NCBI GenBank assembly: GCA_902634185.1
Contig: CACPJC010000003.1
Location: 32,369-96,368, forward strand
DNA: 64,000 nucleotides
Source: an uncultured Candidatus Actinomarina sp.
Lineage (GTDB): Bacteria; Actinomycetota; Acidimicrobiia; Actinomarinales; Actinomarinaceae
Direction of reading: 5' to 3'
Shown here: piece after piece, positions 1 through 64,000 of the stretch
Layout of the letters: each line of letters begins with the position of its first letter
How positions within the stretch are numbered: position 1 is the stretch's first letter
Position numbers and translations under genes: made by a program
Notes under the pieces: model-generated
The model's input: the letters and a program-made list of their open reading frames with translations, nothing else
Database searches by the model: none
What the model was told of the DNA's origin: nothing

Positions 1-76
1 CATGTGTCCTTGGGATACCTCTTGATGCAATAAAACCTACACCACAAGAATCTTTTTCTTCGAAATGAAATGTCAT
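1..76 (-). CDS. gltB: Glutamate synthase large subunit, first 25 codons only (gene runs off the left edge)
   Basis: Reverse translation from ATG at 76..74 gives MTFHFEEKDSCGVGFIASRGIPRTH. The DSCGVGF(I)A block is the Ntn-amidotransferase N-terminus of GltB. The gene is adjacent to amt. Confidence 0.6.
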   Translation of the reverse strand, partial: MTFHFEEKDSCGVGFIASRGIPRTH

Positions 77-117
77 TAGTATGATAATTTTACTATGAAT
101 AAAGGGTTATTTAAATA

Positions 118-171
118 AGAAAACCAGCCTTAAAAATCTTTAGGGGGGGACCTAAATTTAGCTGGTTTTCT
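118..171 (-). terminator. Nested hairpin between the amt stop and the gltB start
   Basis: Outer arms agaaaaccagc (118..128) and gctggttttct (161..171). Inner arms tttagg (139..144) and cctaaa (151..156) around a G-rich loop. There is no clear U-tract. Confidence 0.35.
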
Positions 172-181
172 TAATTATTTG

Positions 182-1381
182 TTACTTTTTAGTGATGAAA
201 TCTCCATATGCTGATGTTCCGTGCTCTGTAGCATCCAACCCAGCAATTTCTTCTTCAGCTGTAACTCTAAGTCCAACTGTTGAATCAATAGCTTTAAACA
301 CAAGGAAAGATGTTCCATATGCCCAAGCACCAATTGCTAAAATACCGATTAATTGTGGCAGAAACAATGTGGCTCCTCCGCCATAGACTAAACCATCTGT
401 AGTATCAAAAATTGCCACAGCTAGTACACCCCAGATACCACATATTCCATGAACTGAGACAGCACCTACAGCATCATCAAATCCTTTTTTCTCTAAGAAG
501 TTGATGGAGTACACAACTAACACACCTGAAACCAAACCGATTAGAACTGCACCTAAGTTGTTTACATTTGCACAACCAGCAGTTATTCCAACTAAACCAG
601 CTAGAGCACCATTTAAGGTCATACCAACATTTGGTTTACCCGAAATCATTGATGTATACATCGCAGTTATAGAACCTGCAGAAGCTGATAAAGTAGTTGT
701 TACTGCAATTGCTGCAAGGTCAACATCTACTGCTGCTAAAGCAGATCCAACGTTAAATCCATACCATCCAAACCAGAGGATAAATACACCAAGTGCTCCA
801 GCTACCATTGAGCTTCCAGGTATTACTTGAGGGTTTCCATTATCGTCGTATTTTCCAATTCTTGGACCCACAATTTGAACACCAGCTAGGGCTGCAAAGC
901 CACCAACCATGTGTACAACACCAGAACCTGCAAAGTCAATGAAACCTAAGTCACCGAGCCAACCTTGACCACTCCAGACCCAGTGGGTAACTATTGGATA
1001 AATTACACCACATATAAATGGTTGAAATAATAAGTATGCGCTAAATTTTGTTCTTTCTGCGACTGCACCAGAAACAATTGTTGCTGCAGTTGCCGCAAAG
1101 ACTACTTGGAAGAAGTAGGTAATTGAGTCACCTTCCAAAAAGAAACTACCATAGGCTAAAAATCCACCAAGAGTAGTTCCACCGTATGCCAATGCAAATC
1201 CAAATGCCCAATAGGTAATTGCACCGACTGAAAAGTCCATAAAGTTTTTCATAACTATATTGACTGAGTTTTTAGATCTTGTAAATCCGGTCTCCACAAG
1301 CATAAAGCCAGGTTGCATGAACATGACTAATATACCTGCAACAACGATCCACAAGCTATCTACATAAGTTGCTAGTTCCAT
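182..1381 (-). CDS. amt: Ammonium transporter (Amt/MEP family)
   Basis: 399 aa polytopic protein. Motifs FMQPGFMLVETG, DFAGSGVVHM and VHGICGIWG (twin-His pore). SD AAGGAG upstream of the ATG. Confidence 0.95.
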   Translation of the reverse strand: MELATYVDSLWIVVAGILVMFMQPGFMLVETGFTRSKNSVNIVMKNFMDFSVGAITYWAFGFALAYGGTTLGGFLAYGSFFLEGDSITYFFQVVFAATAATIVSGAVAERTKFSAYLLFQPFICGVIYPIVTHWVWSGQGWLGDLGFIDFAGSGVVHMVGGFAALAGVQIVGPRIGKYDDNGNPQVIPGSSMVAGALGVFILWFGWYGFNVGSALAAVDVDLAAIAVTTTLSASAGSITAMYTSMISGKPNVGMTLNGALAGLVGITAGCANVNNLGAVLIGLVSGVLVVYSINFLEKKGFDDAVGAVSVHGICGIWGVLAVAIFDTTDGLVYGGGATLFLPQLIGILAIGAWAYGTSFLVFKAIDSTVGLRVTAEEEIAGLDATEHGTSAYGDFITKK

Positions 1382-1460
1382 TTTTTAAATCTCCTTTTGT
1401 AACAACCTAATTAAATATAGATGTTAAGAGACCTCTTAAAAGTTAAATGATTATTACCGG

Positions 1461-1480
1461 AATGTTTCATAAATGTTTCA
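1461..1480 (-). promoter_or_regulatory. 11-bp phased direct repeat in the amt/metG divergent region (OmpR-family or GlnR-like site candidate)
   Basis: aatgtttca at 1461..1469 and again at 1472..1480. On the amt strand this reads TGAAACATTTA-TGAAACATT. It lies 80-100 nt upstream of the amt ATG. Confidence 0.3.
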
Positions 1481-1525
1481 CAAAAATGTAGTCTTTGTGA
1501 TTTAAAAGTCTATTCTTAAAGTGTT

Positions 1526-3145
1526 ATGTCAAAAAATGTATTAGTTTGTGTGGCTTGGCCATATGCAAGCGGGTCAAGACATCTAGGCCATATTGGTGGA
1601 GCATATCTGCCTGCTGATATTTTTGCAAGGTACCACAGAGCTGTTGGTAACAATGTTTTAATGGTGTCAGGAAGCGACGTTCACGGTACCCCAATAACTG
1701 TAAGAGCTGATGCAGAAGGTGTTCAACCAATAGATATAGTCAATAAATATCACAATGAATTTTTGGGGTATTGGGAAAAACTTCGTATTTCTTGGGATAA
1801 CTATACAACAACAATGACTGATAATCATAAAGAAGTTACTCAGGAAATGTTCTTAAAAATAAAAGAGAATGGCTTTATTGAAAAAAATAAAAGTATCCAG
1901 GCTTTTGATCCACAAGAAAAAAAGTTTTTACCTGATAGATATGTAGAGGGTACTTGTCCTTGTCCTGTTGCTTATAGTGAAGCAAGAGGTGACCAATGTG
2001 ATAGCTGTGGTAAAACTCTTGATCCAGAAGAGTTAATAAATCCTATAAGTAAAATATCTGGAAACAAAGCAGAATTTAAAGAGACTGAACATTATTTTTT
2101 AAAGTTAAGTGCTCTAAATGACAGACTTTCTGATTGGTTAAATAGCAAAGAAGGTTGGAGACCTCACGTTATAAACTTTTCTAAATCATTTGTTGAAGAA
2201 GGTCTACAAGATAGAGCTATAACGAGAGATTTAGACTGGGGAATCGACATTCCAGAAAATGAATTAGGTGATGGAAAAAAAATATACGTATGGTTTGAAG
2301 CTGTAATTGGTTATTTATCTGCAGCTAAAGAATGGGCAATAACCAATGGCACACCTGATGCATGGAAAGATTTTTGGATGAATGAGGATGCAGAGTCTTA
2401 TTATTTTGTTGGAAAAGATAATGTTCCTTTTCATGCAATAATATGGCCTGCCATGTTACTTGCATATGGTGATTTGAACCTACCAACAAATGTTCCGGCA
2501 AACCAGTACATATTGATTAAAGGTGAAAAGGCATCTGCAAGTAGGGGTGTTGGAAAAACTTTGAACGATTATCTTGATGAATGGAATCCAGATTCATTAA
2601 GATACGCACTAGCCAGTATCCTGCCAGAGCAAAATGATTCTGAAATCTCTGAAGATGAAATGATTAGACGAAATAACGAAGAACTTGTGGCGGCATGGGG
2701 AAATTTAGTTCAAAGAGTTTTTTCACAATATATAAATAATTTTGAAAAATTAGACTTTGATTTTGAGTTAAATGAAATTGATAAAAAAATAATTGATGAA
2801 GCTAGTGTTTGTTTTGAAAAGACAAGTGAATTAATCGAAAAGGTCGAACTCAAATCATCACTTCAGTCAGTTATGGGATATGTAAATAAAATAAATGCTT
2901 ATCTTAATGAAACAGAACCATGGAAGATAATAAAAGAGGACAACGCCAGAGCAACAGCAATACTACACACATCACTTACAGCAATAGATGCATGTGCATC
3001 ATTATTTACTCCTTTTATGCCGACAACATCTGAGGTTGTAAAAAATGCAATTGAAAAAAATACAAATAATAATTGGTCAGTAAACGACATAAAAAAAGGT
3101 GCCCCTTTAGAAAATATTGGACACCTTTTTAAAAAATTTGATTAG
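1526..3145 (+). CDS. metG: Methionyl-tRNA synthetase (short form, no C-terminal tRNA-binding domain)
   Basis: 539 aa. HIGH-type motif SRHLGHIGG, Zn knuckle CPCP...CDSCG, KMSKS-type KASASRG. Confidence 0.95.
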   Translation: MSKNVLVCVAWPYASGSRHLGHIGGAYLPADIFARYHRAVGNNVLMVSGSDVHGTPITVRADAEGVQPIDIVNKYHNEFLGYWEKLRISWDNYTTTMTDNHKEVTQEMFLKIKENGFIEKNKSIQAFDPQEKKFLPDRYVEGTCPCPVAYSEARGDQCDSCGKTLDPEELINPISKISGNKAEFKETEHYFLKLSALNDRLSDWLNSKEGWRPHVINFSKSFVEEGLQDRAITRDLDWGIDIPENELGDGKKIYVWFEAVIGYLSAAKEWAITNGTPDAWKDFWMNEDAESYYFVGKDNVPFHAIIWPAMLLAYGDLNLPTNVPANQYILIKGEKASASRGVGKTLNDYLDEWNPDSLRYALASILPEQNDSEISEDEMIRRNNEELVAAWGNLVQRVFSQYINNFEKLDFDFELNEIDKKIIDEASVCFEKTSELIEKVELKSSLQSVMGYVNKINAYLNETEPWKIIKEDNARATAILHTSLTAIDACASLFTPFMPTTSEVVKNAIEKNTNNNWSVNDIKKGAPLENIGHLFKKFD

Positions 3146-3528
3146 CTCTTTGTAGCTTGAAATACCTCATCTATTTCATTAATCAAACCTAGAAGTTCCT
3201 CGCCTACAGCAGGATCTTCTGTTTTCTTTGCTTCTCCAGCTTTCTTTGTTGCATTCCAAAAAAGATCATGAACATTTGGAAATTTTTCAAGGTGTTCTGG
3301 CTTGAAATAATCTGTCCACAATACCCATAGATCTTTCTTAACCTCTTCAGCCATATCTTCTTTAATGGTGATGCATCGTTGTTTGAATGCAGCATCATCA
3401 GATTCTTGATATTTTTTGGAGGCATTTACAACTGACTCTGCATTGATTCTTGCTTGTGCAGGATCATAGACACCGCATGGCAAATCACAATGAGCATGAG
3501 CTACTCTTGTTGGTTTAAATAACTTCAT
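3142..3528 (-). CDS. sodN: Nickel superoxide dismutase precursor
   Basis: 128 aa. Pro-peptide MKLFKPTRVAHA is followed by the Ni-hook HCDLPCGVYDP. Confidence 0.95.
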   Translation of the reverse strand: MKLFKPTRVAHAHCDLPCGVYDPAQARINAESVVNASKKYQESDDAAFKQRCITIKEDMAEEVKKDLWVLWTDYFKPEHLEKFPNVHDLFWNATKKAGEAKKTEDPAVGEELLGLINEIDEVFQATKS

Positions 3529-3576
3529 AAATCTCCTTTAATAATCTACTATTAATTTTAATAACAAAAAAACTAT

Positions 3577-4080
3577 ATGATTAAAAGCATTACACGGATA
3601 TTAAATATTAGAAACCTTCTTATCATCGCTGTCTATTTATTTCTAAAAAATAATAAAGATGGAACATATAGAACATATGAAATCAAAGAAGAAAGTATGG
3701 AGCCATCATTACATGAAGGCGATTACGTATTAGCTATAAAAGTTGCAGAACCATTAAATCGAGGTGATATTGTTATTTATGAATATGCTCCAAAAAATAT
3801 TGAAATAATTAAACGAGTCATCGGACTTCCAGGTGAGACTATTTCAAATGAAGATGGGGAGATAAAAGTTGATGGAAAATCAATTAGCGATAGTTGGGGT
3901 AATGGTAAGTCAGCTTCTTTTGAAACTATTACATTGCAGGAAGATGAATTATTTGTATTAGGAGATAATAGAGAAAAATCTTCTAGTGATTCGTCATCTA
4001 TTGGTCCAATTAAAAATGAGGATTGTTGGAAATTAAGATATCTCTATTGGCCCTATCATAAGTTTAAGAGTTATGAATAA
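3577..4080 (+). CDS. sodX: S26 signal-peptidase-like Ni-SOD maturation protease
   Basis: 167 aa. Catalytic Ser box SMEPSL, IKRVIGLPGE and GDNREKSSSDS motifs. Divergent partner of sodN. Confidence 0.85.
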   Translation: MIKSITRILNIRNLLIIAVYLFLKNNKDGTYRTYEIKEESMEPSLHEGDYVLAIKVAEPLNRGDIVIYEYAPKNIEIIKRVIGLPGETISNEDGEIKVDGKSISDSWGNGKSASFETITLQEDELFVLGDNREKSSSDSSSIGPIKNEDCWKLRYLYWPYHKFKSYE

Positions 4081-4261
4081 TTTAGTTTGTACCTGGTGTA
4101 AAAGAGAAATGACCTATCTTCATGGTCATGGAGCTTGTATCAACAATCAATGTCCTATGTTTGGTTTGAACCAAGCTGAATGTTGTGATGGTGAAACTGT
4201 TTCAAACTGTGTTTCACCACAGAAAAATGAAATAACATTATCCCCGCGTGCATTAAACTAG
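4073..4261 (+). CDS. Small Cys/His-rich hypothetical protein (62 aa)
   Basis: Its ATG overlaps the sodX stop (ATGAATAA). Contains CTWC...HGHGACINNQC...CC...C. No family recognised. Confidence 0.35.
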   Translation: MNNLVCTWCKREMTYLHGHGACINNQCPMFGLNQAECCDGETVSNCVSPQKNEITLSPRALN

Positions 4262-4278
4262 GCAGGTAAAGTTAAATT

Positions 4279-6969
4279 ATGAGTGAAGAAAAACCTTTAA
4301 ACGTACCTGAATATCTATTGATTAGGTCTGCTGAGGCAAGAGCTAAACATTTAGGTATTTCTGTTGAACAAGCTTTAGCTGAAATCAAGGGAGAAGCTCA
4401 ACCAGTAGTTGAGGAACCTGTAGCTGAAGTTGAAGAACCTGTAGTTGAAGTTGAAGAGCCAGTTGAAGAGGAACCTGTAGCTGAAGTTGAAGAACCTATA
4501 GTTGAAGTTGAAGAGCCAGTTGAAGAACCTGTAGTTGAAGTTGAAGAGCCAGTTGAAGAACCTGTAGTTGAACAAGAACCTTTAGAGGAAGTAAGCATAG
4601 AAAATAAAACTGTTGAGTCTATACCAGCCGTTACCATTCGTTTTGCTGGTGATTCAGGTGATGGTATGCAATTAGTTGGTACTAGATTCACAGACACTTC
4701 TGCTTTATTTGGAAACGACCTTGCTACTTTGCCAGCGTTTCCTGCTGAAATTAGGGCTCCTCAAGGAACAGTTGCAGGTGTATCTTCCTTCCAAGTTCAA
4801 ATTGCTGACTTTGATATTTTGACACCAGGAGATGCCCCTGATGTTTTAGTTGCTATGAACCCTGCTGCTTTGAAAGCTCACCTACAAGATTTAACACCAA
4901 ACGGAATGTTGATATTAAACGAAGATGCTTTTGATGAAAAAAATATTAAAAAAGCAGGTTATGGGATAGATCCTAGAGAATCTGAGGAACTTGATGGATA
5001 TAGAATTTTTCAAGTCCCAATGGAAAAACTAACAAAGGAAGCTTTGGAGGAATTTGATTTACCTGGAAGAGCAGTTTTACGTTCTAAAAATATGATAGCT
5101 CTTGGTTTAATTTCATGGACTTTTAACAGAGATCTAAAAGATACTGAAAATTGGATAAACGAGAAATTCAAAAATCTACCAGAAGTCGCAAAAGCAAACA
5201 TAAAAGCACTCAAGACTGGATACAACTTTGGTATTACAGTTGAGGCATTTCACCATACTTATAAAGTAGATAAGGCCTCATTACCAGCTGGAGAGTATAC
5301 AAATATAAATGGAAATATCGGTTTAAGTTGGGGTCTTATTGCGGGTGCTAAAAAAGCTAATCTCGATCTGTTTTACGGAAGTTATCCTATTACTCCTGCA
5401 TCAGATATATTGCATGAGTTATCAAAACACAAAAATTTCAATGTGTTGACTTTCCAAGCTGAAGATGAAATTGCAGCTGCTGCAGCAGCAGTAGGTGCTT
5501 CCTTTACAGGAAAGCTTGCAGTTACAGGAACCAGTGGACCAGGTCTTGCTCTAAAAAGTGAAACCATATCTTTAGCCCTTTCTGCAGAATTGCCTTTAGT
5601 AGTAGTTAATGTTCAAAGGGGTGGGCCATCAACGGGACTACCTACAAAACCAGAACAGTCTGATCTAATGTTTGCAATGTATGGACGCCATGGAGAGGCT
5701 CCTTTACCAGTAGTTGCAGCTAAATCCCCATCTCATGCTTTCTATGCAGCGTTTGAGGCAACACGTATTGCTCTTAAATATATGACACCCGTTATTTTAT
5801 TGTCAGACAACTATGTTGCTACAGGTTCTGAGCCATGGAAACTACCTGAGATTGAAAACCTTGATGAATTGGGAACAAATTTAACCACGACTTACAACAC
5901 TGAAGATGGGTTTTTACCATTTTTTAGAGATTACGAAACTAATGCTCGACCATGGGCTATTCCTGGAGTACCAGGATTAGAGCATCGTGTAGGTGGATTA
6001 GAAAAAGAAGATGGAACTGGAAATGTTTCTTATGACACTGATAATCACCAATACATGACAGATATGAGAGCATGGAAAATTGAAAATATAGCAAATGATA
6101 TTGACCCACTTGAAATAAATGGAGACATATCATCAGATACTCTCATTTTGGGTTGGGGATCAACTTTTGGTGGTATCACACAAGCTGTAAACAGACTCAA
6201 TTCAAAAGGTGTAAAGGTAGCAAGTGCACACTTCACACACATCAATCCTTTCCCAGACAACACGGCTGAAGTTTTGAGTCAATTTAAAAACATCATTGTC
6301 CCTGAATTAAACACTGGCCAATTGTCAAAACTTTTACGTGCACGTTATCTTGTCGATACTGTCGGAATCAATAAAGTTGAAGGTTTACCTTTTACAGCTC
6401 AAGAATTAGAAGAAAAAATCGAATCTCTCATAAACTCTTTTGGTACAAAACTCGAGCCTATCGTAGAAGAAGTTGTAGCTGAGGAAGAACCTGTAGTTGA
6501 AGAGGTTGTAGAAGAAGTTGTAGCTGAGGAAGAACCTGTAGTTGAAGAGGTTGTAGCTGAGGAAGAACCTGTAGTTGAAGAGGTTGGAATACCAGAACAC
6601 CTCATAATGAGATCTGCTGAAGCACGTGCAAAAGCATTAGGTATACCTGTTGAGCAAGTTTTAGAAGAAATGAGTGCAGATAAACCAGCAGCAGAAACCC
6701 AAGAACCAGTTGTTGAACAAGAACCAGTTCTTGAAGAAGAGCCAGTTGTTGAAGAAGTAAAATCAGATACATCTGAAGAACCAGCAGCAGAAGCTCAAGA
6801 ACCTGTAGTAGAGAGAGTTGTCGAAAGGGTCACTGAAAGAGTGACTGAGAGAATTATTGAAAAAGTTGATGAGAATATGCCTGAGAATAAAGAACTTGTT
6901 CAAGACATTGATGAAGAAAGAAACAAGGTAGAGGAAGAGAAAAAAGAGGAAGTAAAGACTGATGAGTAA
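4279..6969 (+). CDS. korA: 2-oxoglutarate:ferredoxin oxidoreductase alpha (gamma-alpha fused) subunit with N- and C-terminal extensions
   Basis: 896 aa. The core (~4600..6440) has FAGDSGDGMQLVG and GSYPITPASD motifs. The termini carry a duplicated module plus acidic repeats. Confidence 0.9.
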   Translation: MSEEKPLNVPEYLLIRSAEARAKHLGISVEQALAEIKGEAQPVVEEPVAEVEEPVVEVEEPVEEEPVAEVEEPIVEVEEPVEEPVVEVEEPVEEPVVEQEPLEEVSIENKTVESIPAVTIRFAGDSGDGMQLVGTRFTDTSALFGNDLATLPAFPAEIRAPQGTVAGVSSFQVQIADFDILTPGDAPDVLVAMNPAALKAHLQDLTPNGMLILNEDAFDEKNIKKAGYGIDPRESEELDGYRIFQVPMEKLTKEALEEFDLPGRAVLRSKNMIALGLISWTFNRDLKDTENWINEKFKNLPEVAKANIKALKTGYNFGITVEAFHHTYKVDKASLPAGEYTNINGNIGLSWGLIAGAKKANLDLFYGSYPITPASDILHELSKHKNFNVLTFQAEDEIAAAAAAVGASFTGKLAVTGTSGPGLALKSETISLALSAELPLVVVNVQRGGPSTGLPTKPEQSDLMFAMYGRHGEAPLPVVAAKSPSHAFYAAFEATRIALKYMTPVILLSDNYVATGSEPWKLPEIENLDELGTNLTTTYNTEDGFLPFFRDYETNARPWAIPGVPGLEHRVGGLEKEDGTGNVSYDTDNHQYMTDMRAWKIENIANDIDPLEINGDISSDTLILGWGSTFGGITQAVNRLNSKGVKVASAHFTHINPFPDNTAEVLSQFKNIIVPELNTGQLSKLLRARYLVDTVGINKVEGLPFTAQELEEKIESLINSFGTKLEPIVEEVVAEEEPVVEEVVEEVVAEEEPVVEEVVAEEEPVVEEVGIPEHLIMRSAEARAKALGIPVEQVLEEMSADKPAAETQEPVVEQEPVLEEEPVVEEVKSDTSEEPAAEAQEPVVERVVERVTERVTERIIEKVDENMPENKELVQDIDEERNKVEEEKKEEVKTDE
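4306..4392 (+). repeat. KorA terminal module, copy 1 (PEYLLIRSAEARAKHLGISVEQALAEIKG)
   Basis: Paralogous to 6592..6678 at both protein and nucleotide level. Confidence 0.8.
4393..4590 (+). repeat. In-frame acidic tandem repeats (EEPVAEVEEPVVEVEEPVE)n
   Basis: A ~57-nt unit gaggaacctgtagctgaagttgaagaacctgtagttgaagttgaagagccagttgaa is repeated, followed by a shorter 33-nt unit. Confidence 0.9.
6455..6591 (+). repeat. In-frame acidic tandem repeats (EEVVAEEEPVVEEVV)n
   Basis: gttgtagctgaggaagaacctgtagttgaagaggtt occurs three times. Confidence 0.9.
6592..6678 (+). repeat. KorA terminal module, copy 2 (PEHLIMRSAEARAKALGIPVEQVLEEMSA)
   Basis: Paralogous to 4306..4392. It is followed by a further Glu/Pro/Val-rich tail to 6966. 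Confidence 0.8.
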
Positions 6970-7978
6970 AATTCCTCTCTCATATAAAAGAGCTGACTTT
7001 GCTAGTGACCAAGAGGTTAAATGGTGCCCTGGATGTGGTGATTATACAATTCTTGCTTCAGTGCAAAACTTTATGACTGAATTAGGTATCAGAAAAGAAA
7101 ATATTGTGTTTGTATCTGGCATTGGTTGTGCAGCAAGATTTCCTTACTACATGAACACATACGGTTTACATTCTATCCATGGTCGTGCTCCTGCAGTAGC
7201 TACTGGAGTAAGTGCATCTAACCCAGATCTTTCAGTTTGGGTAGTATCTGGAGATGGTGACGCACTATCTATTGGAGGAAACCACTTAATTCATGCACTA
7301 AGAAGAAATGTAAATATGAAGATTTTAATGTTCAATAATCAAATATATGGACTTACCAAAGGACAGTATTCCCCTACCAGTGAAGAAGGAAAGAAAACAA
7401 AATCTTCTCCCTTTGGTTCTGTAGAGCTTCCACTAAACCCAATGAGTTTAGCCTTAGGAGCTGAGGCATCATTTGTTGCAAGGTCAATTGATATGGATAG
7501 AGATCTTACAGCAGAGGTACTTCGAGCAGCATCTGAACATGAGGGCTCAGCTTATGTTGAGATTTATCAAAACTGTAACGTTTTTAATGACAAAGCCTTT
7601 GAGCAGTTAACTTCAAAGGAAGGAAAAATAGCAAATCGTATAAATCTAAAACATGGTGAGAAAGTTATCTTTGGAGCAGAAGATGAAAATGCTGTAACAA
7701 TTCGTGATGGAGAAGCGGTCATAGTCAAAAGATCTGAAATAGATGATAGTGAGATTTATGTTCATGACATTACAAAAGATAACCCTTCAATTGCTTTTTC
7801 ATTATCAAGATTATCTCATGGGCCTTATGGGCCAACGCCAGTAGGTATCTTTAGACAAGTTGAAAGAGATACTTACAATGATGAAGTCAGAGAACAAATT
7901 GACTCATCTATTGAGCAAAAAGGTGAAGGAGAACTTGATAAGCTTATTCGTTCTTTAGGAACTTGGGAAGTTAACTAA
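6962..7978 (+). CDS. korB: 2-oxoglutarate:ferredoxin oxidoreductase beta (TPP-binding) subunit
   Basis: 338 aa. CPGCGDY and GDGD...GGNH TPP motifs. Its start overlaps the korA stop. Confidence 0.93.
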   Translation: MSKIPLSYKRADFASDQEVKWCPGCGDYTILASVQNFMTELGIRKENIVFVSGIGCAARFPYYMNTYGLHSIHGRAPAVATGVSASNPDLSVWVVSGDGDALSIGGNHLIHALRRNVNMKILMFNNQIYGLTKGQYSPTSEEGKKTKSSPFGSVELPLNPMSLALGAEASFVARSIDMDRDLTAEVLRAASEHEGSAYVEIYQNCNVFNDKAFEQLTSKEGKIANRINLKHGEKVIFGAEDENAVTIRDGEAVIVKRSEIDDSEIYVHDITKDNPSIAFSLSRLSHGPYGPTPVGIFRQVERDTYNDEVREQIDSSIEQKGEGELDKLIRSLGTWEVN

Positions 7979-9365
7979 GGGCAGCGTTTAATCTTATCTC
8001 ATCTAAGAATATTTCATTAAACAATTTGCCGTTTTCATATCTTTTTTTTAACAAATTATTTTGAATTTCTTTATCTTCTGAAATAATCTTAATTTTTTGA
8101 TTCTTCATTATTGCAAAACGCCCTCCTCTAGAATTTTTTGATTTGTCTGTTATCGGTTTTTTGTAAACATCTCTCCACGCCACACCGTCATGTAATGCAG
8201 AAACTTTCATGGCAAATGAAAAAGTATCTCTATCGACTTTTTGCAACAATGAACCTCCCATACCGAAAGTAATGTTATTTGCTGAATACTTGTTCTTCTG
8301 CATTGATAAAAGAATTTCATTAATAACATCTTTGTCTACTCCATCACCTTGAATGACTCTTATGTAATCAGGTAGCTCTTTATACCCTTTATCATTCCAT
8401 AAAAATCCAAAGTTTTTTTCATTTGATAATATATCTAATAACTTAATAATCGTTTCAGGTAAATCTCCTGAGTCTGGCCTAACTACAAGCCTTCCACCAG
8501 AGTTAATAATTTTTGATTTGAGTTCATTAGAGATAATATTTGTTGCTGTATCAAAAGTATTGTATGAATCAATAACCGAAGCAGCAACTTTACCATCTTC
8601 TTTCAAGAAAATATCAATAACATTTTCATGAGCTTCTAATTCATTTTCTTCTCCCCAGGAAGTAATTGTTGAATGTTCCGAGGCAGGAATTGAGTAAGAT
8701 ATGTCTTCTCCCGAATAATAATCTCTTAAAAATATTGCTCCCTCAACAGTATCAGAGCCAAGAAAATTTATAAGGTGTGCTGCTCCTCCAATTTGTGATG
8801 ATTCTAAACTAGATACTCCTCTTGCGCCAAAATCATGAAGCTTAAATGGTAAATCTTCTTCATACTTAGTTGAAGTTATAGATAAATAATGATTTATTAT
8901 TTTTTTTATTTCTCTCGAAATTGTCGATACAGTAGTTGGATACCAAATAGACCTTAAAAGAGCTGTTTCAATATATGAAACAAGCCATGGAACTTTAATA
9001 TCAGTATTCACTATCTGAACTAGTGGAATAGGGTTATCAACTATACTTCCTTCATCAATTGATTGAATTTCTAGCGGAAGAAATCCATTATGCTGATTTA
9101 AAATGTACTCCCAGTCTTGACGATTAAATATCCCTATATGATCCATATAAAATTTTTCTGCTTCATTAATATCTTCCATGGTTATAGGATTTAACAGATA
9201 CTTCTTAATAAAGGCTTGGAGGCCAAAAAATACAAGTTCTTGATTATTTAAATCCCTTGCTTCAATATATGCTGATAATTTCTGAGTACTTTTTGGGTAT
9301 TGTTTAAAATGTGAAACTTTATAAGAATCTACATCAAGTATAAAATTATATTTTTTTGTGTTCAT
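7971..9365 (-). CDS. nadV: Nicotinamide phosphoribosyltransferase (NAMPT/NadV family)
   Basis: 464 aa. N-terminal VDSYKVSH motif and HDFGARG block. Its 3' end overlaps korB by 8 nt (convergent). Confidence 0.85.
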   Translation of the reverse strand: MNTKKYNFILDVDSYKVSHFKQYPKSTQKLSAYIEARDLNNQELVFFGLQAFIKKYLLNPITMEDINEAEKFYMDHIGIFNRQDWEYILNQHNGFLPLEIQSIDEGSIVDNPIPLVQIVNTDIKVPWLVSYIETALLRSIWYPTTVSTISREIKKIINHYLSITSTKYEEDLPFKLHDFGARGVSSLESSQIGGAAHLINFLGSDTVEGAIFLRDYYSGEDISYSIPASEHSTITSWGEENELEAHENVIDIFLKEDGKVAASVIDSYNTFDTATNIISNELKSKIINSGGRLVVRPDSGDLPETIIKLLDILSNEKNFGFLWNDKGYKELPDYIRVIQGDGVDKDVINEILLSMQKNKYSANNITFGMGGSLLQKVDRDTFSFAMKVSALHDGVAWRDVYKKPITDKSKNSRGGRFAIMKNQKIKIISEDKEIQNNLLKKRYENGKLFNEIFLDEIRLNAALS

Positions 9366-9437
9366 GCATAAGCTACTTTTTGATTTTTACCGTATGTTTA
9401 ATTATATTTTTTTAGAATAACAATATGGCATATACTA

Positions 9438-10097
9438 ATGGAATCTAATATTTATAAAATCCGGTATGCTTTGATTGCAGAATTTTTAGGTACATTTGTT
9501 TTAGTTTTTATTGGGTGTGGTTCTATTATCCTTTCAGAAATAATGGAATTCAATAAAATATTTATTCCTATATCTTTTGGAGGATCAATTGCATTTATGG
9601 TTTATATATTAGGTAAATATTCGGGGGCACATTTTAATCCAGGTGTAACAATAGGATTTTTGATTGATAAAAAAATTAAATTAACTGACGCTTTTTTATA
9701 TATTTCAATACAGTTGTTTGGAGCCTTAATTGCATCATACATTCACTTATTAATGTTTGGCTATAACAACTCATTGGGTTTAACTGTTAAAAATACTTCT
9801 GATTTAAATGCTTACTTGTTAGAAATCTTCTTTACATTCTTACTGATGACCGTAATATTTCTTGTTACAAAAAAACAAAACTATTATGATGGAATAGCAA
9901 TTGGTGGGATTGTTGCAATAAGTGCATTCTTGATTGGAGATCTTACTGGTGGTTCATTAAATCCAGCACGTAGTCTTGGACCAATGATTGTAAAAGGAAA
10001 TTTTTTAAGTTTAGATTTATATATACTTGGACCAATAGTTGGAGCATCCTTAGCTTCCCTTATTAAAAAATTTATTGAGCAACTAATCAAAAACTAA
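9438..10097 (+). CDS. MIP-family channel (aquaporin/aquaglyceroporin-like)
   Basis: 219 aa, 6 TM. First signature reads HFNPGVT (NPG instead of NPA). Second reads SLNPARSLGP. Confidence 0.85.
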   Translation: MESNIYKIRYALIAEFLGTFVLVFIGCGSIILSEIMEFNKIFIPISFGGSIAFMVYILGKYSGAHFNPGVTIGFLIDKKIKLTDAFLYISIQLFGALIASYIHLLMFGYNNSLGLTVKNTSDLNAYLLEIFFTFLLMTVIFLVTKKQNYYDGIAIGGIVAISAFLIGDLTGGSLNPARSLGPMIVKGNFLSLDLYILGPIVGASLASLIKKFIEQLIKN

Positions 10098-10099
10098 TA

Positions 10100-10894
10100 T
10101 TAGGTAGTTAATCTATCTTTGATTTCTTCCTTTTGAAAATTTTGATTTTTTAATATGATTCTTTTTACTTCTTCAGATTTTGTTGCCAGACAAACTACAT
10201 CTTCTTTAATTAAATCAATTTCATTGCCTTCTAAGTCACTTATTGTTCCTCCAATCTCTTTAAGGATTGGTTCATAAGGTAACCTATCATGAGGAAATGG
10301 TGCATAGAAAACTATTGCATCAAAATCTGAAAATCCAAGGGAAATGATATCTTTACAAAATTGTTGTTTAGTAATGTGGGTATGTAATTTAGAAAAATCA
10401 AAATTAGAAATTGATTTTTCAACATTTATATTTTTTTCTATCATTACTGAAATTTTCTTTGATGAAGAAATATCTAAAGTATGATCAAACGTCGCTCTAA
10501 TTAATTTATTTTTCATTACGGCAACATAGATATCTTGAATTGGACAGATTACAATTCCTGTGTCCAAAATAGTATTTTCGTATGAGGCAATTAAAGTCCC
10601 CCATTCTGGCCTTCTCTGAGAAAAAGCGGTTGTTCCATCAATTGGGTCTATAATCCAAACTCTTGAACTATTTCCTTTTGTAAAACCCAACTCTTCACCA
10701 AATATTGAGTCCTCTGGAAAATAATTGCTTAAAATTTCTCTTATATTCTTTTCAACTAATATATCTACATCTGTAACAATAGAACCATCATCTTTAATGC
10801 GAATATTATATGGTTTGTAAAAGCCATTGAGTGAGGTTTCATTTACCTTTTTTACTAATTCATCAACAAAATTATCAAATTTAAAACTGTACAT
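10100..10894 (-). CDS. Inositol monophosphatase family phosphatase (SuhB/HisN/CysQ-like)
   Basis: 264 aa. GEE metal site FGEELG and WIIDPIDGTTAF motif. Confidence 0.8.
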   Translation of the reverse strand: MYSFKFDNFVDELVKKVNETSLNGFYKPYNIRIKDDGSIVTDVDILVEKNIREILSNYFPEDSIFGEELGFTKGNSSRVWIIDPIDGTTAFSQRRPEWGTLIASYENTILDTGIVICPIQDIYVAVMKNKLIRATFDHTLDISSSKKISVMIEKNINVEKSISNFDFSKLHTHITKQQFCKDIISLGFSDFDAIVFYAPFPHDRLPYEPILKEIGGTISDLEGNEIDLIKEDVVCLATKSEEVKRIILKNQNFQKEEIKDRLTT

Positions 10895-10954
10895 AAATTA
10901 ATTCTAAAGTCAAAACCAAGTGAAAAAGTAAAATAAAGAATGCAAAAAGTAAAT

Positions 10955-11836
10955 TTATCTTAAACTTAGTATAAATCCATCCCTAATTCCTAATGGTGAG
11001 ATCTTAATTCTTTCTAAACTTAAAATCTCCAAGATAACATAAATAACATATATTCCTGAATATAAAACTTCTGCTCTATATTTATTAATGTACCCCAGAT
11101 TAATTAATTCATCTAAAGACATCATTTCAATTTTGTTTAAAGAATGAATAATATTTTCACGATTTAATTCATAAAGATATTCTCTATCTAGATTATTTCC
11201 ATTTGTAAAAACCTGGTATAAATTTCTTGCAGAACCTCCACAAAAAATAACATTATTTTTAAAGTACGTACTTTCTAAATTGGCAAATTGTTTTTCTATA
11301 AATTTTTTTGTACTCTTTTTTTCATCTTCAAAGTAAGGAGGGCCTCCAATTATATTTCTAATATCTGACGTACCAAATTTAAAACTTTTCACATTGTAAG
11401 CATTATTATTTCTTACGGTAAATTCAGTACTTCCACCACCAATATCGATAACAAGTTTTTCAGAATCATCGATTAATCTGTGAACAGCTTTATACGAAAA
11501 GGTACCTTCTTGTTCAGGTGTTAAAATTTTGCCATAAAGATTCAATTCAGATTTTAAATCATTAAAGGCATTTAATCCATTTTCAGCTCTTCTAAAAGGA
11601 CTTGTACCTAATATATTCCACTCGATAGACTGGTTAAATTTCTTATTTAAAAGATCAAGAACAGCTTTTAACTCTCTTGATAATTTTGTTATCTTCTTTT
11701 CTCTTAACAATCCATGCTTTGTAATTTCACGTCCAAGCAAAGGCCATAATTTGTCAGAAAATATTAATTCCTCATTCTCATAAATAGCAAACCTTGCTGA
11801 GTTCCCACCAATATCAATTACTCCATCAATAATAAT
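10955..11836 (-). CDS. ppx: Exopolyphosphatase (Ppx/GppA family); start extended to an ATT codon
   Basis: ASKHA phosphate-1 motif DIGGNSARF lies upstream of the first TTG/ATG. Phosphate-2 motif is DIGGGSTEF. An in-frame TAA sits at 11839..11837. SD AAGGA precedes ATT-ATT-ATT (11836..11828). Confidence 0.8.
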   Translation of the reverse strand: MIIDGVIDIGGNSARFAIYENEELIFSDKLWPLLGREITKHGLLREKKITKLSRELKAVLDLLNKKFNQSIEWNILGTSPFRRAENGLNAFNDLKSELNLYGKILTPEQEGTFSYKAVHRLIDDSEKLVIDIGGGSTEFTVRNNNAYNVKSFKFGTSDIRNIIGGPPYFEDEKKSTKKFIEKQFANLESTYFKNNVIFCGGSARNLYQVFTNGNNLDREYLYELNRENIIHSLNKIEMMSLDELINLGYINKYRAEVLYSGIYVIYVILEILSLERIKISPLGIRDGFILSLR

Positions 11837-11844
11837 TTATCCTT

Positions 11845-12315
11845 TTAAATTTTAAATAGCTTTGCAGATTTTAATTTTCCTTTTTTTATTTTTATCCACC
11901 AATACCCAGCTTTTGGAACCTCAAAATTTTTAACTTCTTTTTTGCTTAATTTATTTTTATTTAAATATTTTGACAAATCGTACATTGTATCTCCATGAGT
12001 TGAAAGGATTACAGTTTTTATCTTCTGCTCAAGTGCAAACTTTAGGGAGGATTCAAACGAACCGTTTTCATTGAGTGAATCTAAAATGTTAATTGGTTGA
12101 GAAGAGTTTTGACTTAATACTCCTACTGTTTCAGTGCATCTAGTTTTAGGAGAAGAAAAAATTAATAATGGAGCAACATCTTTAAATTTTTGTCCAATTT
12201 TATTTGCTTGAAGATTTCCCTTAGCACTTAGCGGTCTTAGAGAATCGTCACCAAACCATCTTTCCCTTTTCCCGGCATGTGCGTGTCTTATAAATATTAT
12301 ATTTTCTAATTCCAT
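11845..12315 (-). CDS. Histidine phosphatase superfamily protein (SixA-like)
   Basis: 156 aa. The N-terminal IFIRHAHAG matches the RHG catalytic motif, and STHGD lies near the C-terminus. Confidence 0.75.
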   Translation of the reverse strand: MELENIIFIRHAHAGKRERWFGDDSLRPLSAKGNLQANKIGQKFKDVAPLLIFSSPKTRCTETVGVLSQNSSQPINILDSLNENGSFESSLKFALEQKIKTVILSTHGDTMYDLSKYLNKNKLSKKEVKNFEVPKAGYWWIKIKKGKLKSAKLFKI

Positions 12316-12316
12316 A

Positions 12317-14293
12317 TTATTTGTTTAACTTCTCTTGGATATTGTAGTTTCCATCTAATTTTTTCCATGTTCCATCATTTTTTAACGTCCATGAATACTT
12401 GTCAGACTTTATATATTTTTCTAAGAGACTACTGAGTTTCTTTTTTATTATCGGGCTTTTTATAGGTACTAATACTTCAATTCTATGTCTTAAGTTTCTT
12501 TGCATTAAATCTGCAGACCCTATATATATTTTTTCTATATCTGATTTTCCAAATTTATATATTCTTGAGTGTTCTAAAAAAGGACCAAGTATAGAAATAA
12601 CATTTATATTTTTAATTGGTATGAGACAACAAATTCCCCTTACTATAATATTTATCTGATTACCTGCATTAGCCGCATCATATAATTTTTGTATGATTAA
12701 TGGATCAGTAAGATTATTCAATTTTAAAACAATTTTTCCTTCTTCTCCTAAATCTATTTGTTCTTCAATTAATGAGTTAATATTTTTCTCTAAAGACTCA
12801 GGGGCTACTAGCAACTCATCAAGATTTTCTCTATCAGCATAAGCAGTTAACGAATTAAAAACTATTCCACAATCATTACCAATACTTTTATCAGATGTGA
12901 AAATGCCAATATCCTCATATCCCTTTGATGTTAAAACATTGTAATTACCTGTTCCAAAGTGCATATATGGTACTAATTCATTATTTTCTTCACGAACAAC
13001 TAAAATCATTTTGGTATGAGCTTTATATCTTGGATCTCCATACGTAACATGAACACCTGATTCTTCTAAGTATTCAGCATTCGAGATGTTTTGCTCTTCA
13101 TCGAACCGTGCTCTCAATTCAACTAAAACAGCAACTTGTTTACCTCCTCTCGCTGCACTTGCTAATAGGGATGTTATCTTATCGTTTTCAGCAGTTAAAC
13201 CAGTTCTATATTGTGTCATTTTTATGGCACGTACATATGGATCAAAACATGCTTTTTCTAAAAATCGCAAAACTGTTTTCTCAAATGAATCATAAGGATG
13301 ATGTACCATCACATCATTATTTTTAATAATTTCAAACATATCATTGCTAAATTCAAATTCAGTCTCATGTAATTTCCAACTTGTAGAAAATTCGATATGG
13401 TCTATCAAAGAATTAATTTGAAATCTAGTAAGTGGGTCCTTTAATTCTACTTGAAGGTCATAATCTATTTCTAAATTATTTTTTAAGTATTTTTGAGTTG
13501 TTACTGAAACTCCCTCTTGGATTTCTAATCTTACAATTTTTCCTAATTTTCTATTTTCTAATCCCTCTTTTACAACTTCCAGAAAATTTCGCTTTAAACT
13601 TGCTCTAAATTCTAAATCTGCATCACGAGTTGTTCTAAACCAAAACTTTTCAATAACTGTGTGTGGAAAAAACAGTTTATCAATATAGTGAAGAACCAAT
13701 TCATGTATCCATACAAGTTGTTCCTTATTTAAATTTAAAAATGAACCTAAACTTGCTGGGATTTTTATACGTATAAATTGATTATCTTCAAATTCGTTTT
13801 TGATGACTACGCCGATAGACAATGATAAATCAGAAATGTATGGAAATGGATGTGTAGGGTCTGCAGCCAAGGGAGTAAGGAGGGGTTTTATATTGTTATC
13901 AAAATAATCTTCTAAGATATCAAGCTCAGATTCAGTGAGGTCTTTCATCCTCTTAAAATTTACACCATGCTTTTCTAGATCTTTTACAAAATATTCTTTC
14001 CAAACTGTGTTTCTATTTATCATCTCCTTTTTAGCTTCTTCAAGAATATCTTTAAAATATACAAATGTTTCTTTCGAAATTGAAACATCCAGCTTTTGAT
14101 TAATAGTCTCGTAAACTTTTTCAAGCAATCCAGAAATTCGAATCTGAAAAAACTCATCTAAATTAGAATGTGTTATACCGAATAAAAATAAACGATCCTT
14201 GAAAGGAACACTGCTATCTTTTGATAAAGTTAATACTCTTTTGTTGAACTCTAACCAGGATGATTCACGATCAAGAAGATCTATATCTGTCAT
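12317..14293 (-). CDS. ppk1: Polyphosphate kinase 1
   Basis: 658 aa. N-terminal RESSWLEFNKRVL motif typical of PPK1, plus two PLD-like C-terminal domains. Confidence 0.93.
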   Translation of the reverse strand: MTDIDLLDRESSWLEFNKRVLTLSKDSSVPFKDRLFLFGITHSNLDEFFQIRISGLLEKVYETINQKLDVSISKETFVYFKDILEEAKKEMINRNTVWKEYFVKDLEKHGVNFKRMKDLTESELDILEDYFDNNIKPLLTPLAADPTHPFPYISDLSLSIGVVIKNEFEDNQFIRIKIPASLGSFLNLNKEQLVWIHELVLHYIDKLFFPHTVIEKFWFRTTRDADLEFRASLKRNFLEVVKEGLENRKLGKIVRLEIQEGVSVTTQKYLKNNLEIDYDLQVELKDPLTRFQINSLIDHIEFSTSWKLHETEFEFSNDMFEIIKNNDVMVHHPYDSFEKTVLRFLEKACFDPYVRAIKMTQYRTGLTAENDKITSLLASAARGGKQVAVLVELRARFDEEQNISNAEYLEESGVHVTYGDPRYKAHTKMILVVREENNELVPYMHFGTGNYNVLTSKGYEDIGIFTSDKSIGNDCGIVFNSLTAYADRENLDELLVAPESLEKNINSLIEEQIDLGEEGKIVLKLNNLTDPLIIQKLYDAANAGNQINIIVRGICCLIPIKNINVISILGPFLEHSRIYKFGKSDIEKIYIGSADLMQRNLRHRIEVLVPIKSPIIKKKLSSLLEKYIKSDKYSWTLKNDGTWKKLDGNYNIQEKLNK

Positions 14294-14985
14294 ACATTTT
14301 GTTTAAATTTAATTGAAAAAGTAGTGCCCTCACCTAGCAAACTGTCTAGTTCAATTGTCCCGTTATTCCTATCAACTGCATGTTTTACTATTGAAAGACC
14401 GATTCCTGTTCCACCTAAGTTTCTAGACCTGCCTTTATCAATTCTATAGAATCGTTCAAAGATTCTTTCTTGATCTTGTTGAGAGATTCCCTTACCTTTA
14501 TCTATTACTTTGAATAAAACATCTTCATCATCCTTCTTCAAATGAACTTCAATAGGAGTGTCTGGGTCAGAATAAGTAACTGCGTTACGTAATATATTTC
14601 GAACGATTAATGCAAAATCTTCTTGGTCAACATTTATATGAATATTTTCAATGTTTGCATTAAGTCTGGCTTGATCGTTTTCTTTTAAGTATGAAATTTC
14701 CATATTTACTATATTTTCAAGATCAGCAATTTCTAAATTTGGTTCATTTTGCTCAATTTTAGATAAATCAAGTAAATCACTGATAAGGAGTGACATTCGT
14801 TCACTGTTTCTAAGAATTTGTTTAATAAACTTTAATCCATCCTCTGTATTTCCATCATTTATAGCATTTAATGCTGTCTCTGCTGCTAGTTGGATAGACG
14901 TTATCGGAGTTTTCAACTCATGAGATGCATTTGCAACAAAATCTTCTCTTATTTTTTCAATATTTTGTTCTTGATTTTCATTCAT
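14290..14985 (-). CDS. senX3: Histidine kinase, DHp+CA core only (SenX3/PhoR-like, no TM or PAS)
   Basis: 231 aa. H-box NASHELKTP begins at residue ~19. N, G1 (DKGKGI) and G2 (GGTGIGLS) boxes present. Overlaps regX3 by 8 nt. Confidence 0.85.
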   Translation of the reverse strand: MNENQEQNIEKIREDFVANASHELKTPITSIQLAAETALNAINDGNTEDGLKFIKQILRNSERMSLLISDLLDLSKIEQNEPNLEIADLENIVNMEISYLKENDQARLNANIENIHINVDQEDFALIVRNILRNAVTYSDPDTPIEVHLKKDDEDVLFKVIDKGKGISQQDQERIFERFYRIDKGRSRNLGGTGIGLSIVKHAVDRNNGTIELDSLLGEGTTFSIKFKQNV

Positions 14986-15670
14986 CTTCTACAAGTTTAT
15001 ATCCTACTCCTCTAACAGTTATTAATTTTTTAGGATCTTTTGGATTTTTCTCAATTTTTTCGCGAATTCTTTGTATATGTACATCAAGTGTTTTTGAATT
15101 ACCTATAAACGTATATCCCCATATTTCATCAAATATTTGTTCTCTAGACATTAAATTACCTTTATTCTCACAGAGAGCATAAAGAAGTTCAAATTCTCGA
15201 GGTCTCAAATTAATTTGTTTATCATTAACTTTTGCTTCATATTTACCAATGTCTATCTCAATATTTCCAACTTTTATTGCCTGTGATGATTTTTCATTCT
15301 TAGACATATCTGTCCTTCGTAGCACTGCCCTGACTCTGCTTAATAATTCTCTTACAGAAAATGGCTTTATAACATAATCGTCAGCACCGATTTCAAGTCC
15401 AGCAACTCTATCAGCTTCACTATCTTTAGCAGTAACCATAATTATTGGTATATCTGATGTTTTACGAATCGATCTACATATATCTAAACCAGAAATTTCT
15501 GGAAGCATCAAATCAAGAATAATTAAACTAAACTCTTCTTCCTGGAATAGCTCTAACGCAATAGGTCCTTCATCAACATGAGTTACAGAAAAACCCTCTT
15601 GTTTTAAGTTGTATGATATTGAGTCAGCAATACTATGCTCATCCTCTACTAAAAGGACTTTTTGCTTCAT
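14978..15670 (-). CDS. regX3: OmpR/PhoB-family response regulator
   Basis: 230 aa. Receiver domain (LVEDE...ILDLMLP...KP) plus winged helix (TVRGVGYKL). Confidence 0.92.
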   Translation of the reverse strand: MKQKVLLVEDEHSIADSISYNLKQEGFSVTHVDEGPIALELFQEEEFSLIILDLMLPEISGLDICRSIRKTSDIPIIMVTAKDSEADRVAGLEIGADDYVIKPFSVRELLSRVRAVLRRTDMSKNEKSSQAIKVGNIEIDIGKYEAKVNDKQINLRPREFELLYALCENKGNLMSREQIFDEIWGYTFIGNSKTLDVHIQRIREKIEKNPKDPKKLITVRGVGYKLVEDE

Positions 15671-16311
15671 TAAAATTCTTTAAACTCTCCGGTAACCAAA
15701 AAGTGTGTGAGCTCACAAATATCAACTGCATGATCTCCACCCCTTTCTAGTGTTCGCATACAGGTAACAAGTCTAAATAATCCATTATACAAATCTTCAT
15801 TGCCAGCAATTTTTGGGGCTTCTTCTAGCATTGAGTTGTATAATCTATTTACTTGACTATCTTTTTCTGACGTTACTAGAGCTAAGTCTTTATCTCTGGT
15901 TTTTAAGCTTTCCATAGCTGATGATGCCATGTCAATTACTATATCTCCCATTTCAACAACTGTTGCATGGATAGACTCTGGTACAGGTGAATCAAAAATC
16001 TCTTTCGTCGTTTTTCCAAGATAGACAGCTAAATCACCAAGACGCTCTAAATGTAAACTGGCTTGTAAAATAGATGTAGAAAGTCTTAAGTCAGTGGCAA
16101 CAAGTTGCTCAGTGGCCATAAGTTCAATCCAGTCCTCATCAATCTTTAGGTAAGATTTATCAATTTCATCATCTTTTTCTATTGTTTCTATAGCTCTATT
16201 GACATCTTTATCCTCTAAAGCTCTTACGCCATCTACTAAAGAATCTAGTACAAGTCTTGCCATTAAATGTAAATCTGTCTCAAGATTGTCAATCTTGTCT
16301 TGTAAACTCAT
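15670..16311 (-). CDS. phoU: Phosphate signalling protein PhoU
   Basis: 213 aa two-repeat PhoU fold with ERLGDLA and ERGGDHA motifs. Confidence 0.92.
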
Positions 16312-17123
16312 CCAAACCTTCCAGATATATATTGTTCAGTTAATTCCTCATCAGGATTTGTAAACATGGTATTCGTTTCATTGAACTCAACTAATTCTCC
16401 AGTTCTTCTTTTGCCATCATCGGAGGTTTTAGTTGTAAAAAATGCACAATAATCAGAGGCTCTTGAGGCTTGCTGCATATTGTGCGTAACAATAAGAATT
16501 GAAAACTCTTTCACTAACTCTTGCATAAGGTCTTCTATTTTTTTTGTTGCTACAGGGTCTAATGCAGAGCAAGGCTCGTCCATTAAAATTGTATCTGGCT
16601 CAACTGCAATTGTTCTAGCAATACACAATCTTTGTTGCTGACCACCTGATAGCTCTAATGCATTTTTGTTTAAATCATCTTTTACTTCATCCCATAACGC
16701 TGCTTGAGTTAATGCCCTCTCTACTCTTTCATCCATATTGTCAGTCATGTTGTTGACTTTAAGCCCAAAGGTAATATTTTCTTTGATAGTTTTTGGGAAA
16801 GGATTTGGTTTTTGAAAAACCATTCCGATTCTTCTTCTCACTTGCACTGGATCAACCATTTTGTCGTATAAATCAACACCTTGATAATTTATTGTTCCAT
16901 TAACTTTTGCACCCAATATAAGATCATTCATTCTATTAAATGTTCTTATCAAAGTACTCTTTCCACAACCAGATGGGCCAATAAAAGCTGTAATTTTATT
17001 TTTAGAGATATCCATATTTACATTTTTGATAGCTACGAATTCTCCGTAGCTTACGGAGACATCTTTTACATTGAATACATTTTCATTGTTTACTTGAACT
17101 GTTTCTTTAGTTTCCATTCTCAT
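16308..17123 (-). CDS. pstB: Phosphate ABC transporter ATPase
   Basis: Walker [10 protein letters not shown], signature LSGGQQQR, Walker B ILMDEP. Confidence 0.96.
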
Positions 17124-17141
17124 TCTCCTTTATGATTTTCA

Positions 17142-18089
17142 CTAAAAATCTTTCTCATATCTGTTTCTTATAAATATTGCTATTGAATTCATTAATAATA
17201 ATAAACCTAGAAGTAAAATGATTCCAGCGGAAGCTGTCTCCTTCCACTCAGCTTGAGGATAACCAACCCAGTTATAAACTTGAATTGGAATAGCGGTAAA
17301 CCCACTTAAAGGAGTGTCTGGAAAATAATTAACATAAGTCAATGCACCCATAAAAATTAATGGTGCGGTCTCTCCAATTGCTCTTGAGAGCCCAAGGACC
17401 ATTCCAGTAACCATTCCTGGTATTGCAGAGGGAACAACCTGCCTAAAAACTGCTTGAAATTTAGTGGAACCTAGCGCCAATGCACCCTGGCGTATTGTAT
17501 CTGGAACAGCTTTAAGAGCCTCCCTAGATGCTACGATTACAACTGGAAGAATTAATAACGTTAATGTTAAACCTCCTGAAAGTACTGACCTTCCAAATCC
17601 AGCTAAACGAACAAAAACAGCTAATCCTAGTAAACCATAAATAACTGATGGAACTCCAGCCAAGTTTGTTAGATTTAATTCAATAAATCTTGTAAGCCTA
17701 TTTTTTGGAGCAAATTCTTGAAGATATATTGCTGCTCCTGCACCAAAAGGAAATGTTGCAGAAATAACTATTATCATTAACCATAATGTTCCAGCAAAAG
17801 CAGGTCCAATACCAGCTCTATCTGGATATCTTGAGTCTAAAGTTGTTAAAAAATCTCTCGGGTTATCAATTTGTATTTTTGTAATGAGGCCAACCTCGTA
17901 GTCTGATGTCAATCTTGTAGTCCCAGTAGAAAGAACATCATAGATTAAGGTCATCAAAGTTAAAATAGCAATCGTTACACAAATATAAAGAGTGAACAGA
18001 AACAAACTCTCCTTTATTGCATTTTCAGCTTTCTTGCCGGTTATAATTGTTTCGTTACTCATATTCTTTTCTGTACTTTCTAGCGACAT
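17142..18089 (-). CDS. pstA: Phosphate ABC transporter permease PstA
   Basis: 315 aa. EAA-type loop RQGALALGSTKFQ. The start may be an internal Met. Confidence 0.9.
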   Translation of the reverse strand: MSLESTEKNMSNETIITGKKAENAIKESLFLFTLYICVTIAILTLMTLIYDVLSTGTTRLTSDYEVGLITKIQIDNPRDFLTTLDSRYPDRAGIGPAFAGTLWLMIIVISATFPFGAGAAIYLQEFAPKNRLTRFIELNLTNLAGVPSVIYGLLGLAVFVRLAGFGRSVLSGGLTLTLLILPVVIVASREALKAVPDTIRQGALALGSTKFQAVFRQVVPSAIPGMVTGMVLGLSRAIGETAPLIFMGALTYVNYFPDTPLSGFTAIPIQVYNWVGYPQAEWKETASAGIILLLGLLLLMNSIAIFIRNRYEKDF

Positions 18090-18972
18090 AATCAGAAGCT
18101 ATATTCAAAATAAAAGTCATAATAAATAAAGTTATTCCAAGTGCGAATAAAGCATTATAAGCAGTGGTGCCATGAGGTGTATCACCAAGGGATACGTTTA
18201 CTATTGAGGAAGTGATCGTATACATTGCACTCCTAGGATCTAAATTTAATTCAGGATACTGCCCACCTGCAATAGTCACAATCATTGTTTCACCTATGGC
18301 TCTTGAAAAACCTAATATAAATGAAGCAATAATTCCAGATATTGCTGCAGGGAACATAATTTTAAGTGCTGTGATCCTCCTGGTAGAGCCAAGAGCTAAG
18401 GATCCATTCCTTAGAGAGTTTGGTACTGCATTAAGGGCATCATCAGAGATTGATGCAATTGTAGGTATTATCATTATTCCTACTGCAATACCTGCGGACA
18501 GAGCATTGAATACACCGGTACCTGGAATAAATCTTTGAATTATATTTGGCGTAATCCAGTTAAGTGCAAAATAACCAAATACCACTGTAGGAACTCCAGC
18601 CAAAACTTCTAAAACTGGTTTGATAACTTTTCTTGTTCTTTTTGTGGCAAACTCAGATAGGTAAATTGCAGAAAACAAACCTAATGGAAAAGAAATAAGA
18701 CACGCAATAACCGCAATATAAAGAGTTGAAGAGATTAAAACAATAACACCGTACTCAGGATTTTGAAACGTAGGTGTCCACCTAGTTGCAGTAAAATAGC
18801 CCTTTAAAGTTACAGCTGGATCTTGAAAAAAGTTAATGGCTTCAGTTAGTAAGGTAAAAACAATTGAAATTGATATTAGTATTGCTGCAAAAGCAGAGAC
18901 AGTTATAAAAAATTTTACTACTTTTTCAAAAGGTTTTATTGAGGTTTGAGATAATTCAGATAGTAGACTCAT
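18055..18972 (-). CDS. pstC: Phosphate ABC transporter permease PstC
   Basis: 305 aa. Contains RNGSLALGSTRRI and SRAIGETM motifs. Confidence 0.9.
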   Translation of the reverse strand: MSLLSELSQTSIKPFEKVVKFFITVSAFAAILISISIVFTLLTEAINFFQDPAVTLKGYFTATRWTPTFQNPEYGVIVLISSTLYIAVIACLISFPLGLFSAIYLSEFATKRTRKVIKPVLEVLAGVPTVVFGYFALNWITPNIIQRFIPGTGVFNALSAGIAVGIMIIPTIASISDDALNAVPNSLRNGSLALGSTRRITALKIMFPAAISGIIASFILGFSRAIGETMIVTIAGGQYPELNLDPRSAMYTITSSIVNVSLGDTPHGTTAYNALFALGITLFIMTFILNIASDYVARKYRKEYE

Positions 18973-19015
18973 ATTTTGCTTTTTATTCTTTCTTTAACTT
19001 CTTCTTTAATTGTAG

Positions 19016-19044
19016 TTTGTGAGGGCCAATTAGGCCCTCACAAA
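19016..19044 (-). terminator. Perfect 12-bp hairpin between pstS and pstC (intra-operon attenuator candidate)
   Basis: tttgtgagggcc (19016..19027), loop aatta, ggccctcacaaa (19033..19044). GC-rich core in an AT-rich genome. Confidence 0.55.
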
Positions 19045-19065
19045 TTTACAAATAATTGAGGAGTT

Positions 19066-20922
19066 TTATCCTCGACTGAATGCGGACCAGCCCATCAATG
19101 ATGCCATCTTTTGTTCTGGAAGCATTGGAACATATCCCACTGCTGGGACAATTGCATCCATTGCTACGAAATAAAAGTCAACAAATTGACGAACTTGAGA
19201 CATTCCTTTTGCAGCTTCAGCTACATAAATGAATAGCGGACGTGCTAGGAAGTAATTTCCTTCAAAAGCTGCTTCTGGTGGTTGACAACCATCACCTGCA
19301 TCAACTTCAACAGCAGTTAGTTTATCTTTGTTCTCTTCATAATATGCGAGTCCAAAGTATCCTAATCCACCAGCTGATCCTGCGACACCGTTTACGAGAA
19401 CGTTGTCATCTTCAGATGCTGTATAGTCTGATCGACTTCCACCTGCGTCTTCTGTAAGCTCTTCATTGAAGAAGTCAAATGTACCTGAGTCTGTACCTGG
19501 ACCATATAGGTCTAGTGCAACATCAGGGAAACCTGCTCTAACATCTTTCCAGTTTGTTATTGTGCTATCTGCACCCCAGATTGATGTTAATTCAGCAGTT
19601 GTTAAACATGTTGCCCAGTCATTTGATGTTGGAACAACAACAGAAAGTGCATCGATACCTACTTGAATTTCAAGGTATCCAACACCATTTTCTTCACAAA
19701 GTGCTTTTTCTTTATCTTTAATTGGACGTGACGCGTCTGAAATCATTGTCTCACCTGGACAGAATTTCTTGAATCCTCCACCAGTTCCTGAAACACCGAC
19801 TGATATAGCTACATCTGAATGAATAGCTGTAAACTCTTCAGCAACGGCTTGTGTTACAGGGAACACTGTCGATGAACCATCAATAAGAATTTCTCCACTG
19901 AGGGTTGAATCGCCAGATATAACCTGCCAGTATTCTAATTGTCTATCAGCTGCATCTGGCAACATTGGTATGTAGCCAACAGCTTCAACAATTGGATCAA
20001 GTGAGTCAAAGTAAAAGTCAACGAAAGCTTTGATTACAGGATCTTTTGCTTTAGCATCATTTACATATATAAATAATGGTCTTGCTAATCCATAAGTTCC
20101 TGAGAAAGCTCCTTCAGGACCTATACATCCTTTTCCTGCATCAACTTCAACAGCAGTTAGTTTATCTTTGTTCTCTTCATAATATGCGAGTCCAAAGTAT
20201 CCTAATCCACCAGCTGATCCAGAGACACCGTTTACGAGAACGTTGTCATCTTCAGATGCTGTATAGTCTGATCGACTTCCACCCAAATCTTCAGTTATTT
20301 CTTCATTGAAGAAGTCAAATGTACCTGAGTCTGTACCTGGACCATATAGGTCTAGTGCAACATCAGGGAAACCTGCTCTAACATCTTTCCAGTTTGTTAT
20401 TGTGCTATCTGCACCCCAGATTTTTCCTAATTCTTCAACTGTTAAACATGTTGCCCAGTCATTTGATGTTGGAACAACAACAGAAAGTGCATCTACACCG
20501 ACTTGTAGTTCAGTGAACTCTGTGCCACCTTCATAACAGAGATTTCTTTCTTTATCTTTGATTGGTCTTGAAGCATCAGATATATCTGTTTCTCCAGGAC
20601 AAAATTTCTTGAATCCTCCACCGGTTCCTGACACACCTACAGATATTTCTACACCTGGGTTAACTGCAGTAAATTCTTCTGCTACAGCTTGTGTAATAGG
20701 GAAAACAGTTGAAGATCCGTCGATAAGTATTGATCCAGTTAAGCCTGCATCACTACTACCACTATCAGAAGCTACAGTTGTTTGACTACTGGCTGTTTCC
20801 TCCGATGTTGTTGGTTCTTCACTTTCTTCTGAAGAGGTATCATCATCTCCACCACCACAGGCAGCAAGAACGAGAACCATCACAAGAAGTAAAGACCAAA
20901 ACTTAGATCTTGATCTAATCAT
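19066..20922 (-). CDS. pstS: Lipoprotein made of two tandem PstS phosphate-binding domains
   Basis: 618 aa. Lipobox LAAC. The block [11 protein letters not shown](I/V)TQAVAEEF...[29 protein letters not shown]... occurs twice, 280 aa apart. Confidence 0.92.
19298..19655 (-). repeat. Near-identical intragenic DNA tract, copy in PstS domain 2
   Basis: Aligns with 20138..20495 at an offset of exactly 840 nt, with only short mismatched patches. Confidence 0.85.
20138..20495 (-). repeat. Near-identical intragenic DNA tract, copy in PstS domain 1
   Basis: Partner of 19298..19655. Confidence 0.85.
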
Positions 20923-20974
20923 GGATTTCCTTTCTTTAATTTAATTAAATTAACAATGGTAAGAGTATTTTGTA

Positions 20975-20996
20975 AAAGTAAACGCAAAGTAAACGT
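20975..20996 (-). promoter_or_regulatory. PHO-box-like 11-bp phased direct repeat upstream of pstS
   Basis: On the pstS strand it reads ACGTTTACTTT-GCGTTTACTTT, ending ~50 nt before the ATG. Confidence 0.45.
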
Positions 20997-21018
20997 TAAG
21001 CTTAAATATGTTTAAGTT

Positions 21019-21849
21019 TCAAATTAACTCAGTAGGTGAAAACCAATTTCCTCTATTAAATGCTAGGATATAACTTTCGTATCCAAGAAAGTCTTTTTGA
21101 TATTCTTCAGGGATATTGAATCCCCACCAATCTGTTTTAAATTGTGATCGATGAGCCTTCATAGAATTGATTTTATTTTCAATATACTTTGTTCCATCTA
21201 TTTCGACATCAATATCCTCATTATCACTTCCGATAGGATTAAATGCATTAAACTCATCTTCAGTTAATATTCCAGCCTCATACATTTGAGTTCGTCTTGC
21301 TTGAATTCTCGATTTTGACCACGCATTAAAATAAAGTCTTTCTGGAATCCATATGTCTTCTTCATCTTTTAATGGAAACTTATCTATATCACCAGCTGCA
21401 AAAAACGCAGCTGTTCCAACTCTATGTGTTTGAATATGATCAGGATGCCCATATCCCCCAAATGGATCATAGGTTATTAAAACATCAGGTTTATATTTTC
21501 TTATTTCTGTCACAAGCTTGCCCACAGGTCCAAAATAGTCTTGTCTCCAAAAACAATCAGGATCATTGTTCTCCTCTGTGCCCATCATTCCAGAGTCTTT
21601 ATATCCAAGCCATTCATATTCTTTTACACCTAGAGCATCTAAACTTTTTTCAAGTTCCTCTTTTCGCATTTCAGCCAATTTTGGAAATAACTCTTCTGGG
21701 TTTTCATAGTTATGAATTTCTCCAGCTGAACCATCAGTTGCTGTAACAACAACAACTCGATGACCTTCATCTGCATATTTAGCTAAGGTAACACCTGTTG
21801 ATACGCTTTCATCGTCAGGATGTGCGTGAAAAGCAAGAATTGTTGCCAT
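21019..21849 (-). CDS. PIG-L/LmbE-family deacetylase (MshB/Mca-like)
   Basis: 276 aa. AHPDDES metal motif and HPDH. Its ATG overlaps the atpC stop (TAATG). Confidence 0.8.
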   Translation of the reverse strand: MATILAFHAHPDDESVSTGVTLAKYADEGHRVVVVTATDGSAGEIHNYENPEELFPKLAEMRKEELEKSLDALGVKEYEWLGYKDSGMMGTEENNDPDCFWRQDYFGPVGKLVTEIRKYKPDVLITYDPFGGYGHPDHIQTHRVGTAAFFAAGDIDKFPLKDEEDIWIPERLYFNAWSKSRIQARRTQMYEAGILTEDEFNAFNPIGSDNEDIDVEIDGTKYIENKINSMKAHRSQFKTDWWGFNIPEEYQKDFLGYESYILAFNRGNWFSPTELI

Positions 21850-22166
21850 TATTCGTCTGAGGTAAATGTCTTCTTTGCTAACTCTTGCCCGAGTTCGATG
21901 GCTTTATCATGATCACCGTCAATTTTTTCAACTAACTCACCAAGAACAATTACTTTTTCACCAGTAATTTGAAGTATTCCGCCAGAAATTGCAAAAGATG
22001 TTCTCTGATTATCATGCTCTATGGTTAACCCACCTGGAACTAATGTAGCTACGGTTGGTTCATGGCCTTCTAATATACCAATCTCTCCGTTTGGAGTTCT
22101 TGATATGACCATTGTTGCATCCCCTGTAAAGCAACTCTCCTCAGGAGAAACGACCTCTACATACAT
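21849..22166 (-). CDS. atpC: F1 ATP synthase epsilon subunit
   Basis: 105 aa, in the operon position after atpD. Short form, beta-sandwich with only a short C-terminal tail. Confidence 0.85.
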   Translation of the reverse strand: MYVEVVSPEESCFTGDATMVISRTPNGEIGILEGHEPTVATLVPGGLTIEHDNQRTSFAISGGILQITGEKVIVLGELVEKIDGDHDKAIELGQELAKKTFTSDE

Positions 22167-23585
<1,419 letters not shown>

Positions 23586-23596
23586 TTAGTTTCTCC

Positions 23597-24466
23597 TTAC
23601 CCGGCTAAAGCTTCCGCTCCACCAACAATTTCTGAAATCTCTGTTGTAATCTCAGCTTGTCTAGCTTGATTACTTTGTCTTGATAAAATCTTGATTAACT
23701 CTTCTGCGTTCTCGGTAGCAGCTTTCATTGCTCTCATTCGTGACGCATGCTCTGATGTTGAAGCATTCAGTAATGAAGAGAAGATTGTCGCATTTGTATA
23801 TTTTGGAATGATGTTGCTGAGAACCTGACTTGCTGAAGGTTCAAATGTATACCCACCAACTGACTCTATTTCTTTCGCTATCTGTTCTACTTCGAAAGGA
23901 AGTACTGTCTTATACAACGCCGTTTGAGTCATTGCAGATTTATATTCTGTGTAAACAATTTCAATTTGATTTGTTTTTCCATCATAGAATTCTTGTACAA
24001 GAGGTGTCATAATCTCTAGTGCATTCTCGAAATTTGGCTCATCAGTAATGCCCTCATAGTTTTGTTTAGGTTCAATATTTCTGTACTTAAAGTAACCATT
24101 TGCTTTTTTTCCAACGGTCACAATCTCAACTTTATTATTCAAGTTTTCATATTCAGCTTTTCTTACCTCAGCAAGTTTTAAAATATTGGTGTTATATGCA
24201 CCAGCAAGTCCTCGATCTGAAGTAATAACAACTAATGTTATTTTTTTTGTTCCTTCAACCGGTGGTGAACTTGGCATCTCTCCACTTCCTGTTAATTCCT
24301 CAACAATTTGTGAGAGTAGATTTGTGTAATTATTTGATGATGTAAGTCTTTGTTGTGCTTTTACGATTCTTGAAGATGCAATAAGTTCCATTGCACGTGT
24401 TATTTTCTTAGTGGATTTAACACTCTTTATTCTTCTATTTATGATTCGTAATTCAGCACTTGCCAT
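23597..24466 (-). CDS. atpG: F1 ATP synthase gamma subunit
   Basis: 289 aa. N-terminal RRIKSVKSTKKITRAMELIA and C-terminal ITTEISEIVGGAEAL. Confidence 0.95.
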   Translation of the reverse strand: MASAELRIINRRIKSVKSTKKITRAMELIASSRIVKAQQRLTSSNNYTNLLSQIVEELTGSGEMPSSPPVEGTKKITLVVITSDRGLAGAYNTNILKLAEVRKAEYENLNNKVEIVTVGKKANGYFKYRNIEPKQNYEGITDEPNFENALEIMTPLVQEFYDGKTNQIEIVYTEYKSAMTQTALYKTVLPFEVEQIAKEIESVGGYTFEPSASQVLSNIIPKYTNATIFSSLLNASTSEHASRMRAMKAATENAEELIKILSRQSNQARQAEITTEISEIVGGAEALAG

Positions 24467-24469
24467 GGT

Positions 24470-25987
24470 TTATTCTTCTTTTTTCTCCAATGTACTTACA
24501 AAGGCTTCAACAGCTGTTTTTAATTCCTCTTCAGGTAATTCACCTGTTGTTTTTATTGAATTAATAACATCTGAATGTCTTGTTTTAACAAAATCAATCA
24601 AATCTAATTCGGTTTGAGGGATGTCAGCAGGATCAACTACATCTAAAAATCCCTCTGTTACTGCATAGAGTGAGATGACTTGCTCTTCCATTGGCACTGG
24701 TTGATATTGTGGCTGCTTTAATAATTCGACAACTCTTCTTCCTCTATCAAGCTGTGCTTGTGATGCAGCATCCAAGTCTGATCCAAACTCTGCAAAGGCC
24801 TCTAACTCTCTGAACTGTGCAAGGTTAATTCTTAAAGGTCCTGAAACTTTCTTCATAGCTTTAGTTTGTGCAGCACCACCCACTCTTGATACTGATGTAC
24901 CTGGGTTTACAGCAGGTCTAACACCAGAATAAAAGAGTTCTGATTCCAAATAAATCTGTCCATCTGTAATGGAAATAACATTTGTTGGGATGAATGCCGA
25001 TACGTCTCCAGCTTTTGTTTCTATGATTGGTAGCCCTGTAAGTGAACCGCCACCTAACTCTTCACTAACTTTTGCACAACGCTCTAATAGCCTCGAGTGA
25101 AGATAGAAAACGTCACCAGGATAAGCCTCTCTTCCAGGAGGTCTTCTTAGTAGAAGTGATATCTGACGATATGCGATGGCTTGTTTTGATAGATCGTCAA
25201 AAACAATTAATCCATGCTCACCGTTATACATCCAATGTTGGCCAATTGCTGACCCAGCATAAGGAGCATACATCTGCAATGCAGCTGCAGCTGAGGCGGG
25301 TGCGTTTACAATTACTACTTTATCTAGAACACCCTCTTGCTCAAATCTCTCTACTACTTCTGCAACAGTTGATGATTTTTGACCAATAGCAACATAGATA
25401 CATTTAACATCTGTGTCTTTTTGATTGATTATTGTATCAACTGCAACAGCAGTTTTTCCAATCTGTCTATCACCAATAATTAATTCTCTTTGTCCACGAC
25501 CAATTGGAATCATTGAGTCAATAGCTTTAATACCAGTTTGTAGTGGCTCCCCAACGGGTTGTCTTTCAACAACAGATGGGGCTTGAAGTTCTAATCGTCT
25601 TCGTTCAGTAAATTCAATAGGTCCTTTGCCATCAATTGGATTTCCTAGGGGATCAATAACTCTTCCCAAAAAGCCATCACCAACACCAATTGACAACACC
25701 TCTCCAGTTTGTTTTACAGGCATGCCCTCTTCTATGTGATTTGAGTCACCCATCAAAACAACACCGATAGAATCCTCTTCAAGGTTAAGTGCTACTCCAA
25801 CAAGTCCCCCTGGGAATTCAAGAAGCTCTGATGCCATAACATTTTCTAAGCCTTTAACTCTTGCTACTCCATCAGCTACCGCAGAAACGTAACCAACAAG
25901 ATCGTCTTTTACAGAATCCTGCCAATCACCTAGAGTCTCTTTTAATGAATCTGATATTTGTTTTGCATCAATATTAAATTCGCTCAA
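24470..25987 (-). CDS. atpA: F1 ATP synthase alpha subunit
   Basis: 505 aa. Walker A GDRQIGKT. Confidence 0.98.
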
Positions 25988-25988
25988 T

Positions 25989-26516
25989 TTACCTACTTTC
26001 TAAAACTGTTTTTATCTCTGAGATTTTTGAGGAAATCAATCCATCAAATGTTCTCTCACCAATACTTACGCTAAGTCCACCCAATACATCTGGATTAACT
26101 TCAACTTTTATTTCCACATCGGTGCCTAATTTTTTCTTGAGGGCACTTATTAAACTTTTTTCAGTTTTTGCATCTAATTCAACAGCTGAAACAACTTTTG
26201 CAACTGATGCCCCTCTTTTTTCAGCAATATAATTTGCGACCGAACTCTCGATATCAGAGAGGTTATCTCCAAAACCTTGAGATATTGTCAAGGTTATTAG
26301 ATCAAGAGTGAGTGGTAACACTCTTTTGTCGAGTAATGAATTAACTACCTCTATCTTCTTTTCAACAGGAATACCAAAATTTCTAAACACATCTAATGCT
26401 TCAGAGCTTTTTGAAAATGCATTGAAAACTTGGAGGATTTCATTTTCAACTCTTTCAGCATCTTTAGATGAAGAAATAATTTCAACAATTCCTTTTGAGA
26501 AAGAATCAACAGACAT
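25989..26516 (-). CDS. atpH: F1 ATP synthase delta (OSCP) subunit
   Basis: 175 aa. Assigned by operon position and the C-terminal [20 protein letters not shown] pattern. Confidence 0.85.
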
Positions 26517-26520
26517 TTAC

Positions 26521-27057
26521 TTAATTCAACTCCTTAATAAACTTTTCAATTAATTTTTTTTGATCAGCTTTTGACATTGAAGAAGCTACTTTTTGAGAAA
26601 TCTCAAGAGATAGATCAGCTACCTCACTTTTTAACTCAGTTGAGACTCTTTCTTTTTCAGCGTCTGAGTCTGACTTTGCTTTTTCAATTATTGCTTCTGC
26701 TTCAGCTCTTGCTTCAGTTAAAACATCTTCTTTAAGTTTTTCTGCAGCTTGCTTACCTTCATCAATAATTTTTTGAACTTCTGCGTCAGCGTTTGAAACT
26801 AAAGCATCATATTCTTGCTTTGATTTCTCAGCTTCTGATTTAGTATCTTCAGCTTCCTTTATCTGTCCTTCTATTTCAGCAGATCTTTTATCAAGTGTTT
26901 CGTTCATGGCAGGTAAAGCCCACTTCCAAACAAAGAAAAATACTACTGCAAAAGCTACTACTCCAGCTACTAATTCTGAAGTTGCAGGCAGCAATAAGTC
27001 AACACCTGAGCTTGACTCTTCTGCTTCCGCTAAAAATGTATCCAAATAAAACATCAT
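26521..27057 (-). CDS. atpF: Fo ATP synthase b subunit
   Basis: 178 aa, with a single N-terminal TM followed by a long charged helix. Confidence 0.85.
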   Translation of the reverse strand: MMFYLDTFLAEAEESSSGVDLLLPATSELVAGVVAFAVVFFFVWKWALPAMNETLDKRSAEIEGQIKEAEDTKSEAEKSKQEYDALVSNADAEVQKIIDEGKQAAEKLKEDVLTEARAEAEAIIEKAKSDSDAEKERVSTELKSEVADLSLEISQKVASSMSKADQKKLIEKFIKELN

Positions 27058-27059
27058 TT

Positions 27060-27275
<216 letters not shown>

Positions 27276-27279
27276 TTAA

Positions 27280-28086
27280 TTAATGCTCTGGATGCAGAGA
27301 CGTCTGTATATAAACTGCTGACAACAAAGTAAATATGTATGCCTGCAGAATAGAAACTATTAATTCAAAACCATATATTGCAAGACCTAATGTAAACCAT
27401 GCAAGACCAACAGGTGCTTTTGATACGATATACTCGCCTACTCCAGGTTGTACAACAAAGAAATATGCTGAAGCCAAGAGAAGACTTAACATTACGTGAC
27501 CCGCTACAAGGTTAGCAAATAATCGAACAGCTAAACTAAATGGTCTTACAAGTAGAACTGAAACTAACTCGATTGCGCCAACAAGAGGTTTTAAGGCTAC
27601 AGGAACTCCTGGTGGCCATAGTAAGTTTGTAAAATATTTTATTCCCTCTGTTTTGATTCCGACAAAAAGAAATATTACGTAGGTGATAAGGCTTAAGAAT
27701 AGAGGAAGTGCCATGCGAGATGTTACTGGGAAATTGATAAGTGGAGTGACCTCAAATAAGTTACCAACCAAGATAAACATAAATACTGAAATTAGATATG
27801 GTGTAAATTTCTCTCCACCTCGGCCAATTACACCTAGGGCTATTTCATCTTTCACGAAAGTAAAGATGCTTTCAACTACAGATTGAAGTCTTCCAGGAAC
27901 AACTGATTTTTTTCTAAGCCCAAAAAACATTAAAACTACTGGGATAATCGCAGCTAAAAGTATAAGAATTTCTGTTCGGGAGATATCAGAAGAACCAAAG
28001 TTCCCAAATTCGAACAAAGAGTTTACATTTTCAGGTTTGCAAACAACGTTGTTTATAAAATCACAAGTCTCAGCTGCTGTTATCAT
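27280..28086 (-). CDS. atpB: Fo ATP synthase a subunit
   Basis: 268 aa. Conserved LAVRLFANLVAGH (essential Arg). Confidence 0.95.
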   Translation of the reverse strand: MITAAETCDFINNVVCKPENVNSLFEFGNFGSSDISRTEILILLAAIIPVVLMFFGLRKKSVVPGRLQSVVESIFTFVKDEIALGVIGRGGEKFTPYLISVFMFILVGNLFEVTPLINFPVTSRMALPLFLSLITYVIFLFVGIKTEGIKYFTNLLWPPGVPVALKPLVGAIELVSVLLVRPFSLAVRLFANLVAGHVMLSLLLASAYFFVVQPGVGEYIVSKAPVGLAWFTLGLAIYGFELIVSILQAYIFTLLSAVYIQTSLHPEH

Positions 28087-28474
28087 TTGCCCAATCTAAG
28101 TCAGTGTCTTTTCTTTTAATTACCATAGCCATTTCTAAGAATAACATACTTAAAAACACGATTGGCACTGTCAAAGACATTGCCAATTCATCAATAGAAT
28201 ATAAGCTTCTCAGTAATAAGAGAAGTCCAAAAATGAAAATTAATCTGAATAAATATCCAAAAATTGCGGCGAAGTAATAGAAATTTAATGAGACTTTTGC
28301 TGCATATGACATGATGACTGCACCCAAATAAAATCCAATTGCAACAATTATTGATGACGCAAGAGATGTAACAAATGCATTTTGTGATCTAATTAAAAAA
28401 AGAAGTGGGCAAAGAATATAAATTATTGACGCCCTTTTAAGCATTCTTGTAGCTAGTACTAATTCAACATTCAT
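28070..28474 (-). CDS. AtpI-like membrane protein
   Basis: 134 aa, 4 predicted TM, immediately upstream of atpB. Confidence 0.5.
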   Translation of the reverse strand: MNVELVLATRMLKRASIIYILCPLLFLIRSQNAFVTSLASSIIVAIGFYLGAVIMSYAAKVSLNFYYFAAIFGYLFRLIFIFGLLLLLRSLYSIDELAMSLTVPIVFLSMLFLEMAMVIKRKDTDLDWANDNSS

Positions 28475-28683
28475 TGATCTTGTTCAAGCTTTTTTGAAAT
28501 TTTCCACATTCTTCTGAAACCATCATAAATTCCAACAAACAAAAAGATGATAACTGTGTACGGCTCAAACCCGATAAAATTTTGGACAAGTAAACCCACT
28601 AACAGACCGCTAATTATTGAAGTTGAAAACGAACTTACTGGACCGTAGTCTTCTAAATTTAATTTTCTTCGATTGTTAGACAT
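28471..28683 (-). CDS. AtpZ-like small membrane protein
   Basis: 70 aa, 2 TM, overlaps both neighbouring genes. Confidence 0.45.
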
Positions 28684-29938
28684 ATGGCTTGTATTGTGAA
28701 GCTAACTCTTTTACTTCATCTTTTAATTCATCAAGCTTGTTTGAATCTGATCTATTTTTTAGAATTTCTGAAATTAAATATCCTACTTTTGTTAATTCAC
28801 TTTCCTTCATTCCACATGTTGTTGCAGCTGGCGTACCCATTCTTATGCCTGATGTAACAAATGGTGATCTCTCATCAAATGGAATGGCATTTCGATTTAG
28901 CGTAATTCCCATTTCATTGAGTAAAATACCTGCATCTTTACCAGTTAGCTCTTCGTCAACACTGTTTGTATCAACTAATACAATGTGATTAGTTGTTCCC
29001 CCGCTTACAACTCTTAGACCTTCATTTATGAAAGAGTCAGAGAGTGCTGAAGCATTCTTTAAAATTTGAGCGGTATAATCTTGAAAATCTTTTGATAGTG
29101 CTTCTTTAAAGCAAACGGCCTTTGCTGCAATCTGGTTATTTAATGCTCCACCTTGTGCTCCTGGGAAAATATTTTTATCTACACCTTTTGCAAATTCCTC
29201 AGTTGATAAAATCATTCCACCTCTTGGACCTCTCAGTGCTTTGTGAGTTGTTGCAGTGACAACATCAGCATATTTCATTGGATTCTCAACAACCTTACCG
29301 GCAACAAGGCCAATAAAATGTGCGGCATCAACCATAAAATAAGCTCCAACTGAATCAGCAATCTCTCTAAAAGCCTTGTAATCAAGCTCCTGAGAATAAG
29401 ATGAGTATCCTGCAATTAGTAATTTTGGTTTTGTTTCCTCTGCTAATTTTGCAACATCATCCATATTGATCAATTCAGTTTCTTTATCTAATCCATAACC
29501 AACAAAGTTATACATTCTTCCAGAAAAGTTAACAGGAGAACCGTGTGTTAAATGCCCACCTTGGTCAAGAGACATACCCATAACGGTGTCACCAGCTTCT
29601 AGGAGGTTTAAGTAGACTGCCATGTTTGCTGATGATCCTGAATGAGGCTGGACGTTTGCATGATCTGCCTCAAATAATTCACATGCTCTGTCAATTGCGA
29701 GTTGTTCTATCTCATCAACAGTCTCACAACCCTCGTAATATCTTCTTCCTGGAAAACCTTCTGAATACTTGTTTGTAAGAATAGAACCTGACGCCTGCAT
29801 CACTGCCTTTGATGCAAAGTTCTCCGAAGCAATTAAATGTATATGTGAGTTTTGACGTGCTAAATCATTATCAATTAATGATGCTATCTCATTATCTGTT
29901 TCAAATAATTCAGTGTTTAATGCGCCAGTATTTTCCAT
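28676..29938 (-). CDS. glyA: Serine hydroxymethyltransferase
   Basis: 420 aa. PLP-Lys block [16 protein letters not shown]. Confidence 0.97.
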
Positions 29939-29947
29939 ATTTACACT

Positions 29948-30535
29948 TTAACAGTAACTTGGAGGCCATTTAAGTGGCCCTTGCCTTAAAATTTCCCCAC
30001 CTGTAACTCTAAAATCGACAACTGTAGATCCATCTCCATGGATTGATGATCCCTCTAAATAATATCCAATATTGTCTTTAAACATTTCATATGCCTCACT
30101 GTCGTTCTTTGCTTCTTCGTCGCCAGAGGTATTTGCACTTGTAACTGCCAGTGGACCAATTTCATTTAATAGTTGTATAGTTAGTTCATTATCAGGAACT
30201 CTTAATCCAATTGTGTTTGGATTTTTTGTACCGACACCATCAACATATTCTTCATTGGTTTCAACAACTGCAGTCAGAGGTCCTGGCCAGTAGAGATCTA
30301 CAATTTCAGGTACTTGTGTAACAAGATCAAGTTGTTGCAAATATGTGTATGAGGGAATAAGTAATGAGATAGGTTTTGAATCATCTCTTTCTTTTAATTC
30401 GAATAATTTTTCTACAGCTTCTTTAGAGTTTGGATTGACGCCTATACCGTAAACGGTTTCTGTGGGAATACCAACAACTTCATTTTTATTAATTGCATCT
30501 ATTGCTTGTGAGATATTATCGCCTTGCATAAACAT
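29948..30535 (-). CDS. tsaC: L-threonylcarbamoyladenylate synthase (YrdC/TsaC type, no Sua5 C-domain)
   Basis: 195 aa. Contains GIPTETVYGIG and TSAN motifs. Confidence 0.88.
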   Translation of the reverse strand: MFMQGDNISQAIDAINKNEVVGIPTETVYGIGVNPNSKEAVEKLFELKERDDSKPISLLIPSYTYLQQLDLVTQVPEIVDLYWPGPLTAVVETNEEYVDGVGTKNPNTIGLRVPDNELTIQLLNEIGPLAVTSANTSGDEEAKNDSEAYEMFKDNIGYYLEGSSIHGDGSTVVDFRVTGGEILRQGPLKWPPSYC

Positions 30536-31268
30536 ACCTATCTTTGTCTGCCAAGTCTTTAATTAATTCTACATCGTCATAGTTATTCAATAATTCAATT
30601 ACTTTCTGCCCAAATCTCTCATCAATCTCAAGAAATATTTCAAAGTCTTTGTATTCTTTATGATCAATTTGATTTATAAGGTTTTGAATAATGTTAATCC
30701 CGTCATTATCTCCACCATCAAGGGCATTTAAAGGTTCGTAATTAAGGACTTCCAAATCAAGAGTTTCAATTTCACTACTTGGTATATATGGTAAGTTTGC
30801 AATTATTAAGTCAAAATTATTACTACTTACTTCATTAAGGAGATCTGATTGGATGAATTCAATATTCATTCCATTGAGGGTTGCGTTTTCAGTAGCTAAT
30901 TGAATAGCAAAAGGTGAGATATCGATCCCTTTTACTTCAGCTTCTGGATATAAATGTTTCATCATCAGACTTATACAACCAGAACCAGTACCAACATCTA
31001 ATATGCTTTTTGGTTTTACAACCTTGTTTTTAATTATCTCGATCAAATACTCTGTTTCAGGTCTTGGAATTAATGCACGTTCATCTACTTTTAACTGGAC
31101 CGTATAAAAGGGCATGAATTCTTCAATATATTGAATTGGTTCGTGATTTAACCTGCGTGTAAGTAATGTTGAATATTCATTTTGATATTCTGTTTTACTA
31201 CCAGAGATTTCTTGAGCTTTTTGTTTTAACCTCTCAAGTTCATGATTTGGGATAGATTTTATATCCAA
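30516..31268 (-). CDS. prmC: Release-factor glutamine N5-methyltransferase
   Basis: 250 aa. SAM motif DVGTGSG. The catalytic motif reads NLPY instead of NPPY. Confidence 0.88.
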   Translation of the reverse strand: MDIKSIPNHELERLKQKAQEISGSKTEYQNEYSTLLTRRLNHEPIQYIEEFMPFYTVQLKVDERALIPRPETEYLIEIIKNKVVKPKSILDVGTGSGCISLMMKHLYPEAEVKGIDISPFAIQLATENATLNGMNIEFIQSDLLNEVSSNNFDLIIANLPYIPSSEIETLDLEVLNYEPLNALDGGDNDGINIIQNLINQIDHKEYKDFEIFLEIDERFGQKVIELLNNYDDVELIKDLADKDRYVYARR

Positions 31269-32351
31269 TTATTCCTCTAGAGTTGCGAGTCTTGTTGTTT
31301 CATTATCTGCTATTAGAGCGTCAATAAAATCACCTAAATCACCATCTAAGACCTGATCTAGTTTCTTGAGGGTTAAGTTGATTCTGTGATCAGACACCCT
31401 GTTGTCTTTATAATTGTAAGTTCTAATTTTGTCAGATCGCTCACCAGAACCTACTTGTTCCTTTCTATTCTTTGCTCGTTCAGCTTCAGCTTCGTCTTGA
31501 CGTGCTTTTAATAATCTTGCTCTTAAAATTCTCATAGCTTTTTCTTTATTTTGTAACTGTGACTTTTCATCTTGGCAGGAGACAACAAGCCCAGTAGGTA
31601 CATGAGTAATTCTTACAGCTGAGTCTGTCGTGTTCACACTTTGGCCACCTGGTCCACTTGATCTGTAGACATCGACTTTTAAATCATTTTGATCAATATC
31701 TATATCTACTTCCTCTGCTTCAGGTAAGACAGCTACCGTTGCAATAGAAGTATGGACTCTTCCTTGTGACTCTGTTTTGGGAATTCTCTGTACTCTGTGT
31801 GCACCAGCTTCAAATTTAAGTTTCGAATAAACACCTTTAGATTTTATAGCAAAGATAACCTTGCTATATCCACCCATATCAGAATCAGTCATCTCTATCT
31901 TTTCAACATTCCATGAATTACGTTCTGCAAAACGGGAATACATTTTAAATAAATCCCCAACCCAAATAGATGCTTCCTCACCACCTGCTCCTGGACGAAT
32001 CTCTACAAGAACATCTTTCTCATCAGATGGATCTTTTGGTAGTAGGCCAACTTTTATTTTTGTAACAATGTTTTCAATTTCAGCAGTTGAGTTTTTAATG
32101 ATGTCCTCATATTCACTCTTCATCTCTTCGTCGGTTTCCTCATTAAGCAACTCTTCAGCATCTGATATATCTGAAGTTAGTGTTTCCCATTGTCTGAAAA
32201 GCTCAACAATTGAAGACATATCACTGTGTTTTTTTGCCATTTCTGCATATTTATTTGGATCACTTGAAATATCAACTTTTGATAAATCATCTTCTAATTG
32301 TTTTTGTGACTCAACTATTGCAGTAAGTTTTTTAATTAATGTTTCATCCAT
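31269..32351 (-). CDS. prfA: Peptide chain release factor 1
   Basis: 360 aa. GGQ (SGPGGQSVNTT) and a PxT-type tripeptide, PKT. Confidence 0.97.
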   Translation of the reverse strand: MDETLIKKLTAIVESQKQLEDDLSKVDISSDPNKYAEMAKKHSDMSSIVELFRQWETLTSDISDAEELLNEETDEEMKSEYEDIIKNSTAEIENIVTKIKVGLLPKDPSDEKDVLVEIRPGAGGEEASIWVGDLFKMYSRFAERNSWNVEKIEMTDSDMGGYSKVIFAIKSKGVYSKLKFEAGAHRVQRIPKTESQGRVHTSIATVAVLPEAEEVDIDIDQNDLKVDVYRSSGPGGQSVNTTDSAVRITHVPTGLVVSCQDEKSQLQNKEKAMRILRARLLKARQDEAEAERAKNRKEQVGSGERSDKIRTYNYKDNRVSDHRINLTLKKLDQVLDGDLGDFIDALIADNETTRLATLEE

Positions 32352-33255
32352 GAGTTACCTCTTTTGTATTTTCAAGAAAAGTATCAAGTTCATCAGTATT
32401 TTCACTATGTTTTATGCAATTTGCCATAGCAACTCTTGCGACCTCAATCTGGTCATCAGATGGAGGTTTTGTTGTCATTTTCTGCATCCATATTCCAGGA
32501 GTGCTAAAAAATCTTGAAAAAAGTGAGCCTGAGTATTGAAAATTTAATTTAAGTATCTCATATGAAAGCATGGCAACGACAAACACATGAACAATACGTG
32601 TTACAAGTGTCATGAAAATACTCAATGTTGGAATAAATGGAAGAGTTAACAAACTAACAAAAACTATCAAAAATATGAATGCGGTTCCACATCGAATGTG
32701 TTCTTTAGGGAAAGTCTTTATATGATCAAGATTAAGATCTCTGTTATTTTCAAAAGCTGCAATGGTCATGTGCTCTGCGCCGTGAAATTCGAATAGCTCT
32801 TGTGCATCTTTTGTTTTTCCAATAAGGAAAATGTATAGAACAACGATTACTCCACGTAAAAGTCCCTCATATAACCCTTTCGATGTCTGATCTGTTTCAA
32901 TCAAATCGATCAGTAATCTTGGTCCTGCAATAAGGAGCGAGAGAAACACAACAATAAAAACATAGTTAAATATTTTATTAATAAGTGTTGGTTCTGGCTC
33001 ATCCTCATAATATATTTCATCAGACATTGTTAAACCTTGATATCCAACATATAAAGAATCAATGAGTGCTCCAATACCACGCATTAATGGAAGTTTAAAA
33101 ATACCAGGCCTTCTAACCAAAGGCGTTCTCTCTTTAAAGAACTTTACAATTTCATTATTTTGATTTCTTACAGCAACTGACCAACCCTTTGGGCTTTGAA
33201 TTAGGACACCACTAATTACAGCTTGTCCACCATAAGAAATATCATTTTCAGACAT
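32344..33255 (-). CDS. DUF1385 (YqhQ-like) membrane protein
   Basis: 303 aa. N-terminal YGGQAVISGVLI and GAEHM motifs. This family is commonly found next to prfA/prmC. Confidence 0.7.
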   Translation of the reverse strand: MSENDISYGGQAVISGVLIQSPKGWSVAVRNQNNEIVKFFKERTPLVRRPGIFKLPLMRGIGALIDSLYVGYQGLTMSDEIYYEDEPEPTLINKIFNYVFIVVFLSLLIAGPRLLIDLIETDQTSKGLYEGLLRGVIVVLYIFLIGKTKDAQELFEFHGAEHMTIAAFENNRDLNLDHIKTFPKEHIRCGTAFIFLIVFVSLLTLPFIPTLSIFMTLVTRIVHVFVVAMLSYEILKLNFQYSGSLFSRFFSTPGIWMQKMTTKPPSDDQIEVARVAMANCIKHSENTDELDTFLENTKEVTHG

Positions 33256-33276
33256 GAGAAAAAGGGATTAAAGAAG

Positions 33277-33570
33277 TTATTCTTCTTCTTGAGAAGAAAC
33301 TTCTTGCTTAGGTGCTTGTCTTGTACTTGTTGATCCGTATCGTTGTTTGAATCTTTCAACTCGACCTGTAGAGTCAACTAGTTTTTGTTTTCCAGTAAAA
33401 AAAGGATGGCTTGCACTAGAGATTTCTAGTTTTACAAGCGGATATTCTTTTCCATCTTCCCAAGTAATTGTTTCAGATGTTTTAATGGTTGATCTTGTTA
33501 GAAATGCAAAATCAGCATCTTCATCTCTGAAAACGACTTCTTTATATTCGGGATGTATATCTTTTTTCAC
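33277..33570 (-). CDS. rpmE: 50S ribosomal protein L31, Cys-less type B, with an acidic C-terminal tail
   Basis: MKKDIHPEY start. There is no CxxC pair. 97 aa. Confidence 0.92.
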
Positions 33571-33585
33571 AGTGTCTACTTTACT

Positions 33586-34935
33586 TTATTTATTGGTTTT
33601 TGCGACATCCTTTAAGAATGCGTCATTGCTTTTGAGAGTTTTAAGCCTATCAATTAATAATTCTGTTGCTGCACCACCTTCAAGGCCAACAAGAACTCTT
33701 CTTAGAGTCCATAATGACTCCAGTTCTTTTGGAGAAACTAGTCGTTGTTCTTCACGAGTTCCAGATGGAGTAACATCTATCGCCGGGAATACTCTTTTAT
33801 CTGCAAGCTGTCTATCTAATCTAAGCTCCATGTTTCCAGTTCCTTTAAACTCTTCAAAGATAACTTCATCCATTTTTGAGCCCGTCTCAACAAGTGCAGT
33901 ACCAAGAATTGTTAAACTTCCTCCACCTTCTATGTTTCTAGCTGCACCAAAGAATTGTTTTGGAGGTGTTAAAGCAGTTGAATCAACACCACCTGATAAA
34001 ATTCTTCCACTAGCTGGAGTAGCTAAGTTGTGAGCTCTCGCAAGTCTTGTAATTGAATCCAATAAAATTACTACGTCCTTACCTTCTTCAACAAGTCTTT
34101 TTGCTCTTTCGATAGCTAATTTAGAAACTTGAGTGTGCTCATCTGGTGGTCTATCAAAGGTTGAAAATACAACTTCTCCGTCAACCGAACGTTGCATATC
34201 GGTAACCTCTTCTGGTCTTTCATCAACTAAGACAACCATTAAATAAACTTCTGGATTGTTAGCAGTAATAGAGTTTGCAATTTCTTTAAGAATTGTAGTT
34301 TTACCTGCTTTCGGTGGGGAAACAATCAATCCTCTCTGACCTTTTCCAATAGGTGCAATAAGGTCTACGATTCTTCCAACAAGTCGCTCTGGTTCACCAT
34401 CAATCTCAAGTTTTAGTCTCTCATCAGGAAAAAGAGGTGTCAGTTTATCAAAGTCTACTCTACGAGCCAAAAGTTCTGGATCAGCTCCATTTACAGTCTT
34501 AGGTTCAACTAATGCAGGATACTTTTCTTTTGCACGTGGTGCACGAATTGGTCCTGTTACGAGATCTCCTTTTCTCATTCTAAATTTTTTGATTGCTCCC
34601 GCTGGTACATATACATCCATCTCACTTGGTTTATAACCACTACATCTTAAAAATCCATAACCCTCTGGCAAGATATCAAGAATACCCTCTCTTGTTTCAC
34701 CCTCTTTAATTTGGCTATCACCAGAATTTACAACAGATGGCATATCTTTGTCTGAAGCTACAACTGCTACTTCTTCTTCTGCACCATCTGCAATATCACC
34801 AATTGCGTCACCTTGTTCTAATAAAAGATCTATTAACTTTGCCTTTTGAAGGCCTTTGTGTTCAAGACCTAAACCATCAGCTATTTCACGAAGATCTGCT
34901 ACTGGTTTTGATTGTAATTGTGACCTTGCGGACAT
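33586..34935 (-). CDS. rho: Transcription termination factor Rho
   Basis: 449 aa. Rho_N HeH, CSD-like EGYGFLR, Walker A PPKAGKT. Confidence 0.97.
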   Translation of the reverse strand: MSARSQLQSKPVADLREIADGLGLEHKGLQKAKLIDLLLEQGDAIGDIADGAEEEVAVVASDKDMPSVVNSGDSQIKEGETREGILDILPEGYGFLRCSGYKPSEMDVYVPAGAIKKFRMRKGDLVTGPIRAPRAKEKYPALVEPKTVNGADPELLARRVDFDKLTPLFPDERLKLEIDGEPERLVGRIVDLIAPIGKGQRGLIVSPPKAGKTTILKEIANSITANNPEVYLMVVLVDERPEEVTDMQRSVDGEVVFSTFDRPPDEHTQVSKLAIERAKRLVEEGKDVVILLDSITRLARAHNLATPASGRILSGGVDSTALTPPKQFFGAARNIEGGGSLTILGTALVETGSKMDEVIFEEFKGTGNMELRLDRQLADKRVFPAIDVTPSGTREEQRLVSPKELESLWTLRRVLVGLEGGAATELLIDRLKTLKSNDAFLKDVAKTNK

Positions 34936-35050
34936 ATTTCTCCTAATTTCAAAACATTCATGGTTTGGAATGGTTTGTGAATTGTGTTTGTCTGAAAGAC
35001 ATTCTTATTATATACACAGCAATTTTAAATTAACAACATTTAAATTTTTT

Positions 35051-35845
35051 TTAAGCTGAACAAATATTGATGTAATCGGTTAAATACTCTTGTTCACTTG
35101 AATCTAATTCACCTGCTGTTCTGTAGTGATTGTATGCACCACCGTAATAACGCACAAGTGCATCAACTAAATATTCTTCCCCTCCAAAAAAGTCTCGTGC
35201 ATCTTGACGATATAACGTTGTTGAATTTTTTGGACAGTTCCTAGTTAAATATGTAAATGCATGAAGTGATTCATGAAGTAAAACATCATAAGAAACTGCA
35301 GCTGAAAAAGCTCTATCCGATATCCAAATAGAAAGTTTCCATTCTGCATTTTTGGTTCCATCTGAGCTTGTTCCGCTTGGATCCCATACTCCATAAGGAC
35401 ACCTCCCAACAAGTGAAGCCCCATATTGATGACAACCATTAATAACACTTATATTGTTTGTTTCGATTATTTGTAACAGTAATGGAGGTAATTGTTTGAC
35501 TAGTTCACCCAAAGTAGTTTGATTTGTGCCTTCGAATCCTGCGTATTCTGCAAATGGACCTGTGTAAACCGTTGTGGTTGTGGTTGAAGTGGTTGTTGTT
35601 GAAGTTGTAGATGTTGTGGTTGAAGTGGTTGTTGTTGAAGGTGGAACAGTTGTTGTTGAAGGTGGAACAGTGGTTGTAGTTGAAGATGTAGTAGTCGTTG
35701 GCTCAAGAGTTGTTGTAGTAGTATCAATGACTTGAATTTCTTCTTGTTCAAGTACAATTGTCTCTTCTTCTTGATTAAAGTTTATTACAACTAAAGAAAC
35801 AATTAATAACAGAAAAATAAATGAGTTTATATATCTGTTGTTCAT
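35051..35845 (-). CDS. Secreted or anchored protein: signal anchor, Thr-rich linker, Cys-containing HExxH domain
   Basis: 264 aa. Thr/Ser/Pro linker at ~35557..35725. LLHESLHAF at 35261..35275. Its start overlaps the upstream stop (ATGA). Confidence 0.7.
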   Translation of the reverse strand: MNNRYINSFIFLLLIVSLVVINFNQEEETIVLEQEEIQVIDTTTTTLEPTTTTSSTTTTVPPSTTTVPPSTTTTSTTTSTTSTTTTSTTTTTVYTGPFAEYAGFEGTNQTTLGELVKQLPPLLLQIIETNNISVINGCHQYGASLVGRCPYGVWDPSGTSSDGTKNAEWKLSIWISDRAFSAAVSYDVLLHESLHAFTYLTRNCPKNSTTLYRQDARDFFGGEEYLVDALVRYYGGAYNHYRTAGELDSSEQEYLTDYINICSA

Positions 35846-37287
35846 CTTCTGGCCTTTACTTTTATAAATAAACCTAGAATCAAAATTGTTAAAATGTATC
35901 CAATTAGGCCAATTGCAAAGGTTAAAGAAAATGAACCCATACTTAATAAATCTTGTTGCATGTTGGCAAATTCACTATCTGGAGGAACAATAAGAATTCT
36001 TATAAACAACCACAAACCCAATATAAAACTTAAAAGTGGAAAGATTTTAAAAACACCTTGAGAGTCGGTAAGAGATTCAAATAACTCATTTCCACCACCC
36101 GGCAGTGACTTAAACAAAACTCCTTCTAAACACATCAAATAGCTAAGGGCTGCAGCTGCCGTCAGTACCGTTGAGTCTTTAATAAGAGGTATAGATGTTA
36201 GATAGAAGAAACCAAACCCTGCAAGACTCAAAGCAATTGTTGAGTAAAATTTTGGTGAAAGTTTTGCTATATTTCTTCTTCCAGTGATGTACGCAGATGC
36301 AAAAAATCCAAATATAAATCCAATTGGCATTTCAAAATAGATGAAAGCAAGAGTAGAAATCCCCGCAAAAAATATTGCTTGAGGAGCCCATTTAATTCTT
36401 ACTTTTTGCTTAAAAACTTTACTCTCAATTAATCCCTCTGTCCCCTCGTAAAACAAAGTAACAGCAATTAACCCAACGAGTGCAGCAATAAATATTGCTA
36501 AATTTTCAAGATCTAAAGTTAGATCAGCTCCTTCCTCAACAAAGCCTATTAAAAATGCAGTTGAAAAAAGAACGAAAAGAACTTTAACTAAAGTAATAAG
36601 CTTCTTTGAGCCACGAATGTTTCTATCTTTGGCAAACCATCGAATATTATTCGTTGAAATAATTTTGTTAAACCATTCTTGTAAGAGCAACACTACATAA
36701 AACAAAAAGATGATTCCCGTTGAAACAATTACAGCGATGCTGTTTTTTTCTTGATCTGTCAGATCAACATCCTCAAATAAGGGAATAGACGTAATCAACT
36801 CATTTGTTATTTCAATATTTAAAAAATCAGTTTCCTCGATGACGGGTGGTGGAAGAGTTGTTGTAGTTGTTGAAGTGGTAGTTGTTGTTGAAGTTGTTGT
36901 TGGTGGTGGAATTATTTTTAATAATTTTTGATTTATGTATTCCATCTCAACTATTTTTTTACATTCCTCTGCAGGACAATCAGGCCCAGTAACATTCTCA
37001 AATTCAGTAATAAAAACGCGTATTGTGACCCTTACATAATCTGGATAGCAACATAGCTCAAGTTCGCCATCTGGGCTTTCAAGTTGAATTGTTTCAATAT
37101 TGTTGTCGTGTGAAATTTGGAGGACGATGTCATCATAGTCCTCAAAATTTATAGACCATTCAACTAATATCTTTTCATTTTCTAATCGTTTTATATCAAG
37201 CTTTATATTTTCGGTATCTAAAGTTGGAGTAAAAAATGAACCATTGAAAAAGAGGAGGAATAATAAAAATATTAGACTTTTTTTCAT
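35842..37287 (-). CDS. Polytopic membrane protein with an N-terminal exo-domain and a Thr-rich linker
   Basis: 481 aa. Signal peptide, ~125-aa Cys-containing domain, PPPTTTSTTTTTSTTTTTLPPP (36844..36909), then ~9-10 TM helices. No family recognised. Confidence 0.7.
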   Translation of the reverse strand: MKKSLIFLLFLLFFNGSFFTPTLDTENIKLDIKRLENEKILVEWSINFEDYDDIVLQISHDNNIETIQLESPDGELELCCYPDYVRVTIRVFITEFENVTGPDCPAEECKKIVEMEYINQKLLKIIPPPTTTSTTTTTSTTTTTLPPPVIEETDFLNIEITNELITSIPLFEDVDLTDQEKNSIAVIVSTGIIFLFYVVLLLQEWFNKIISTNNIRWFAKDRNIRGSKKLITLVKVLFVLFSTAFLIGFVEEGADLTLDLENLAIFIAALVGLIAVTLFYEGTEGLIESKVFKQKVRIKWAPQAIFFAGISTLAFIYFEMPIGFIFGFFASAYITGRRNIAKLSPKFYSTIALSLAGFGFFYLTSIPLIKDSTVLTAAAALSYLMCLEGVLFKSLPGGGNELFESLTDSQGVFKIFPLLSFILGLWLFIRILIVPPDSEFANMQQDLLSMGSFSLTFAIGLIGYILTILILGLFIKVKARR

Positions 37288-37290
37288 TGA

Positions 37291-37920
37291 CTACTTTTGG
37301 ATTTTAGTTGCCTTTTCAAAAATTTCATTTACATTTTCTACATACCATTCATCTGTATATTTAGACCAGACGGGATAACTTGGATCATAACGTAGCCATA
37401 GAAATGTGGATCCATTGAATAATTGAAAAATATCATCAGCAAGTTCATCAGCAGAATCAGCATCATAATTTTTGCAGAGAGATTTGAGAACATCATAGGG
37501 TTCGCGCTGTATCCATTTTCCCGATGCTTGAATATCTCTAACTTCAAACCAAGCAAATCTAATTGCATTACCAAGTTCAACAACTTTATTTGCGATTGTG
37601 TCCAAAAACATGGTTATAGCGGCACCAGGCTCTGGGGAGGTTTGTAAAAATGCATTCAACTCATCAGCAACATCTTTAAATCCTAATTGAAATAGTGATC
37701 CATAAACATCTAATTTATTCTCAGGAAAATGATTGTAAGCAGTTGCAACAGACACTCCAGCATGCTTTGCAATTTGTGAGACAGTGACTTTTTCATGAGA
37801 AACGAGTGGATTATTAAATAGCTCGACTGCACTATTTATAAGTTTTTTATGCGCCTCATCATATGTTTTTTGTGCACGTAATGATCTTCCATCCTGTTTT
37901 TTTAATGGTTCAATGCTCAT
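37291..37920 (-). CDS. TetR-family transcriptional regulator
   Basis: 209 aa. HTH VTVSQIAKHAGVSVATAYNHF. Its ATG directly abuts the TAA of the giant ORF. Confidence 0.88.
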   Translation of the reverse strand: MSIEPLKKQDGRSLRAQKTYDEAHKKLINSAVELFNNPLVSHEKVTVSQIAKHAGVSVATAYNHFPENKLDVYGSLFQLGFKDVADELNAFLQTSPEPGAAITMFLDTIANKVVELGNAIRFAWFEVRDIQASGKWIQREPYDVLKSLCKNYDADSADELADDIFQLFNGSTFLWLRYDPSYPVWSKYTDEWYVENVNEIFEKATKIQK

Positions 37921-46976: not shown

Positions 46977-46986
46977 ACAAATTTTT

Positions 46987-48315
46987 TCAGGAAAACCTTG
47001 CTTTTATAGATTCAATGATTTGATCTTTTTGAGGCTCTAGAGTCTCAAAATCCTCATCCTGATCAATCTCAGAACCAGGAAAATCTTTAATAAGTGGAGA
47101 TATCACATTGCTGAACTTTTCAGGTGATGCAGTAGCTACAGCGACTGTTGGAACACTTGAGTTTATATCTATAGCCATTCTTAAAGAGGTGACTGTATGA
47201 GGATCAAAAACAATATTAAAAAGATCATTGAATGTTTTTATTTCCTCTTTTATCTTTTCATCATCAAAGGTCTGTGAGCTAAATATATGTTGTAATTTAT
47301 CTCTGCTACCTTCACTTAACATTCCTTTTTTATTTTCATTAAGATCTTGATAGAAAGATGATGCATCTGATTCAAAGTCATATATTAATCTCTCTAAACT
47401 AGATGGGATCTGAATATCCATACTTGGGGCAACACTGGGTTTTGTTGTTTGTGGTTCTAGGATTCCAGAATCAATAAAACGCTTCAAGACATCATTAACA
47501 TTTGTTGTACACATGATCTGATTTATTTTCAGTCCATGTGATCTACCAAACCATGCTGAGTAAGCATTACCAAAATTTCCAGACGGTATTGCAACATTTA
47601 TTGGTGAAGTAAACTGTTTGGTCAACCAGACATAATAAGTGACCTGTCCCATAACTCGAAGCCAGTTGATTGAGTTCAAAGAGATAATTCTTCTCTCAAA
47701 TGGATTGTCAGATAATATCTCTTTTGCAATTCTTTGACAGTCATCATATGACCCTTCAACTGCAATATTGAAAACATTATCTTTGATAACACTTGTCATT
47801 TGTTTTCTTTGATATTCACTAATTTTGTTTGCGGGATGAAGAACGACAATATCAATATTGTCTGAATCTTTTACAGCTTGGATAGCAGCACTCCCTGTAT
47901 CACCGCTGGTTGCTACAAGAACGAGCCCTCTCTCTCCTAATTCACTCAGTCTTTTACCAGCAATTGCTCCTAGAGGTTGTAGAGCATAATCTTTAAATGA
48001 TTTTGTAGGTCCATGAAAAAGCTCCATGACGACGGTTGTATCATTTAAATCTTTAAGTACTGGTTCTGGAGAGTTTTCAAATCCAGAATATAGTGATAAG
48101 CCATCAACATATTTAGCTGAGTTTTTATCTAGTGCAATAAAGATTGTTTTTACAAAATCCTCATAACTTAAGTCCTCTTCAGTTAAATGATTAAGGTTAT
48201 CAATTGTTAATGAATCAGGTAAATAAAGGCCTTTATCAGGTGCTAGCCCTGAAAGAATGACATCTTCAAAAGAGATGGTCTCTTTATGTCCCCTGGTTGA
48301 TTGATACTGTACCAC
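46987..48315 (-). CDS. thrC: Threonine synthase
   Basis: 442 aa. PLP-Lys motif HGPTKSFKDYALQ. Confidence 0.95.
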   Translation of the reverse strand: MVQYQSTRGHKETISFEDVILSGLAPDKGLYLPDSLTIDNLNHLTEEDLSYEDFVKTIFIALDKNSAKYVDGLSLYSGFENSPEPVLKDLNDTTVVMELFHGPTKSFKDYALQPLGAIAGKRLSELGERGLVLVATSGDTGSAAIQAVKDSDNIDIVVLHPANKISEYQRKQMTSVIKDNVFNIAVEGSYDDCQRIAKEILSDNPFERRIISLNSINWLRVMGQVTYYVWLTKQFTSPINVAIPSGNFGNAYSAWFGRSHGLKINQIMCTTNVNDVLKRFIDSGILEPQTTKPSVAPSMDIQIPSSLERLIYDFESDASSFYQDLNENKKGMLSEGSRDKLQHIFSSQTFDDEKIKEEIKTFNDLFNIVFDPHTVTSLRMAIDINSSVPTVAVATASPEKFSNVISPLIKDFPGSEIDQDEDFETLEPQKDQIIESIKARFS

Positions 48316-49572
48316 TTAGACGTAGACGCGAAGTGTTGAGGTCACTGTTGTGACGGAATCTAGTGCTGATATTTGATCAATAGAATTCTTGATATCTTTC
48401 TCTGGTGCCTCGTGGGTAACTAAAACAAGTTCTGCTTTATCTCCCCTGCCTTCTTGGATAACACTCTCAATACTTACGTTATTTTCACCAAAAGTTCCAG
48501 AGATTTTTGCCAAAACACCAGGTTCATCATTGACGGAAAGCCTTATAAACATGCTTGATACCACATCCTCAAAACTTTTCATTTCGCCTTTAAATTCTCT
48601 TAGTGGATACCAGTTTGTTTGATCACTGCTTAGTTGATGGCAAGCACTTAACACGTCTCCAATAATTGCACTTGCTGTTGGTTCAGCACCTGCGCCTGGT
48701 CCTGAAAACACCAACTGATTTATATTATCTCCTTCAACGACAACAGCATTTAAAGCTCCTCTTATTGCAGCAAGAGGATGTTTCGTATCAATTAAGACAG
48801 GATGAACCCTTGCATTAAAGCCATTCTTATTTTCAATCTGTGCAACTAATTTAATTGTCTTTCCGAGCCTTGCTGCCCATTCAAAATCTTCTTTTGTAAT
48901 GCCAGAAATTCCATCGGTAAAGAGTTCGTCTGCACTTGGTGATACTCCAAAACAAAGAAGCGATAAAATTACTGCTTTGTATTTTGCATCTATTCCTTCA
49001 ACATCATTTGTTGGATCAGGTTCTGCATATCCTAGTTCCTGTGCAGTCGATAGTGCATCTTCGTAGGAACTTCCCTCTTCCATAGCAGTCAGCATATAGT
49101 TGGTTGTTCCGTTTATGATCCCGAGTACCTTTGACAACTCTTCGCCTCTAAGACTTTCTATGAGTGGTTTAAGTACAGGTATACCTGCAGCGACTGCTGC
49201 CTCAAAATATAAACAAGCATTATTTTCTTTTGCAGTATTAATTAGATCAGATCCAGAATCGGCAATGATATCTTTATTTGCTGTTATTACTGCTTTACCA
49301 TTTTGCAAGATTGCCTTTATGTACTCTTTACCGGGATCAATACCTCCAAGAACTTCTATAACAAGATCAATTGAATCATCATTTAAAATGTCATCAAAAT
49401 TGTCAGTGAGAATATCGTCTGGTATTTCTCTTTTTTTACTTTTATCTTTTACTAAAACTCTTTTTACATTTAATCCAACTATTCCTTTATCTAAGTTCAT
49501 GAGGCGTGAGATAACAGCTGAACCAATATTGCCAGCACCCATAACAGCTACATTAAATGTTTTATTTTCCAT
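48316..49572 (-). CDS. hom: Homoserine dehydrogenase with C-terminal ACT domain
   Basis: 418 aa. NAD motif VMGAGNIGS and the GIINGTTNYML block. Confidence 0.95.
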   Translation of the reverse strand: MENKTFNVAVMGAGNIGSAVISRLMNLDKGIVGLNVKRVLVKDKSKKREIPDDILTDNFDDILNDDSIDLVIEVLGGIDPGKEYIKAILQNGKAVITANKDIIADSGSDLINTAKENNACLYFEAAVAAGIPVLKPLIESLRGEELSKVLGIINGTTNYMLTAMEEGSSYEDALSTAQELGYAEPDPTNDVEGIDAKYKAVILSLLCFGVSPSADELFTDGISGITKEDFEWAARLGKTIKLVAQIENKNGFNARVHPVLIDTKHPLAAIRGALNAVVVEGDNINQLVFSGPGAGAEPTASAIIGDVLSACHQLSSDQTNWYPLREFKGEMKSFEDVVSSMFIRLSVNDEPGVLAKISGTFGENNVSIESVIQEGRGDKAELVLVTHEAPEKDIKNSIDQISALDSVTTVTSTLRVYV

Positions 49573-49615
49573 ATTTAGTAAGGATAAATGTTATTCAGAT
49601 TGAAACAACAGTTTT

Positions 49616-52180
49616 TTATTCATCACCATCAGCGATTCCATCTGTGTCAGCATCTGAGCTTGCATTTGGGTCTAAAGGAAATGCATCTAAAGAGTCTAAT
49701 ACCCCATCACCATCATCATCTGTGTCTGATGAATTATCGATACCGTCTCCATCTGTATCAACAGCAGTTAGTTTCCATCTTCTCATAAATTCATCTTCAA
49801 ACATTACTATTCCTACTTCAGGGTTCACCCAAAAATTTAGTATCTGTAAAGACCGGTGAAATGAACTTGATGCACCAATACTAACTTGTGAATGAGTAAT
49901 TTTGTATGCATCGTATGCACCGTGAGGTGTAACAACTAACTCTTGATTTACATAATTTGTAAAATTCCAAGTATCGTAATAAGTAGTGCCAAAAGTGGAT
50001 GTATTTTCATATCTTGAAGAACAATCTGATTCATTATATTCACCTGTCTTCATGTAATGGTCAATGAATAGACAAGGATTTTGAAATTCTCTTTCAATAG
50101 AGCCGTCACTTGGTGTTGAACCGGCAAATATCTTTTCCCAACCAACAGTCTTTATAAAGTAATTACCATTGTTTATATAAAATAATATTCCAAATTTATG
50201 GTTAACATCGCCTGTATTAAATGGATTCACATAATTCATGTCACAATTTTGTGTATCACACCAGTAAAAAGTTTCGTATGTAGTTCCACCATCCTCAATA
50301 TCTGAGCCTTTTTCGACATACATTGTTTTTGTTGCAGAAGTAGTTTCAGAAATTGATTCTGTAAAGCTATATGACGATGAACCACCATCAATTAATGGAA
50401 AATATGCTTTTGATTTTATTGAATAACTTCCGATGTCAACGCCATAATTTGTAGATGGCCCAAATCTGTCATATTCATGTGCATATTCTTGCATTACTCT
50501 CGAAGCATCAGATTGATCATTTACTCCAGCACTTTGTGTGCCTTGTGTTCCATCATTTTGATAGTGGAAAGGAATGCCAAGATCATTTACTTCTGGAAAT
50601 CCAGCACATGTTAAATCTGGATTTGAATAAATTCCACAAAAAGCCATTCCATACCCTACGAGAGTTGAGAAAGGTTGGTCGCCTGTCTGATTATAAGCAT
50701 GTGCATAATCGGTAATTCCATCTCCTGTTGATCCAGGATTTGAACTTTGCTCTCTTGAATGTGCTATCCCCAAAGCATGTCCTAACTCATGTGGAAAGAG
50801 CTTGTTATTATATCTGTAATCCAAGCTTGTAACTTTGAAAACATTTCTCCTGTCTTTTGTTGTATCTCTATATAAATATGAAGAACTTCCCTCTCCAGGA
50901 AGGAGTGCACCTACAATATCAGCACCTTTTTTAACTTTAGTTTTGTGGACTTCTTGATCATATTGTAAAAAGTTTAAAATATTGCTACTTACGTCTGAGT
51001 AAGTCACATTCCAAGAATGGATATCCAAAACATTCATTTCCAAGTTAGTAATCTGACTATTCGCAAAAATCTCATTTTGATTTGTCTCTAACTGACCCTG
51101 AGCAAAAGAAAGCAATTCACTGGTAGTATCGTAATCGCTTGGTGCAGATCCAATTGTGTCATTGTGGTAAACAAGTAAAAGATCTATGGAAAATTTTTCT
51201 GATATATCTGTCACGTTAACTGTAAAATTTTTGCAAGATATTCCCAAACTGTCAGTCACATTTGCAGTTGCTGAATAACTTGTCTTTTGCTCATAGTCAG
51301 CATTTGTATTTAAAGTTATTACTCCGTTTGAATCAACCGACATAAGTCTTGAATCACTTCCAGTAATTGAGTAAGACAATGTGCCTGATCCCGTTGCTGA
51401 AATGGTATCAATAGATTTTTGATTTTCATTTATTGTTATTGGAGTAGTTAAATTAGTAATTGTTGGACCATTGCTACAGCTATCCTCAGAAGAATTTCCT
51501 GATCCAGTTCCACCAGTTCCACCAGTTCCAGGTGTTATTCCTGGGATGGGTTTTTCTATAAAATCAAAACCACTATTTTTTAATTGTTTATGTTCATCGC
51601 AGTCTCTATATGTAGTCCATTCACCTGCTGCATTCCATAAAGTTCCAACTTCTCCATGCCACATCTTTCCACCATCATCACAATCAATTTTCTCACTTAC
51701 TGTTTCCGTGATAATTTCATCAACCTCTGTGATAACTTCATCGACCTCTAAGAGATTTTGTTTTATTGGTCTATTTTCAAAAAAAGTACATTCTTTGTAA
51801 GCTAAATAGTCACCGCAATCTATAAATATAGCTTTGACCTCCATCTCACAATTGTTATAAGTTGTCATAGCTTTATGTGTTGAAGGTCCAATAATGCCAT
51901 CAACTCTAATCCCAATAAATCTTTGAAAATTTTTGATTGCTAGCCTAAGACTTTTTGTCATATAAGCTTCAATTTTTCCAGTGAAAAAACCTTCTTCATT
52001 CAGAAAATCATATAAATTACTAACTTCAAGAAAATTTACGTTACCGTAATTATTTTCAACACATTCCTGAGTAGTTTCATTAAAGACTGATTCAGTTACT
52101 TCGATTTGGGTTGGAAACATTAGAGTTGTAAAAATAATCAAAAATACAAAAATAAAACAAGTAAAAATTCTCCAACCCAT
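49616..52180 (-). CDS. Multidomain secreted metzincin: signal anchor, PG-binding-like, cadherin-like, HExxHxxGxxH protease, TSP3-like Ca-binding tail
   Basis: 854 aa. IKNFQRFIGIRVDGIIGPSTHKAM. PITINENQKSIDTISATGSGTLSYSITG...VNVTD. HELGHALGIAH (50759..50791). DTDGDGIDNSSDTDDDGDGVLD...DADTDGIADGDE. Confidence 0.8.
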   Translation of the reverse strand: MGWRIFTCFIFVFLIIFTTLMFPTQIEVTESVFNETTQECVENNYGNVNFLEVSNLYDFLNEEGFFTGKIEAYMTKSLRLAIKNFQRFIGIRVDGIIGPSTHKAMTTYNNCEMEVKAIFIDCGDYLAYKECTFFENRPIKQNLLEVDEVITEVDEIITETVSEKIDCDDGGKMWHGEVGTLWNAAGEWTTYRDCDEHKQLKNSGFDFIEKPIPGITPGTGGTGGTGSGNSSEDSCSNGPTITNLTTPITINENQKSIDTISATGSGTLSYSITGSDSRLMSVDSNGVITLNTNADYEQKTSYSATANVTDSLGISCKNFTVNVTDISEKFSIDLLLVYHNDTIGSAPSDYDTTSELLSFAQGQLETNQNEIFANSQITNLEMNVLDIHSWNVTYSDVSSNILNFLQYDQEVHKTKVKKGADIVGALLPGEGSSSYLYRDTTKDRRNVFKVTSLDYRYNNKLFPHELGHALGIAHSREQSSNPGSTGDGITDYAHAYNQTGDQPFSTLVGYGMAFCGIYSNPDLTCAGFPEVNDLGIPFHYQNDGTQGTQSAGVNDQSDASRVMQEYAHEYDRFGPSTNYGVDIGSYSIKSKAYFPLIDGGSSSYSFTESISETTSATKTMYVEKGSDIEDGGTTYETFYWCDTQNCDMNYVNPFNTGDVNHKFGILFYINNGNYFIKTVGWEKIFAGSTPSDGSIEREFQNPCLFIDHYMKTGEYNESDCSSRYENTSTFGTTYYDTWNFTNYVNQELVVTPHGAYDAYKITHSQVSIGASSSFHRSLQILNFWVNPEVGIVMFEDEFMRRWKLTAVDTDGDGIDNSSDTDDDGDGVLDSLDAFPLDPNASSDADTDGIADGDE

Positions 52181-52222
52181 AGAGAAAAATTCTAAGTTAT
52201 AAAATTTTCTATTTCAAATAAT

Positions 52223-52669
52223 TTAAGTCAGTTTTTGTTTGACTATTTTACTTACGACCGAACCATCTATGCCGTCACCTTTTGCCATAACTGCACCAAT
52301 TACTCTTCCCATTTGAGAAATATCAACGTCACCTAATTCAGAAAGGACCTCATCAACAATTTTTTCAACTTCCTCTTCACCAAGTTGTTCTGGTAAATAG
52401 GTACTTAGAAAATCAATCTCAAATTGTATTTTGTCCGCCATCTCTTGACCCCTTTCGCCCAAAGATTGATATTCTTCAACAGCTTTTATCATTTTTTTAA
52501 CATATGAAGAGATCACTCCAAGTACAAGGTCGTCATTTACTTCTTCGCCTTTTTCAGCTTTCTTTTTTGCAATCTCTGTTTGGATTTGTCTAATAGCATC
52601 AAGTTTGGGTTTATCTTTTGCCTTCATTGCATCTTTTAATGCTGAGCTTAAGTCATCTGCTAGTGCCAT
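52223..52669 (-). CDS. yqeY: GatB/YqeY domain protein
   Basis: 148 aa. Its length and helical pattern (LKDAMKAKDK..L..IR) are typical of YqeY. Confidence 0.8.
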   Translation of the reverse strand: MALADDLSSALKDAMKAKDKPKLDAIRQIQTEIAKKKAEKGEEVNDDLVLGVISSYVKKMIKAVEEYQSLGERGQEMADKIQFEIDFLSTYLPEQLGEEEVEKIVDEVLSELGDVDISQMGRVIGAVMAKGDGIDGSVVSKIVKQKLT

Positions 52670-52688
52670 AATTTTCTATCCTATCTAG

Positions 52689-53327
52689 TTAAAGTTTATC
52701 ACCAATATCAGTGACCACACCATAAACTCCTGTATTTAAAATATTATCTATTTCATCTTTATCATTAACTGTCCACACAACACATTTATCTTTTGGTAGG
52801 TCAAACTTTCTAGAATGAAAAATATCTTTCTGGATCATAAACATTAAATTATCATCTAAATTCGAAATAGATTTGCTTTCGAATAATTGATTTTCTTCAT
52901 CAATCAAAATACCATATCTTGAATTAAATTTTTCTCTGTTGCTTAAAATTGTTCCCCAATCAAATGAAGAAACAATATCATCAGGATTTGTTAACTCAAT
53001 AATTTTTTCTACAAAGATGGTGTTTAGAGTTTCTTGTTTATTGTTTACTTTTAATTCAAAATTTACATCTCCCAATATTTGATCTCTAGATGTTAAATGA
53101 TTATCACTTAGGTCAGTACTTTTAATGTCTGATATCTCTTGTAATGACAAATCTTCAATTTCTTGATTATTAATTGTCGAATCATGAAAAAGAATTAACT
53201 CTTCATCTTTTGTTATCCGTACATCTGTTTCAACGAAATCACATATTTCAAGGGCTTTATTGAGACTCAAAAAGGTGTTTTCAGGGTATAAATTGGGTAA
53301 ACCTCTATGACCAAAAATTTTTTTCAA
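52689..53327 (-). CDS. Glycerophosphodiester phosphodiesterase family protein (short)
   Basis: 212 aa. Contains GHRG..YPENT, ETDVRITKD and LFHD motifs. Confidence 0.8.
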   Translation of the reverse strand: MKKIFGHRGLPNLYPENTFLSLNKALEICDFVETDVRITKDEELILFHDSTINNQEIEDLSLQEISDIKSTDLSDNHLTSRDQILGDVNFELKVNNKQETLNTIFVEKIIELTNPDDIVSSFDWGTILSNREKFNSRYGILIDEENQLFESKSISNLDDNLMFMIQKDIFHSRKFDLPKDKCVVWTVNDKDEIDNILNTGVYGVVTDIGDKL

Positions 53328-53374
53328 AAATACTTCCTTATATTTCCAATTTTAGTACAATTAATTCACTAGAT

Positions 53375-53390
53375 TGTGAAACATTTCACA
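53375..53390 (+). promoter_or_regulatory. Perfect CRP/FNR-type palindrome TGTGA-N6-TCACA upstream of whiB
   Basis: tgtgaaacatttcaca read directly. It lies 15 nt before the GTG at 53405 and 51 nt before the ATG at 53441. Confidence 0.55.
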
Positions 53391-53404
53391 AAGTAAGGAA
53401 TAAA

Positions 53405-53689
53405 GTGCAAATAGTAAATTTTGACTTAGAACAAGAACTTTGGATGCAGGAGGGTGCATGCGTTTTTGCTGATCCTGACCTGTTTTTTCCAGTAGGTTCT
53501 TCTATGAAAGCATTAAAACAAGCTGCTGAGGCTAAGGCAATTTGTAATGAGTGTGACGTAAAAATTGAATGTTTAGAATATGCTATTAGAACAAATCAAG
53601 ACTCTGGTGTTTGGGGTGGAACAACAGAGGACGAGAGAAAATCAATTAGAAGAGAGTATAAAAAAACAGGTACTCTTGTAACTTCCTAA
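53405..53689 (+). CDS. whiB: WhiB-family (Wbl) Fe-S transcription factor
   Basis: Four Cys (C...C..C.....C), plus GVWGG turn and a basic tail. The start is either GTG 53405 or, more WhiB1-like, ATG 53441 (MQEGACVFADPDLFFPVG). Confidence 0.9.
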   Translation: MQIVNFDLEQELWMQEGACVFADPDLFFPVGSSMKALKQAAEAKAICNECDVKIECLEYAIRTNQDSGVWGGTTEDERKSIRREYKKTGTLVTS

Positions 53690-53910
53690 ACTAAGCCAGC
53701 TTCCCTTTTATCGGTATCATCAACAAATTCAATGGAATGTATTTGTTTAGCGTTGATTCCAATCTCACCGTCTTCATCTTTAATCCAATACATTCCACCA
53801 TTTTGGATTAATTCTTCAATTTCTTTTGTAAATTTCTTCTTATCATCAACTTCGGTTTGAAATTCCTTCATTGAACCAAGTAGTGCGATTTTTACTTTTT
53901 GCTTAGCCAC
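53686..53910 (-). CDS. DUF3107-like small protein (TB9.4-like)
   Basis: 74 aa. The pattern VKIAL..S.KEF..E....K.F..EIE..I...G.....DE.G......A..I..IEF resembles actinobacterial DUF3107. Confidence 0.55.
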   Translation of the reverse strand: MAKQKVKIALLGSMKEFQTEVDDKKKFTKEIEELIQNGGMYWIKDEDGEIGINAKQIHSIEFVDDTDKREAGLV

Positions 53911-53919
53911 TATATCTCC

Positions 53920-54897
53920 TTATAAAACGTTTTCACCCATAAAAATTGCGGAGACAGAATCGTCCGCAAAAATAGATGTTAGTGCCGTTGCAATAATAGA
54001 GGAAACGGAGAGAATGTTTACATTTCCGATTTTTTCGATATTCCCATTTTGTTTAAGTGTGTCTGTTACGACGATTTCTTCTATAGGGGTATCTTGAAGT
54101 TTCTCGACACTTTCATCAGAAAAAATTCCGTGAGTTGCTGCTACGCTCACAGACTTTGCACCTCTCTCAATTAGAGCTCTTGATGCAGCAGCAATTGTGC
54201 CTCCTGTATCAATTATGTCATCAAATAATATTGCGTGTCGATCCTCAACTTCACCGATGACAGTAAATGCCTTTACTTCGTTATGTATCTTTGGATCTCT
54301 CTTCTTGTGTACAAAACCAACATAAGCCTCCATATTTTTAGCAAAAGTTGTAGCTCTTCTCACTCCTCCAGCGTCTGGGGAAATTATTGTTATAGGCTCT
54401 TGAAATTTTTCTTTAAAGTAATTTACAAATAATGGCATAGCTGTCAAATGATCGAATGGCTGATCAACAAATCCTTGAATCTGTTGTGTGTGTAAATCAA
54501 TTGAGACTATCCTGTCTGCTCCTGCTGCAATAAATAGGTCGGCAACTAATCGAGCAGATATTGGCTCTCTAGGTAATGCTTTTTTATCCTGTCTTGAATA
54601 TGGGTAAAACGGAAGTACAGCAGTGATTCTTTTTGCAGATGCTCTTTTTAAGGCATCTACAAGTAAAAGCTGCTCCATTATTGTAAAGTTAACTTGGCCC
54701 GAATGGCTTTGCATTACAAAACAATCAGCACCTCTTACACTTTCTTGTAAACGTATATAAATTTCTCCATTTGCAAATTGAGTCTTATCTACTTCAGCAA
54801 GTTCAGTTCCTAGTTCTTTTGCAACTTTATCGGCTAATTCAGGATTTGATGAACCTGAAAATATGAGCATTTTCTTTTTACCAGCTCTCTCAATCAT
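53920..54897 (-). CDS. prsA: Ribose-phosphate pyrophosphokinase
   Basis: 325 aa. Contains the PRPP loop DDIIDTGGT. Confidence 0.96.
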   Translation of the reverse strand: MIERAGKKKMLIFSGSSNPELADKVAKELGTELAEVDKTQFANGEIYIRLQESVRGADCFVMQSHSGQVNFTIMEQLLLVDALKRASAKRITAVLPFYPYSRQDKKALPREPISARLVADLFIAAGADRIVSIDLHTQQIQGFVDQPFDHLTAMPLFVNYFKEKFQEPITIISPDAGGVRRATTFAKNMEAYVGFVHKKRDPKIHNEVKAFTVIGEVEDRHAILFDDIIDTGGTIAAASRALIERGAKSVSVAATHGIFSDESVEKLQDTPIEEIVVTDTLKQNGNIEKIGNVNILSVSSIIATALTSIFADDSVSAIFMGENVL

Positions 54898-56267
54898 TTC
54901 TTTCCTTTTTTATTTTTTCGATCCATATAGCCCTCAATATTTTTCTGATCATTTCTTTCAATACCAAGAGCTCCTGGAGGAATATCTTTTGTAATTACAG
55001 ATCCAGCACCCACCATAGCTCCCTCACCAATGGTCACGGGAGCAACAAGCATTGTATCTGAACCTACAAATGCATTTTTCTTTATCTCAGTTTTATGTTT
55101 TTCTTTACCGTCATAATTAACAGTTATTGCTCCGGCTGAAAAATTTACATTTTCTTCTAATTCTGCATCTCCAACATAAGCAAGATGGGGTACTTTACTG
55201 CCTTTTCCAATTTTTGAATTTTTTGTTTCTGCAAAAGCTCCAACTTTCACATTTTCATCAAGAATAGATCCCTTTCTTAAATGAGCATAAGGACCAATTG
55301 TTGCCTTGCCTTTTATTTCTGCTTCATCGATCACTGAAAATTGAACGACAGAACCCTCGCCTATTTTTGAATCATTAATTATGGAGTTTGGTCCTATGAC
55401 ACAATCCTTTTCAATACTTGTTTTTCCCGTTAAATGACAATTAGCTAAAATTCTCGATCCGGAGGCTATCTCCACAGACTTATCTATATATGTTGAATTT
55501 GGATCTTGAAAATATACACCATTTTCCATGTGGGATTCAATTAGTTCTTTCCGAAGCGTGTTCTCAACATCATTCAGCTGACTCATGGAATTTATACCTT
55601 GTATTGAATCTTCATTTACTTGTACTATAACCCTTTCAAGATTGTTTTGAAAAGCTATATTTATTAAATCTGTAAGATAAAATTCTTTTTGATTATTTGA
55701 ACTTTCTAAACTCCCGATATTTGAATTTAGGAAACTTATATCTATGCAATATATTCCAGAATTAATTTCATTGATTTGTTTCTCAGTTTCATTTGCATCG
55801 GATTCTTCAATTATCTTTTCAAACTCTTTATTATTTTTTACAATTCTTCCATACCCAAACGGGTTTTTAACTTTTGCCGAAATTAATCCGATTGCAGCTT
55901 TATTTTCTATGACATCATTTACTAATTTATCTAGCTCGTTCTTTCTTATCAGAGGAACATCGCCTGGAATTACTACTAAGTATTGACTGTTATCACTTTC
56001 AAACTCGCTGCTCTCTAATAATGTAGAAATTGCGTGACCTGTACCAAGTTGTTCTTTTTGTACTACCGGAATAAAATTCTCAAATATGGTTGAGGATACT
56101 TTTTCTGATTGATGTCCAACAACTACATATTTGCTATCAAAATGACTAATTGCTTCTTGAGCATAATCAATCATTGGAATGCCAAGTACGTTATGAAGAA
56201 CTTTTGGAAGGGAGGACTTCATTCTTGTTCCCTGACCAGCAGCTAAAATTACACCTGAAATACTCAT
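54894..56267 (-). CDS. glmU: Bifunctional GlcNAc-1-P uridyltransferase / GlcN-1-P acetyltransferase
   Basis: 457 aa. LAAGQGTRMKS N-domain plus a left-handed beta-helix hexapeptide C-domain. Confidence 0.96.
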   Translation of the reverse strand: MSISGVILAAGQGTRMKSSLPKVLHNVLGIPMIDYAQEAISHFDSKYVVVGHQSEKVSSTIFENFIPVVQKEQLGTGHAISTLLESSEFESDNSQYLVVIPGDVPLIRKNELDKLVNDVIENKAAIGLISAKVKNPFGYGRIVKNNKEFEKIIEESDANETEKQINEINSGIYCIDISFLNSNIGSLESSNNQKEFYLTDLINIAFQNNLERVIVQVNEDSIQGINSMSQLNDVENTLRKELIESHMENGVYFQDPNSTYIDKSVEIASGSRILANCHLTGKTSIEKDCVIGPNSIINDSKIGEGSVVQFSVIDEAEIKGKATIGPYAHLRKGSILDENVKVGAFAETKNSKIGKGSKVPHLAYVGDAELEENVNFSAGAITVNYDGKEKHKTEIKKNAFVGSDTMLVAPVTIGEGAMVGAGSVITKDIPPGALGIERNDQKNIEGYMDRKNKKGKK

Positions 56268-56275
56268 TTAATTTT

Positions 56276-56350
56276 TGGCTGGGGGAGAAGGACTCGAACC
56301 CTCAACGTTGGGACCAAAACCCAATGTGTTGCCAATTACACCATCCCCCA
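56276..56350 (-). tRNA. tRNA-Gln (anticodon UUG), CCA encoded
   Basis: Manual cloverleaf: acceptor UGGGGGA/UCCCCCA, D arm GUGU..ACAC, anticodon stem UUGGG/CCCAA with loop UUUUGGU, T arm GAGGG-UUCGAGU-CCUUC, discriminator G, CCA. Confidence 0.9.
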
Positions 56351-56365
56351 ATACTTGTCTTAATT

Positions 56366-64000: not shown

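What the first reader, a model, noticed from the sequence alone, without database searches (positions are those of the whole stretch)
4279..6969. KorA bracketed by a duplicated ~29-aa helical module and long acidic EEPV repeats
Seen: PEYLLIRSAEARAKHLGISVEQALAEIKG (4306..4392) and PEHLIMRSAEARAKALGIPVEQVLEEMSA (6592..6678) are clear paralogues, one at each end of a normal KorA core. Each adjoins tandem Glu/Pro/Val repeats (4393..4590, 6455..6591, 6679..6966), so the protein is 896 aa. Mycobacterial KorA is ~650 aa, a figure from memory and therefore approximate. The module looks like a helix-loop-helix; any HeH or SAP resemblance is only a weak impression. I recognise no family. Inference: these may be flexible acidic arms carrying a docking module, for example for a basic ferredoxin partner, for oligomerisation, or for nucleic-acid or polyP contact.
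Basis: partly seen in the sequence, partly recalled or inferred. Interest (0 to 1): 0.55.

Follow-up and report, generated by a model that had tools for sequence, protein, structure and literature searches.

The report
KorA with borrowed respiratory-chain docking modules
In one clade of the abundant marine bacterium Candidatus Actinomarina, a TCA-cycle enzyme subunit (KorA) carries at each end, on long floppy acidic tethers, a small conserved two-helix module that otherwise sits on the cytoplasmic tails of respiratory-chain membrane proteins across the class Acidimicrobiia; this hints, without proving it, that the enzyme is physically tied into the respiratory machinery.

Summary
ORF 4279..6969 is an 896-aa KorA. 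It has a normal core (aa ~106-725), two paralogous ~30-aa modules (aa 10-38 and 770-800) and Glu/Val/Pro tandem-repeat linkers.

New here: the module is not private to KorA. It belongs to an unannotated family, with no Pfam, NCBIfam or PDB match, that is found almost only in Acidimicrobiia:
- It forms the constant N-terminus of the PetD-like cytochrome b C-terminal subunit (116 of 119 homologues).
- A diverged three-helix form sits on the cytoplasmic tails of membrane-anchored c-type cytochromes.
- A small membrane subunit carries up to 7 copies.

Only one monophyletic Actinomarina clade put it on KorA; the sister clade has a plain 616-aa KorA at the same locus. Linker lengths vary between near-identical strains, but the modules are as constrained as the catalytic core (dN/dS 0.025-0.04). 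AlphaFold2 predicts a helix-loop-helix hairpin on disordered tethers.

Best reading is a tethered protein-docking module that places KorAB in the interaction network of the Fer4-containing Rieske/cytochrome b complex and the cbb3-like oxidase. The partner is unknown and the function is inferred. I rate it a new variant of a known kind, interest about 0.6.

The parts
4279..6969 (+). korA, 896-aa 2-oxoacid:ferredoxin oxidoreductase alpha subunit with N- and C-terminal extensions (end includes the stop codon)
   Evidence: ORF listing. TIGR03710 scores 647.8 bits, and Pfam finds POR, POR_N and PFOR_II. The closest solved homologue, 6n2n_A, covers only aa 119-715.
4306..4392 (+). N-terminal b-type module (aa 10-38), a helix-loop-helix
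   Evidence: H11-25, H29-36. It is 73% identical to the N-terminus of the Actinomarina cytochrome b C-terminal subunit, E=5e-17. dN/dS is 0.025, equal to the core.
4393..4593 (+). N-linker (aa 39-105): Glu/Val/Pro tandem repeats, net charge -29, predicted disordered
   Evidence: TRF arrays at 4407-4572. Composition. pLDDT ~25 with no secondary structure. The N-extension is 76-123 aa long among relatives whose cores are 97.7-99.7% identical.
4594..6453 (+). Catalytic KorA core (aa 106-725)
   Evidence: It is 86-87% identical to the 616-aa orthologues that lack the extensions.
6454..6585 (+). C-linker 1 (aa 726-769): EEVV/EEPVV repeats, net charge -20
   Evidence: TRF arrays at 6463-6586.
6586..6678 (+). 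C-terminal b-type module (aa 770-800)
   Evidence: H773-787, H791-799. The isolated AlphaFold2 model has pLDDT 83-91. It is invariant in close relatives. dN/dS is ~0.04 against L088 at saturated dS.
6679..6804 (+). C-linker 2 (aa 801-842): acidic Q/E-P-V repeats
   Evidence: TRF array at 6700-6757.
6805..6864 (+). (V[VT]ER)n tail, VVERVVERVTERVTERIIEK (aa 843-862); predicted helix at low confidence
   Evidence: Invariant in the clade, also present in P0016, and found only in KorA among all fetched sequences. AlphaFold2 predicts H845-862. TRF array at 6823-6852.
6865..6966 (+). Charged C-terminal end (aa 863-896)
   Evidence: H868-890, low confidence. dN/dS for the tail is ~0.1.
6962..7978 (+). 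korB, the beta subunit (TPP-binding, Cys motif); overlaps korA by 8 nt
   Evidence: Pfam TPP_enzyme_C, E=7e-30. TIGR02177 scores 255.4 bits, just below its cutoff of 261.9.

Best explanation
The gene encodes a normal KorA. Together with KorB it forms a two-subunit 2-oxoacid:ferredoxin oxidoreductase.

In one clade of Candidatus Actinomarina this KorA has gained, at each end, a copy of a ~30-residue helix-loop-helix module on a disordered polyacidic tether.

The module is the 'b-type' member of an undescribed family. In Acidimicrobiia this family forms the cytoplasmic N-terminus of the PetD-like cytochrome b C-terminal subunit. A diverged 'c-type' form sits on the cytoplasmic tails of membrane-anchored c-type cytochromes next to a cbb3-like oxidase. 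Multi-copy arrays sit on a small membrane subunit of the same gene cluster.

I read the module as a tethered protein-protein docking domain (sticker on a spacer), working on the principle of the peripheral-subunit-binding domain of 2-oxoacid dehydrogenase E2 chains. On KorA the two arms would hold soluble KorAB in the interaction network at the cytoplasmic face of the Fer4-containing Rieske/cytochrome b complex and the oxidase. They would do this either by binding other modules or by binding the partner that those modules bind.

Shown: the anatomy, the distribution, a single gain, purifying selection on the module, free variation of the linkers, and the predicted fold.
Inferred: that the module docks proteins, the identity of its partner, and co-localisation with the respiratory chain.
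For: - Family and hosts. An exhaustive profile search finds 179 cluster representatives, with up to 7 copies per protein separated by Pro/Ala/Glu linkers. The hosts are Cytochrom_B_C, Cytochrom_C/Cytochrome_CBB3 and FixO proteins, and the module lies N-terminal to the first TM helix, so it is cytoplasmic. This topology follows from the known orientation of subunit IV and of N-anchored cytochromes c.
- Taxonomy. A genome scan finds at least 253 loci, nearly all Acidimicrobiia or Actinomarina. Among the 80 fetched, about 60 have the module on the cytochrome b C-terminal subunit, usually with a second module on a divergently encoded cytochrome c. KorA carries it in 10 Actinomarina species genomes.
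- Constancy. 116 of 119 cytochrome b C-terminal subunit homologues start with the module.
- Subtype. The KorA copies are b-type at all five diagnostic positions. The KorA N-module is 73% identical to the Actinomarina cytochrome b C-terminal subunit N-terminus.
- Single gain. Extension-bearing KorAs are monophyletic and lie at the same syntenic locus as the 616-aa form.
- Selection. dN/dS is 0.025 for the N-module and 0.025 for the core. It is ~0.04 for the C-module and 0.047 for the adjacent core. Linkers change length by repeat units between strains whose cores are more than 97% identical.
- Fold. A helix-loop-helix with pLDDT 83-91 on linkers with pLDDT ~25.
- Possible second interface. Helix 1 has Ala conserved at over 90% at positions 13, 15 and 17 and at 78% at position 19 (i/i+4 pairs 13/17 and 15/19). 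That puts Ala on two faces, as expected if it packs against helix 2 and also against a second surface (inference).
- Context. A 2x[4Fe-4S] ferredoxin-type gene precedes cytochrome b in 52 of 52 loci. Actinomarina is reported to lack OGDH E1 (bioRxiv 10.64898/2026.04.03.716425), so KorAB is probably its only 2-oxoglutarate-oxidising step.
Against: - No partner has been identified, and no interaction was computed or measured.
- The full-length AlphaFold2 model is poor (mean pLDDT 47.6) and cannot show docking.
- The very abundant sister clade works without the arms, so they are dispensable for catalysis.
- A 28-residue hairpin may not be stable on its own.
- A cytoplasmic tail on periplasmic cytochromes has no obvious need for a TCA enzyme nearby.
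Confidence: 0.45

Rival explanations
1. Ferredoxin-capture arms. The b-type module binds a ferredoxin-type protein, either the Fer4 protein encoded next to cytochrome b or a soluble ferredoxin. On KorA the two tethered copies raise the local acceptor concentration for an enzyme that has no built-in ferredoxin domain. On the cytochrome b C-terminal subunit the same module holds the Fer4 protein at the n-side of the complex.
For: - KorAB-type enzymes carry a single [4Fe-4S] cluster and, as the abstract of PMC5020499 begins to state (listing truncated) and as I recall, lack an intramolecular ferredoxin domain (PMC5020499, listed).
- A Fer4 gene lies directly upstream of cytochrome b in 52 of 52 loci.
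- The b-type module occurs only on cytochrome b C-terminal subunits and on KorA.
Against: - The Fer4 protein is acidic (pI 4.6) and would be repelled by arms carrying a net charge of about -74.
- It does not explain the related modules on cytochrome c and FixO tails, or the 3-7-copy arrays on the small membrane subunit.
- No ferredoxin gene lies near korAB in the window.
Confidence: 0.2
2. Self-association only. The N- and C-modules pair with each other, within or between KorA chains, as a four-helix bundle. This would stabilise the (alpha-beta)2 enzyme or build higher-order KorAB assemblies, with no link to the membrane complexes.
For: - Two-helix hairpins commonly dimerise (general knowledge).
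- Ala is conserved on two faces of helix 1.
- There are two copies per chain.
Against: - P0016-type KorA keeps only the N-module.
- The same module is single-copy on most cytochrome b C-terminal subunits.
- Nothing here tested pairing.
Confidence: 0.12
3. Largely neutral or generic low-complexity elaboration. Slippage-prone acidic repeats act at most as solubility or 'entropic bristle' tails, and the module is a passenger from a domain-shuffling event.
For: - Linker length is polymorphic between near-identical strains.
- The extensions are absent in the much more abundant 616-aa sister clade.
- The repeats are near-perfect at the DNA level.
Against: - The modules are invariant in close relatives, and their dN/dS of 0.025-0.04 equals that of the catalytic core even at dS above 1.4.
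- The arms are retained across the whole clade, down to 87.5% core identity.
- The module family is conserved class-wide.
Confidence: 0.12
4. HTH-derived nucleic-acid binding. The module tethers its hosts to DNA or RNA.
For: The three-helix variants in other Acidimicrobiia proteins collect weak Pfam HTH matches. For P0122, Xre-like-HTH gives a whole-protein E=7e-10, but no single stretch is significant. HTH_23 and HTH_31 also appear.
Against: - The KorA copies lack the first helix and match no HTH family at E<=1.
- The module is net neutral, KorA has net charge -99, and the arms are polyanionic.
- The hosts are membrane redox proteins.
Confidence: 0.05

Closest known systems
Two-subunit 2-oxoacid:ferredoxin oxidoreductases (KorAB of Mycobacterium tuberculosis; Magnetococcus OGOR, PDB 6N2N/6N2O; Sulfolobus tokodaii OFOR, PDB 5B46)
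   Same: The core (aa ~106-725) has the POR, POR_N and PFOR_II domains and passes TIGR03710. A beta subunit with the TPP_enzyme_C domain lies downstream. 6n2n_A aligns to aa 119-715 with E=3e-70.
   Different: None of the five solved homologues with E<=1e-10 has a best-scoring match extending beyond aa 119-719 of the query, so none covers the extensions. The nearest orthologues, 616-622 aa and 78-87% identical, lack them. The two modules, three polyacidic linkers and the (VxER)n tail are additions of about 275 residues.
Peripheral-subunit-binding domain (PSBD, Pfam E3_binding PF02817) on Ala/Pro-rich linkers of 2-oxoacid dehydrogenase E2 chains
   Same: It works on the same principle: a very small (~30-35 aa) two-helix domain on long flexible Pro-rich linkers of a 2-oxoacid-oxidising enzyme, serving as a docking site (established knowledge of E2 architecture; an analogy only).
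HeH / SAP / LEM / Rho_N helix-extended-loop-helix motifs
   Same: Two short helices joined at a conserved Gly, often on disordered tethers.
   Different: No Pfam hit to SAP, HeH, LEM or Rho_N for the window copies or for the 46 multi-module proteins. The loop is 3 residues rather than extended. Charge and context argue against DNA binding.
Xre-like / HTH_23-type helix-turn-helix domains
   Same: The three-helix c-type and repeat-array variants (SLEEAAAALGMPEKLLRRS...) resemble helix 2-turn-helix 3 of HTH domains. As arrays they exceed Pfam's whole-sequence cutoff for PF20432.
   Different: No single repeat is significant. The KorA copies lack the first helix and give no HTH hit. At best this points to a distant evolutionary origin.
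bc1-cbb3 respiratory supercomplexes (Rhodobacter, Pseudomonas)
   Same: A Rieske/cytochrome b complex functionally coupled to a cbb3-type oxidase through membrane-anchored c-cytochromes (PMC7876108 and PMC10556555, listed). In Actinomarina the two gene sets are adjacent and divergent.
   Different: To my knowledge those supercomplexes have no cytoplasmic tethered modules and no attached TCA enzyme. Whether the Acidimicrobiia complexes form a supercomplex is untested.

Membership tests
2-oxoacid:acceptor oxidoreductase alpha subunit (KorA; NCBIfam TIGR03710 OAFO_sf) | Full-length match to the family model above its curated cutoff | tested here: met
   647.8 bits against a cutoff of 482.75; aa 118-714 match profile positions 2-561 of 561.
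2-oxoacid:acceptor oxidoreductase alpha subunit (KorA; NCBIfam TIGR03710 OAFO_sf) | Domain set POR (gamma-like), POR_N (TPP-binding) and PFOR_II | tested here: met
   POR E=3e-26 and POR_N E=1e-49. PFOR_II scores 25.9 bits, just under its cutoff of 27.
2-oxoacid:acceptor oxidoreductase alpha subunit (KorA; NCBIfam TIGR03710 OAFO_sf) | Adjacent beta subunit with the TPP C-terminal domain and Cys ligands for one [4Fe-4S] cluster | tested here: met
   korB at 6962..7978 has TPP_enzyme_C (E=7e-30) and a CPGCG motif visible in the translation. TIGR02177 scores 255.4 bits, marginally below its cutoff of 261.9.
2-oxoacid:acceptor oxidoreductase alpha subunit (KorA; NCBIfam TIGR03710 OAFO_sf) | Specificity for 2-oxoglutarate and use of ferredoxin as acceptor | not testable with these tools
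   The TIGR03710 subfamily model does not discriminate substrate. The 2-oxoglutarate role is inferred from source annotations and from the reported absence of OGDH E1 in Actinomarina.
Acidimicrobiia respiratory-tail module (undescribed family defined here) | Match to the consensus [IVM]-P-E-x-L-[LV]-x-R-S-A-E-A-[RK]-A-K-A-x-G-x-[SP]-V-[ED]-x-V-L-A-E-[MW]-x-G | tested here: met
   The window copies seeded the profile, so that match is circular. The independent check is KorA aa 7-43 against the N-terminus of the Actinomarina cytochrome b C-terminal subunit: 73% identity, E=5e-17. Family logo.
Acidimicrobiia respiratory-tail module (undescribed family defined here) | b-type diagnostic residues K18, L20, Q26, M/I31, K32 (c-type has E/Q18, S20, E26, W31, A32) | tested here: met
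   The 9 KorA copies in the fetched loci are 9/9 K18, L20 and Q26, with I or M at position 31 in all nine and K32 in 8 of 9. The window's own two copies show the same residues by inspection of their sequences, except that the C-terminal copy has S at position 32.
Acidimicrobiia respiratory-tail module (undescribed family defined here) | Cytoplasmic location on a Pro-rich flexible tether | tested here: met
   KorA is a soluble cytoplasmic enzyme. The linkers are E/V/P-rich with pLDDT ~25. In membrane hosts the module precedes the first TM helix.
Peripheral-subunit-binding domain (Pfam PF02817 E3_binding) | Sequence match to the family profile | tested here: not met
   No PF02817 hit at E<=1 for the window modules, nor at E<=0.01 among 46 module-bearing proteins.
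Peripheral-subunit-binding domain (Pfam PF02817 E3_binding) | PSBD fold | tested here: inconclusive
SAP / HeH / LEM / Rho_N | Sequence match to any of these Pfam families | tested here: not met
   No hits.
Helix-turn-helix (Xre-like-HTH PF20432) | Significant match of an individual module, with three helices | tested here: not met
   The KorA copies give no hit and are predicted to have two helices. Only repeat arrays in other proteins sum to a significant whole-protein score, with no significant stretch.

The most novel reading that the evidence does not exclude
KorAB is physically docked, through its b-type modules, to the Fer4-bearing Rieske/cytochrome b complex, and through b-type/c-type module pairing to the cbb3-like oxidase. 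Electrons from 2-oxoglutarate oxidation would then pass through a ferredoxin-type Fe-S subunit directly into the membrane complex. That would be a ferredoxin-to-quinone/cytochrome b route in an aerobic, genome-streamlined marine bacterium. The module family would be a general sticker-and-spacer system that organises the Acidimicrobiia respiratory chain at the cytoplasmic face.
Probability: 0.1. Interest if true: 0.85.

Novelty: new variant of a known kind. Interest (0 to 1): 0.6.

Why it matters
Candidatus Actinomarina is among the most abundant bacteria in the surface ocean and is reported to lack 2-oxoglutarate dehydrogenase E1. KorAB is therefore probably its only route from 2-oxoglutarate to succinyl-CoA, and how the reduced ferredoxin is re-oxidised in an aerobe is an open question.

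Finding the same selectively maintained module on KorA and on the cytoplasmic tails of bc-complex and oxidase subunits gives a concrete, testable hypothesis for a physical link between a TCA enzyme and the respiratory chain.

It also defines an unannotated domain family that marks thousands of Acidimicrobiia respiratory proteins. Sources currently call these proteins 'hypothetical', or mislabel fragments as 'TonB'.

If the module proves to be only a generic tail, the result is still a clean example of domain shuffling plus repeat-driven linker evolution.

Tried and rejected
- **Solved structures by sequence.** A PDB search with the module profile hit only designed repeat proteins and a 13-residue coincidence in V-ATPase subunit C.
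- **Full-length AlphaFold2.** The shallow alignment (21 sequences, all at least 77% identical) gave mean pLDDT 47.6. I used the model only for the secondary structure and disorder of the extensions, not for docking.
- **Word-indexed search with the module alignment.** It needed at least 40 aa and then returned only fragments of 83 aa or less. These proved to be frameshift- or contig-truncated N-termini of cytochrome b C-terminal subunit or KorA genes.
- **Genome scan.** It failed with the diverse alignment and worked with the closer one.
- **Small Cys-rich ORF as a co-acquired partner.** The ORF at 4073..4261 is upstream of korA in every extension-bearing locus. It also accompanies a 621-aa KorA without arms (L087). 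It is degenerate in the 616-aa clade (L082) and absent in L085. It is therefore ancestral and not linked to the module, and I rejected it.
- **Alternative internal start.** A start that would skip the N-extension is ruled out because no start codon is present there.
- **A second soluble host.** P0265 (module plus an N-terminally truncated short-chain dehydrogenase) looks like a chimera. P0244 also looks chimeric.
- **Literature.** Motif strings found nothing. No paper was found describing the module or KorA extensions. 'Actinomarina, resolved' does not mention ferredoxin or cytochromes.
- **Basic ferredoxin idea.** The Fer4 candidate is acidic.
Full report
**1. The observation**

The window is low in GC (about 0.24-0.43 over the first 12 kb profiled; 0.34-0.43 across korA). 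It carries an 896-aa ORF at 4279..6969 (+), followed with an 8-nt overlap by a 338-aa ORF at 6962..7978.

The long ORF is a 2-oxoacid:acceptor oxidoreductase alpha subunit. TIGR03710 scores 647.8 bits against a cutoff of 482.75 over aa 118-714, and Pfam finds POR, POR_N and PFOR_II. The downstream ORF is the beta subunit (TPP_enzyme_C, E=7e-30). The closest solved structure, Magnetococcus OGOR 6n2n_A, aligns only to aa 119-715.

They share 19/29 residues and 62/87 nt. They find each other in a tblastn of the whole window at E=8e-9, and nothing else scores better than E=0.4.

Tandem Repeats Finder reports near-perfect arrays at 4407-4572, 6463-6586, 6700-6757 and 6823-6852.

The N-extension cannot be an annotation artefact. 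Where the 616-aa orthologues begin (MSIENK...), the window reads ...GAA GTA AGC ATA GAA..., with no start codon.

**2. Variation among relatives**

A search with the whole protein and inspection of the hits show three tiers.
- Relatives whose cores are 97.7-99.7% identical are 838-902 aa long. They carry both modules without a single substitution in the module proper. Their linkers differ by whole repeat units: the N-extension is 76-123 aa and the C-extension 146-193 aa.
- Deeper members keep both modules (P0015, 856 aa) or only the N-module plus the acidic C-linker and the (VxER)n tail (P0016, 755 aa).
- A very populous sister clade (clusters of up to 816 members) is 616 aa long, 86-87% identical in the core, and has no extension at all.

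A neighbour-joining tree of the cores places all extension-bearing proteins in one clade. That clade is sister to the 616-aa clade, with 621-622-aa proteins outside. The locus is syntenic in both forms: ammonium transporter, MetRS, Ni-SOD, S26 peptidase, korA, korB, NAPRTase. The arms are therefore a single in-situ gain.

**3. Selection**

I computed Nei-Gojobori estimates on codon alignments.
- Against L004 and L089 (dS ~0.48), the N-module has dN/dS 0.025. The catalytic core also has 0.025.
- Against the more distant L088 (pS 0.70, saturated), the C-module has dN/dS ~0.04. The adjacent core has 0.047.
- The C-terminal tail runs at about 0.1.

The modules are as constrained as the enzyme, while linker length drifts freely. 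This is the signature of a functional domain on a flexible tether.

**4. What the module is**

No Pfam or NCBIfam model matches it (E<=1 and E<=0.1), and no PDB sequence matches meaningfully.

**5. The module is shared with respiratory-chain proteins**

An exhaustive profile search of 1.84 billion cluster representatives found 179 proteins at E<=1e-3, with up to seven copies in one chain separated by Pro/Ala/Glu-rich spacers.

The hosts are of four kinds:
- three-TM proteins with the PxWY motif and Pfam Cytochrom_B_C (the PetD-like C-terminal half of a split cytochrome b);
- single-TM monohaem c-type cytochromes;
- FixO-like proteins;
- a small membrane protein.

In every case the modules lie N-terminal to the first TM helix. 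Given the known topology of subunit IV and of N-anchored cytochromes c, that places them in the cytoplasm. This is consistent with their presence on soluble KorA.

A scan of one genome per GTDB species found at least 253 loci, almost all labelled Acidimicrobiia, Actinomarinales, Candidatus Actinomarina or OCS155. Of the 80 fetched, about 60 have the module at the N-terminus of the cytochrome b C-terminal subunit, usually with a second module on a c-type cytochrome encoded about 3.4 kb away on the other strand. Ten Actinomarina genomes have it on KorA. Some single-cell genomes have both, for example AG-913-F10 with L003 (KorA) and L044 (cytochrome b).

Of 119 homologues of the cytochrome b C-terminal subunit, 116 begin with the module at residue 2-3. 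The other three are N-terminally truncated calls. Sources annotate only PF00032 in these proteins.

**6. Gene context in Actinomarina (L001, L015)**

One operon reads: a 197-aa membrane protein, a 2x[4Fe-4S] ferredoxin-type protein, cytochrome b (N-terminal half), [module-linker-cytochrome b C-terminal half], Rieske protein, a dihaem cytochrome c, and a 122-aa membrane protein. Divergently transcribed are a COX1-like haem-copper oxidase subunit, a FixO-like cytochrome and a further cytochrome c, and both cytochromes carry N-terminal modules.

The 122-aa protein is the homologue (46% identity, E=1e-30) of the membrane domain of P0125 and P0121, which carry three and seven modules in other Acidimicrobiia.

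The ferredoxin-type gene sits immediately upstream of cytochrome b in all 52 loci that hold enough upstream DNA.

**7. Two subtypes**

Modules on cytochrome b C-terminal subunits ('b-type') have K18, L20, Q26, M31 and K32. Modules on c-type cytochromes ('c-type') have E/Q18, S20, E26, W31 and A32, plus an extra upstream helix (KVAEIL.AP...).

The KorA copies in the fetched loci are b-type at the diagnostic positions. The window's two copies show the same residues by inspection, except that its C-terminal copy has S rather than K at position 32. The KorA N-module is 73% identical to the Actinomarina cytochrome b C-terminal subunit N-terminus (E=5e-17). KorA therefore most likely obtained its modules by domain shuffling from the cytochrome b gene lineage.

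Three-helix repeat arrays in other proteins collect weak HTH matches. For P0122, Xre-like-HTH gives a whole-protein E=7e-10 with no single significant stretch. This hints at a distant HTH origin. The KorA copies have only two helices and give no HTH hit.

**8. Mechanism**

*Shown:* a small, autonomously predicted helical hairpin. It is strongly conserved: P5, L8, R11, S12, A13, A15, A17, G21, L28 and G33 each exceed 85%. It sits on disordered tethers of unconstrained length. It is always cytoplasmic, often multivalent, and restricted to energy-metabolism proteins of one bacterial class.

*Inferred:* it is a docking module. The conserved Ala residues fall on two faces of helix 1 (i/i+4 pairs 13/17 and 15/19). 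This suggests that the helix packs against helix 2 and also against a second surface.

The charge differences between the b- and c-types (K versus E/Q at position 18, Q versus E at position 26, K versus A at position 32) would be compatible with heterotypic b:c pairing. This is only a lead.

On this reading the armed KorAB, with four modules per (alpha-beta)2 enzyme, is drawn into the same network as the Rieske/cytochrome b complex and the oxidase. The constant ferredoxin-type gene in the cytochrome b operon, together with the reported absence of OGDH E1 in Actinomarina, makes a link between ferredoxin-reducing KorAB and this complex attractive. It is unproven. I put 0.45 on tethered docking into the respiratory-chain network.

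Rivals:

| Rival | Confidence | Main objection |
|---|---|---|
| Ferredoxin capture | 0.20 | The Fer4 candidate is acidic, pI 4.6, and the arms carry about -74 net charge |
| KorA self-association only | 0.12 | P0016-type KorA keeps only one module |
| Essentially neutral or generic solubility tails | 0.12 | Contradicted by the selection data |
| Nucleic-acid binding | 0.05 | KorA net charge is -99 |

**9. Comparison with known systems**

The enzyme core is an ordinary member of the KorA/OFOR family.

The arms work most like the PSBD-on-Ala/Pro-linker arrangement of 2-oxoacid dehydrogenase E2 chains. Membership of the PSBD family fails at the sequence level and is untestable by fold at this size. 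SAP, HeH, LEM and Rho_N also fail.

bc1-cbb3 supercomplexes are known in Proteobacteria (papers listed), but to my knowledge they have no cytoplasmic modules.

I found no description of the module, or of extended KorA, in the searchable literature. That is a limited search and not proof of absence.

**10. Verdict**

The finding is a new variant of a known enzyme that carries an undescribed, class-wide module family. The function of the module remains inferred. Interest 0.6.

Noticed in passing
window 4073..4261 (+): A 62-aa Cys-rich ORF (7 Cys, 2 His; MNNLVCTWCKREMTYLHGHGACINNQCPMFGLNQAECCDGETVSNC...). It overlaps the end of the S26 peptidase gene and lies just upstream of korA, and has no Pfam match. 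It is conserved (70-100% identity) in all extension-bearing loci and in L087 (a 621-aa KorA). It is degenerate in the 616-aa clade (L082) and absent in L085. It may be a small metal-binding protein, and it is not linked to the module.
   Followed up: partly
L008-L081 (e.g. L015 2734..3201): A 2x[4Fe-4S] ferredoxin-type ORF (~150 aa, acidic, no TM helix) lies directly upstream of the split cytochrome b genes in 52 of 52 Acidimicrobiia loci. This suggests a Rieske/cytochrome b complex with a cytoplasmic Fe-S subunit.
   Followed up: partly
window 6583..6690 versus L004 and L089: The C-module shows only 1 synonymous difference in 36 codons (dS 0.04), while the flanking core, the N-module and the tail have dS 0.36-0.51 in the same comparisons. 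Possible causes are a recent recombination tract or a constraint at the nucleotide level. Against the more distant L088, synonymous sites are saturated as expected.
   Followed up: partly
window 6805..6864 (+): A four-residue-periodic tail, VVERVVERVTERVTERIIEK. It is invariant in the clade, also present in P0016 (which lacks the C-module), and found only in KorA among all fetched sequences. AlphaFold2 predicts a helix at low confidence, and its role is unknown.
   Followed up: partly
window 37921..46932 (-): A giant 3002-aa ORF with a C-terminal Sortase domain (E=1.6e-29, aa 2874-2993) and weak repeat-type matches (Reelin subrepeat B, CHB_HEX_C, BNR). A sortase fused to a giant, presumably surface, protein is unusual.
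   Followed up: no
window 4398..4697 (-): A 99-aa antisense ORF made of SSTG/SSTS repeats. It is the reverse-frame image of the EEPV repeat DNA, not a gene.
   Followed up: yes
L037, L062, L065, L066, L073, L079: MAG contigs labelled Gammaproteobacteria, Acidobacteriota or Boseongicola carry the same Acidimicrobiia-type Fer4 - cytochrome b - module gene cluster. These are probably binning or labelling errors.
   Followed up: no
P0265, P0244: One protein joins a hybrid b/c-type module and an acidic linker to a short-chain dehydrogenase that lacks its first ~90 profile positions. Another joins 24 module residues to unrelated sequence. Both are probably assembly chimeras. If the first is real, it would be a second soluble host.
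   Followed up: partly
L001 6001..6776; L003 3980..6717: In long-read and single-cell assemblies, module-bearing genes are often split by frameshifts inside the repeat linkers. This produces many 40-85-aa 'proteins' in public databases, one of them named 'energy transducer TonB'.
   Followed up: yes
window 3142..3528 (-), 3577..4080 (+), 12317..14293 (-): A Ni-superoxide dismutase (sodN) with an adjacent S26-type peptidase sits immediately upstream of korAB. The peptidase is called a signal peptidase I and matches the NiSOD maturation protease model only weakly. A polyphosphate kinase lies 5 kb downstream.
   Followed up: no

Follow-up and report, generated by a model that had tools for sequence, protein, structure and literature searches.

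Gene content of the locus

The window analysed here is a 64-kb stretch of DNA from an uncultured Candidatus Actinomarina sp., 99.2% identical to a contig of the Ca. Actinomarina SAG AG-920-J05. The first-pass annotation had set the locus against a Mycobacterium-like background, whereas the composition of the window (about 33% GC, 97% coding) is that of a streamlined Ca. Actinomarina. Ten genes, from pstS to ppx, all lie on the minus strand; the contiguity and shared direction of the uptake genes, PhoU, a two-component system, PPK1, a histidine phosphatase and PPX, as well as the junctions between them, were reproduced when the gene coordinates were re-read. Pfam and NCBIfam models upheld the gene identities, and the curated NCBIfam cut-offs were passed by PstS, PstC, PstA, PstB, PhoU and PPK1.

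The uptake genes comprise pstS (19066-20922; TIGR02136, 514.7 bits in two stretches), the permease genes pstC (18055-18972; TIGR02138, 254.2 against a cut-off of 196.45) and pstA (17142-18089; TIGR00974, 256.2 against 193.45), and the ATPase gene pstB (16308-17123; TIGR00972, 371.5 against 343.2). These are followed by phoU (15670-16311; TIGR02135, 140.3 against 130.25), genes for an OmpR-family response regulator (14978-15670) and a histidine kinase (14290-14985), ppk1 (12317-14293; TIGR03705, 612.1 against 465.85, with all four PPK Pfam domains), a small histidine phosphatase gene (11845-12315) and ppx (10955-11836), which encodes a short Ppx/GppA-family phosphatase (Pfam Ppx-GppA, 104 bits). 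Beyond ppx lie an IMPase-family phosphatase gene (10100-10894, minus strand; Pfam Inositol_P, 96.7 bits), a MIP/GlpF-like channel gene (9438-10097, plus strand; Pfam MIP, 154 bits) and a NAMPT-type phosphoribosyltransferase gene (7971-9365, minus strand; Pfam NAMPT_N and NAPRTase).

The pstC and pstA frames overlap by 35 nt (18055/18089); besides this, start/stop overlaps of 1-8 nt occur at four of the seven junctions from pstC to ppx, where the largest gap is at most 18 nt. The junctions lie at 16308/16311 (pstB/phoU), 15670 (phoU/regulator), 14978/14985 (regulator/kinase), 14290/14293 (kinase/ppk1), 12315/12317 (ppk1/histidine phosphatase) and 11845/11836 (histidine phosphatase/ppx).

PHO-box-like elements and the response regulator

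The PHO-box-like repeat noted upstream of pstS is real; it occupies 20973-20994 on the minus strand and is built of a pair of direct repeats of 11 nt each, GTTTACTTTGC followed by GTTTACTTTTA, in keeping with the published PHO-box definition (PMC4415409). The exact motif GTTTAC-N5-GTTTAC has its sole copy in the window upstream of pstS and, among 168 fetched loci, was confined to those of Actinomarina in which the regulator is encoded too. The pstS box is kept in loci L002 and L171; in L164 a PHO box lies upstream of a Na/Pi gene on the opposite strand, inverted relative to the gene, and in L165, L166 and L168, the three versions read that lack the regulator, the Na/Pi gene has no such box upstream. 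Among solved structures, the regulator was matched best by M. tuberculosis RegX3 (2oqr; 240.5 bits, versus 200 bits for MtrA).

A second PHO-box-like element, with two copies of TTTACTTTTT 21 nt apart, precedes the IMPase-family gene (10925-10953, minus strand), and four of the five intergenic TTTACTTT copies in the window fall at this box and upstream of pstS. In L002 and L162 the gene is sited between the kinase gene and ppk1, yet it is preceded by both units at an unchanged distance to its ATG; in L002, spacers of 72 and 77 nt flank the inserted gene. This separately PHO-boxed gene is a new detail; against it, the HisN and CysQ models both scored below their cut-offs. No second PHO box was found upstream of ppk1 in the window.

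Duplicated PstS, sensor-less kinase and PPX start

The 618-aa PstS lipoprotein is the product of an in-frame tandem duplication, its two PstS domains being 78% identical and the underlying DNA repeat (period 840 nt) 87% identical; between clades, each half matches its own ortholog at 91-93%. A tandem-duplicated PstS is a new detail of this locus. The hairpin between pstS and pstC (19016-19044, minus strand) was also borne out: it has a 12-bp stem and lacks a T tract, its folding energy is -29.4 kcal/mol (z = -7.1), and none of 200 shuffles folded as well. L002 and L171 have the same stem with a different loop; a stem-loop follows pstS in E. coli as well.

The kinase is a minimal cytosolic protein of 231 aa with DHp and CA domains only (Pfam HisKA, residues 13-79; HATPase_c, 120-229), in which neither a TM segment nor a PAS region was found (maximum 19-aa hydropathy 0.69). 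This is the gene that the first-pass annotation had labelled senX3. A length of 228-231 aa is kept in four island versions. Among the best 150 representatives of a library of 1.84 billion proteins only two kinases are as short, one of Actinomarina type with 229 aa and 56% identity, the other a fragment of 157 aa that belongs to the same type as the query, and the remaining matches are all at least 333 aa long. This kinase without a sensor domain is likewise a new detail.

No ATG, GTG or TTG occurs in the ppx frame before 11740, and the frame from 11836, which opens with ATT ATT ATT, encodes the conserved DIGGNSAR motif; a non-canonical ATT start is therefore required. The extended PPX, 293 aa long with this start, aligns to positions 3-297 of 300 of TIGR03706. 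An in-frame ATT is preceded by AGGA; L002 and L162 have kept it, and the codon changes within their extensions are synonymous. The predicted ATT start, too, is a new detail.

The small histidine phosphatase

The first-pass description of the small histidine phosphatase as SixA-like holds for its fold, but as a SixA equivalog it was rejected, with 26.5 bits against the NCBIfam SixA cut-off of 74.5. Among NCBIfam models it is matched best by that of MutT1 (positions 133-283), and among PDB sequences by 3fjy, 5gg5 and 9cxx; an AF2 model (pLDDT 89) gave Foldseek TMq values of 0.8 for MutT1 and 0.70 for SixA, and the alignment of the family shows no variation at R10, H11, R27, R59 and H107. Judged by sequence and predicted fold, the protein is a Nudix-less, stand-alone MutT1 C-terminal domain. 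Single His_Phos-PPX ORFs directly after ppk1 (L080, L088), Nudix-His_Phos genes adjoining ppk1 (L082, L085, L087, L120, L149 and L157) and a PPK1-Nudix fusion (P0036) link the domain to polyP. Since L164 and L171 have the kinase without the phosphatase, the two-component system can do without the latter.

It is possible, though less likely than not, that the enzyme is a small-molecule phosphatase for nucleotides or polyP-linked metabolites rather than a protein phosphatase, working with PPK1 and PPX and resembling the activities on nucleotides that were originally ascribed to MutT1. The score below the SixA cut-off is consistent with such a role, as are the MutT1 structures, which are complexes with 8-oxo-(d)GTP, 8-oxo-dGDP or ATP, and the description of Rv2985 as a diadenosine polyphosphatase; moreover, the fusion partners of the domain are PPX and Nudix enzymes, not kinases, and the domain is missing from versions that have only the two-component system. 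However, the nucleotide-handling Nudix partner is missing here, and PPK1 itself works through a phospho-His intermediate. The isolated biochemical precedent for the RHG motif is also removal of phospho-His from a kinase: in vitro, the homologous C-terminal domain of mycobacterial MutT1 acts as a phosphatase on SenX3~P and reduces RegX3~P (2025, PMC12407098), so that a phosphatase acting on phospho-SenX3 has direct precedent. Most likely, the domain would strip phospho-His from the sensor-less kinase, PPK1 or both, thereby resetting signalling and polyP synthesis.

Alternative cassettes at one chromosomal site

At the site between ATP synthase/LmbE and POR, close relatives carry at least five alternative phosphate cassettes, which range from a Na/Pi transporter plus PhoU (L165-168) up to the 13-kb version in the window. 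In L169, whose ATP-synthase proteins are 100% identical to those of the window, the start of a Na/Pi-type gene directly follows LmbE. L164 has the order regulator-kinase-Na/Pi-PhoU; L171 carries a single pstS, pstCAB, phoU, regulator and kinase, and stops after the kinase; L002 and L162 have the full set, with the IMPase gene, a mobile island member, relocated. POR-beta directly follows the cassette in L164-168 and L171. In the variable region, the NAMPT-type gene is confined to ppk1-bearing versions (present in L002 and L162, absent from L164-168 and L171), and the MIP/GlpF-like channel to the window's version (absent from L002, L162, L164-168 and L171).

That one island version stops at the kinase shows the polyP genes to be an added module, attached to a separable pst-phoU-two-component core. 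Their between-clade identity is 46-63%, compared with 80-96% for pst, phoU and the regulator and mostly 70-98% for flanking genes (one flank gene, 50%). Set beside related genomes, the gene order is kept between clades, but the versions are modular. In the genome paper on Actinomarinales, no two-component systems were reported as identifiable (PMC7771536), so prevalence of the island is probably low.

Comparison with known systems

Among the closest counterparts is HIMB59, whose flexible phosphate islands contain pstSCAB-phoU, phoRB, ppk, a phosphohistidine phosphatase (SixA), ppx and GlpF (PMC10734472). There, too, a streamlined marine host has several versions of rising complexity at a fixed genomic position, the largest with pstSCAB-phoU, a PhoR/PhoB-type two-component system, ppk, an adjoining phosphohistidine phosphatase and exopolyphosphatase, and GlpF. 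HIMB59 belongs to another phylum, whereas the Actinomarina parts are of actinobacterial type (RegX3-like regulator, MutT1-CTD-like phosphatase); in the Actinomarina island no alkaline phosphatase gene was seen, the simplest versions have a Na/Pi cotransporter and PhoU-like gene in place of pst, PstS is duplicated and the kinase lacks a sensor domain.

The mycobacterial SenX3-RegX3/Pst/PPK1/MutT1 system has the same Pho-type control logic; its RegX3 is nearest to the Actinomarina regulator, and its MutT1 C-terminal domain acts on SenX3~P (PMC12407098). The first-pass annotation had regarded these mycobacterial loci as dispersed, but in M. tuberculosis ppk1 (Rv2984; PMC4899718) already adjoins mutT1 (Rv2985; PDB 9cxx), which contains the phosphatase domain. 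In Actinomarina, by contrast, the order is regulator-kinase rather than senX3-regX3, the kinase lacks TM and PAS regions, the phosphatase lacks a Nudix domain, and all genes are contiguous rather than spread over several loci.

In the cultured Acidimicrobiia bacterium EGI L10123, pstS-C-A-B-phoU-regulator are contiguous and ppk1 lies 2.25 kb downstream; the high-GC soil contigs L082, L085 and L087 have pstSCAB-phoU-regulator-ppk1, then, where examined, CYTH/CHAD and Nudix+His_Phos genes, with ppx seen in L085 and L087 (pstSCAB-phoU-RR-ppk1-CHAD-MutT1-ppx). Unlike Actinomarina, these clusters have a single PstS, a full-length kinase (about 400 aa) encoded elsewhere, a MutT1 with its Nudix domain, a long PPX that includes domain III and, in addition, a CHAD protein, and they are without IMPase or MIP genes. 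E. coli shares the PHO box of two 11-nt units (PMC4415409) and the order ppk then ppx, but its phoBR, pst-phoU and ppk-ppx form three separate loci, PhoR has TM and PAS regions, and no histidine phosphatase lies between ppk and ppx.

Transcriptional organization and interpretation

Same-strand gaps in the window have a median of 1 nt and are at most 20 nt in 34 of 45 cases, spacers of 2-3 bp are the norm in Actinomarina genomes (PMC7771536), and a co-directional run of 43 kb surrounds the block. Because tight spacing is the genome norm, the junctions, no tighter than this background, say little about an operon; they reflect streamlining across the whole genome. That the adjacency is nothing but chance packing in a 1.1-Mb genome, without functional meaning, is nevertheless highly improbable: high coding density and the long co-directional run would favour it, but the order is kept between clades despite polyP-gene identities of 46-63%, related orders recur in Acidimicrobiia and high-GC contigs, HIMB59 has independently assembled the same inventory (PMC10734472), and domain fusions join the components. 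On the sequences compared, chance packing is already contradicted, and the clustering itself exceeds chance.

The single super-operon of the first-pass annotation, taken as unique and obligate, would have ten genes read from one promoter as one transcription unit, with the SixA-like enzyme as a novel centrepiece acting on phospho-PPK1 and phospho-SenX3. The overlaps and small gaps from pstC to ppx, the single PHO box upstream of ten genes and the precedent on SenX3~P (PMC12407098) are in its favour, and a consensus scan revealed no terminator-like site inside this stretch. We nonetheless consider it unlikely; apart from the uninformative junctions, the block is not an indivisible unit, since L171 ends at the kinase and L002 has the boxed IMPase gene before ppk1, so that in close relatives the pst and two-component genes occur with no polyP genes attached. 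The hairpin kept downstream of pstS argues, at the least, for unequal transcript levels, and the arrangement is largely one that is common or already described (EGI L10123, high-GC soil contigs, HIMB59; PMC10734472). Somewhat doubtful as well is a division into two or three independent units (pstS; pstCAB-phoU-regulator-kinase; ppk1-histidine phosphatase-ppx from a promoter hidden near the 3' end of the kinase frame), with contiguity a by-product of compaction. In evolution the polyP module can be detached (L171, L002), and its rate of change differs from that of the other genes; in the cultured Acidimicrobiia genome, ppk1 is parted from pst-phoU-regulator by tat genes and a gene on the opposite strand; and -10-like hexamers are plentiful in the AT-rich coding sequence. 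Promoters within coding sequence are conceivable at 30% GC, a point on which the promoter scan, with fewer matches than in shuffles, was uninformative. Weighing against such units are the 4-nt, ATGA-type kinase/ppk1 overlap, typical of translational coupling, the window's lack of a second PHO box upstream of ppk1, and the direct contiguity of pstSCAB-phoU-regulator-ppk1 in the high-GC L082, L085 and L087.

We propose that, upon phosphate scarcity, the RegX3-like regulator would bind the pair of 11-nt repeats ahead of pstS and turn transcription on; the conserved stem-loop would allow pstS mRNA to accumulate over distal genes, and read-through into pstCAB-phoU-regulator-kinase would render the two-component system autoregulated. 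Transcription most likely runs on into ppk1, the histidine phosphatase gene and ppx, as the absence of spacers and terminator-like sites across the kinase/ppk1 junction suggests; in L002, the spacers around the IMPase gene may give the polyP genes their own promoter. The IMPase-family gene would have its own PHO-box-like promoter module, and the ATT start could keep PPX translation low relative to PPK1.

Overall, the gene run is probably the most extensive form of a phosphate-acquisition island of Ca. Actinomarina that is flexible and replaceable and lies at a fixed site between ATP-synthase/LmbE and POR (about 7971-21018 of the window). Rather than a unique fused operon, the island is of a kind already published in another streamlined ocean bacterium, HIMB59.

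Gene content of the phosphate locus

Gene identities were assigned from Pfam and NCBIfam profile matches. The first-pass annotation had placed ten phosphate genes on the minus strand, and every long ORF within 10955-20922 indeed lies on that strand, with all of its junction coordinates correct. The block begins with a PstS-family binding protein (19066-20922, 618 aa; NCBIfam score 514.7 against a cut-off of 206.6), followed by PstC (18055-18972, 305 aa; 254.2 against 196.45), PstA (17142-18089, 315 aa; 256.2 against 193.45), PstB (16308-17123, 271 aa; 371.5 against 343.2) and PhoU (15670-16311, 213 aa; 140.3 against 130.25), all five of which exceed their curated cut-offs. Next are an OmpR-family response regulator (14978-15670, 230 aa), a histidine kinase (231 aa), PPK1 (12317-14293, 658 aa), a His_Phos_1 protein (HisPhos; 11845-12315, 156 aa) and a Ppx/GppA-family protein that ends at 10955 (293 aa when counted from an ATT codon). 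PPK1 also passes its curated equivalog cut-off (TIGR03705, 612.1 against 465.85), and its PP_kinase_N, PP_kinase, C_1 and C domains were all found. The unit is larger than the ten genes first proposed; it spans approximately 7971-21018 and adds an IMPase-family gene (10100-10894), whose product scores under the HisN and CysQ cut-offs, a MIP/GlpF-like channel (9438-10097) and a NAMPT-type phosphoribosyltransferase (7971-9365).

A search with PPK1 retrieved Candidatus Actinomarina single-cell genomes, and the window is 99.2% identical to a contig of AG-920-J05; this match, together with a GC content of 27-41%, rules out a Mycobacterium-like origin.

A flexible island with five versions at one site

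Relatives were fetched using the flanking LmbE/Mca-like gene (21019-21849), and the interval from ATP synthase/LmbE to POR beta was compared among them. The same flanks enclose different cassettes among close relatives, in five versions. Version 1 consists of a Na/Pi cotransporter and a PhoU-like gene (L165-L168); version 2 of a response regulator, a 231-aa kinase, Na/Pi and PhoU (L164); and version 3 of a single pstS encoding 336 aa, pstCAB, phoU, a response regulator and a 228-aa kinase (L171). Version 4 carries a double pstS, pstCAB, phoU, regulator, kinase, IMPase, ppk1, HisPhos, ppx and NAMPT (L002; L162 ends inside pstS), and version 5 has the content of version 4 but with IMPase placed after ppx and a MIP channel added (the window and L001; L003 ends at phoU). 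The comparison with related genomes recovered the full block in L001; the polyphosphate part is missing from versions 1 to 3. The NAMPT gene belongs to the variable region and is confined to the ppk1-bearing versions, as is the MIP channel to the window's version. The modular construction is also visible within the cassettes: version 3 stops at the kinase, and version 4 has IMPase between kinase and ppk1, with spacers of 72 and 77 nt.

In L169, another relative, the ATP-synthase beta, gamma and epsilon proteins are 100% identical to those of the window, yet LmbE is directly followed by a gene whose start resembles that of the L164 Na/Pi gene; island versions therefore differ at the level of the strain. 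The flanks of L164 are 94-99% identical to the window but its regulator and kinase only 64% and 48%, respectively, which points to replacement of cassettes rather than simple deletion. Between the window and L002, PstC, PstA and PstB are 95-96% identical, PstS and PhoU 88-89% and the regulator 81%, as opposed to a lower tier of kinase (56%), PPK1 (58%), HisPhos (63%), PPX (46%) and IMPase (49%); flanking genes are mostly 70-98% identical, with one at 50%. Recent horizontal acquisition of the polyphosphate half might be considered, but it receives no compositional support; GC3 is uniform across the region (0.17-0.25), so that the two tiers reflect a difference in rate or allele and not a compositional island.

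A doubled PstS followed by a conserved hairpin

The pstS gene is a tandem in-frame duplication encoding two complete PstS domains preceded by a single lipoprotein signal peptide; the repeat has a period of 840 nt, and its halves are 87% identical in nucleotides and 78% in amino acids. PstS is also doubled in L002, where each half is 91-93% identical to its counterpart in the window but 77-79% identical to its own neighbour, indicating that the duplication is old and that both halves have been maintained. The sister version L171 has a single PstS (336 aa). An assembly artefact was ruled out, since the 618-619 aa form is read through in both the window and L002, L001 matches the window at 99.2% over this region, and each half of the window protein has its ortholog in L002.

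The hairpin described between pstS and pstC was confirmed as a perfect 12-bp stem at 19016-19044 (dG -29.4 kcal/mol, z = -7.1), held in a spacer of 93 nt, with no T tract behind the stem. L002 and L171 have this stem too. No known RNA family from Rfam was found in 9000-22000, and no tRNA lies near the island.

PHO-box-like repeats accompany the regulator gene

The PHO-box-like repeat noted upstream of pstS is present at 20973-20994 (GTTTACTTTGC GTTTACTTTTA), within the 96-nt region preceding the gene. A PHO box is defined as two direct repeat units of 11 nt upstream of Pho genes (PMC4415409), and this is exactly the layout found here. An exact GTTTAC-N5-GTTTAC occurs only once in the 64-kb window, upstream of pstS, and in 168 fetched loci totalling well over 1 Mb was found only in L001, L002 and L164; in L171 the box reads ATTTACTTAAC GTTTAC and retains the 11-nt period. 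The putative box thus co-occurs with the regulator gene (window, L001, L002, L164 and L171); of the versions without a regulator, L165, L166 and L168 were read, and none has the box ahead of its Na/Pi gene. Window and L002 share an identical pstS leader of 35 nt.

Candidate targets of the regulator are GTTTACTTTGCGTTTAC, the repeats upstream of IMPase and the inverted box of L164. Upstream of the IMPase-family gene, at 10925-10953, TTTACTTTT and TTTAC are spaced 21 nt apart, and the distance of the TTTAC pair to the ATG is equal in both clades (L002 9088-9146) despite the different positions of the gene; four of the five intergenic copies of TTTACTTT in the window sit upstream of pstS and of the IMPase-family gene. 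The IMPase-family gene has an operator-like, PHO-box-like module of its own, which travels with the gene. The L164 box (GTTTACTTTAAGTTTACTTTTCAAAA) precedes the Na/Pi cotransporter gene in inverted orientation, on the other strand; this hints at a different regulatory sign for the alternative transporter, possibly repression. The L164 site at 12227-12243 reads GTTTACTTTAAGTTTAC. A weak box-like site at 9385-9401, upstream of the MIP gene, has two mismatches and a frequency as expected by chance.

A RegX3-like regulator paired with a sensor-less kinase

The best solved-structure match of the response regulator is M. tuberculosis RegX3 (2oqr; 240.5 bits, E = 1.3e-70, residues 3-226), followed by MtrA at 200 bits. 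The earlier name regX3 is borne out to this extent: by best match, in a family for which no curated RegX3 model exists, the regulator appears closest to RegX3. The name senX3 did not hold for the kinase. SenX3 is a protein of about 410 aa with an N-terminal membrane anchor and a PAS sensor region, whereas this kinase has 231 aa and no transmembrane or PAS region; and senX3 lies upstream of regX3, whereas here the order on the minus strand is regulator (14978-15670) first, kinase (14290-14985) second.

The kinase consists of the DHp and CA domains alone. HisKA begins at residue 13, the maximum hydropathy in a 19-aa window is 0.69, there is neither an N-terminal membrane anchor nor a PAS domain, and the ORF cannot be extended upstream. 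Scores against the NCBIfam sensor equivalogs fall below the cut-offs (PnpS, 240.1 against 400; phoR_proteo, 211.3 against 334.2) because the alignment is confined to the C-terminal catalytic core (profile positions 164-389 and 107-333, respectively). The kinases of four island versions (window 14290-14985; L002 8385-9074; L164 11535-12230; L171 6825-7511) are all 228-231 aa long, lack transmembrane and PAS regions and are 48-56% identical. When 1.84 billion representatives were searched with the kinase, the only comparably short proteins among the best 150 were an Actinomarina-type protein (229 aa) and a 157-aa fragment. In E. coli, the input is presumed to enter through the PAS region (PMC4415409). 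PhoU is present alongside the kinase in every island version, and direct action of PhoU on the sensor-less catalytic core would be the most economical guess.

HisPhos resembles the C-terminal domain of MutT1

The protein between ppk1 and ppx had been called SixA-like. It does have a SixA-type histidine-phosphatase fold, but it is not a SixA equivalog (TIGR00249, 26.5 bits against a cut-off of 74.5), and E. coli SixA was not among its PDB sequence matches at E <= 1. The best NCBIfam match is instead to the C-terminal half of mycobacterial MutT1, of which only profile positions 133-283 are aligned (NF052459, 47.8 bits against a cut-off of 475). MutT1 is an 8-oxo-(d)GTP phosphatase in which an N-terminal Nudix domain precedes the histidine phosphatase domain; Pfam found no Nudix domain in HisPhos. 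Among PDB sequences, those closest to HisPhos are MutT1 proteins from Bifidobacterium, M. smegmatis and M. tuberculosis. A predicted structure (pLDDT 89) was compared using Foldseek and matched best the C-terminal domain of M. smegmatis MutT1 (TMq ~0.8), then Rv2985 (0.75) and A. tumefaciens SixA (0.70). The family alignment shows R10, H11, R27, R59 and H107 without variation, and the catalytic motif RHA (R10-H11) is shared with Bifidobacterium MutT1. A word-indexed search with the phosphatase returned five relatives only.

Work from 2025 showed that the MutT1 C-terminal domain removes the phosphate from SenX3~P and reduces RegX3~P (PMC12407098), a direct precedent for the earlier hypothesis that HisPhos acts on the phosphorylated kinase. 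The genomic signal, however, ties the domain to polyphosphate enzymes rather than to kinases. Versions 2 and 3 of the island have the kinase but no histidine phosphatase. M. tuberculosis ppk1 is Rv2984 (PMC4899718). Rv2985, the structure match, is MutT1, and the two have consecutive locus tags. A metagenome search with PPK1, in which the matches listed were 35-41% identical and included no Actinomarina relatives, was reused as a broad sample of ppk1 neighbourhoods. In the 80-locus sample, among the matches listed, a homologue of the HisPhos domain is found near ppk1 in eight loci; six of these are Nudix+His_Phos genes, and the other two, L080 (7219-8604) and L088 (12053-13495), are single ORFs immediately behind ppk1 that combine His_Phos_1 with Ppx-GppA. 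One PPK1, P0036, is fused to a C-terminal Nudix domain. Judged from gene order and domain architecture, the PPK1-region fusions and adjacent Nudix+His_Phos genes link the MutT1 family to polyphosphate metabolism, and PPK1~P is thus a candidate substrate at least as good as the kinase. A role on small molecules may be a further reading.

The adjacency to ppk1 from Mycobacterium to Actinomarina, the His_Phos-PPX ORFs, the Nudix-His_Phos genes and the PPK1-Nudix fusion also suggest a broader and more speculative reading, which we regard as improbable: that, across phyla, histidine phosphatases of the MutT1-CTD/SixA type may serve the PPK1-PPX polyphosphate cycle as a dedicated third partner, which could, for example, reset the phospho-histidine of PPK1. 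The kinase of the only two-component system seen in Actinomarina here is missing every sensor domain; in this organism the phosphatase, perhaps together with PhoU, might supply an "off" input, such that a bare kinase core and an extrinsic phosphatase would set phosphate signalling in place of PAS sensing.

A probable ATT start for ppx

No canonical start (ATG, GTG or TTG) for ppx was found before 11740, but the frame is open from 11836 (ATT ATT ATT; possible starts at 11836, 11833 and 11830), and the extension encodes the conserved phosphate-binding motif DIGGNSAR at 11815-11792. In L002 (12423) and L162, an in-frame ATT 6 nt behind AGGA is conserved and the extension carries synonymous substitutions. 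The simplest reading is a conserved ATT start. That ppx is instead an N-terminally truncated pseudogene beginning at TTG 11740 was ruled out: the 32 upstream codons are open, encode DIGGNSAR and are conserved with synonymous changes in a clade whose PPX is only 46% identical. A fusion or frameshift joining HisPhos and ppx in the window was likewise ruled out, as the two have different reading frames and separate stops. The protein matches Pfam Ppx-GppA at 104.4 bits (cut-off 27), with the N-terminal DxGxNS motif present, and when extended aligns to TIGR03706 positions 3-297 of 300; its score against this "exo_poly_only" model, 147.9 bits, is below the cut-off of 307 that separates PPX from GppA, and its substrate may be either polyP or pppGpp.

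Possible operon structure and similar arrangements elsewhere

The first-pass annotation had proposed a single, fused super-operon, a reading that finds only partial support. Contiguity on the minus strand, the PHO box and the hairpin stand, but the locus is modular and analogous gene orders exist elsewhere. Overlapping junctions say almost nothing about a special fusion, since short gaps are found throughout the window (about 97% coding; median same-strand gap 1 nt, 34 of 45 gaps at most 20 nt, median outside the block 3 nt) and in published Actinomarinales genomes (97% coding density, median spacers of 2-3 bp; PMC7771536). A simple greedy caller places every ORF it picked between about 10.1 and 53.3 kb on the minus strand. 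Units are delimited here by a small number of long spacers, of 96 nt before pstS, 93 nt after pstS and 60 nt after ppx. Neither a terminator-like site nor a spacer was found within pstC to ppx. A scan for promoter consensus sequences gave 51 matches against 62.5 expected from shuffles and is unusable in this AT-rich DNA.

Outside the island, a minus-strand ORF of 3003 aa (37921-46932) has a C-terminal sortase domain and weaker whole-protein matches to BNR/Asp-box and other repeat families, with no single stretch passing alone, a makeup suggestive of a giant surface protein that carries its own sortase as a fused domain.

In the cultured Acidimicrobiia bacterium EGI L10123, pstS-C-A-B-phoU-RR are contiguous and are followed by tatA, tatA, tatC, an opposite-strand HAD gene and ppk1; its kinase, of 404 aa, is encoded elsewhere, whereas that of Actinomarina has 231 aa and adjoins the regulator. 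Of the high-GC (soil) contigs, L085 (70% GC) has pstSCAB-phoU-RR-ppk1-CYTH/CHAD-(Nudix+His_Phos)-ppx on one strand, and L082 and L087 follow the same order as far as the tblastn matches and the Nudix+His_Phos ORF reach. Between its ppk1 and MutT1-type gene, L085 encodes a CYTH+CHAD protein (7375-9000) that is without counterpart in Actinomarina. In L084 and L125, ppk1 is followed by pstSCAB-phoU and two-component genes. In 76 non-Actinomarina genome loci (mostly Eremiobacterota/Vulcanimicrobiota MAGs) ppk1 is present, and pst, phoU, ppx and HisPhos are absent.

The closest parallel is HIMB59, in which flexible phosphate islands occupy one genomic position and range from pstSCAB-phoU alone to versions of 18.5 kb with PhoR-PhoB, alkaline phosphatase, ppk, an adjacent phosphohistidine phosphatase and exopolyphosphatase, and GlpF; the distribution of island versions correlates with phosphate concentration (PMC10734472). 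In the literature searched, no link of Actinomarina to such a phosphate island was found.

Discussion

The locus is an actinobacterial instance of a system type already known, the modular and flexible island for phosphate scarcity. Under such scarcity, the RegX3-like regulator would activate the pstS promoter, and the hairpin may raise pstS mRNA relative to the distal genes. Read-through would express pstCAB-phoU together with the regulator and kinase, amounting to autoregulation, and probably ppk1-HisPhos-ppx as well. The ATT start might keep PPX low relative to PPK1, and the histidine phosphatase would reset phospho-histidine on PPK1, the kinase or both.

Details that appear to be new are the duplicated PstS, the kinase without a sensor, the MutT1 domain that lacks Nudix and is tied by fusions elsewhere to polyphosphate enzymes, and the ATT-initiated ppx. 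A study of Actinomarinales genomes described only one flexible island preserved across the order and reported no identifiable two-component systems (PMC7771536); the present locus adds a second variable island, related to phosphate, at a fixed site and carrying a two-component system. The comparative data connect the MutT1/SixA-type histidine phosphatase with polyphosphate enzymes through adjacency and domain fusion, a link not mentioned in the 2025 work on mycobacterial MutT1 and sensor kinases (PMC12407098). Three compact oddities mark this minimal Pho system: a sensor-less kinase of ~230 aa, a PstS in double form and a ppx that appears to start at ATT. The island parallels that of HIMB59 and offers a genetic marker for how phosphate niches are partitioned in one of the smallest free-living cells.

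Follow-up and report, generated by a model that had tools for sequence, protein, structure and literature searches.

Where does translation of the polyphosphate-degrading enzyme Ppx begin in Candidatus Actinomarina? The question is raised by a ppx gene on the minus strand of the 64-kb stretch of DNA analyzed here (the window), in which minus-strand genes are tightly packed around a ppk1-sixA-ppx cluster. The gene for polyphosphate kinase 1, ppk1 (12317..14293, with four PP_kinase Pfam domains), stops 1 nt before the ATG of a sixA-like histidine phosphatase gene (11845..12315; Pfam His_Phos_1, with the C-terminal half of MutT1 as best NCBIfam match), and this is the cistron upstream of ppx. The sixA-like gene ends in a TAA at 11845..11847, and a further TAA at 11837..11839 closes the ppx frame itself. 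From this second stop the minus strand reads TAA (11839-11837) ATT ATT ATT GAT GGA GTA ATT GAT ATT GGT GGG AAC TCA GCA AGG TTT. The three successive in-frame ATT codons (11828..11836) are candidate initiation codons, the first of them lying 8 nt beyond the sixA-like stop. Reading from that codon gives IIIDGVIDIGGNSARF (11836..11789) at the N-terminus of a full-length Ppx/GppA-family product of 293 codons plus stop (10955..11836). The first ATG, GTG, TTG or CTG in this frame after the TAA is a TTG at 11738..11740 (codon 33), 25 codons past the Asp of the DIGGNS motif, and it is this codon that gene callers use to obtain a 261-aa product. Direct reading of the minus strand bore out all the coordinates and sequence statements of the initial annotation of this DNA, among them that there is no canonical in-frame start between the TAA and the TTG and that a Shine-Dalgarno (SD)-like AAGGA (11840..11844) precedes the three ATTs by 3, 6 and 9 nt.

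The bare lack of canonical codons is not the signal here, because a 32-codon run without ATG, GTG, TTG or CTG has a probability of about 0.34 under the window's own codon usage and is thus unremarkable in this genome. The signal is the in-frame stop upstream combined with the phosphate-1 motif downstream, the unexplained lead between stop and canonical start, and the recurrence of this arrangement in 26 of 26 related loci. Of the window's roughly 51 plausible genes, ppx is the sole one with a long pre-start lead that lacks an ordinary explanation. The leads of the other candidates for a non-canonical start were attributed to overlap with the upstream gene, to an ordinary intergenic gap or to a probably spurious ORF, and these candidates were set aside.

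Judged by sequence and by structure prediction, ppx is a normal, intact gene for a putative exopolyphosphatase of the Ppx/GppA family. The protein matches PF02541 at 107.4 bits (cut-off 27) and TIGR03706 at 147.9 bits over residues 5-291, the latter score being below the 307-bit equivalog (trusted) cut-off. An AF2 model of the 293-aa protein has a pLDDT of 94.4 and a pTM of 0.91, and its top 37 Foldseek matches in the PDB are all Ppx/GppA or Ppx-like, with TM-scores of 0.77-0.86 for the Ppx/GppA structures. Short-form Ppx/GppA enzymes (Aquifex aeolicus 1T6C/2J4R, Cytophaga 3MDQ and P. gingivalis 7EPQ) share with the Actinomarina protein a two-domain ASKHA fold of about 300 aa, the phosphate-1 and phosphate-2 motifs and the catalytic Glu, although identity is only 17-27%; in HMMER comparisons with their PDB chains the E-values run from 7e-18 for A. 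aeolicus to about 4e-7 for P. gingivalis. The phosphate-2 motif, D131-I-G-G-G-S-T-E138 (11423..11446), contributes D131, G133-G135, S136 and E138 to the invariant columns of an alignment of 50 homologues, in which the catalytic Glu, E110, is also invariant, and on this sequence criterion its presence shows the predicted enzyme to be catalytically intact. The phosphate-1 loop, D8-I-G-G-N-S13 (11798..11815), is invariant within the clade, aligns with the DIGSNS/DIGSYS of the A. aeolicus structures and has G10 and N12 in common with at least 90% of the 50 homologues. In Ppx proteins this motif is the phosphate-1 loop of the ASKHA fold and binds polyphosphate or nucleotide phosphates; the initial annotation had placed it at the right site, and ATP-binding motif is not strictly the right name for it.

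To see how general the arrangement is, we assembled 26 loci from a GOS Sanger contig (L005), two SAGs (L001, L002), MAGs, and ENA and Logan assemblies. These form three clades with 41-46% protein identity between clades and saturated synonymous sites. Within ppx residues 1-32, clade 1 sequences include (M)IIDGVIDIGGNSAR, FAIYENEELIFSDK and LWPLLGR, and clade 2 has NIGIIDIGGNSAR. The codon seven before the DIGGNS Asp (codon -7, the first of the three ATTs in the window) is ATT in 24 of the 26 loci and ATC in the other two, which constitute one subclade (L004, L010). A canonical in-frame start 5' of the phosphate-1 motif is found in none of the 26, and from codon -7 the frame is open for exactly 293 codons in every one. 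The surroundings are conserved too. Between the sixA-like stop and the ppx ATY codon, clades 1 and 2 have a gap of 8 nt and clade 3 has one of 11 nt; an AGGA lies 6 nt before the ATT in clade 2 and a weak GTGAG 5 nt before the start in clade 3; the sixA-like gene adjoins ppx upstream in every locus long enough to show it; and the order ppk1-sixA-ppx is kept in clades 2 and 3. No close relative with ATG at the start position was found in genome and metagenome collections, in two word-indexed protein searches, by cluster membership or in an exhaustive HMMER scan that took in 1.84 billion representatives. Across these searches the Actinomarina ppx clade is isolated and uniformly ATY; in the HMMER scan the next relative scores 101 bits.

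These comparisons and the structure model argue that translation of ppx very probably starts at a non-canonical AUU, either that at 11836-11834 or one of the two AUUs that follow, and at AUC in one subclade. The earlier contention that only AUU can start ppx is consequently upheld as to a non-canonical start, on comparative, selection, structure-model and homologue evidence alike, and has to be widened as to the codon, given the ATC of L004 and L010. The conservation of ATT in related genomes, which had been proposed as a check, is likewise extensive without being complete.

Which Ile codon is used is a matter of refining non-canonical initiation, not an alternative to it. The candidates besides codon -7 are the second and third ATT of the window and an ATT or ATA at position -2 or -1 before the Asp. 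Among the three ATTs homology points to the first and SD spacing to the second, which, at 6 nt from the AAGGA, has the same spacing as AGGA and ATT in clade 2. A start closer to the motif would also suit homologue P0156, which has just 4 residues before the Asp, but 6-7 residues are typical of the homologues. Moreover, codon -7 is the only invariantly Ile-coding position among residues 1-4, positions 2-4 being variable, and in all clades it lies the same 7 codons from the motif, with a nearly constant 8-11 nt separating it from the upstream stop. We therefore regard another Ile codon as improbable.

A start at the TTG at 11740 is the model used by almost every public gene call, with products of 255-261, 195 or 166 aa that include UniProt S5DKQ1. 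Were those calls right, Ppx would be a 261-aa protein and the DIGGNS stretch the untranslated relic of a decayed 5' end. Codons 2-34 do not evolve as a relic: their dN/dS of 0.06-0.45 indicates purifying selection in the ppx frame, and their inter-clade dN of 0.30 compares with 0.50 in the remaining gene (dS about 1.0-1.3), making them better conserved than the rest of Ppx. Because it is under in-frame purifying selection, we conclude that the N-terminal segment is translated; with the 293-codon frame intact in each of the 26 loci although synonymous sites are saturated, a pseudogene reading of ppx was also rejected. The segment is, in addition, a structural part of the predicted enzyme. Residues 3-30 (11747..11830), which are encoded entirely 5' of the first canonical start, correspond to strands β1, β2 and β3 of the domain I sheet (E3-9, E14-20 and E23-30 in the AF2 model, pLDDT 90-94), and in this model a start at the TTG would strip β1-β3 and the phosphate-1 loop from the core sheet. 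In the commonest clade-3 variants the loss would be larger still, since the first canonical start there is 91 codons past the Asp and its use would delete 98 residues. No canonical codon thus yields β1-β3 and the phosphate-1 loop, and full-length Ppx therefore needs a non-canonical start. Homologues agree in keeping the N-terminus, as the orthologue alignment suggested in the initial annotation makes clear: of 45 distant homologues that have canonical starts, all place their first residue 4-10 positions ahead of the Asp, and a start past it occurs in none. Alignments with Ppx/GppA chains of the PDB open at query residue 4-7, and those of most matches listed from the HMMER scan open at residue 3-7. 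There is, finally, no SD upstream of the TTG at 11740. On these grounds the downstream start is very unlikely to be the true one.

Slightly less likely again is recoding, in which a canonical start in another frame is followed by a shift into the ppx frame or readthrough produces a SixA-Ppx fusion. Ribosomes might enter through the sixA-like frame or through out-of-frame mini-ORFs, which read TTG ATG GAG TAA in the window and TTG/ATG..TAG in clade 2. A few nt from the ATT, both clade 1 and clade 2 have a TTG or ATG in the +1 (sixA-like) frame, and where L003 and L004 differ as TTTG and CATG, a start codon is retained in this frame by each. A shift or fusion from the sixA-like frame was rejected on the order of the stop codons and the missing slippery site: in the window the in-frame TAA (11839) comes after the sixA-like stop (11847), so that a shift meets a stop, and the junction contains no slippery heptamer. 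We also discarded the mini-ORFs as the place of entry. Their frame is +1 in clades 1 and 2 and +2 in clade 3, where a GTG is the sole nearby canonical codon, and start-like codons occur at about 3% per position, such that out-of-frame starts are expected by chance near A/T-rich sites. RNA structure around the ppx start is no different from that of shuffled sequences (z = 0.23), leaving no significant shift-stimulating element, and a scan of the whole window for known RNA families returned only one tRNA-Gln. A canonical ATG masked in the window by an indel or substitution that arose in sequencing or assembly, a general possibility in A/T-rich repeats (ATTATTATT), is scarcely credible: two single-cell genomes and the Sanger-sequenced GOS contig have exactly the junction sequence of the window, and a canonical start is also missing in two other clades with different junctions and many independent assemblies.

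How might initiation at AUU or AUC operate at this junction? AAGGA(G) is the recurrent SD form in the window, where SD-like motifs precede 18 of 51 genes (35%) with a modal spacing of 5 nt, and the element before the ppx ATTs is typical in both respects. The motifs were judged by form and spacing, the 16S anti-SD of the organism lying outside the window. The AAGGA would position the 30S subunit within a very A/U-rich, unstructured leader. Ribosomes ending on the sixA-like cistron a few nt upstream may also re-initiate at ppx, and the sixA-like cistron is probably its translational-coupling partner. Initiator tRNA would decode the AUU as fMet, as it does in E. coli infC and pcnB and in E. faecalis ebpA. 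Ppx would then be made at a fraction of the AUG rate, which would hold the Ppx:Ppk1 ratio low, ppk1, sixA and ppx probably sharing one message; Ppx synthesis may also be IF3-sensitive. A promoter and terminator scan of 9900-19200 gave counts at or below shuffle expectation, and no minus-strand terminator-like site was found between 19058 and 9900. This absence and the gene spacing are compatible with one long ppk1-sixA-ppx transcript.

Initiation of this kind has precedents. In E. coli the efficiency of AUU and AUC starts has been put at roughly 1-2% of that of AUG (10.1101/063800) and at about 12-25% (PMC3592434). At the E. coli thrS-infC junction, which reads UAA GGU AUU, re-initiation and de novo initiation are additive, expression from the AUU is about 4-fold under that from AUG, and initiation at the AUU benefits from an A/U-rich enhancer (PMC3592434). 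Both infC and ppx have an AUU a few nt past an upstream stop, an SD and a non-canonical start conserved across species, the gap between stop and AUU being 8-11 nt in ppx and 3 in infC. They differ in that the infC AUU is the sensor in an autoregulatory loop, in which IF3 discriminates against its own start codon, whereas nothing ties Ppx functionally to IF3. For pcnB, which encodes poly(A) polymerase I, the AUU has been shown experimentally to keep low the level of an enzyme that in excess is harmful or wasteful (Binns & Masters 2002, as reported in PMC3592434 and 10.1101/063800). A canonical-looking upstream annotation proved wrong there, and ppx is likewise misannotated; the pcnB product, however, belongs to another protein family and is not encoded in a downstream cistron coupled to an antagonist enzyme, and for ppx the limitation of the enzyme is our inference. 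In E. faecalis ebpA, the annotation used an ATG 120 bp downstream of the true ATT, which was predicted in silico and verified by mutagenesis, with the ATT-to-ATG change raising expression (PMC4447247). The misannotated start of ppx is a TTG 96 bp downstream; ebpA encodes a surface pilin and not a metabolic enzyme, and clade-wide conservation at >50% protein divergence did not belong to the ebpA evidence. Lineage-conserved non-canonical starts missed by gene callers were demonstrated by N-terminal proteomics for Deinococcus dnaA (ATC), rpsL (CTG) and infC (PMC2830850). These resemble ppx in being lineage-conserved, with ATC among them, on otherwise universal genes, and differ from it in phylum and in the genes concerned.

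By analogy with these systems, deliberate throttling of Ppx relative to ppk1 is plausible. Selection for a weak start is nevertheless unproven, because retention of ATY over ATG is indistinguishable from AT-biased drift with about four independent lineages. For the same reason the occurrence of ATT and ATC, and never of ATA or ATG, was rejected as proof of start-codon selection, the comparison being underpowered (P about 0.2-0.5, four lineages). We thus put forward only tentatively, as a rather unlikely extension, that in these streamlined marine actinobacteria the AUU/AUC is a selected regulatory device, one by which a single Pho-linked message yields a fixed, low Ppx:Ppk1 ratio and which, through IF3 discrimination and coupling to the sixA-like cistron, ties polyphosphate breakdown to translational state (the IF3:ribosome ratio and growth rate). 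If true, this would be a second infC-type physiological circuit, outside the translation apparatus itself.

The consequences for annotation are more immediate. One NCBI record, MFL2652222.1 (from a MAG; L013:3001), already has the protein begin at the homologous ATT. In four protein clusters, with 247 member sequences in all, lengths were checked on sampled members, and all but two of these are listed 32-127 residues too short. The truncated entries, which include the UniProt entry for Ca. Actinomarina minuta, represent a systematic annotation error and, being without the phosphate-binding loop, would mislead structure-based or metabolic inference on ocean P cycling.

Our literature search found nothing relevant on an ATT start of ppx or on Actinomarina polyphosphate genes. 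To our knowledge, well-supported clade-wide non-canonical bacterial starts are very few, infC being the classic one. On comparative evidence, Actinomarina ppx is a clade-wide addition to the known AUU-type starts of infC, pcnB and ebpA, and it extends them to a metabolic enzyme of a marine actinobacterium that ranks among the most abundant. The case suggests the hypothesis that a genome poor in regulators may balance polyphosphate synthesis against degradation from one operon.

The minus strand 5' of ppx reads ...AAA ATT TAA AAGGA TAA ATT ATT ATT. The stop codon of the upstream sixA-like cistron (TAA, 11847-11845) is followed by AAGGA (11844-11840), a TAA in the ppx frame (11839-11837) and three consecutive ATT codons (11836-11828), after which the strand continues GAT GGA GTA ATT GAT ATT GGT GGG AAC TCA GCA AGG TTT (translation IIIDGVIDIGGNSARF). 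The first in-frame ATG, GTG, TTG or CTG past the TAA is a TTG at 11740, which is codon 33 and lies 25 codons beyond the Asp of the phosphate-1 motif (D8). All elements described in the initial annotation, namely the motif, the TAA, the missing canonical codons, the Shine-Dalgarno (SD) sequence and the sixA-like stop, are correct on this direct read. A run of 32 codons without a canonical start is not unusual under the genome's own codon usage (P about 0.34); the informative point is the positions of the stop and the conserved motif rather than the mere lack of canonical codons. Among the window's roughly 51 plausible genes, only in ppx is the first canonical start preceded by a long stretch that neither overlap with the upstream gene nor an ordinary intergenic gap explains.

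Counted from the first ATT, the ppx frame has 293 codons. Its product matches Pfam Ppx-GppA (107 bits) and, across residues 5-291, TIGR03706. Solved Ppx/GppA structures align to it starting at query residue 4-7, and the invariant catalytic columns of a 50-sequence alignment (T78, R82, N86, E110, D131, G133-135, S136, E138, S151, G155, G201) are complete. The AlphaFold2 model is confident (pLDDT 94.4, pTM 0.91), with the top 37 Foldseek matches in the PDB all being Ppx/GppA or Ppx-like proteins (TM ≤0.86). Strands β1 (3-9), β2 (14-20) and β3 (23-30) of the model all precede residue 33, and a product started at the TTG would thus be missing the phosphate-1 loop as well as three of the five strands that form the core of domain I. 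Homologues uphold the proposed need for this N-terminus: the 45 distant homologues that use ordinary start codons all begin 4-10 residues ahead of the Asp (mode 6-7), none of them past the motif. Read from the first ATT, the window protein has 7 residues ahead of the Asp.

A genome scan identified the source organism as Candidatus Actinomarina, and two single-cell genomes with 99% identity to the window carry an identical ppx junction. Scanning metagenomes, looking up contigs and listing clusters enlarged the set to 26 loci, falling into three clades with 41-46% protein identity. At no locus does the frame contain an ATG, GTG, TTG or CTG from its upstream stop as far as the motif. ATT is kept in 24 loci, in which it is the codon exactly 7 ahead of the Asp; the remaining two (L004 and L010) have ATC. 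From this codon the frame is exactly 293 codons in all 26. The sixA-like stop lies 8 nt (clades 1 and 2) or 11 nt (clade 3) upstream of this codon, and every locus has an SD-like element (AAGGA, AGGA or GTGAG) 3-6 nt 5' of it. Residue 1, an Ile codon, is invariant between clades and residues 2-4 are variable. Codons 2-34 have a dN/dS of 0.06-0.45, and inter-clade dN is 0.30 there versus 0.50 in the remaining gene (dS about 1.0-1.3, saturated). What precedes the first canonical codon is therefore translated in the ppx frame and constrained.

The possibility that ppx is a pseudogene or makes a shortened product is contradicted by this selection, by the integrity of the frame at 293 codons, by the structure model and by the geometry of clade 3, in whose commonest variants the frame offers no canonical codon until 91 codons past the Asp, such that initiation at canonical codons only would remove a third of the enzyme. 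An assembly error as the source of the missing canonical start is likewise contradicted: many metagenomic assemblies, single-cell genomes and Sanger data (GOS, locus L005) give identical junctions, and two further clades share the lack with different junction sequences. Mini-ORFs with canonical starts occur near the ATT in all clades, as expected by chance at this composition, and are out of frame (+1 in clades 1 and 2, +2 in clade 3). In the window, frameshifting or fusion from the sixA-like frame is impossible, since the sixA stop comes ahead of the in-frame TAA; a slippery site is also absent.

The functional ppx frame can be opened solely by near-cognate AUU or AUC, beside which the SD and upstream stop are conserved. 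It is very probable that ppx initiates non-canonically at AUU. Non-canonical initiation is strongly supported as common to every known member of this Actinomarina-specific Ppx clade; the claim of AUU as the sole start needs amending, since one subclade has AUC. By homology the first ATT is the more likely initiator, by SD spacing (mode 5 nt in window genes; 6 nt in clade 2) the second. Established knowledge predicts that the AUU is decoded by initiator tRNA with an efficiency limited by IF3. The start is well conserved and not a new mechanism. In E. coli reporters AUU, AUC and AUA starts give 1-2% of AUG (10.1101/063800); within a standard SD context, AUU and UUG are 6-8-fold under AUG/GUG, and the deficit of AUU against AUG is 4-fold in infC's native junction (PMC3592434). 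This infC junction (UAA GGU AUU) resembles the ppx junction most closely. Re-initiation by terminating ribosomes there about equals de novo initiation in share, and an A/U-rich leader lifts the AUU start about 3-fold (PMC3592434). The ppx leader in the window is 20/24 A/U. Around the ppx start, RNA structure did not exceed that of shuffles and Rfam gave no match.

Public records mostly shorten the protein. In a 5.8-billion-protein collection the clade comprises four 90% clusters (247 sequences), of which all representatives and nearly all members are shortened calls of 255-261, 195 or 166 aa, UniProt S5DKQ1 (Ca. Actinomarina minuta, 259 aa) among them. Two members have 293 aa, a MetaClust ORF (MIIDG...) and NCBI MFL2652222.1 (MKNIG...). 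The DNA of the latter (locus L013:3001) places its annotated start at the same ATT, so an annotation pipeline has taken up this start once, inconsistently: another NCBI MAG submission, MFL2689723.1, has 261 aa from a TTG. This inconsistency was seen across protein records P0226, P0242 and P0244. Two clade-2 loci (L014:1501 and L015:1501) have gained an in-frame canonical codon through a TTT-to-TTG change (F19L), and the gene caller chose it (275-aa call), indicating that caller output follows incidental TTGs and not the real start. When 1.84 billion cluster representatives were scanned exhaustively with HMMER, just two matches reached E≤1e-30, both shortened calls, with the next relative at 101 bits and 32% identity. 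Across public genome, metagenome and protein collections, no close relative has a canonical ppx start.

The gene lies at the end of a continuous minus-strand phosphate cluster (10100..18972) ordered pstC/pstA, pstB, phoU, response regulator, short histidine kinase, ppk1, sixA-like, ppx, followed by an IMPase/HisN-like gene. Between pstB and ppx, neighbouring genes overlap at start and stop or are separated by ≤8 nt; about 18 nt separate the upstream pst permease gene (17142) from pstB (17123), and about 60 nt lie between ppx and the IMPase-family gene. A scan of the minus strand from 19058 to 9900 found no terminator-like site. The ppk1-sixA-ppx triad is kept in clades 2 and 3, with flanking genes differing between Actinomarina clades. 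The kinase (14290..14985, minus strand), beside a PhoB-like regulator, has just 231 aa (HisKA plus HATPase_c) and matches only the C-terminal half of PnpS/PhoR models, and so lacks a membrane or sensor part; the overlap is 8 nt between its start and the regulator stop, and 4 nt between its stop and the ppk1 start. The sixA-like protein (11845..12315, minus strand) has as its top NCBIfam match the C-terminal histidine-phosphatase half of mycobacterial MutT1 (NF052459; 47.8 bits, far under cut-off), with SixA at 26.5 bits, and its ATG lies 1 nt past the ppk1 stop without an SD. G+C is 0.285-0.31 over the ppx/ppk1 region (8001..16000) versus 0.35-0.41 in 16-52 kb, possibly marking a compositionally distinct phosphate island. 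Elsewhere, a single minus-strand ORF of about 3003 aa (37921..46932) has a C-terminal sortase domain (residues 2875-2994) and weak matches to Reelin-subrepeat-B, CHB_HEX_C and BNR-like repeats, an unusual fusion of a sortase to a giant repeat protein.

A regulatory purpose of a presumably weak ppx start is plausible. The missing ATG carries no statistical information on this point, since independent lineages number about four and third positions are 10% G. Giving the degrading enzyme a weak start, downstream of the synthesising enzyme, would be a sensible guard against a futile cycle. The arrangement parallels pcnB (Binns & Masters 2002, as cited in PMC3592434) and ebpA (PMC4447247), in which a weak ATT has been shown to limit expression; for ppx such a limit would follow by analogy. 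The practical value of the finding is a testable regulatory hypothesis and a fix for the database-wide shortening of the ppx product.

Follow-up and report, generated by a model that had tools for sequence, protein, structure and literature searches.

In Candidatus Actinomarina, pstS, which heads the pstSCAB-phoU operon, encodes a single lipoprotein that carries two tandem PstS modules, and the centres of these modules, about 120 codons in each, are homogenized by gene conversion within the gene. We consider it highly probable that the best explanation of this locus combines an old duplication, two intact modules that are both under selection, gene conversion in the centre, and deletions mediated by the converted tract. 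All positions given here are those of the window, the whole 64,000-nucleotide stretch of DNA that was analysed.

The pstS gene and its operon

The pstS gene (19066..20922, minus strand) heads a pstS-pstC-pstA-pstB-phoU series (15670-20922, minus strand) in a gene order also found in relatives. The remainder of the Pho cassette, from pstC to a histidine kinase gene, occupies 14290..18972 on the same strand and comprises pstC (18055-18972), pstA (17142-18089), pstB (16308-17123), phoU (15670-16311) and genes for a response regulator (14978-15670) and a short histidine kinase (14290-14985), all identified as ORFs and from Pfam labels at the syntenic loci L083 and L089. Upstream, two 11-nt direct repeats, GTTTACTTTGC and GTTTACTTTTA (20973..20994, minus strand), end 50 nt before the pstS ATG and form a candidate Pho box; their GTTTAC cores are kept at five loci, including that of the single-module relative L006. 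The operon is probably under Pho regulation. A 93-nt spacer separates the stop codon of pstS at 19066 from pstC, which has its own ORF with a start at 18972. Between the two genes lies an inverted repeat with a perfect 12-bp stem and a 5-nt loop (19016..19044, minus strand), which may act as an attenuator or mRNA stabilizer; it lacks a T-run and was for that reason passed over by the scan for intrinsic terminators.

An earlier note on this DNA had described one 618-aa ORF with a single lipoprotein signal, a linker and two complete PstS modules 280 aa apart, and this description was borne out: PF12849 and TIGR02136 each match the protein twice and two folded modules are predicted by AF2. The signal peptide (aa 1-22, ending ...VLAAC22; 20857..20922, minus strand) was read directly from the sequence, and lipoprotein families match it weakly through their N-termini. 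Its lipobox, L-A-A-C22, fits the pattern [LVI][ASTVI][GAS]C, and its Cys is shared by all 66 double-module homologues. An acidic, Ser/Thr-rich tether follows (aa 23-60; 20743..20856, minus strand), rich in Asp, Glu, Ser and Thr and predicted to be disordered (pLDDT below 50 over residues 1-58 of the AlphaFold model). Module 1 (aa 61-340; 19903..20742, minus strand) is, by sequence comparison, the faster evolving copy, and the flanks of module 2 (aa 341-618; 19069..19902, minus strand) resemble the ancestral single-module gene, as judged against the syntenic single-module orthologue L006. The junction extends only about 3-5 residues past the C-terminal helix of module 1, and holds neither a stop codon nor a second signal peptide. 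Thus the second module does lack a signal peptide of its own, and the gene is a true fusion, as had been proposed: the ORF is continuous, and a protein of 613-618 aa is conserved across independent single-cell genomes and metagenome contigs.

Family, fold and phosphate-contact residues

By its sequence, the protein is a member of the SphX-like (S-type) PstS family. It scores 514.7 bits against TIGR02136 (NCBIfam cutoff 206.6) and 222.8 bits against PF12849 (PBP_like_2; cutoff 27), in two stretches in each case. In the AF2 model both modules have a pLDDT of about 90 and a predicted two-lobed Venus-flytrap fold, for which the best Foldseek match in the PDB is the single-module structure 4JWO (TM 0.89, E = 5e-31); the pTM of 0.61 leaves the mutual orientation of the modules uncertain. 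Ligand residues were mapped through an alignment with 4Q8R and through SphX, with residue lists taken from the literature (PMC5381212; PMC13614923). The contact set consists of a Ser-Ser-Thr loop, the Thr of SGTGGG, the Ser of ASR, a Ser-Gly-Thr loop and an Asp-Arg pair. In module 1 these are S70, S71, T72, T100, S118, D144, S199, G200, T201 and R281, and in module 2, at +280, they are S350, S351, T352, T380, S398, D424, S479, G480, T481 and R561. The phosphate-contact and triad residues are complete in both modules and nearly all are invariant across the 66 homologues. A comparison of the ligand contacts with characterized PstS structures, which the earlier note had suggested, therefore found them intact and the same in both modules, and its idea of two specificities gained no support because every phosphate-contact residue matches between the modules. 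Because of this conservation, both modules probably bind phosphate, which would then be delivered to PstCA by docking of either module.

Both modules are under strong purifying selection, with dN/dS values between orthologues of 0.04-0.12. Together with the intact ligand residues, this is consistent with two binding sites per anchor. It is very improbable that the protein works as a one-site PstS in which the other module is decaying; the apparent tolerance of loss to one module (described below) would fit such decay, but the dN/dS values, the intact ligand residues and the high pLDDT all apply to both modules.

The internal tandem duplication is old, because the dS between the modules in their flanks is about 1.4, because the flanks group by module across lineages, and because the single module of L006, a syntenic relative, resembles module 2. 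The flanks, which probably correspond to lobe I, are at synonymous saturation between the modules. Against a single-module outgroup, module 1 has evolved faster than module 2, with a flank dN of 0.31 compared with 0.22 (0.45 and 0.30 in the C-flank). This asymmetry could mean that the modules have diverged in function, either in affinity or with one module docking and the other serving as a capture antenna, and that the divergence of lobe I is adaptive. In GlnPQ, tandem domains do differ in affinity and delivery efficiency (bioRxiv 10.1101/2020.12.19.423572). However, the two modules do not differ in any first-shell ligand residue or in the Asp-Arg pair, both modules are now constrained to a similarly strong degree, and a hybrid lobe I seems viable in the one-module chimeras described below (dN/dS of 0.007 between two diverged chimeras). 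We therefore regard functional divergence as rather unlikely.

A mosaic maintained by gene conversion

The earlier note had pointed to an almost identical tract, repeated at an offset of 840 nt, in the middle of each module. An unsupervised maximum chi-square scan placed the limits of this tract within 2 nt of the coordinates that it gave: codons 144-262 in module 1 (20137..20493, minus strand) and codons 424-542 in module 2 (19297..19653, minus strand), and the two copies are further marked out by dS and by incongruence between centre and flanks. The offset of the internal repeat is exactly 280 aa, or 840 nt. Within the tract the modules differ at 18 of 357 nt, a DNA identity of 95%, compared with 64% in the remainder, so that 'almost identical' is a fair description, although the identity is not perfect; the differences form two small clusters, one in codons 162-167 and one in codons 208-212, and codon 234 differs as well. 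The longest stretch without a difference measures 123 nt, against a maximum of 56 in 20,000 permutations. Aligning the two halves along their length thus revealed a mosaic and not uniform divergence, and the N- and C-terminal parts of the modules are diverged as had been claimed, with the quoted peptides present as written. Codons that specify the same amino acid in both modules differ at three of 109 positions in the centre but at 54 of 101 in the flanks (Fisher p = 3e-18). The tract would correspond approximately to lobe II, and the diverged flanks to lobe I, an assignment based on the order of secondary-structure elements and on the loops that are placed in domain II of SphX.

Comparisons between strains point to the same process. 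Within a genome, the centres of the two modules differ by 5.8% in the window, 3.0% in L001 and 8-12% in another clade (the central ~357 nt are 88-97% identical between modules), whereas orthologues differ by about 15%. Flanks behave in the opposite manner: orthologues differ by 15-19% of nucleotides in module 1 and 20-21% in module 2, compared with 27-44% for module pairs within a genome, and each module groups with its own orthologue from other Actinomarina lineages. Individual events can also be recognized between strains that are nearly identical. Between L003 and the window there is a G>A change at both nt 463 and nt 1303 of the coding sequence, exactly 840 nt apart, and in L001 a patch of module 2 (coding nt 1464-1542) has been overwritten by module-1 sequence. 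The longest identical run varies by strain, at 123, 265, 146, 156 and 239 nt. The paired change, the patch and the varying run lengths show that conversion events have been recent and independent. Three independent tests therefore support intragenic gene conversion of the central codons, as put forward in the earlier note: the mosaic at synonymous sites, phylogenetic incongruence between centre and flanks, and paired or patch substitutions at the strain level.

The Pho cassette as a whole has recently been transferred between diverged lineages, and comparisons of orthologues are complicated by this movement.

A simpler reading would dispense with recombination and hold that the centre is merely under stronger protein, codon or mRNA constraint than the flanks; the centre is indeed also the most conserved protein region across the family. 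There is practically no chance, in our view, that this is correct. Central dS is 0.67-0.72 between orthologues, so synonymous sites there are free to change, yet it is only 0.08 between the modules of one genome, and in the N-flank 32 of 64 same-amino-acid codons differ synonymously. Furthermore, constraint cannot yield paralogues that are closer than orthologues in the centre only.

It is also very unlikely that a short-read assembler created the duplication, or the near-identity of its centre, by mis-threading of repeats or popping of bubbles. The 357-nt tract and its identical runs of 123-265 nt do exceed common k-mers and reads, and damage is plain to see in some public copies of the gene (P0007, P0019 and the tails of P0121 and P0129). 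However, different pipelines agree on the two-module gene and on its diverged flanks; the sources include three single-cell genomes as well as TARA scaffolds and JGI contigs, and 13 contigs encode one and the same 618-aa protein. As the module flanks are unique sequence, the order within the gene is unambiguous. The tract has not collapsed to 100% identity but holds strain-specific differences, and purifying selection on both modules is clean. Finally, the paired substitution (nt 463 and 1303) lies within an identical run of 54 nt, and a run of that length could presumably not be merged at k of at least 55.

Recurrent, ongoing and non-reciprocal recombination between the direct repeats keeps the central tract alike in the two modules. 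The pathway may be RecA-dependent or may involve slippage and annealing.

One-module chimeric genes

The survey of related genomes for single and double PstS that the earlier note had recommended found both forms among Actinomarina. One-module genes of 334-338 aa are chimeras that join the N-flank of module 1 and a centre to the C-flank of module 2, and they match known double alleles with zero or very few mismatches on either side of the tract. Such genes were found in a single-cell genome (L086; GCA_902586445.1), in contigs assembled by MEGAHIT (L087, ERZ27265944; L089, ERZ27267479) or SPAdes, and in a GOS contig that dates from Sanger sequencing (L098). On the 27.6-kb contig L089, which has the single form, the neighbouring genes are 99.6-100% identical to those of L001, which has the double form. 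The position of the crossover differs between L098 and L089, and crossovers always fall within the longest identical runs. Thus the tract very probably also mediates 840-nt deletions that yield one-module chimeras: a crossover or slippage within identical sequence would remove exactly 840 nt and keep the reading frame, and two-module and one-module alleles would therefore coexist in ocean populations.

A chimeric single-module gene was also considered as the ancestral form and rejected, because its N-flank has the derived states of module 1 while L006, P0134 and other outgroup singles resemble module 2 throughout. A three-module allele is the expected reciprocal product of unequal exchange. 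None was seen among the high-scoring Actinomarina matches, a result that is uninformative because short reads could not assemble such an allele.

Could all of the chimeras be collapses made in silico, such that conversion is real but the polymorphism in module number is not? Short-read assemblers can merge tandem repeats, and some of the chimeric contigs are possibly artefacts. The crossovers lie precisely where de Bruijn graphs are ambiguous, several chimeras match a double allele with almost no mismatch (L086-L088 against L004, and L101 against L094), and many fragmentary proteins in the clusters show that assemblies break at pstS. Set against this, MEGAHIT unitigs would be expected to break at a repeat node and not to pass over a loop with the same coverage, yet L089 and L087 run straight through, and the single form in L086 comes from a single-cell project that assembled double forms correctly. 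The Sanger-based GOS contig L098 (1,344 nt) contains a complete chimeric gene, and one diverged lineage (L083, L084 and L097) is known only in the single form, from three samples. We therefore think it improbable that every chimera is a collapse, and retain tract-mediated deletion as part of the preferred explanation.

Discussion

PstS determines phosphate scavenging, and phosphate is often limiting in the surface ocean. Candidatus Actinomarina is abundant, and its cells are extremely small and its genome streamlined. An old in-frame tandem duplication put two phosphate-binding Venus-flytrap modules on one lipid anchor. For a very small cell with a single membrane in phosphate-poor water, the second module probably pays by giving each anchor, and each transporter, more binding sites, and a fused two-site receptor would be a cheap way to double the capture sites per anchor. 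It is conceivable, although we remain doubtful, that one- and two-module PstS are a standing polymorphism that is generated by recombination and sorted by selection on phosphate availability. In that case conversion would hold the tract identical, and the tract would in turn keep spawning in-frame one-module deletions; the two-module allele would return to a lineage only through a re-acquired Pho cassette.

This single gene is an unusually clean natural example of three processes, namely an old duplication with divergence of one lobe, ongoing conversion of the other lobe, and recombinational loss of a module, for which both module-number alleles can be recovered from metagenomes. Two questions can be addressed now: whether module number varies with phosphate stress, and whether tandem lipoprotein receptors bring a gain in uptake. 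There is also a practical warning, in that pstS is broken or truncated, and may be collapsed, in short-read assemblies.

PstS fusions with two or three modules are common in public sequence data, both genomic and metagenomic; examples are a 682-aa 'PstS family' protein of Chloroflexus sp. (P0107) and triples of about 945 aa (P0002 and P0004). If module number is indeed such a standing polymorphism, the same gain, homogenization and loss of modules may explain why near-identical double and triple fusions recur in many phyla. Such fusions are apparently undescribed so far: the searchable literature on tandem, fused or duplicated PstS, on PstS with gene conversion, and on Actinomarina with PstS does not describe the architecture, and the Actinomarinales genome paper lists phosphate transporters with nothing further on PstS architecture. 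Two Methylophilaceae loci with tblastn matches that span about 2 kb (L015 and L039) were rejected as fusions, as the mid-match position sampled had no long ORF. Some public copies of the Actinomarina gene are damaged, with lengths of 591 aa (P0007) and 468 aa (P0019) or with adaptor-derived tails (P0121 and P0129).

Comparison with known systems

The Actinomarina protein is like the S-type PstS proteins, such as Synechocystis SphX, Clostridium perfringens PBP-1 (4Q8R/4GD5) and the Planctomyces limnophilus protein (4JWO), in its TIGR02136/PF12849 family, its predicted Venus-flytrap fold and its ligand set (Ser-Ser-Thr, Thr, Ser, Ser-Gly-Thr and the Asp-Arg pair). As in SphX, Pro (P195 and P475) replaces the phosphate-binding Arg of D-type PstS and PBP-1, and Ser replaces the Asp that makes a low-barrier hydrogen bond in D-type proteins (PMC13614923; PMC5381212). 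However, the S-type proteins that have been solved or characterized are all single modules of about 240-375 aa, whereas the Actinomarina protein has two on one anchor, with a joint of a few residues. Separate pstS paralogues, such as PstS1-3 of Mycobacterium and the three homologues of Synechococcus WH8102 (PMC10846223), likewise add phosphate-binding capacity to one Pst transporter in organisms limited by phosphate, but these have their own genes, signal peptides and regulation. In Actinomarina the extra copy is fused in frame, and therefore comes with no added promoter, signal peptide or anchor.

GlnPQ of Lactococcus lactis is the best-studied precedent for the way in which tandem sites can raise the local concentration of receptor. 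It also has two serial binding domains per polypeptide that serve one translocator, but these are joined covalently to the transmembrane part, and they do not share the same specificity or affinity. The Actinomarina PstS is a separate lipoprotein with identical ligand residues, and its DNA is partly kept identical by conversion. It falls outside the GlnPQ-type class, because pstS stops at 19066 and pstC is a separate ORF, and may at most work in an analogous way.

Concerted evolution through RecA-type gene conversion is familiar from tufA/tufB and rRNA operons, as is variation in repeat number from surface proteins that contain repeats. The Actinomarina gene shares with these cases paralogues that are closer than orthologues, mosaic tract boundaries and, very probably, direct-repeat deletions. 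Unlike those cases, its repeats are halves of one ORF, each a whole ligand-binding module, and conversion is limited to one structural lobe. Furthermore, deletion leaves a functional-looking chimeric receptor, and not a shortened array as in the surface proteins.

Finally, the other double and triple PstS fusions have the same layout, with one N-terminal Cys lipobox followed by two or three modules. Within most of these proteins the modules match each other at 77-100% identity but the Actinomarina protein at only about 50%, and the modules are separated by long Pro/Ala-rich linkers that often repeat the N-terminal tether, in contrast to the minimal junction found here. The flanks of the Actinomarina modules, unlike those of the other fusions, have diverged, and the conversion tract is therefore exposed. 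The locus matters as an example of concerted evolution within a gene, and not as a new type of system.

Results

The pstS gene (19066..20922, minus strand) is an ORF of 618 aa that carries two PstS modules spaced 280 aa (840 nt) apart. Read from the sequence, the N-terminal signal peptide ends in the lipobox L-A-A-C22, behind which an Asp/Glu/Ser/Thr-rich stretch extends to about residue 60. Pfam PBP_like_2 matched it twice, and NCBIfam TIGR02136 ('PstS family') gave 514.7 bits over two stretches (cutoff 206.6). The ORF sequence between the modules contains neither a stop codon nor a second signal peptide and, as the earlier note had proposed, this is a true fusion rather than two genes. AlphaFold2, using 66 two-module homologues, predicts two well-folded modules (pLDDT about 90). 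In the model residues 1-58 are disordered, and how the modules are oriented to each other is uncertain (pTM 0.61). The structural matches to this model in the PDB were all single-module phosphate-binding proteins, headed by 4JWO from Planctomyces limnophilus (TM 0.89).

Phosphate ligands were mapped by aligning the module with PBP-1 of C. perfringens (4Q8R) and by comparison with the published contact lists for PBP-1 and Synechocystis SphX (PMC5381212; PMC13614923). The predicted ligands in module 1 are S70-S71-T72, T100, S118, S199-G200-T201 and the Asp-Arg pair D144 and R281; module 2 has identical residues at +280, and nearly all of these positions are invariant in the 66 homologues. Comparison of the ligand residues of both modules gave no hint, in first-shell chemistry, of two specificities. 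As in SphX, a Pro (P195/P475) stands where D-type PstS has its phosphate-binding Arg, and a Ser replaces the low-barrier-hydrogen-bond Asp. Thus, judged by its residues, the protein is an S-type, SphX-like PstS, and it belongs to the PstS/SphX family by every criterion that could be tested. Furthermore, both modules are maintained, with orthologous dN/dS of 0.04-0.12 in the flanks and centre of each. Module 1 is more distant from the single-module outgroup than is module 2 (flank dN 0.31 versus 0.22; C-flank dN 0.45 versus 0.30), and is therefore the faster-evolving copy, module 2 being the conservative one.

Synonymous differences between the modules are almost absent from about codon 143 to codon 262 (the centre) in a codon-by-codon comparison, but are abundant in the flanks, even at conserved amino acids. 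Maximum chi-square analysis placed the tract at 20137-20493 and 19297-19653, with 95% DNA identity in the centre and 64% in the flanks. Degenerate codons for the same amino acid differ in three of 109 cases in the centre versus 54 of 101 in the flanks (Fisher p = 3e-18), and the longest identical run is 123 nt, against a maximum of 56 nt in 20,000 shuffles. The near-identical tract with diverged ends that had been noticed earlier is therefore a real mosaic, not a product of chance. The diverged N-flank holds ligands 70-72, 100 and 118, the homogenised tract contains the loop 199-201, and D144 and R281 are on the two crossover strands. As the domain II loops of SphX (residues 94-104, 118-138 and 157-168) correspond to about 148-221 in module 1, the tract would, from topology, roughly match lobe II and the diverged flanks lobe I.

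Related two-module genes were compared from a TARA contig (L001) and a single-cell genome (L003), which differ from the window gene by 17 and 7 nt respectively, and from a second clade (L002, L004 and L005; 88% protein identity). In the flanks, orthologues of different lineages are 15-19% (module 1) and 20-21% (module 2) apart at the nucleotide level, whereas the two modules of one genome differ by 27% (N-flank) and 44% (C-flank); the duplication therefore took place before the two clades separated. The reverse holds in the centre, which is the signature of concerted evolution: orthologues differ by about 15%, but the modules of one genome by only 5.8% (window), 3.0% (L001) or 8-12% (second clade). 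Nei-Gojobori dS between modules is about 1.4 (saturated) in the flanks. In the centre it is 0.08 between modules versus 0.67-0.72 between orthologues, and this orthologous divergence rules out a centre that is mutationally cold or codon-constrained. Recent conversion events can also be recognized. Relative to the window gene, L003 carries two G>A substitutions exactly 840 nt apart (cds nt 463 and 1303), giving Asp>Asn in both modules, and 11 of the 17 differences in L001 cluster in module-2 nt 1464-1542, making that patch identical to module 1. The longest identical run varies by strain (123, 265, 146, 156 and 239 nt), and the right-hand tract boundary (about repeat nt 606-618) is common to all lineages but the left-hand one is not. 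Central homogenisation is thus gene conversion, recurrent and ongoing, which bears out the intragenic conversion of the central codons that the earlier note had put forward.

The homogenised tract is very probably also a substrate for deletion. As query we used the 338-aa protein expected if the two tracts recombine (aa 1-262 fused to aa 543-618), and public single-module proteins of exactly this design exist: P0122 (338 aa; 31 cluster members), P0123 (334 aa; 76 members) and P0121 (8 members). In DNA, these chimeric singles follow module 1 as far as the tract and module 2 beyond it, and on either side they differ from a known two-module allele at very few positions, if any: mismatches are essentially zero for L086-L088 against L004 and for L101 against L094, and a handful for L085 against L005 and for L089 and L098 against the window type. 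L089 is moreover 99.6-100% identical to the double-bearing L001 in atpD, atpC, the PIG-L gene and pstC. The chimeric singles are not the ancestral form, as their N-flank bears derived module-1 states. When metagenome contigs were scanned with a 38-mer diagnostic of the module-1 N-flank, the hits that could be classified were four doubles and five chimeric singles. Metagenome Ga0213864 holds both, on separate contigs of about 10 kb: L092 (two modules, 617 aa) and L097 (one module, 335 aa), the latter from a different lineage.

We also asked whether the chimeric singles could be collapsed assemblies, in which one copy of the repeat was lost in silico. However, L086 comes from a single-cell genome whose project assembled doubles correctly. 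L087 and L089 are in MEGAHIT contigs, one of 27.6 kb, that run through the locus, and MEGAHIT would be expected to end a contig at a repeat node, not to leave out a loop of equal coverage. L098 is in a Sanger-era GOS contig, with its crossover in a different interval from that of L089. Finally, the diverged lineage L083/L084/L097 is so far known in the single form only, with a dS of 0.22 and a dN/dS of 0.007 between two members. On these grounds we regard it as highly likely that the one-module alleles are real. Two truncated public metagenome proteins, P0121 and P0129, end in the unrelated peptides …AVSYTHLTLPTICSV and …CLLYTSDAADE, which resemble translated sequencing adaptor at contig ends and would be contamination of public assemblies.

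Of the 120 top-scoring database hits for the full-length protein, 104 were doubles and 15 triples. Many belong to Chloroflexota and other phyla and, where annotated at all, are called only 'PstS family'; we found no published description of multi-module PstS fusions in the literature searched. Their modules are 77-100% identical within a protein, yet as whole proteins they share only about 50% identity with the Actinomarina one. In 48 of 119, including pairs with a homologous junction (e.g. P0051 and P0080), this internal identity exceeds that to the closest relative of the same architecture among these hits, a sequence pattern suggestive of repeated duplication, of concerted evolution, or of the two combined. 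When 50%-identity representatives were searched exhaustively, only about eight of the best 150 clusters were multi-module, and the fusions are therefore a recurrent minority of the family. Doubles in other phyla have long, Pro/Ala-rich linkers in which the N-terminal tether is often repeated, whereas the Actinomarina junction is minimal, with about 3-5 residues between the C-terminal helix of module 1 and the start of module 2. In many of the former (P0031, P0026, P0038 and others) the tether end recurs in the linker ('QTQPASAAKLDGTIEIDG' is present twice in P0031), so the duplicated unit there took in part of the tether. P0397 (1067 aa, representative library) matched a single-module query in six stretches and may have more than three modules or reflect fragmented matches. 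In-frame anomalies occur in two versions of the gene from NCBI metagenomes: P0007 (= L100, LULO01003258.1; 591 aa), with 'GLGYF…VEVDAG' missing from module 1 and 'DGC' duplicated in module 2, and P0019 (468 aa), with an internal deletion and frameshifted end. They reflect either misassembly at the repeat or additional recombination.

At the DNA level, the window pstS shares 99.6% identity with its counterpart in the Candidatus Actinomarina sp. AG-920-J05 single-cell genome. On the minus strand it is followed by pstC, pstA, pstB, phoU, a Pho-type response regulator (14978-15670) and its partner, a short histidine kinase (14290-14985, minus strand; 231 aa, HisKA and HATPase). A perfect 12-bp hairpin, lacking a T-run, lies between pstS and pstC. 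The kinase, of 230-231 aa in relatives also, is too short to hold a membrane sensor or a PAS region and would perhaps sense phosphate through PhoU/PstB. Beyond it lie ppk (12317-14293), a SixA-like histidine phosphatase (11845-12315), a Ppx/GppA-like gene (10955-11740) and an inositol-monophosphatase-like gene (10100-10894). G+C, about 35% in the window, falls to 27-32% over the phosphate-metabolism genes at 8000-14300, which form one large phosphate supercluster with the Pho cassette. Upstream of the pstS ATG, two 11-nt direct repeats, GTTTACTTTGC and GTTTACTTTTA (20973-20994, minus strand), are a candidate Pho box for the response regulator; their GTTTAC cores are kept in five loci, including the distant L006.

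From the PIG-L-type deacetylase gene and pstS through the histidine kinase (about 14290-21849), the Pho cassette of the window shares 99.1-100% identity with those of L089 and L001. For the neighbouring atpG, atpD and atpC the figure is only 82-85%, and the left boundary falls close to where atpC and PIG-L meet (about 21849). It looks as though a cassette of 7 kb or more has recently been exchanged, or has swept, between Actinomarina lineages that differ at species level. L006, an Actinomycetota MAG, is syntenic with the same gene order and has a single 332-aa PstS whose flanks resemble module 2. In ungapped comparisons its PIG-L-type gene is 89% identical to the L004/L005 clade versus 76% to the window, and its atpD about 77% identical to both, a hint of mosaic ancestry around the pst locus.

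Discussion

Actinomarina thus has a two-module, lipid-anchored S-type PstS at the head of its pst operon, with both modules conserved. Its evolutionary behaviour is that of classical concerted evolution and direct-repeat deletion; what is unusual is that both occur inside a single ORF, with an entire receptor module as the unit. Conversion may be confined to the centre because the flanks have diverged beyond the identity needed for strand exchange, and the identical core would perpetuate itself once they had done so. The divergence of lobe I might be an adaptation, to internal versus terminal position or to docking. Recurrent in-frame deletions very probably give the chimeric one-module gene. 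We suggest that the operon is Pho-regulated, and that a very small cell with a single membrane could gain by having twice as many binding sites for each anchor, signal peptide and transcript.

Phosphate would be bound by both modules and passed to PstCA, much as GlnPQ handles its substrates through tandem binding domains. The Actinomarina protein would work like such importers, but, since it is not fused to a membrane domain, it is not itself a tandem-binding-domain importer.

What the first reader, a model, noticed from the sequence alone, without database searches (positions are those of the whole stretch)
35051..37920. TetR regulator, polytopic membrane protein and secreted HExxH protein translationally coupled to the adhesin/sortase ORF
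Seen: the giant ORF's TAA (37923..37921) abuts the TetR ATG (37920). The TetR stop is 3 nt from the next ATG (37287). The last two genes overlap by ATGA (35842..35845). The membrane protein has a signal peptide, a ~125-aa Cys-containing exo-domain, a PPPT(n)LPPP linker and ~9-10 TM helices, and I recognise no family. The last gene has a signal anchor, a 55-aa Thr/Ser/Pro linker and a Cys-containing domain with LLHESLHAF. A cytoplasmic small-molecule-responsive regulator embedded in a cell-surface operon is unusual. Inference: the four genes form one functional module. The TetR may give ligand-dependent autoregulation, and the membrane and HExxH proteins may act in export, processing or modification of the giant protein.
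Basis: partly seen in the sequence, partly recalled or inferred. Interest (0 to 1): 0.6.

Follow-up and report, generated by a model that had tools for sequence, protein, structure and literature searches.

The report
TetR-gated surface-protein operon in Actinomarina
Three small genes behind a giant wall-anchored protein in the abundant marine bacterium Candidatus Actinomarina are a repressor with a matching DNA binding site at the operon's promoter, an unstudied type of membrane protein, and a new membrane-tethered zinc protease, so the surface structure is probably switched on and off as one unit.

Summary
The window is Candidatus Actinomarina chromosome, and the four genes sit between thrC and rho. 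Tight junctions prove little here: 24 of 43 same-strand junctions in the window are 4 nt or less.

The best new evidence concerns the TetR. A perfect palindrome, TTAGAA-N4-TTCTAA (46957-46972), fills the spacer of a promoter-like site upstream of the giant ORF. It occurs once in the window. In 791 kb of related loci it occurs nine times, always at this junction. All four TetR-less loci that include this junction lack both the palindrome and the promoter spacer. The TetR recognition helix is invariant down to 33% overall identity.

Sortase and membrane protein are always adjacent apart from the TetR. The TetR is missing in 26 of 83 loci and the zincin in 2 of 55. Autoregulation is well supported. 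Roles of the membrane protein and zincin in processing the giant protein remain inferred. I rate it a new variant of a known kind, of moderate interest.

The parts
46949..46976 (-). Promoter-like site upstream of the giant ORF: -35 TTGATT, 16-nt spacer, -10 TAAAAT, ending 17 nt before the GTG start.
   Evidence: 9 of 12 consensus match; sequence. The -10 and the TT of the -35 are conserved across divergent loci. It is a consensus match only; function was not tested.
46957..46972 (.). Candidate TetR operator: the perfect 6-4-6 palindrome TTAGAA-ACTT-TTCTAA, filling the promoter spacer.
   Evidence: It is the only exact match in the 64-kb window. There are nine exact matches in 791 kb of related loci, all at the thrC-giant junction, against 0.33 expected. 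The arms are invariant while the N4 and flanks vary. L018 has one mismatch. It is absent from the four TetR-less loci that hold the junction.
37921..46932 (-). Giant 3003-aa surface protein fused to its own class E sortase; first gene of the unit.
   Evidence: ORF; Sortase domain E 1.6e-29; class E sortase model E 7e-30, 104 bits, below its 160-bit cutoff. The same fusion is seen in all lineages examined.
39007..39105 (-). Internal sorting signal of the giant protein: LAATG (aa 2610-2614), a hydrophobic segment, then RKRK.
   Evidence: It is conserved as LAATG, LADTG, MADTG or LANTG in other lineages. There is a weak hit to the LAXTG small-protein model NF058583.
37924..38580 (-). Class E sortase domain (aa 2785-3003), preceded by its own TM segment.
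37291..37920 (-). TetR-family regulator, 209 aa. The HTH covers aa 43-69 (window 37714-37794).
   Evidence: PF00440 E 9.2e-7, above cutoff. The best PDB sequence hit is a TetR-family regulator, 2qib. The recognition-helix block IAKxAxxSxATAYNHFPxN is invariant in nine orthologues down to 33% identity.
35842..37287 (-). 481-aa membrane protein. It comprises a signal peptide, an FN3-like ectodomain (aa 24-125, window 36913-37218), a Thr/Pro linker, a conserved juxtamembrane motif ITNELITSIPLF, and a nine-TM domain (aa 159-481, window 35845-36813) of the FGLLP-motif type.
   Evidence: NF041501 E 4e-13 but 49 bits against a cutoff of 150. hhalign against an alignment of FGLLP members gives probability 98.3%, E 1.5e-14, over 304 columns. 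Ectodomain pLDDT is about 80, with FN3 matches. Topology comes from hydropathy and charge.
36055..36117 (-). Counterpart of the FGLLP...LDGG motif: LFKSLPGGGNELFESLTDSQG (aa 391-411), with invariant P396 and D408.
35051..35845 (-). 264-aa membrane-tethered zincin. It comprises an N-terminal hydrophobic anchor (aa 5-23), a Thr/Ser/Pro stalk, and a catalytic domain (aa 93-264, window 35054-35569).
35261..35275 (-). HESLH zinc-binding motif (H191, E192, H195).
   Evidence: It is invariant in 20 homologues, together with E223, E224, D228, the YNHYR block and four Cys: C138, C149, C204, C262.

Best explanation
The three genes are the tail of a single cell-surface operon of Candidatus Actinomarina, inserted between thrC and rho.

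Proposed mechanism:
1. A sigma-70-like promoter upstream of the giant ORF carries a 16-bp palindrome in its spacer.
2. The operon-encoded TetR dimer binds this palindrome and blocks transcription of the whole unit, including its own gene.
3. An unknown small ligand releases the repressor.
4. Derepression yields the giant LAxTG protein with its fused class E sortase, together with two extracytoplasmic accessory proteins.

The first accessory protein is a nine-TM protein of the FGLLP-motif type that displays an FN3-like domain on a short stalk. The second is a zinc endopeptidase held on a Thr-rich stalk outside the membrane.

The zincin most likely trims or sheds the giant protein, or the ectodomain of its membrane-protein neighbour, near the wall. 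The membrane protein most likely acts as a membrane partner of the sortase step.

Shown here: gene order and its conservation, the operator-like site and its co-variation with the TetR gene, the folds, and the family relations.

Inferred: repression, the ligand, co-transcription, protease activity and its substrate, and any role of the membrane protein.
For: Operator:
- The perfect palindrome lies at 46957-46972, inside the -35/-10 spacer.
- It is unique in the window.
- It is found nine times in 791 kb of related loci, always at this junction, against 0.33 expected.
- The arms are conserved while the spacer and flanks drift.
- All 11 TetR-bearing junctions have it. Ten are perfect; L018 has one mismatch.
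- The four TetR-less junctions (L026, L027, L034, L042) have only 8-25 nt between thrC and the giant start, and no palindrome.
- The TetR recognition helix is invariant although overall identity falls to 33%.

Unit:
- Adjacency of sortase, membrane protein and zincin persists across 102 loci, with -11 to +7 nt junctions in nearly all.
- All three exported proteins carry Thr/Pro stalks, and the membrane protein and zincin each have four invariant cysteines.
- The module proteins diverge to 32-60% identity where rho stays at 85-99%.

Zincin:
- It has a confident model, a zincin fold and invariant HExxH plus EE.
- The precedent is PPEP-1 and PPEP-2, secreted zincins that cleave wall-anchored adhesins encoded by the adjacent gene (PMC8610288).
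Against: - Nothing here shows transcription, DNA binding or proteolysis.
- Synteny is generally well preserved in this order (PMC7771536), and short junctions are the genomic norm. Adjacency within one genus is therefore weak evidence of shared function.
- The TetR-less loci form one or two related clades, so the 11-versus-4 co-variation represents few independent events.
- The TetR is dispensable (26 of 83 loci), as is the zincin (L018, L074).
- FGLLP-family members in other organisms sit in unrelated contexts with no sortase, TetR or zincin nearby.
- Giants in L008, L022 and L027 contain no Pro-Pro although a zincin is present, so a PPEP-type specificity does not hold.
- The TM domain could not be modelled (pLDDT 47).
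Confidence: 0.55

Rival explanations
1. The genes are unrelated neighbours packed together by genome streamlining. The TetR controls only itself or a distant target. The membrane protein and zincin have general envelope roles unconnected with the giant protein.
For: Tight junctions are the norm (24 of 43 at 4 nt or less). Synteny is preserved across the order. TetR and zincin can each be lost without loss of the rest. FGLLP relatives elsewhere have no sortase link.
Against: The operator-like palindrome sits at the promoter of the giant gene and disappears with the TetR gene. The block is an insertion of lineage-specific, fast-evolving exported proteins inside a deeply conserved housekeeping array. 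The membrane and zincin families are essentially confined to this locus: 70 representatives in 1.84 billion proteins, and 183 word-search hits.
Confidence: 0.15
2. TetR and the membrane protein form a classical regulator-transporter pair. The polytopic protein would be an efflux or uptake system for the TetR ligand, merely embedded in the surface operon.
For: TetR genes typically lie next to the membrane transporters they control (general knowledge). TetR and the membrane gene stay adjacent even where their order is reversed (L018). The best NCBIfam hits of the TetR are efflux repressors such as MtrR and AcrR, at weak scores. Some lineages add an SBF transporter gene next door.
Against: The membrane gene persists without the TetR in 26 loci. 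There is no palindrome or spacer in front of the membrane gene (gap 0-3 nt). There is no match to any transporter family in Pfam or NCBIfam. The FGLLP family carries variable extracellular domains such as PPC, LRR and FN3, which is unusual for transporters.
Confidence: 0.12
3. The zincin and the membrane protein work on the cell wall or on the Thr-rich stalks in general, for example in peptidoglycan or glycan remodelling or quality control of exported proteins. They would not act specifically on the giant protein.
Against: Gene linkage with the sortase-substrate fusion is consistent across all lineages. The zincin lacks any wall-binding domain.
Confidence: 0.18

Closest known systems
TetR-family autorepressors (TetR, QacR, AcrR type)
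   Same: About 200 aa with an N-terminal HTH that passes the Pfam cutoff. There is a short palindromic site overlapping the promoter of the operon that contains the regulator's own gene.
   Different: The regulated operon encodes a sortase-anchored giant surface protein rather than an efflux pump or catabolic enzymes. The C-terminal domain matches no known ligand-binding subfamily, and the ligand is unknown.
NCBIfam NF041501, FGLLP motif-containing membrane protein (uncharacterised)
   Same: Homologous over the whole TM domain, including the juxtamembrane S(I/V)PL motif, WFN, Y-x-G, AP-x-AI, GF-x-G, the F-x-x-L-P motif and the following Asp. It shares the architecture of a variable ectodomain ahead of the TM domain.
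   Different: It scores 49 bits against a 150-bit cutoff. The motif is FKSLP, with a 7-residue insert before the Asp. It is linked to a sortase, which the sampled FGLLP members are not.
Pro-Pro endopeptidases PPEP-1 and PPEP-2 (MEROPS M34)
   Different: There is no sequence match to the ATLF/M34 family. The candidate third ligand lies 28 residues after HExxH. It is membrane-tethered by an N-terminal anchor and stalk. Pro-Pro sites are absent from several giants. [quoted passage not shown]
SafA, the small membrane protein encoded immediately downstream of the actinobacterial housekeeping sortase (PMC9282373)
   Same: A membrane protein gene directly follows a class E sortase in an actinobacterium. 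In TetR-less lineages the gap is 3-7 nt in 25 of 26 loci.
   Different: SafA is 52 aa with one TM and an FPW motif. This protein is 481 aa with nine TM segments and an ectodomain, and it has no FPW.
Sortase or pilus islands with an embedded transcription factor (for example rlrA-type islets of streptococci; from memory)
   Same: A local regulator, sortase, substrate and accessory genes lie in one locus.
   Different: The regulator is TetR-type, the sortase is fused to its substrate, the accessory proteins are of new families, and the locus sits in a streamlined free-living marine bacterium.

Membership tests
TetR family (Pfam PF00440) | N-terminal TetR-type HTH scoring above the family cutoff | tested here: met
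   E 9.2e-7, 29 bits against a cutoff of 24, aa 43-69. PDB hit 2qib, a TetR-family regulator.
TetR family (Pfam PF00440) | Palindromic operator near a regulated promoter | tested here: met
   A candidate 6-4-6 palindrome lies in the promoter spacer and co-varies with presence of the TetR gene. Binding itself was not tested.
TetR family (Pfam PF00440) | C-terminal ligand-binding domain and an inducing ligand | not testable with these tools
   No TetR_C subfamily hit. Conserved Trp-rich positions W136, W175, W185 and W192 hint at a pocket.
NCBIfam NF041501 FGLLP motif-containing membrane protein | Score at or above the curated cutoff of 150 bits | tested here: not met
   49 bits, E 4e-13, covering aa 189-338 only. 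A true member, P0309, scores 207 bits.
NCBIfam NF041501 FGLLP motif-containing membrane protein | Homology over the full TM domain | tested here: met
   hhalign probability 98.3%, E 1.5e-14, 304 columns, query aa 159-481.
NCBIfam NF041501 FGLLP motif-containing membrane protein | FGLLP motif followed by LDGG | tested here: inconclusive
   FKSLP aligns with FGLxP, and D408 aligns with the invariant Asp after a 7-residue insert. The Gly pair is replaced by S-x-G.
Zincin / gluzincin metallopeptidases | HExxH on the active-site helix | tested here: met
   H191, E192 and H195 are invariant in 20 sequences. The motif lies in a helix of the trimmed catalytic-domain model (model residues 93-108; motif at model residues 99-103).
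Zincin / gluzincin metallopeptidases | Third zinc ligand (Glu) on a following helix | tested here: inconclusive
   Invariant E223 and E224 lie at the start of a downstream helix (model residues 131-141). The geometry could not be measured.
Zincin / gluzincin metallopeptidases | Zincin fold | tested here: met
MEROPS M34 / Pro-Pro endopeptidases | Sequence membership (ATLF domain) | tested here: not met
   No Pfam hit at E up to 1. No PDB sequence hit with the family profile.
MEROPS M34 / Pro-Pro endopeptidases | Pro-Pro cleavage sites in the adjacent surface protein | tested here: not met
   The window giant has TLPGPP(T/I)INPS twice. The giants of L008, L022 and L027 have no PP although the zincin is present.
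SafA (sortase-associated factor) | Small single-TM protein of about 52 aa with an FPW motif | tested here: not met
   This protein is 481 aa with nine TM segments and no FPW. The SafA definition is from PMC9282373.
Site-2 protease / M50 | HExxH within a TM helix plus an NxxPxxxLDG motif | tested here: not met
   Only the second motif has a look-alike. No His or Glu is invariant in the FGLLP alignment, and no M50 Pfam hit occurs in 15 members or in the window protein.

The most novel reading that the evidence does not exclude
The FGLLP-type membrane protein and the stalk-tethered zincin form a previously unknown sortase-associated machinery. The membrane protein would dock the substrate-sortase fusion. 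The zincin would release or renew the giant surface protein. The TetR would make the whole surface coat respond to a dissolved small molecule. This would give one of the ocean's most abundant bacteria a ligand-switched surface, for example to evade phage or grazers, or to attach to particles.
Probability: 0.2. Interest if true: 0.7.

Novelty: new variant of a known kind. Interest (0 to 1): 0.45.

Why it matters
Candidatus Actinomarina is among the most abundant marine photoheterotrophs, is uncultured, and has a genome of about 1.1 Mb with very few regulators. A dedicated repressor kept for a 12-kb surface operon suggests that display of this giant protein is costly or risky and is controlled.

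The predicted operator gives a directly testable handle through EMSA, reporter assays and metatranscriptomes. The natural TetR-less lineages provide a built-in comparison.

The locus also gives a first genomic context for a branch of the uncharacterised FGLLP-motif membrane family, and it defines a new minimal extracellular zincin family.

Tried and rejected
- **Site-2-protease idea.** The FKSLP..D motif resembles the S2P NxxPxxxLDG motif. I rejected it because the family has no invariant His or Glu and no M50 hit.
- **NaK channel hit.** The membrane-protein profile hit NaK at E 0.006. The match rests on FYEGxEGL against FYSTVEGL, with no selectivity filter, so I rejected it.
- **PPEP-like Pro-Pro specificity.** Not supported.
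- **Structure of the TM domain.** AF2 gave pLDDT 47. Only the ectodomain was usable, so no fold search of the TM part could be trusted.
- **afdb50 fold library.** Not available.
- **Ectodomain against giant repeats.** No similarity between the membrane-protein ectodomain and the repeats of the giant protein.
- **PHROGs and PADLOC.** Nothing for the membrane protein or the zincin; the TetR gave only weak HTH-type hits. There is no sign of phage origin or a defence system.
- **Contexts of FGLLP members in other organisms.** No recurring partner was found.
- **Terminator and promoter scans inside the unit.** Counts did not exceed shuffled controls, so they are uninformative.
- **Literature.** Two Actinomarina genome papers mention no sortase, TetR or giant protein, and no paper was found that describes an FGLLP-motif family.
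Full report
**Observation.**
- The 3003-aa ORF (37921-46932, minus strand) ends in TAA at 37923-37921. This abuts the ATG of a 209-aa ORF (37291-37920).
- The TAG of that ORF lies 3 nt before the ATG of a 481-aa ORF (35842-37287).
- The 481-aa ORF overlaps the 264-aa ORF (35051-35845) by ATGA.

The tight junctions are real but not exceptional. Of 43 same-strand gene junctions in the window, 24 are 4 nt or less, with a median of 3 nt. This fits the streamlined genome described for this order (PMC7771536).

**Where this is.** Flanking genes are hom and thrC upstream. Downstream are rho, rpmE, DUF1385, prfA, prmC, sua5, glyA and atp. From memory, this is the conserved actinobacterial array in which Mycobacterium tuberculosis has thrB between thrC and rho.

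A genome scan with the 481-aa protein returned 21 loci. All are from Candidatus Actinomarina or OCS155 single-cell and metagenome-assembled genomes. The module is therefore a lineage-specific block inside a housekeeping array.

**The parts: TetR.** The 209-aa protein passes the Pfam TetR_N cutoff. Its only PDB sequence hit is a TetR-family regulator.

**The parts: membrane protein.** The 481-aa protein has no Pfam hit, but it matches NCBIfam NF041501 (FGLLP motif-containing membrane protein). That match is E 4e-13 at only 49 bits against a 150-bit cutoff.

An exhaustive profile search of 1.84 billion representative proteins gave only 70 hits.
- One hit, P0309, is a true NF041501 member at 207 bits.
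- Others are relatives with the same TM domain behind other ectodomains, such as P0244 (1226 aa, with an FN3 domain).

Profile-profile comparison of the Actinomarina alignment with 15 FGLLP members gives 98.3% probability and E 1.5e-14 over 304 columns. This covers the juxtamembrane motif and the whole TM domain. LEGVLFKSLP aligns with LEGLLFGLxP, and D408 aligns with the invariant Asp of LDGG.

Hydropathy and charge suggest a cleaved signal peptide, an outside ectodomain, nine TM segments and a cytoplasmic C-terminus. AF2 modelled only the ectodomain with confidence (pLDDT about 80), as an FN3-like sandwich. The TM part was not modelled (mean pLDDT 47).

**The parts: zincin.** The 264-aa protein has no family in Pfam, NCBIfam, PHROGs or PADLOC. 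A word-indexed search found 183 homologues, all of the same architecture.

The following are invariant in 20 sequences:
- H191, E192 and H195
- E223, E224 and D228
- a YNHYR block
- four cysteines

It is therefore a new, small, disulfide-bonded zincin. It is held outside the membrane by an N-terminal anchor and a Thr-rich stalk.

**Co-occurrence.** I fetched 102 related loci and mapped the window proteins onto them.
- On the upstream side, 57 loci read sortase-TetR-membrane and 26 read sortase-membrane directly.
- On the downstream side, 53 loci read membrane-zincin before rho and 2 lack the zincin (L018, L074).
- L018 has the order membrane-TetR.
- Junctions are 0-3 nt (sortase-TetR and TetR-membrane), 3-7 nt (sortase-membrane) and -4 to -11 nt (membrane-zincin) in nearly all cases.

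The constant core is the sortase end of the giant gene plus the membrane protein. The TetR and the zincin are frequent but dispensable.

Module proteins diverge to 32-60% identity where rho stays at 85-99%, as expected for exposed proteins. These loci are not independent samples, and the metagenome scan was seeded with a TetR-less type.

**The TetR site.** The 54-nt spacer upstream of the giant ORF holds a promoter-like TTGATT-16-TAAAAT. Within its spacer lies the perfect palindrome TTAGAA-ACTT-TTCTAA at 46957-46972.
- It is the only exact match in the window.
- In 791 kb of related loci the pattern occurs nine times, each time at the thrC-giant junction, against 0.33 expected.
- L018 has one mismatch.
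- The arms and the -10 are invariant, while the 4-nt centre (ACTT, TCTT, AACT, TAGA, ACAT) and the flanks vary.

Four TetR-less loci hold this junction (L026, L027, L034, L042). In all four the giant gene starts 8-25 nt after thrC, with no spacer and no palindrome.

The TetR recognition-helix block is invariant in nine orthologues whose overall identity falls to 33%.

Together these results make autorepression of the whole unit the best-supported step. It is still an inference, because binding was not tested and the TetR-less loci represent few independent losses or gains.

**What the accessory proteins do.** This remains inferred. The giant protein carries an internal sorting signal (LAATG, a TM segment, then RKRK). 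This is followed by a charged cytoplasmic linker, a second TM segment and the sortase domain, and the layout is kept in all lineages. The sortase and its substrate are thus made in equal amounts at the membrane.

[quoted passage not shown] It shares none of SafA's defining features.

[quoted passage not shown] A Pro-Pro specificity is not supported, because three zincin-bearing loci have giants without any PP.

FGLLP members in other organisms have no sortase, TetR or zincin nearby. The family as a whole is therefore not sortase-dedicated.

**Comparison and novelty.** Each component belongs to, or resembles, a known class: the TetR family, the zincin fold, and an uncharacterised NCBIfam family. 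Regulator-bearing sortase loci are known in Firmicutes (from memory).

New here are three things:
- a TetR with a predicted operator controlling a sortase-substrate fusion
- a divergent FGLLP-type protein consistently tied to a sortase
- a new tethered zincin family

Two Actinomarina genome papers mention none of this.

**Verdict.** I rate it a new variant of a known kind, with interest 0.45.

Noticed in passing
window 37921-46932 (-); sorting signal 39007-39105; sortase domain 37924-38580: The giant protein contains its own internal LAxTG sorting signal, followed by a TM segment, a 145-aa charged cytoplasmic linker, a second TM segment and a class E sortase domain. Substrate and sortase are therefore one polypeptide. 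The layout is kept in all lineages, with LAATG, LADTG, MADTG or LANTG.
   Followed up: partly
window 45733-46932 (-) and the giant genes of L002-L042: The N-terminal 400 aa of the giant protein are hypervariable (29-72% identity) even between genomes whose rho and sortase are 95-99% identical. Total length ranges from about 1170 to 3003 aa.
   Followed up: partly
L026, L027, L034, L042 (thrC-giant junction): In TetR-less lineages the giant gene starts 8-25 nt after the thrC stop, with no promoter spacer. It is presumably transcribed with hom-thrC. These giants are the shortest, at about 1170-1700 aa.
   Followed up: partly
window 33586-48315: The module occupies the place between thrC and rho where Mycobacterium tuberculosis has thrB (from memory). 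No thrB-like gene lies between them here, and I did not look for thrB elsewhere.
   Followed up: no
L022 12289-13131; also L012, L013, L020; a same-sized 280-aa ORF in L018: Some lineages carry an extra gene between the module and rho. In L022 it is a 280-aa SBF-family (bile acid/sodium symporter-like) gene. L018 has an unannotated ORF of the same size in that position, and in L012, L013 and L020 I infer the gene only from a gap of about 1 kb.
   Followed up: no
window 49616-52180 (-): An 854-aa protein with a peptidoglycan-binding domain and a reprolysin-like zinc metalloprotease domain lies two genes upstream of the module.
   Followed up: no
window 36739-36813 (-), membrane protein aa 159-183: The extracellular juxtamembrane segment EITNELITSIPLFxDxDLTDQEKN is the most conserved exposed stretch of the membrane protein. 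It aligns with the SVPLPxQVSTDP segment of FGLLP-family proteins. It could be a recognition or cleavage site.
   Followed up: no
window 46932-46949 (-): Only 17 nt separate the -10 hexamer from the GTG start of the giant ORF, so the transcript would have a very short leader or none. The block GTTGTAGAAG just before the start is conserved.
   Followed up: no
L103 1-8997: One FGLLP-family gene from an unrelated metagenome lies about 5 kb from DUF1385 and rpmE, the same genes that flank the Actinomarina module. This is probably coincidence.
   Followed up: no
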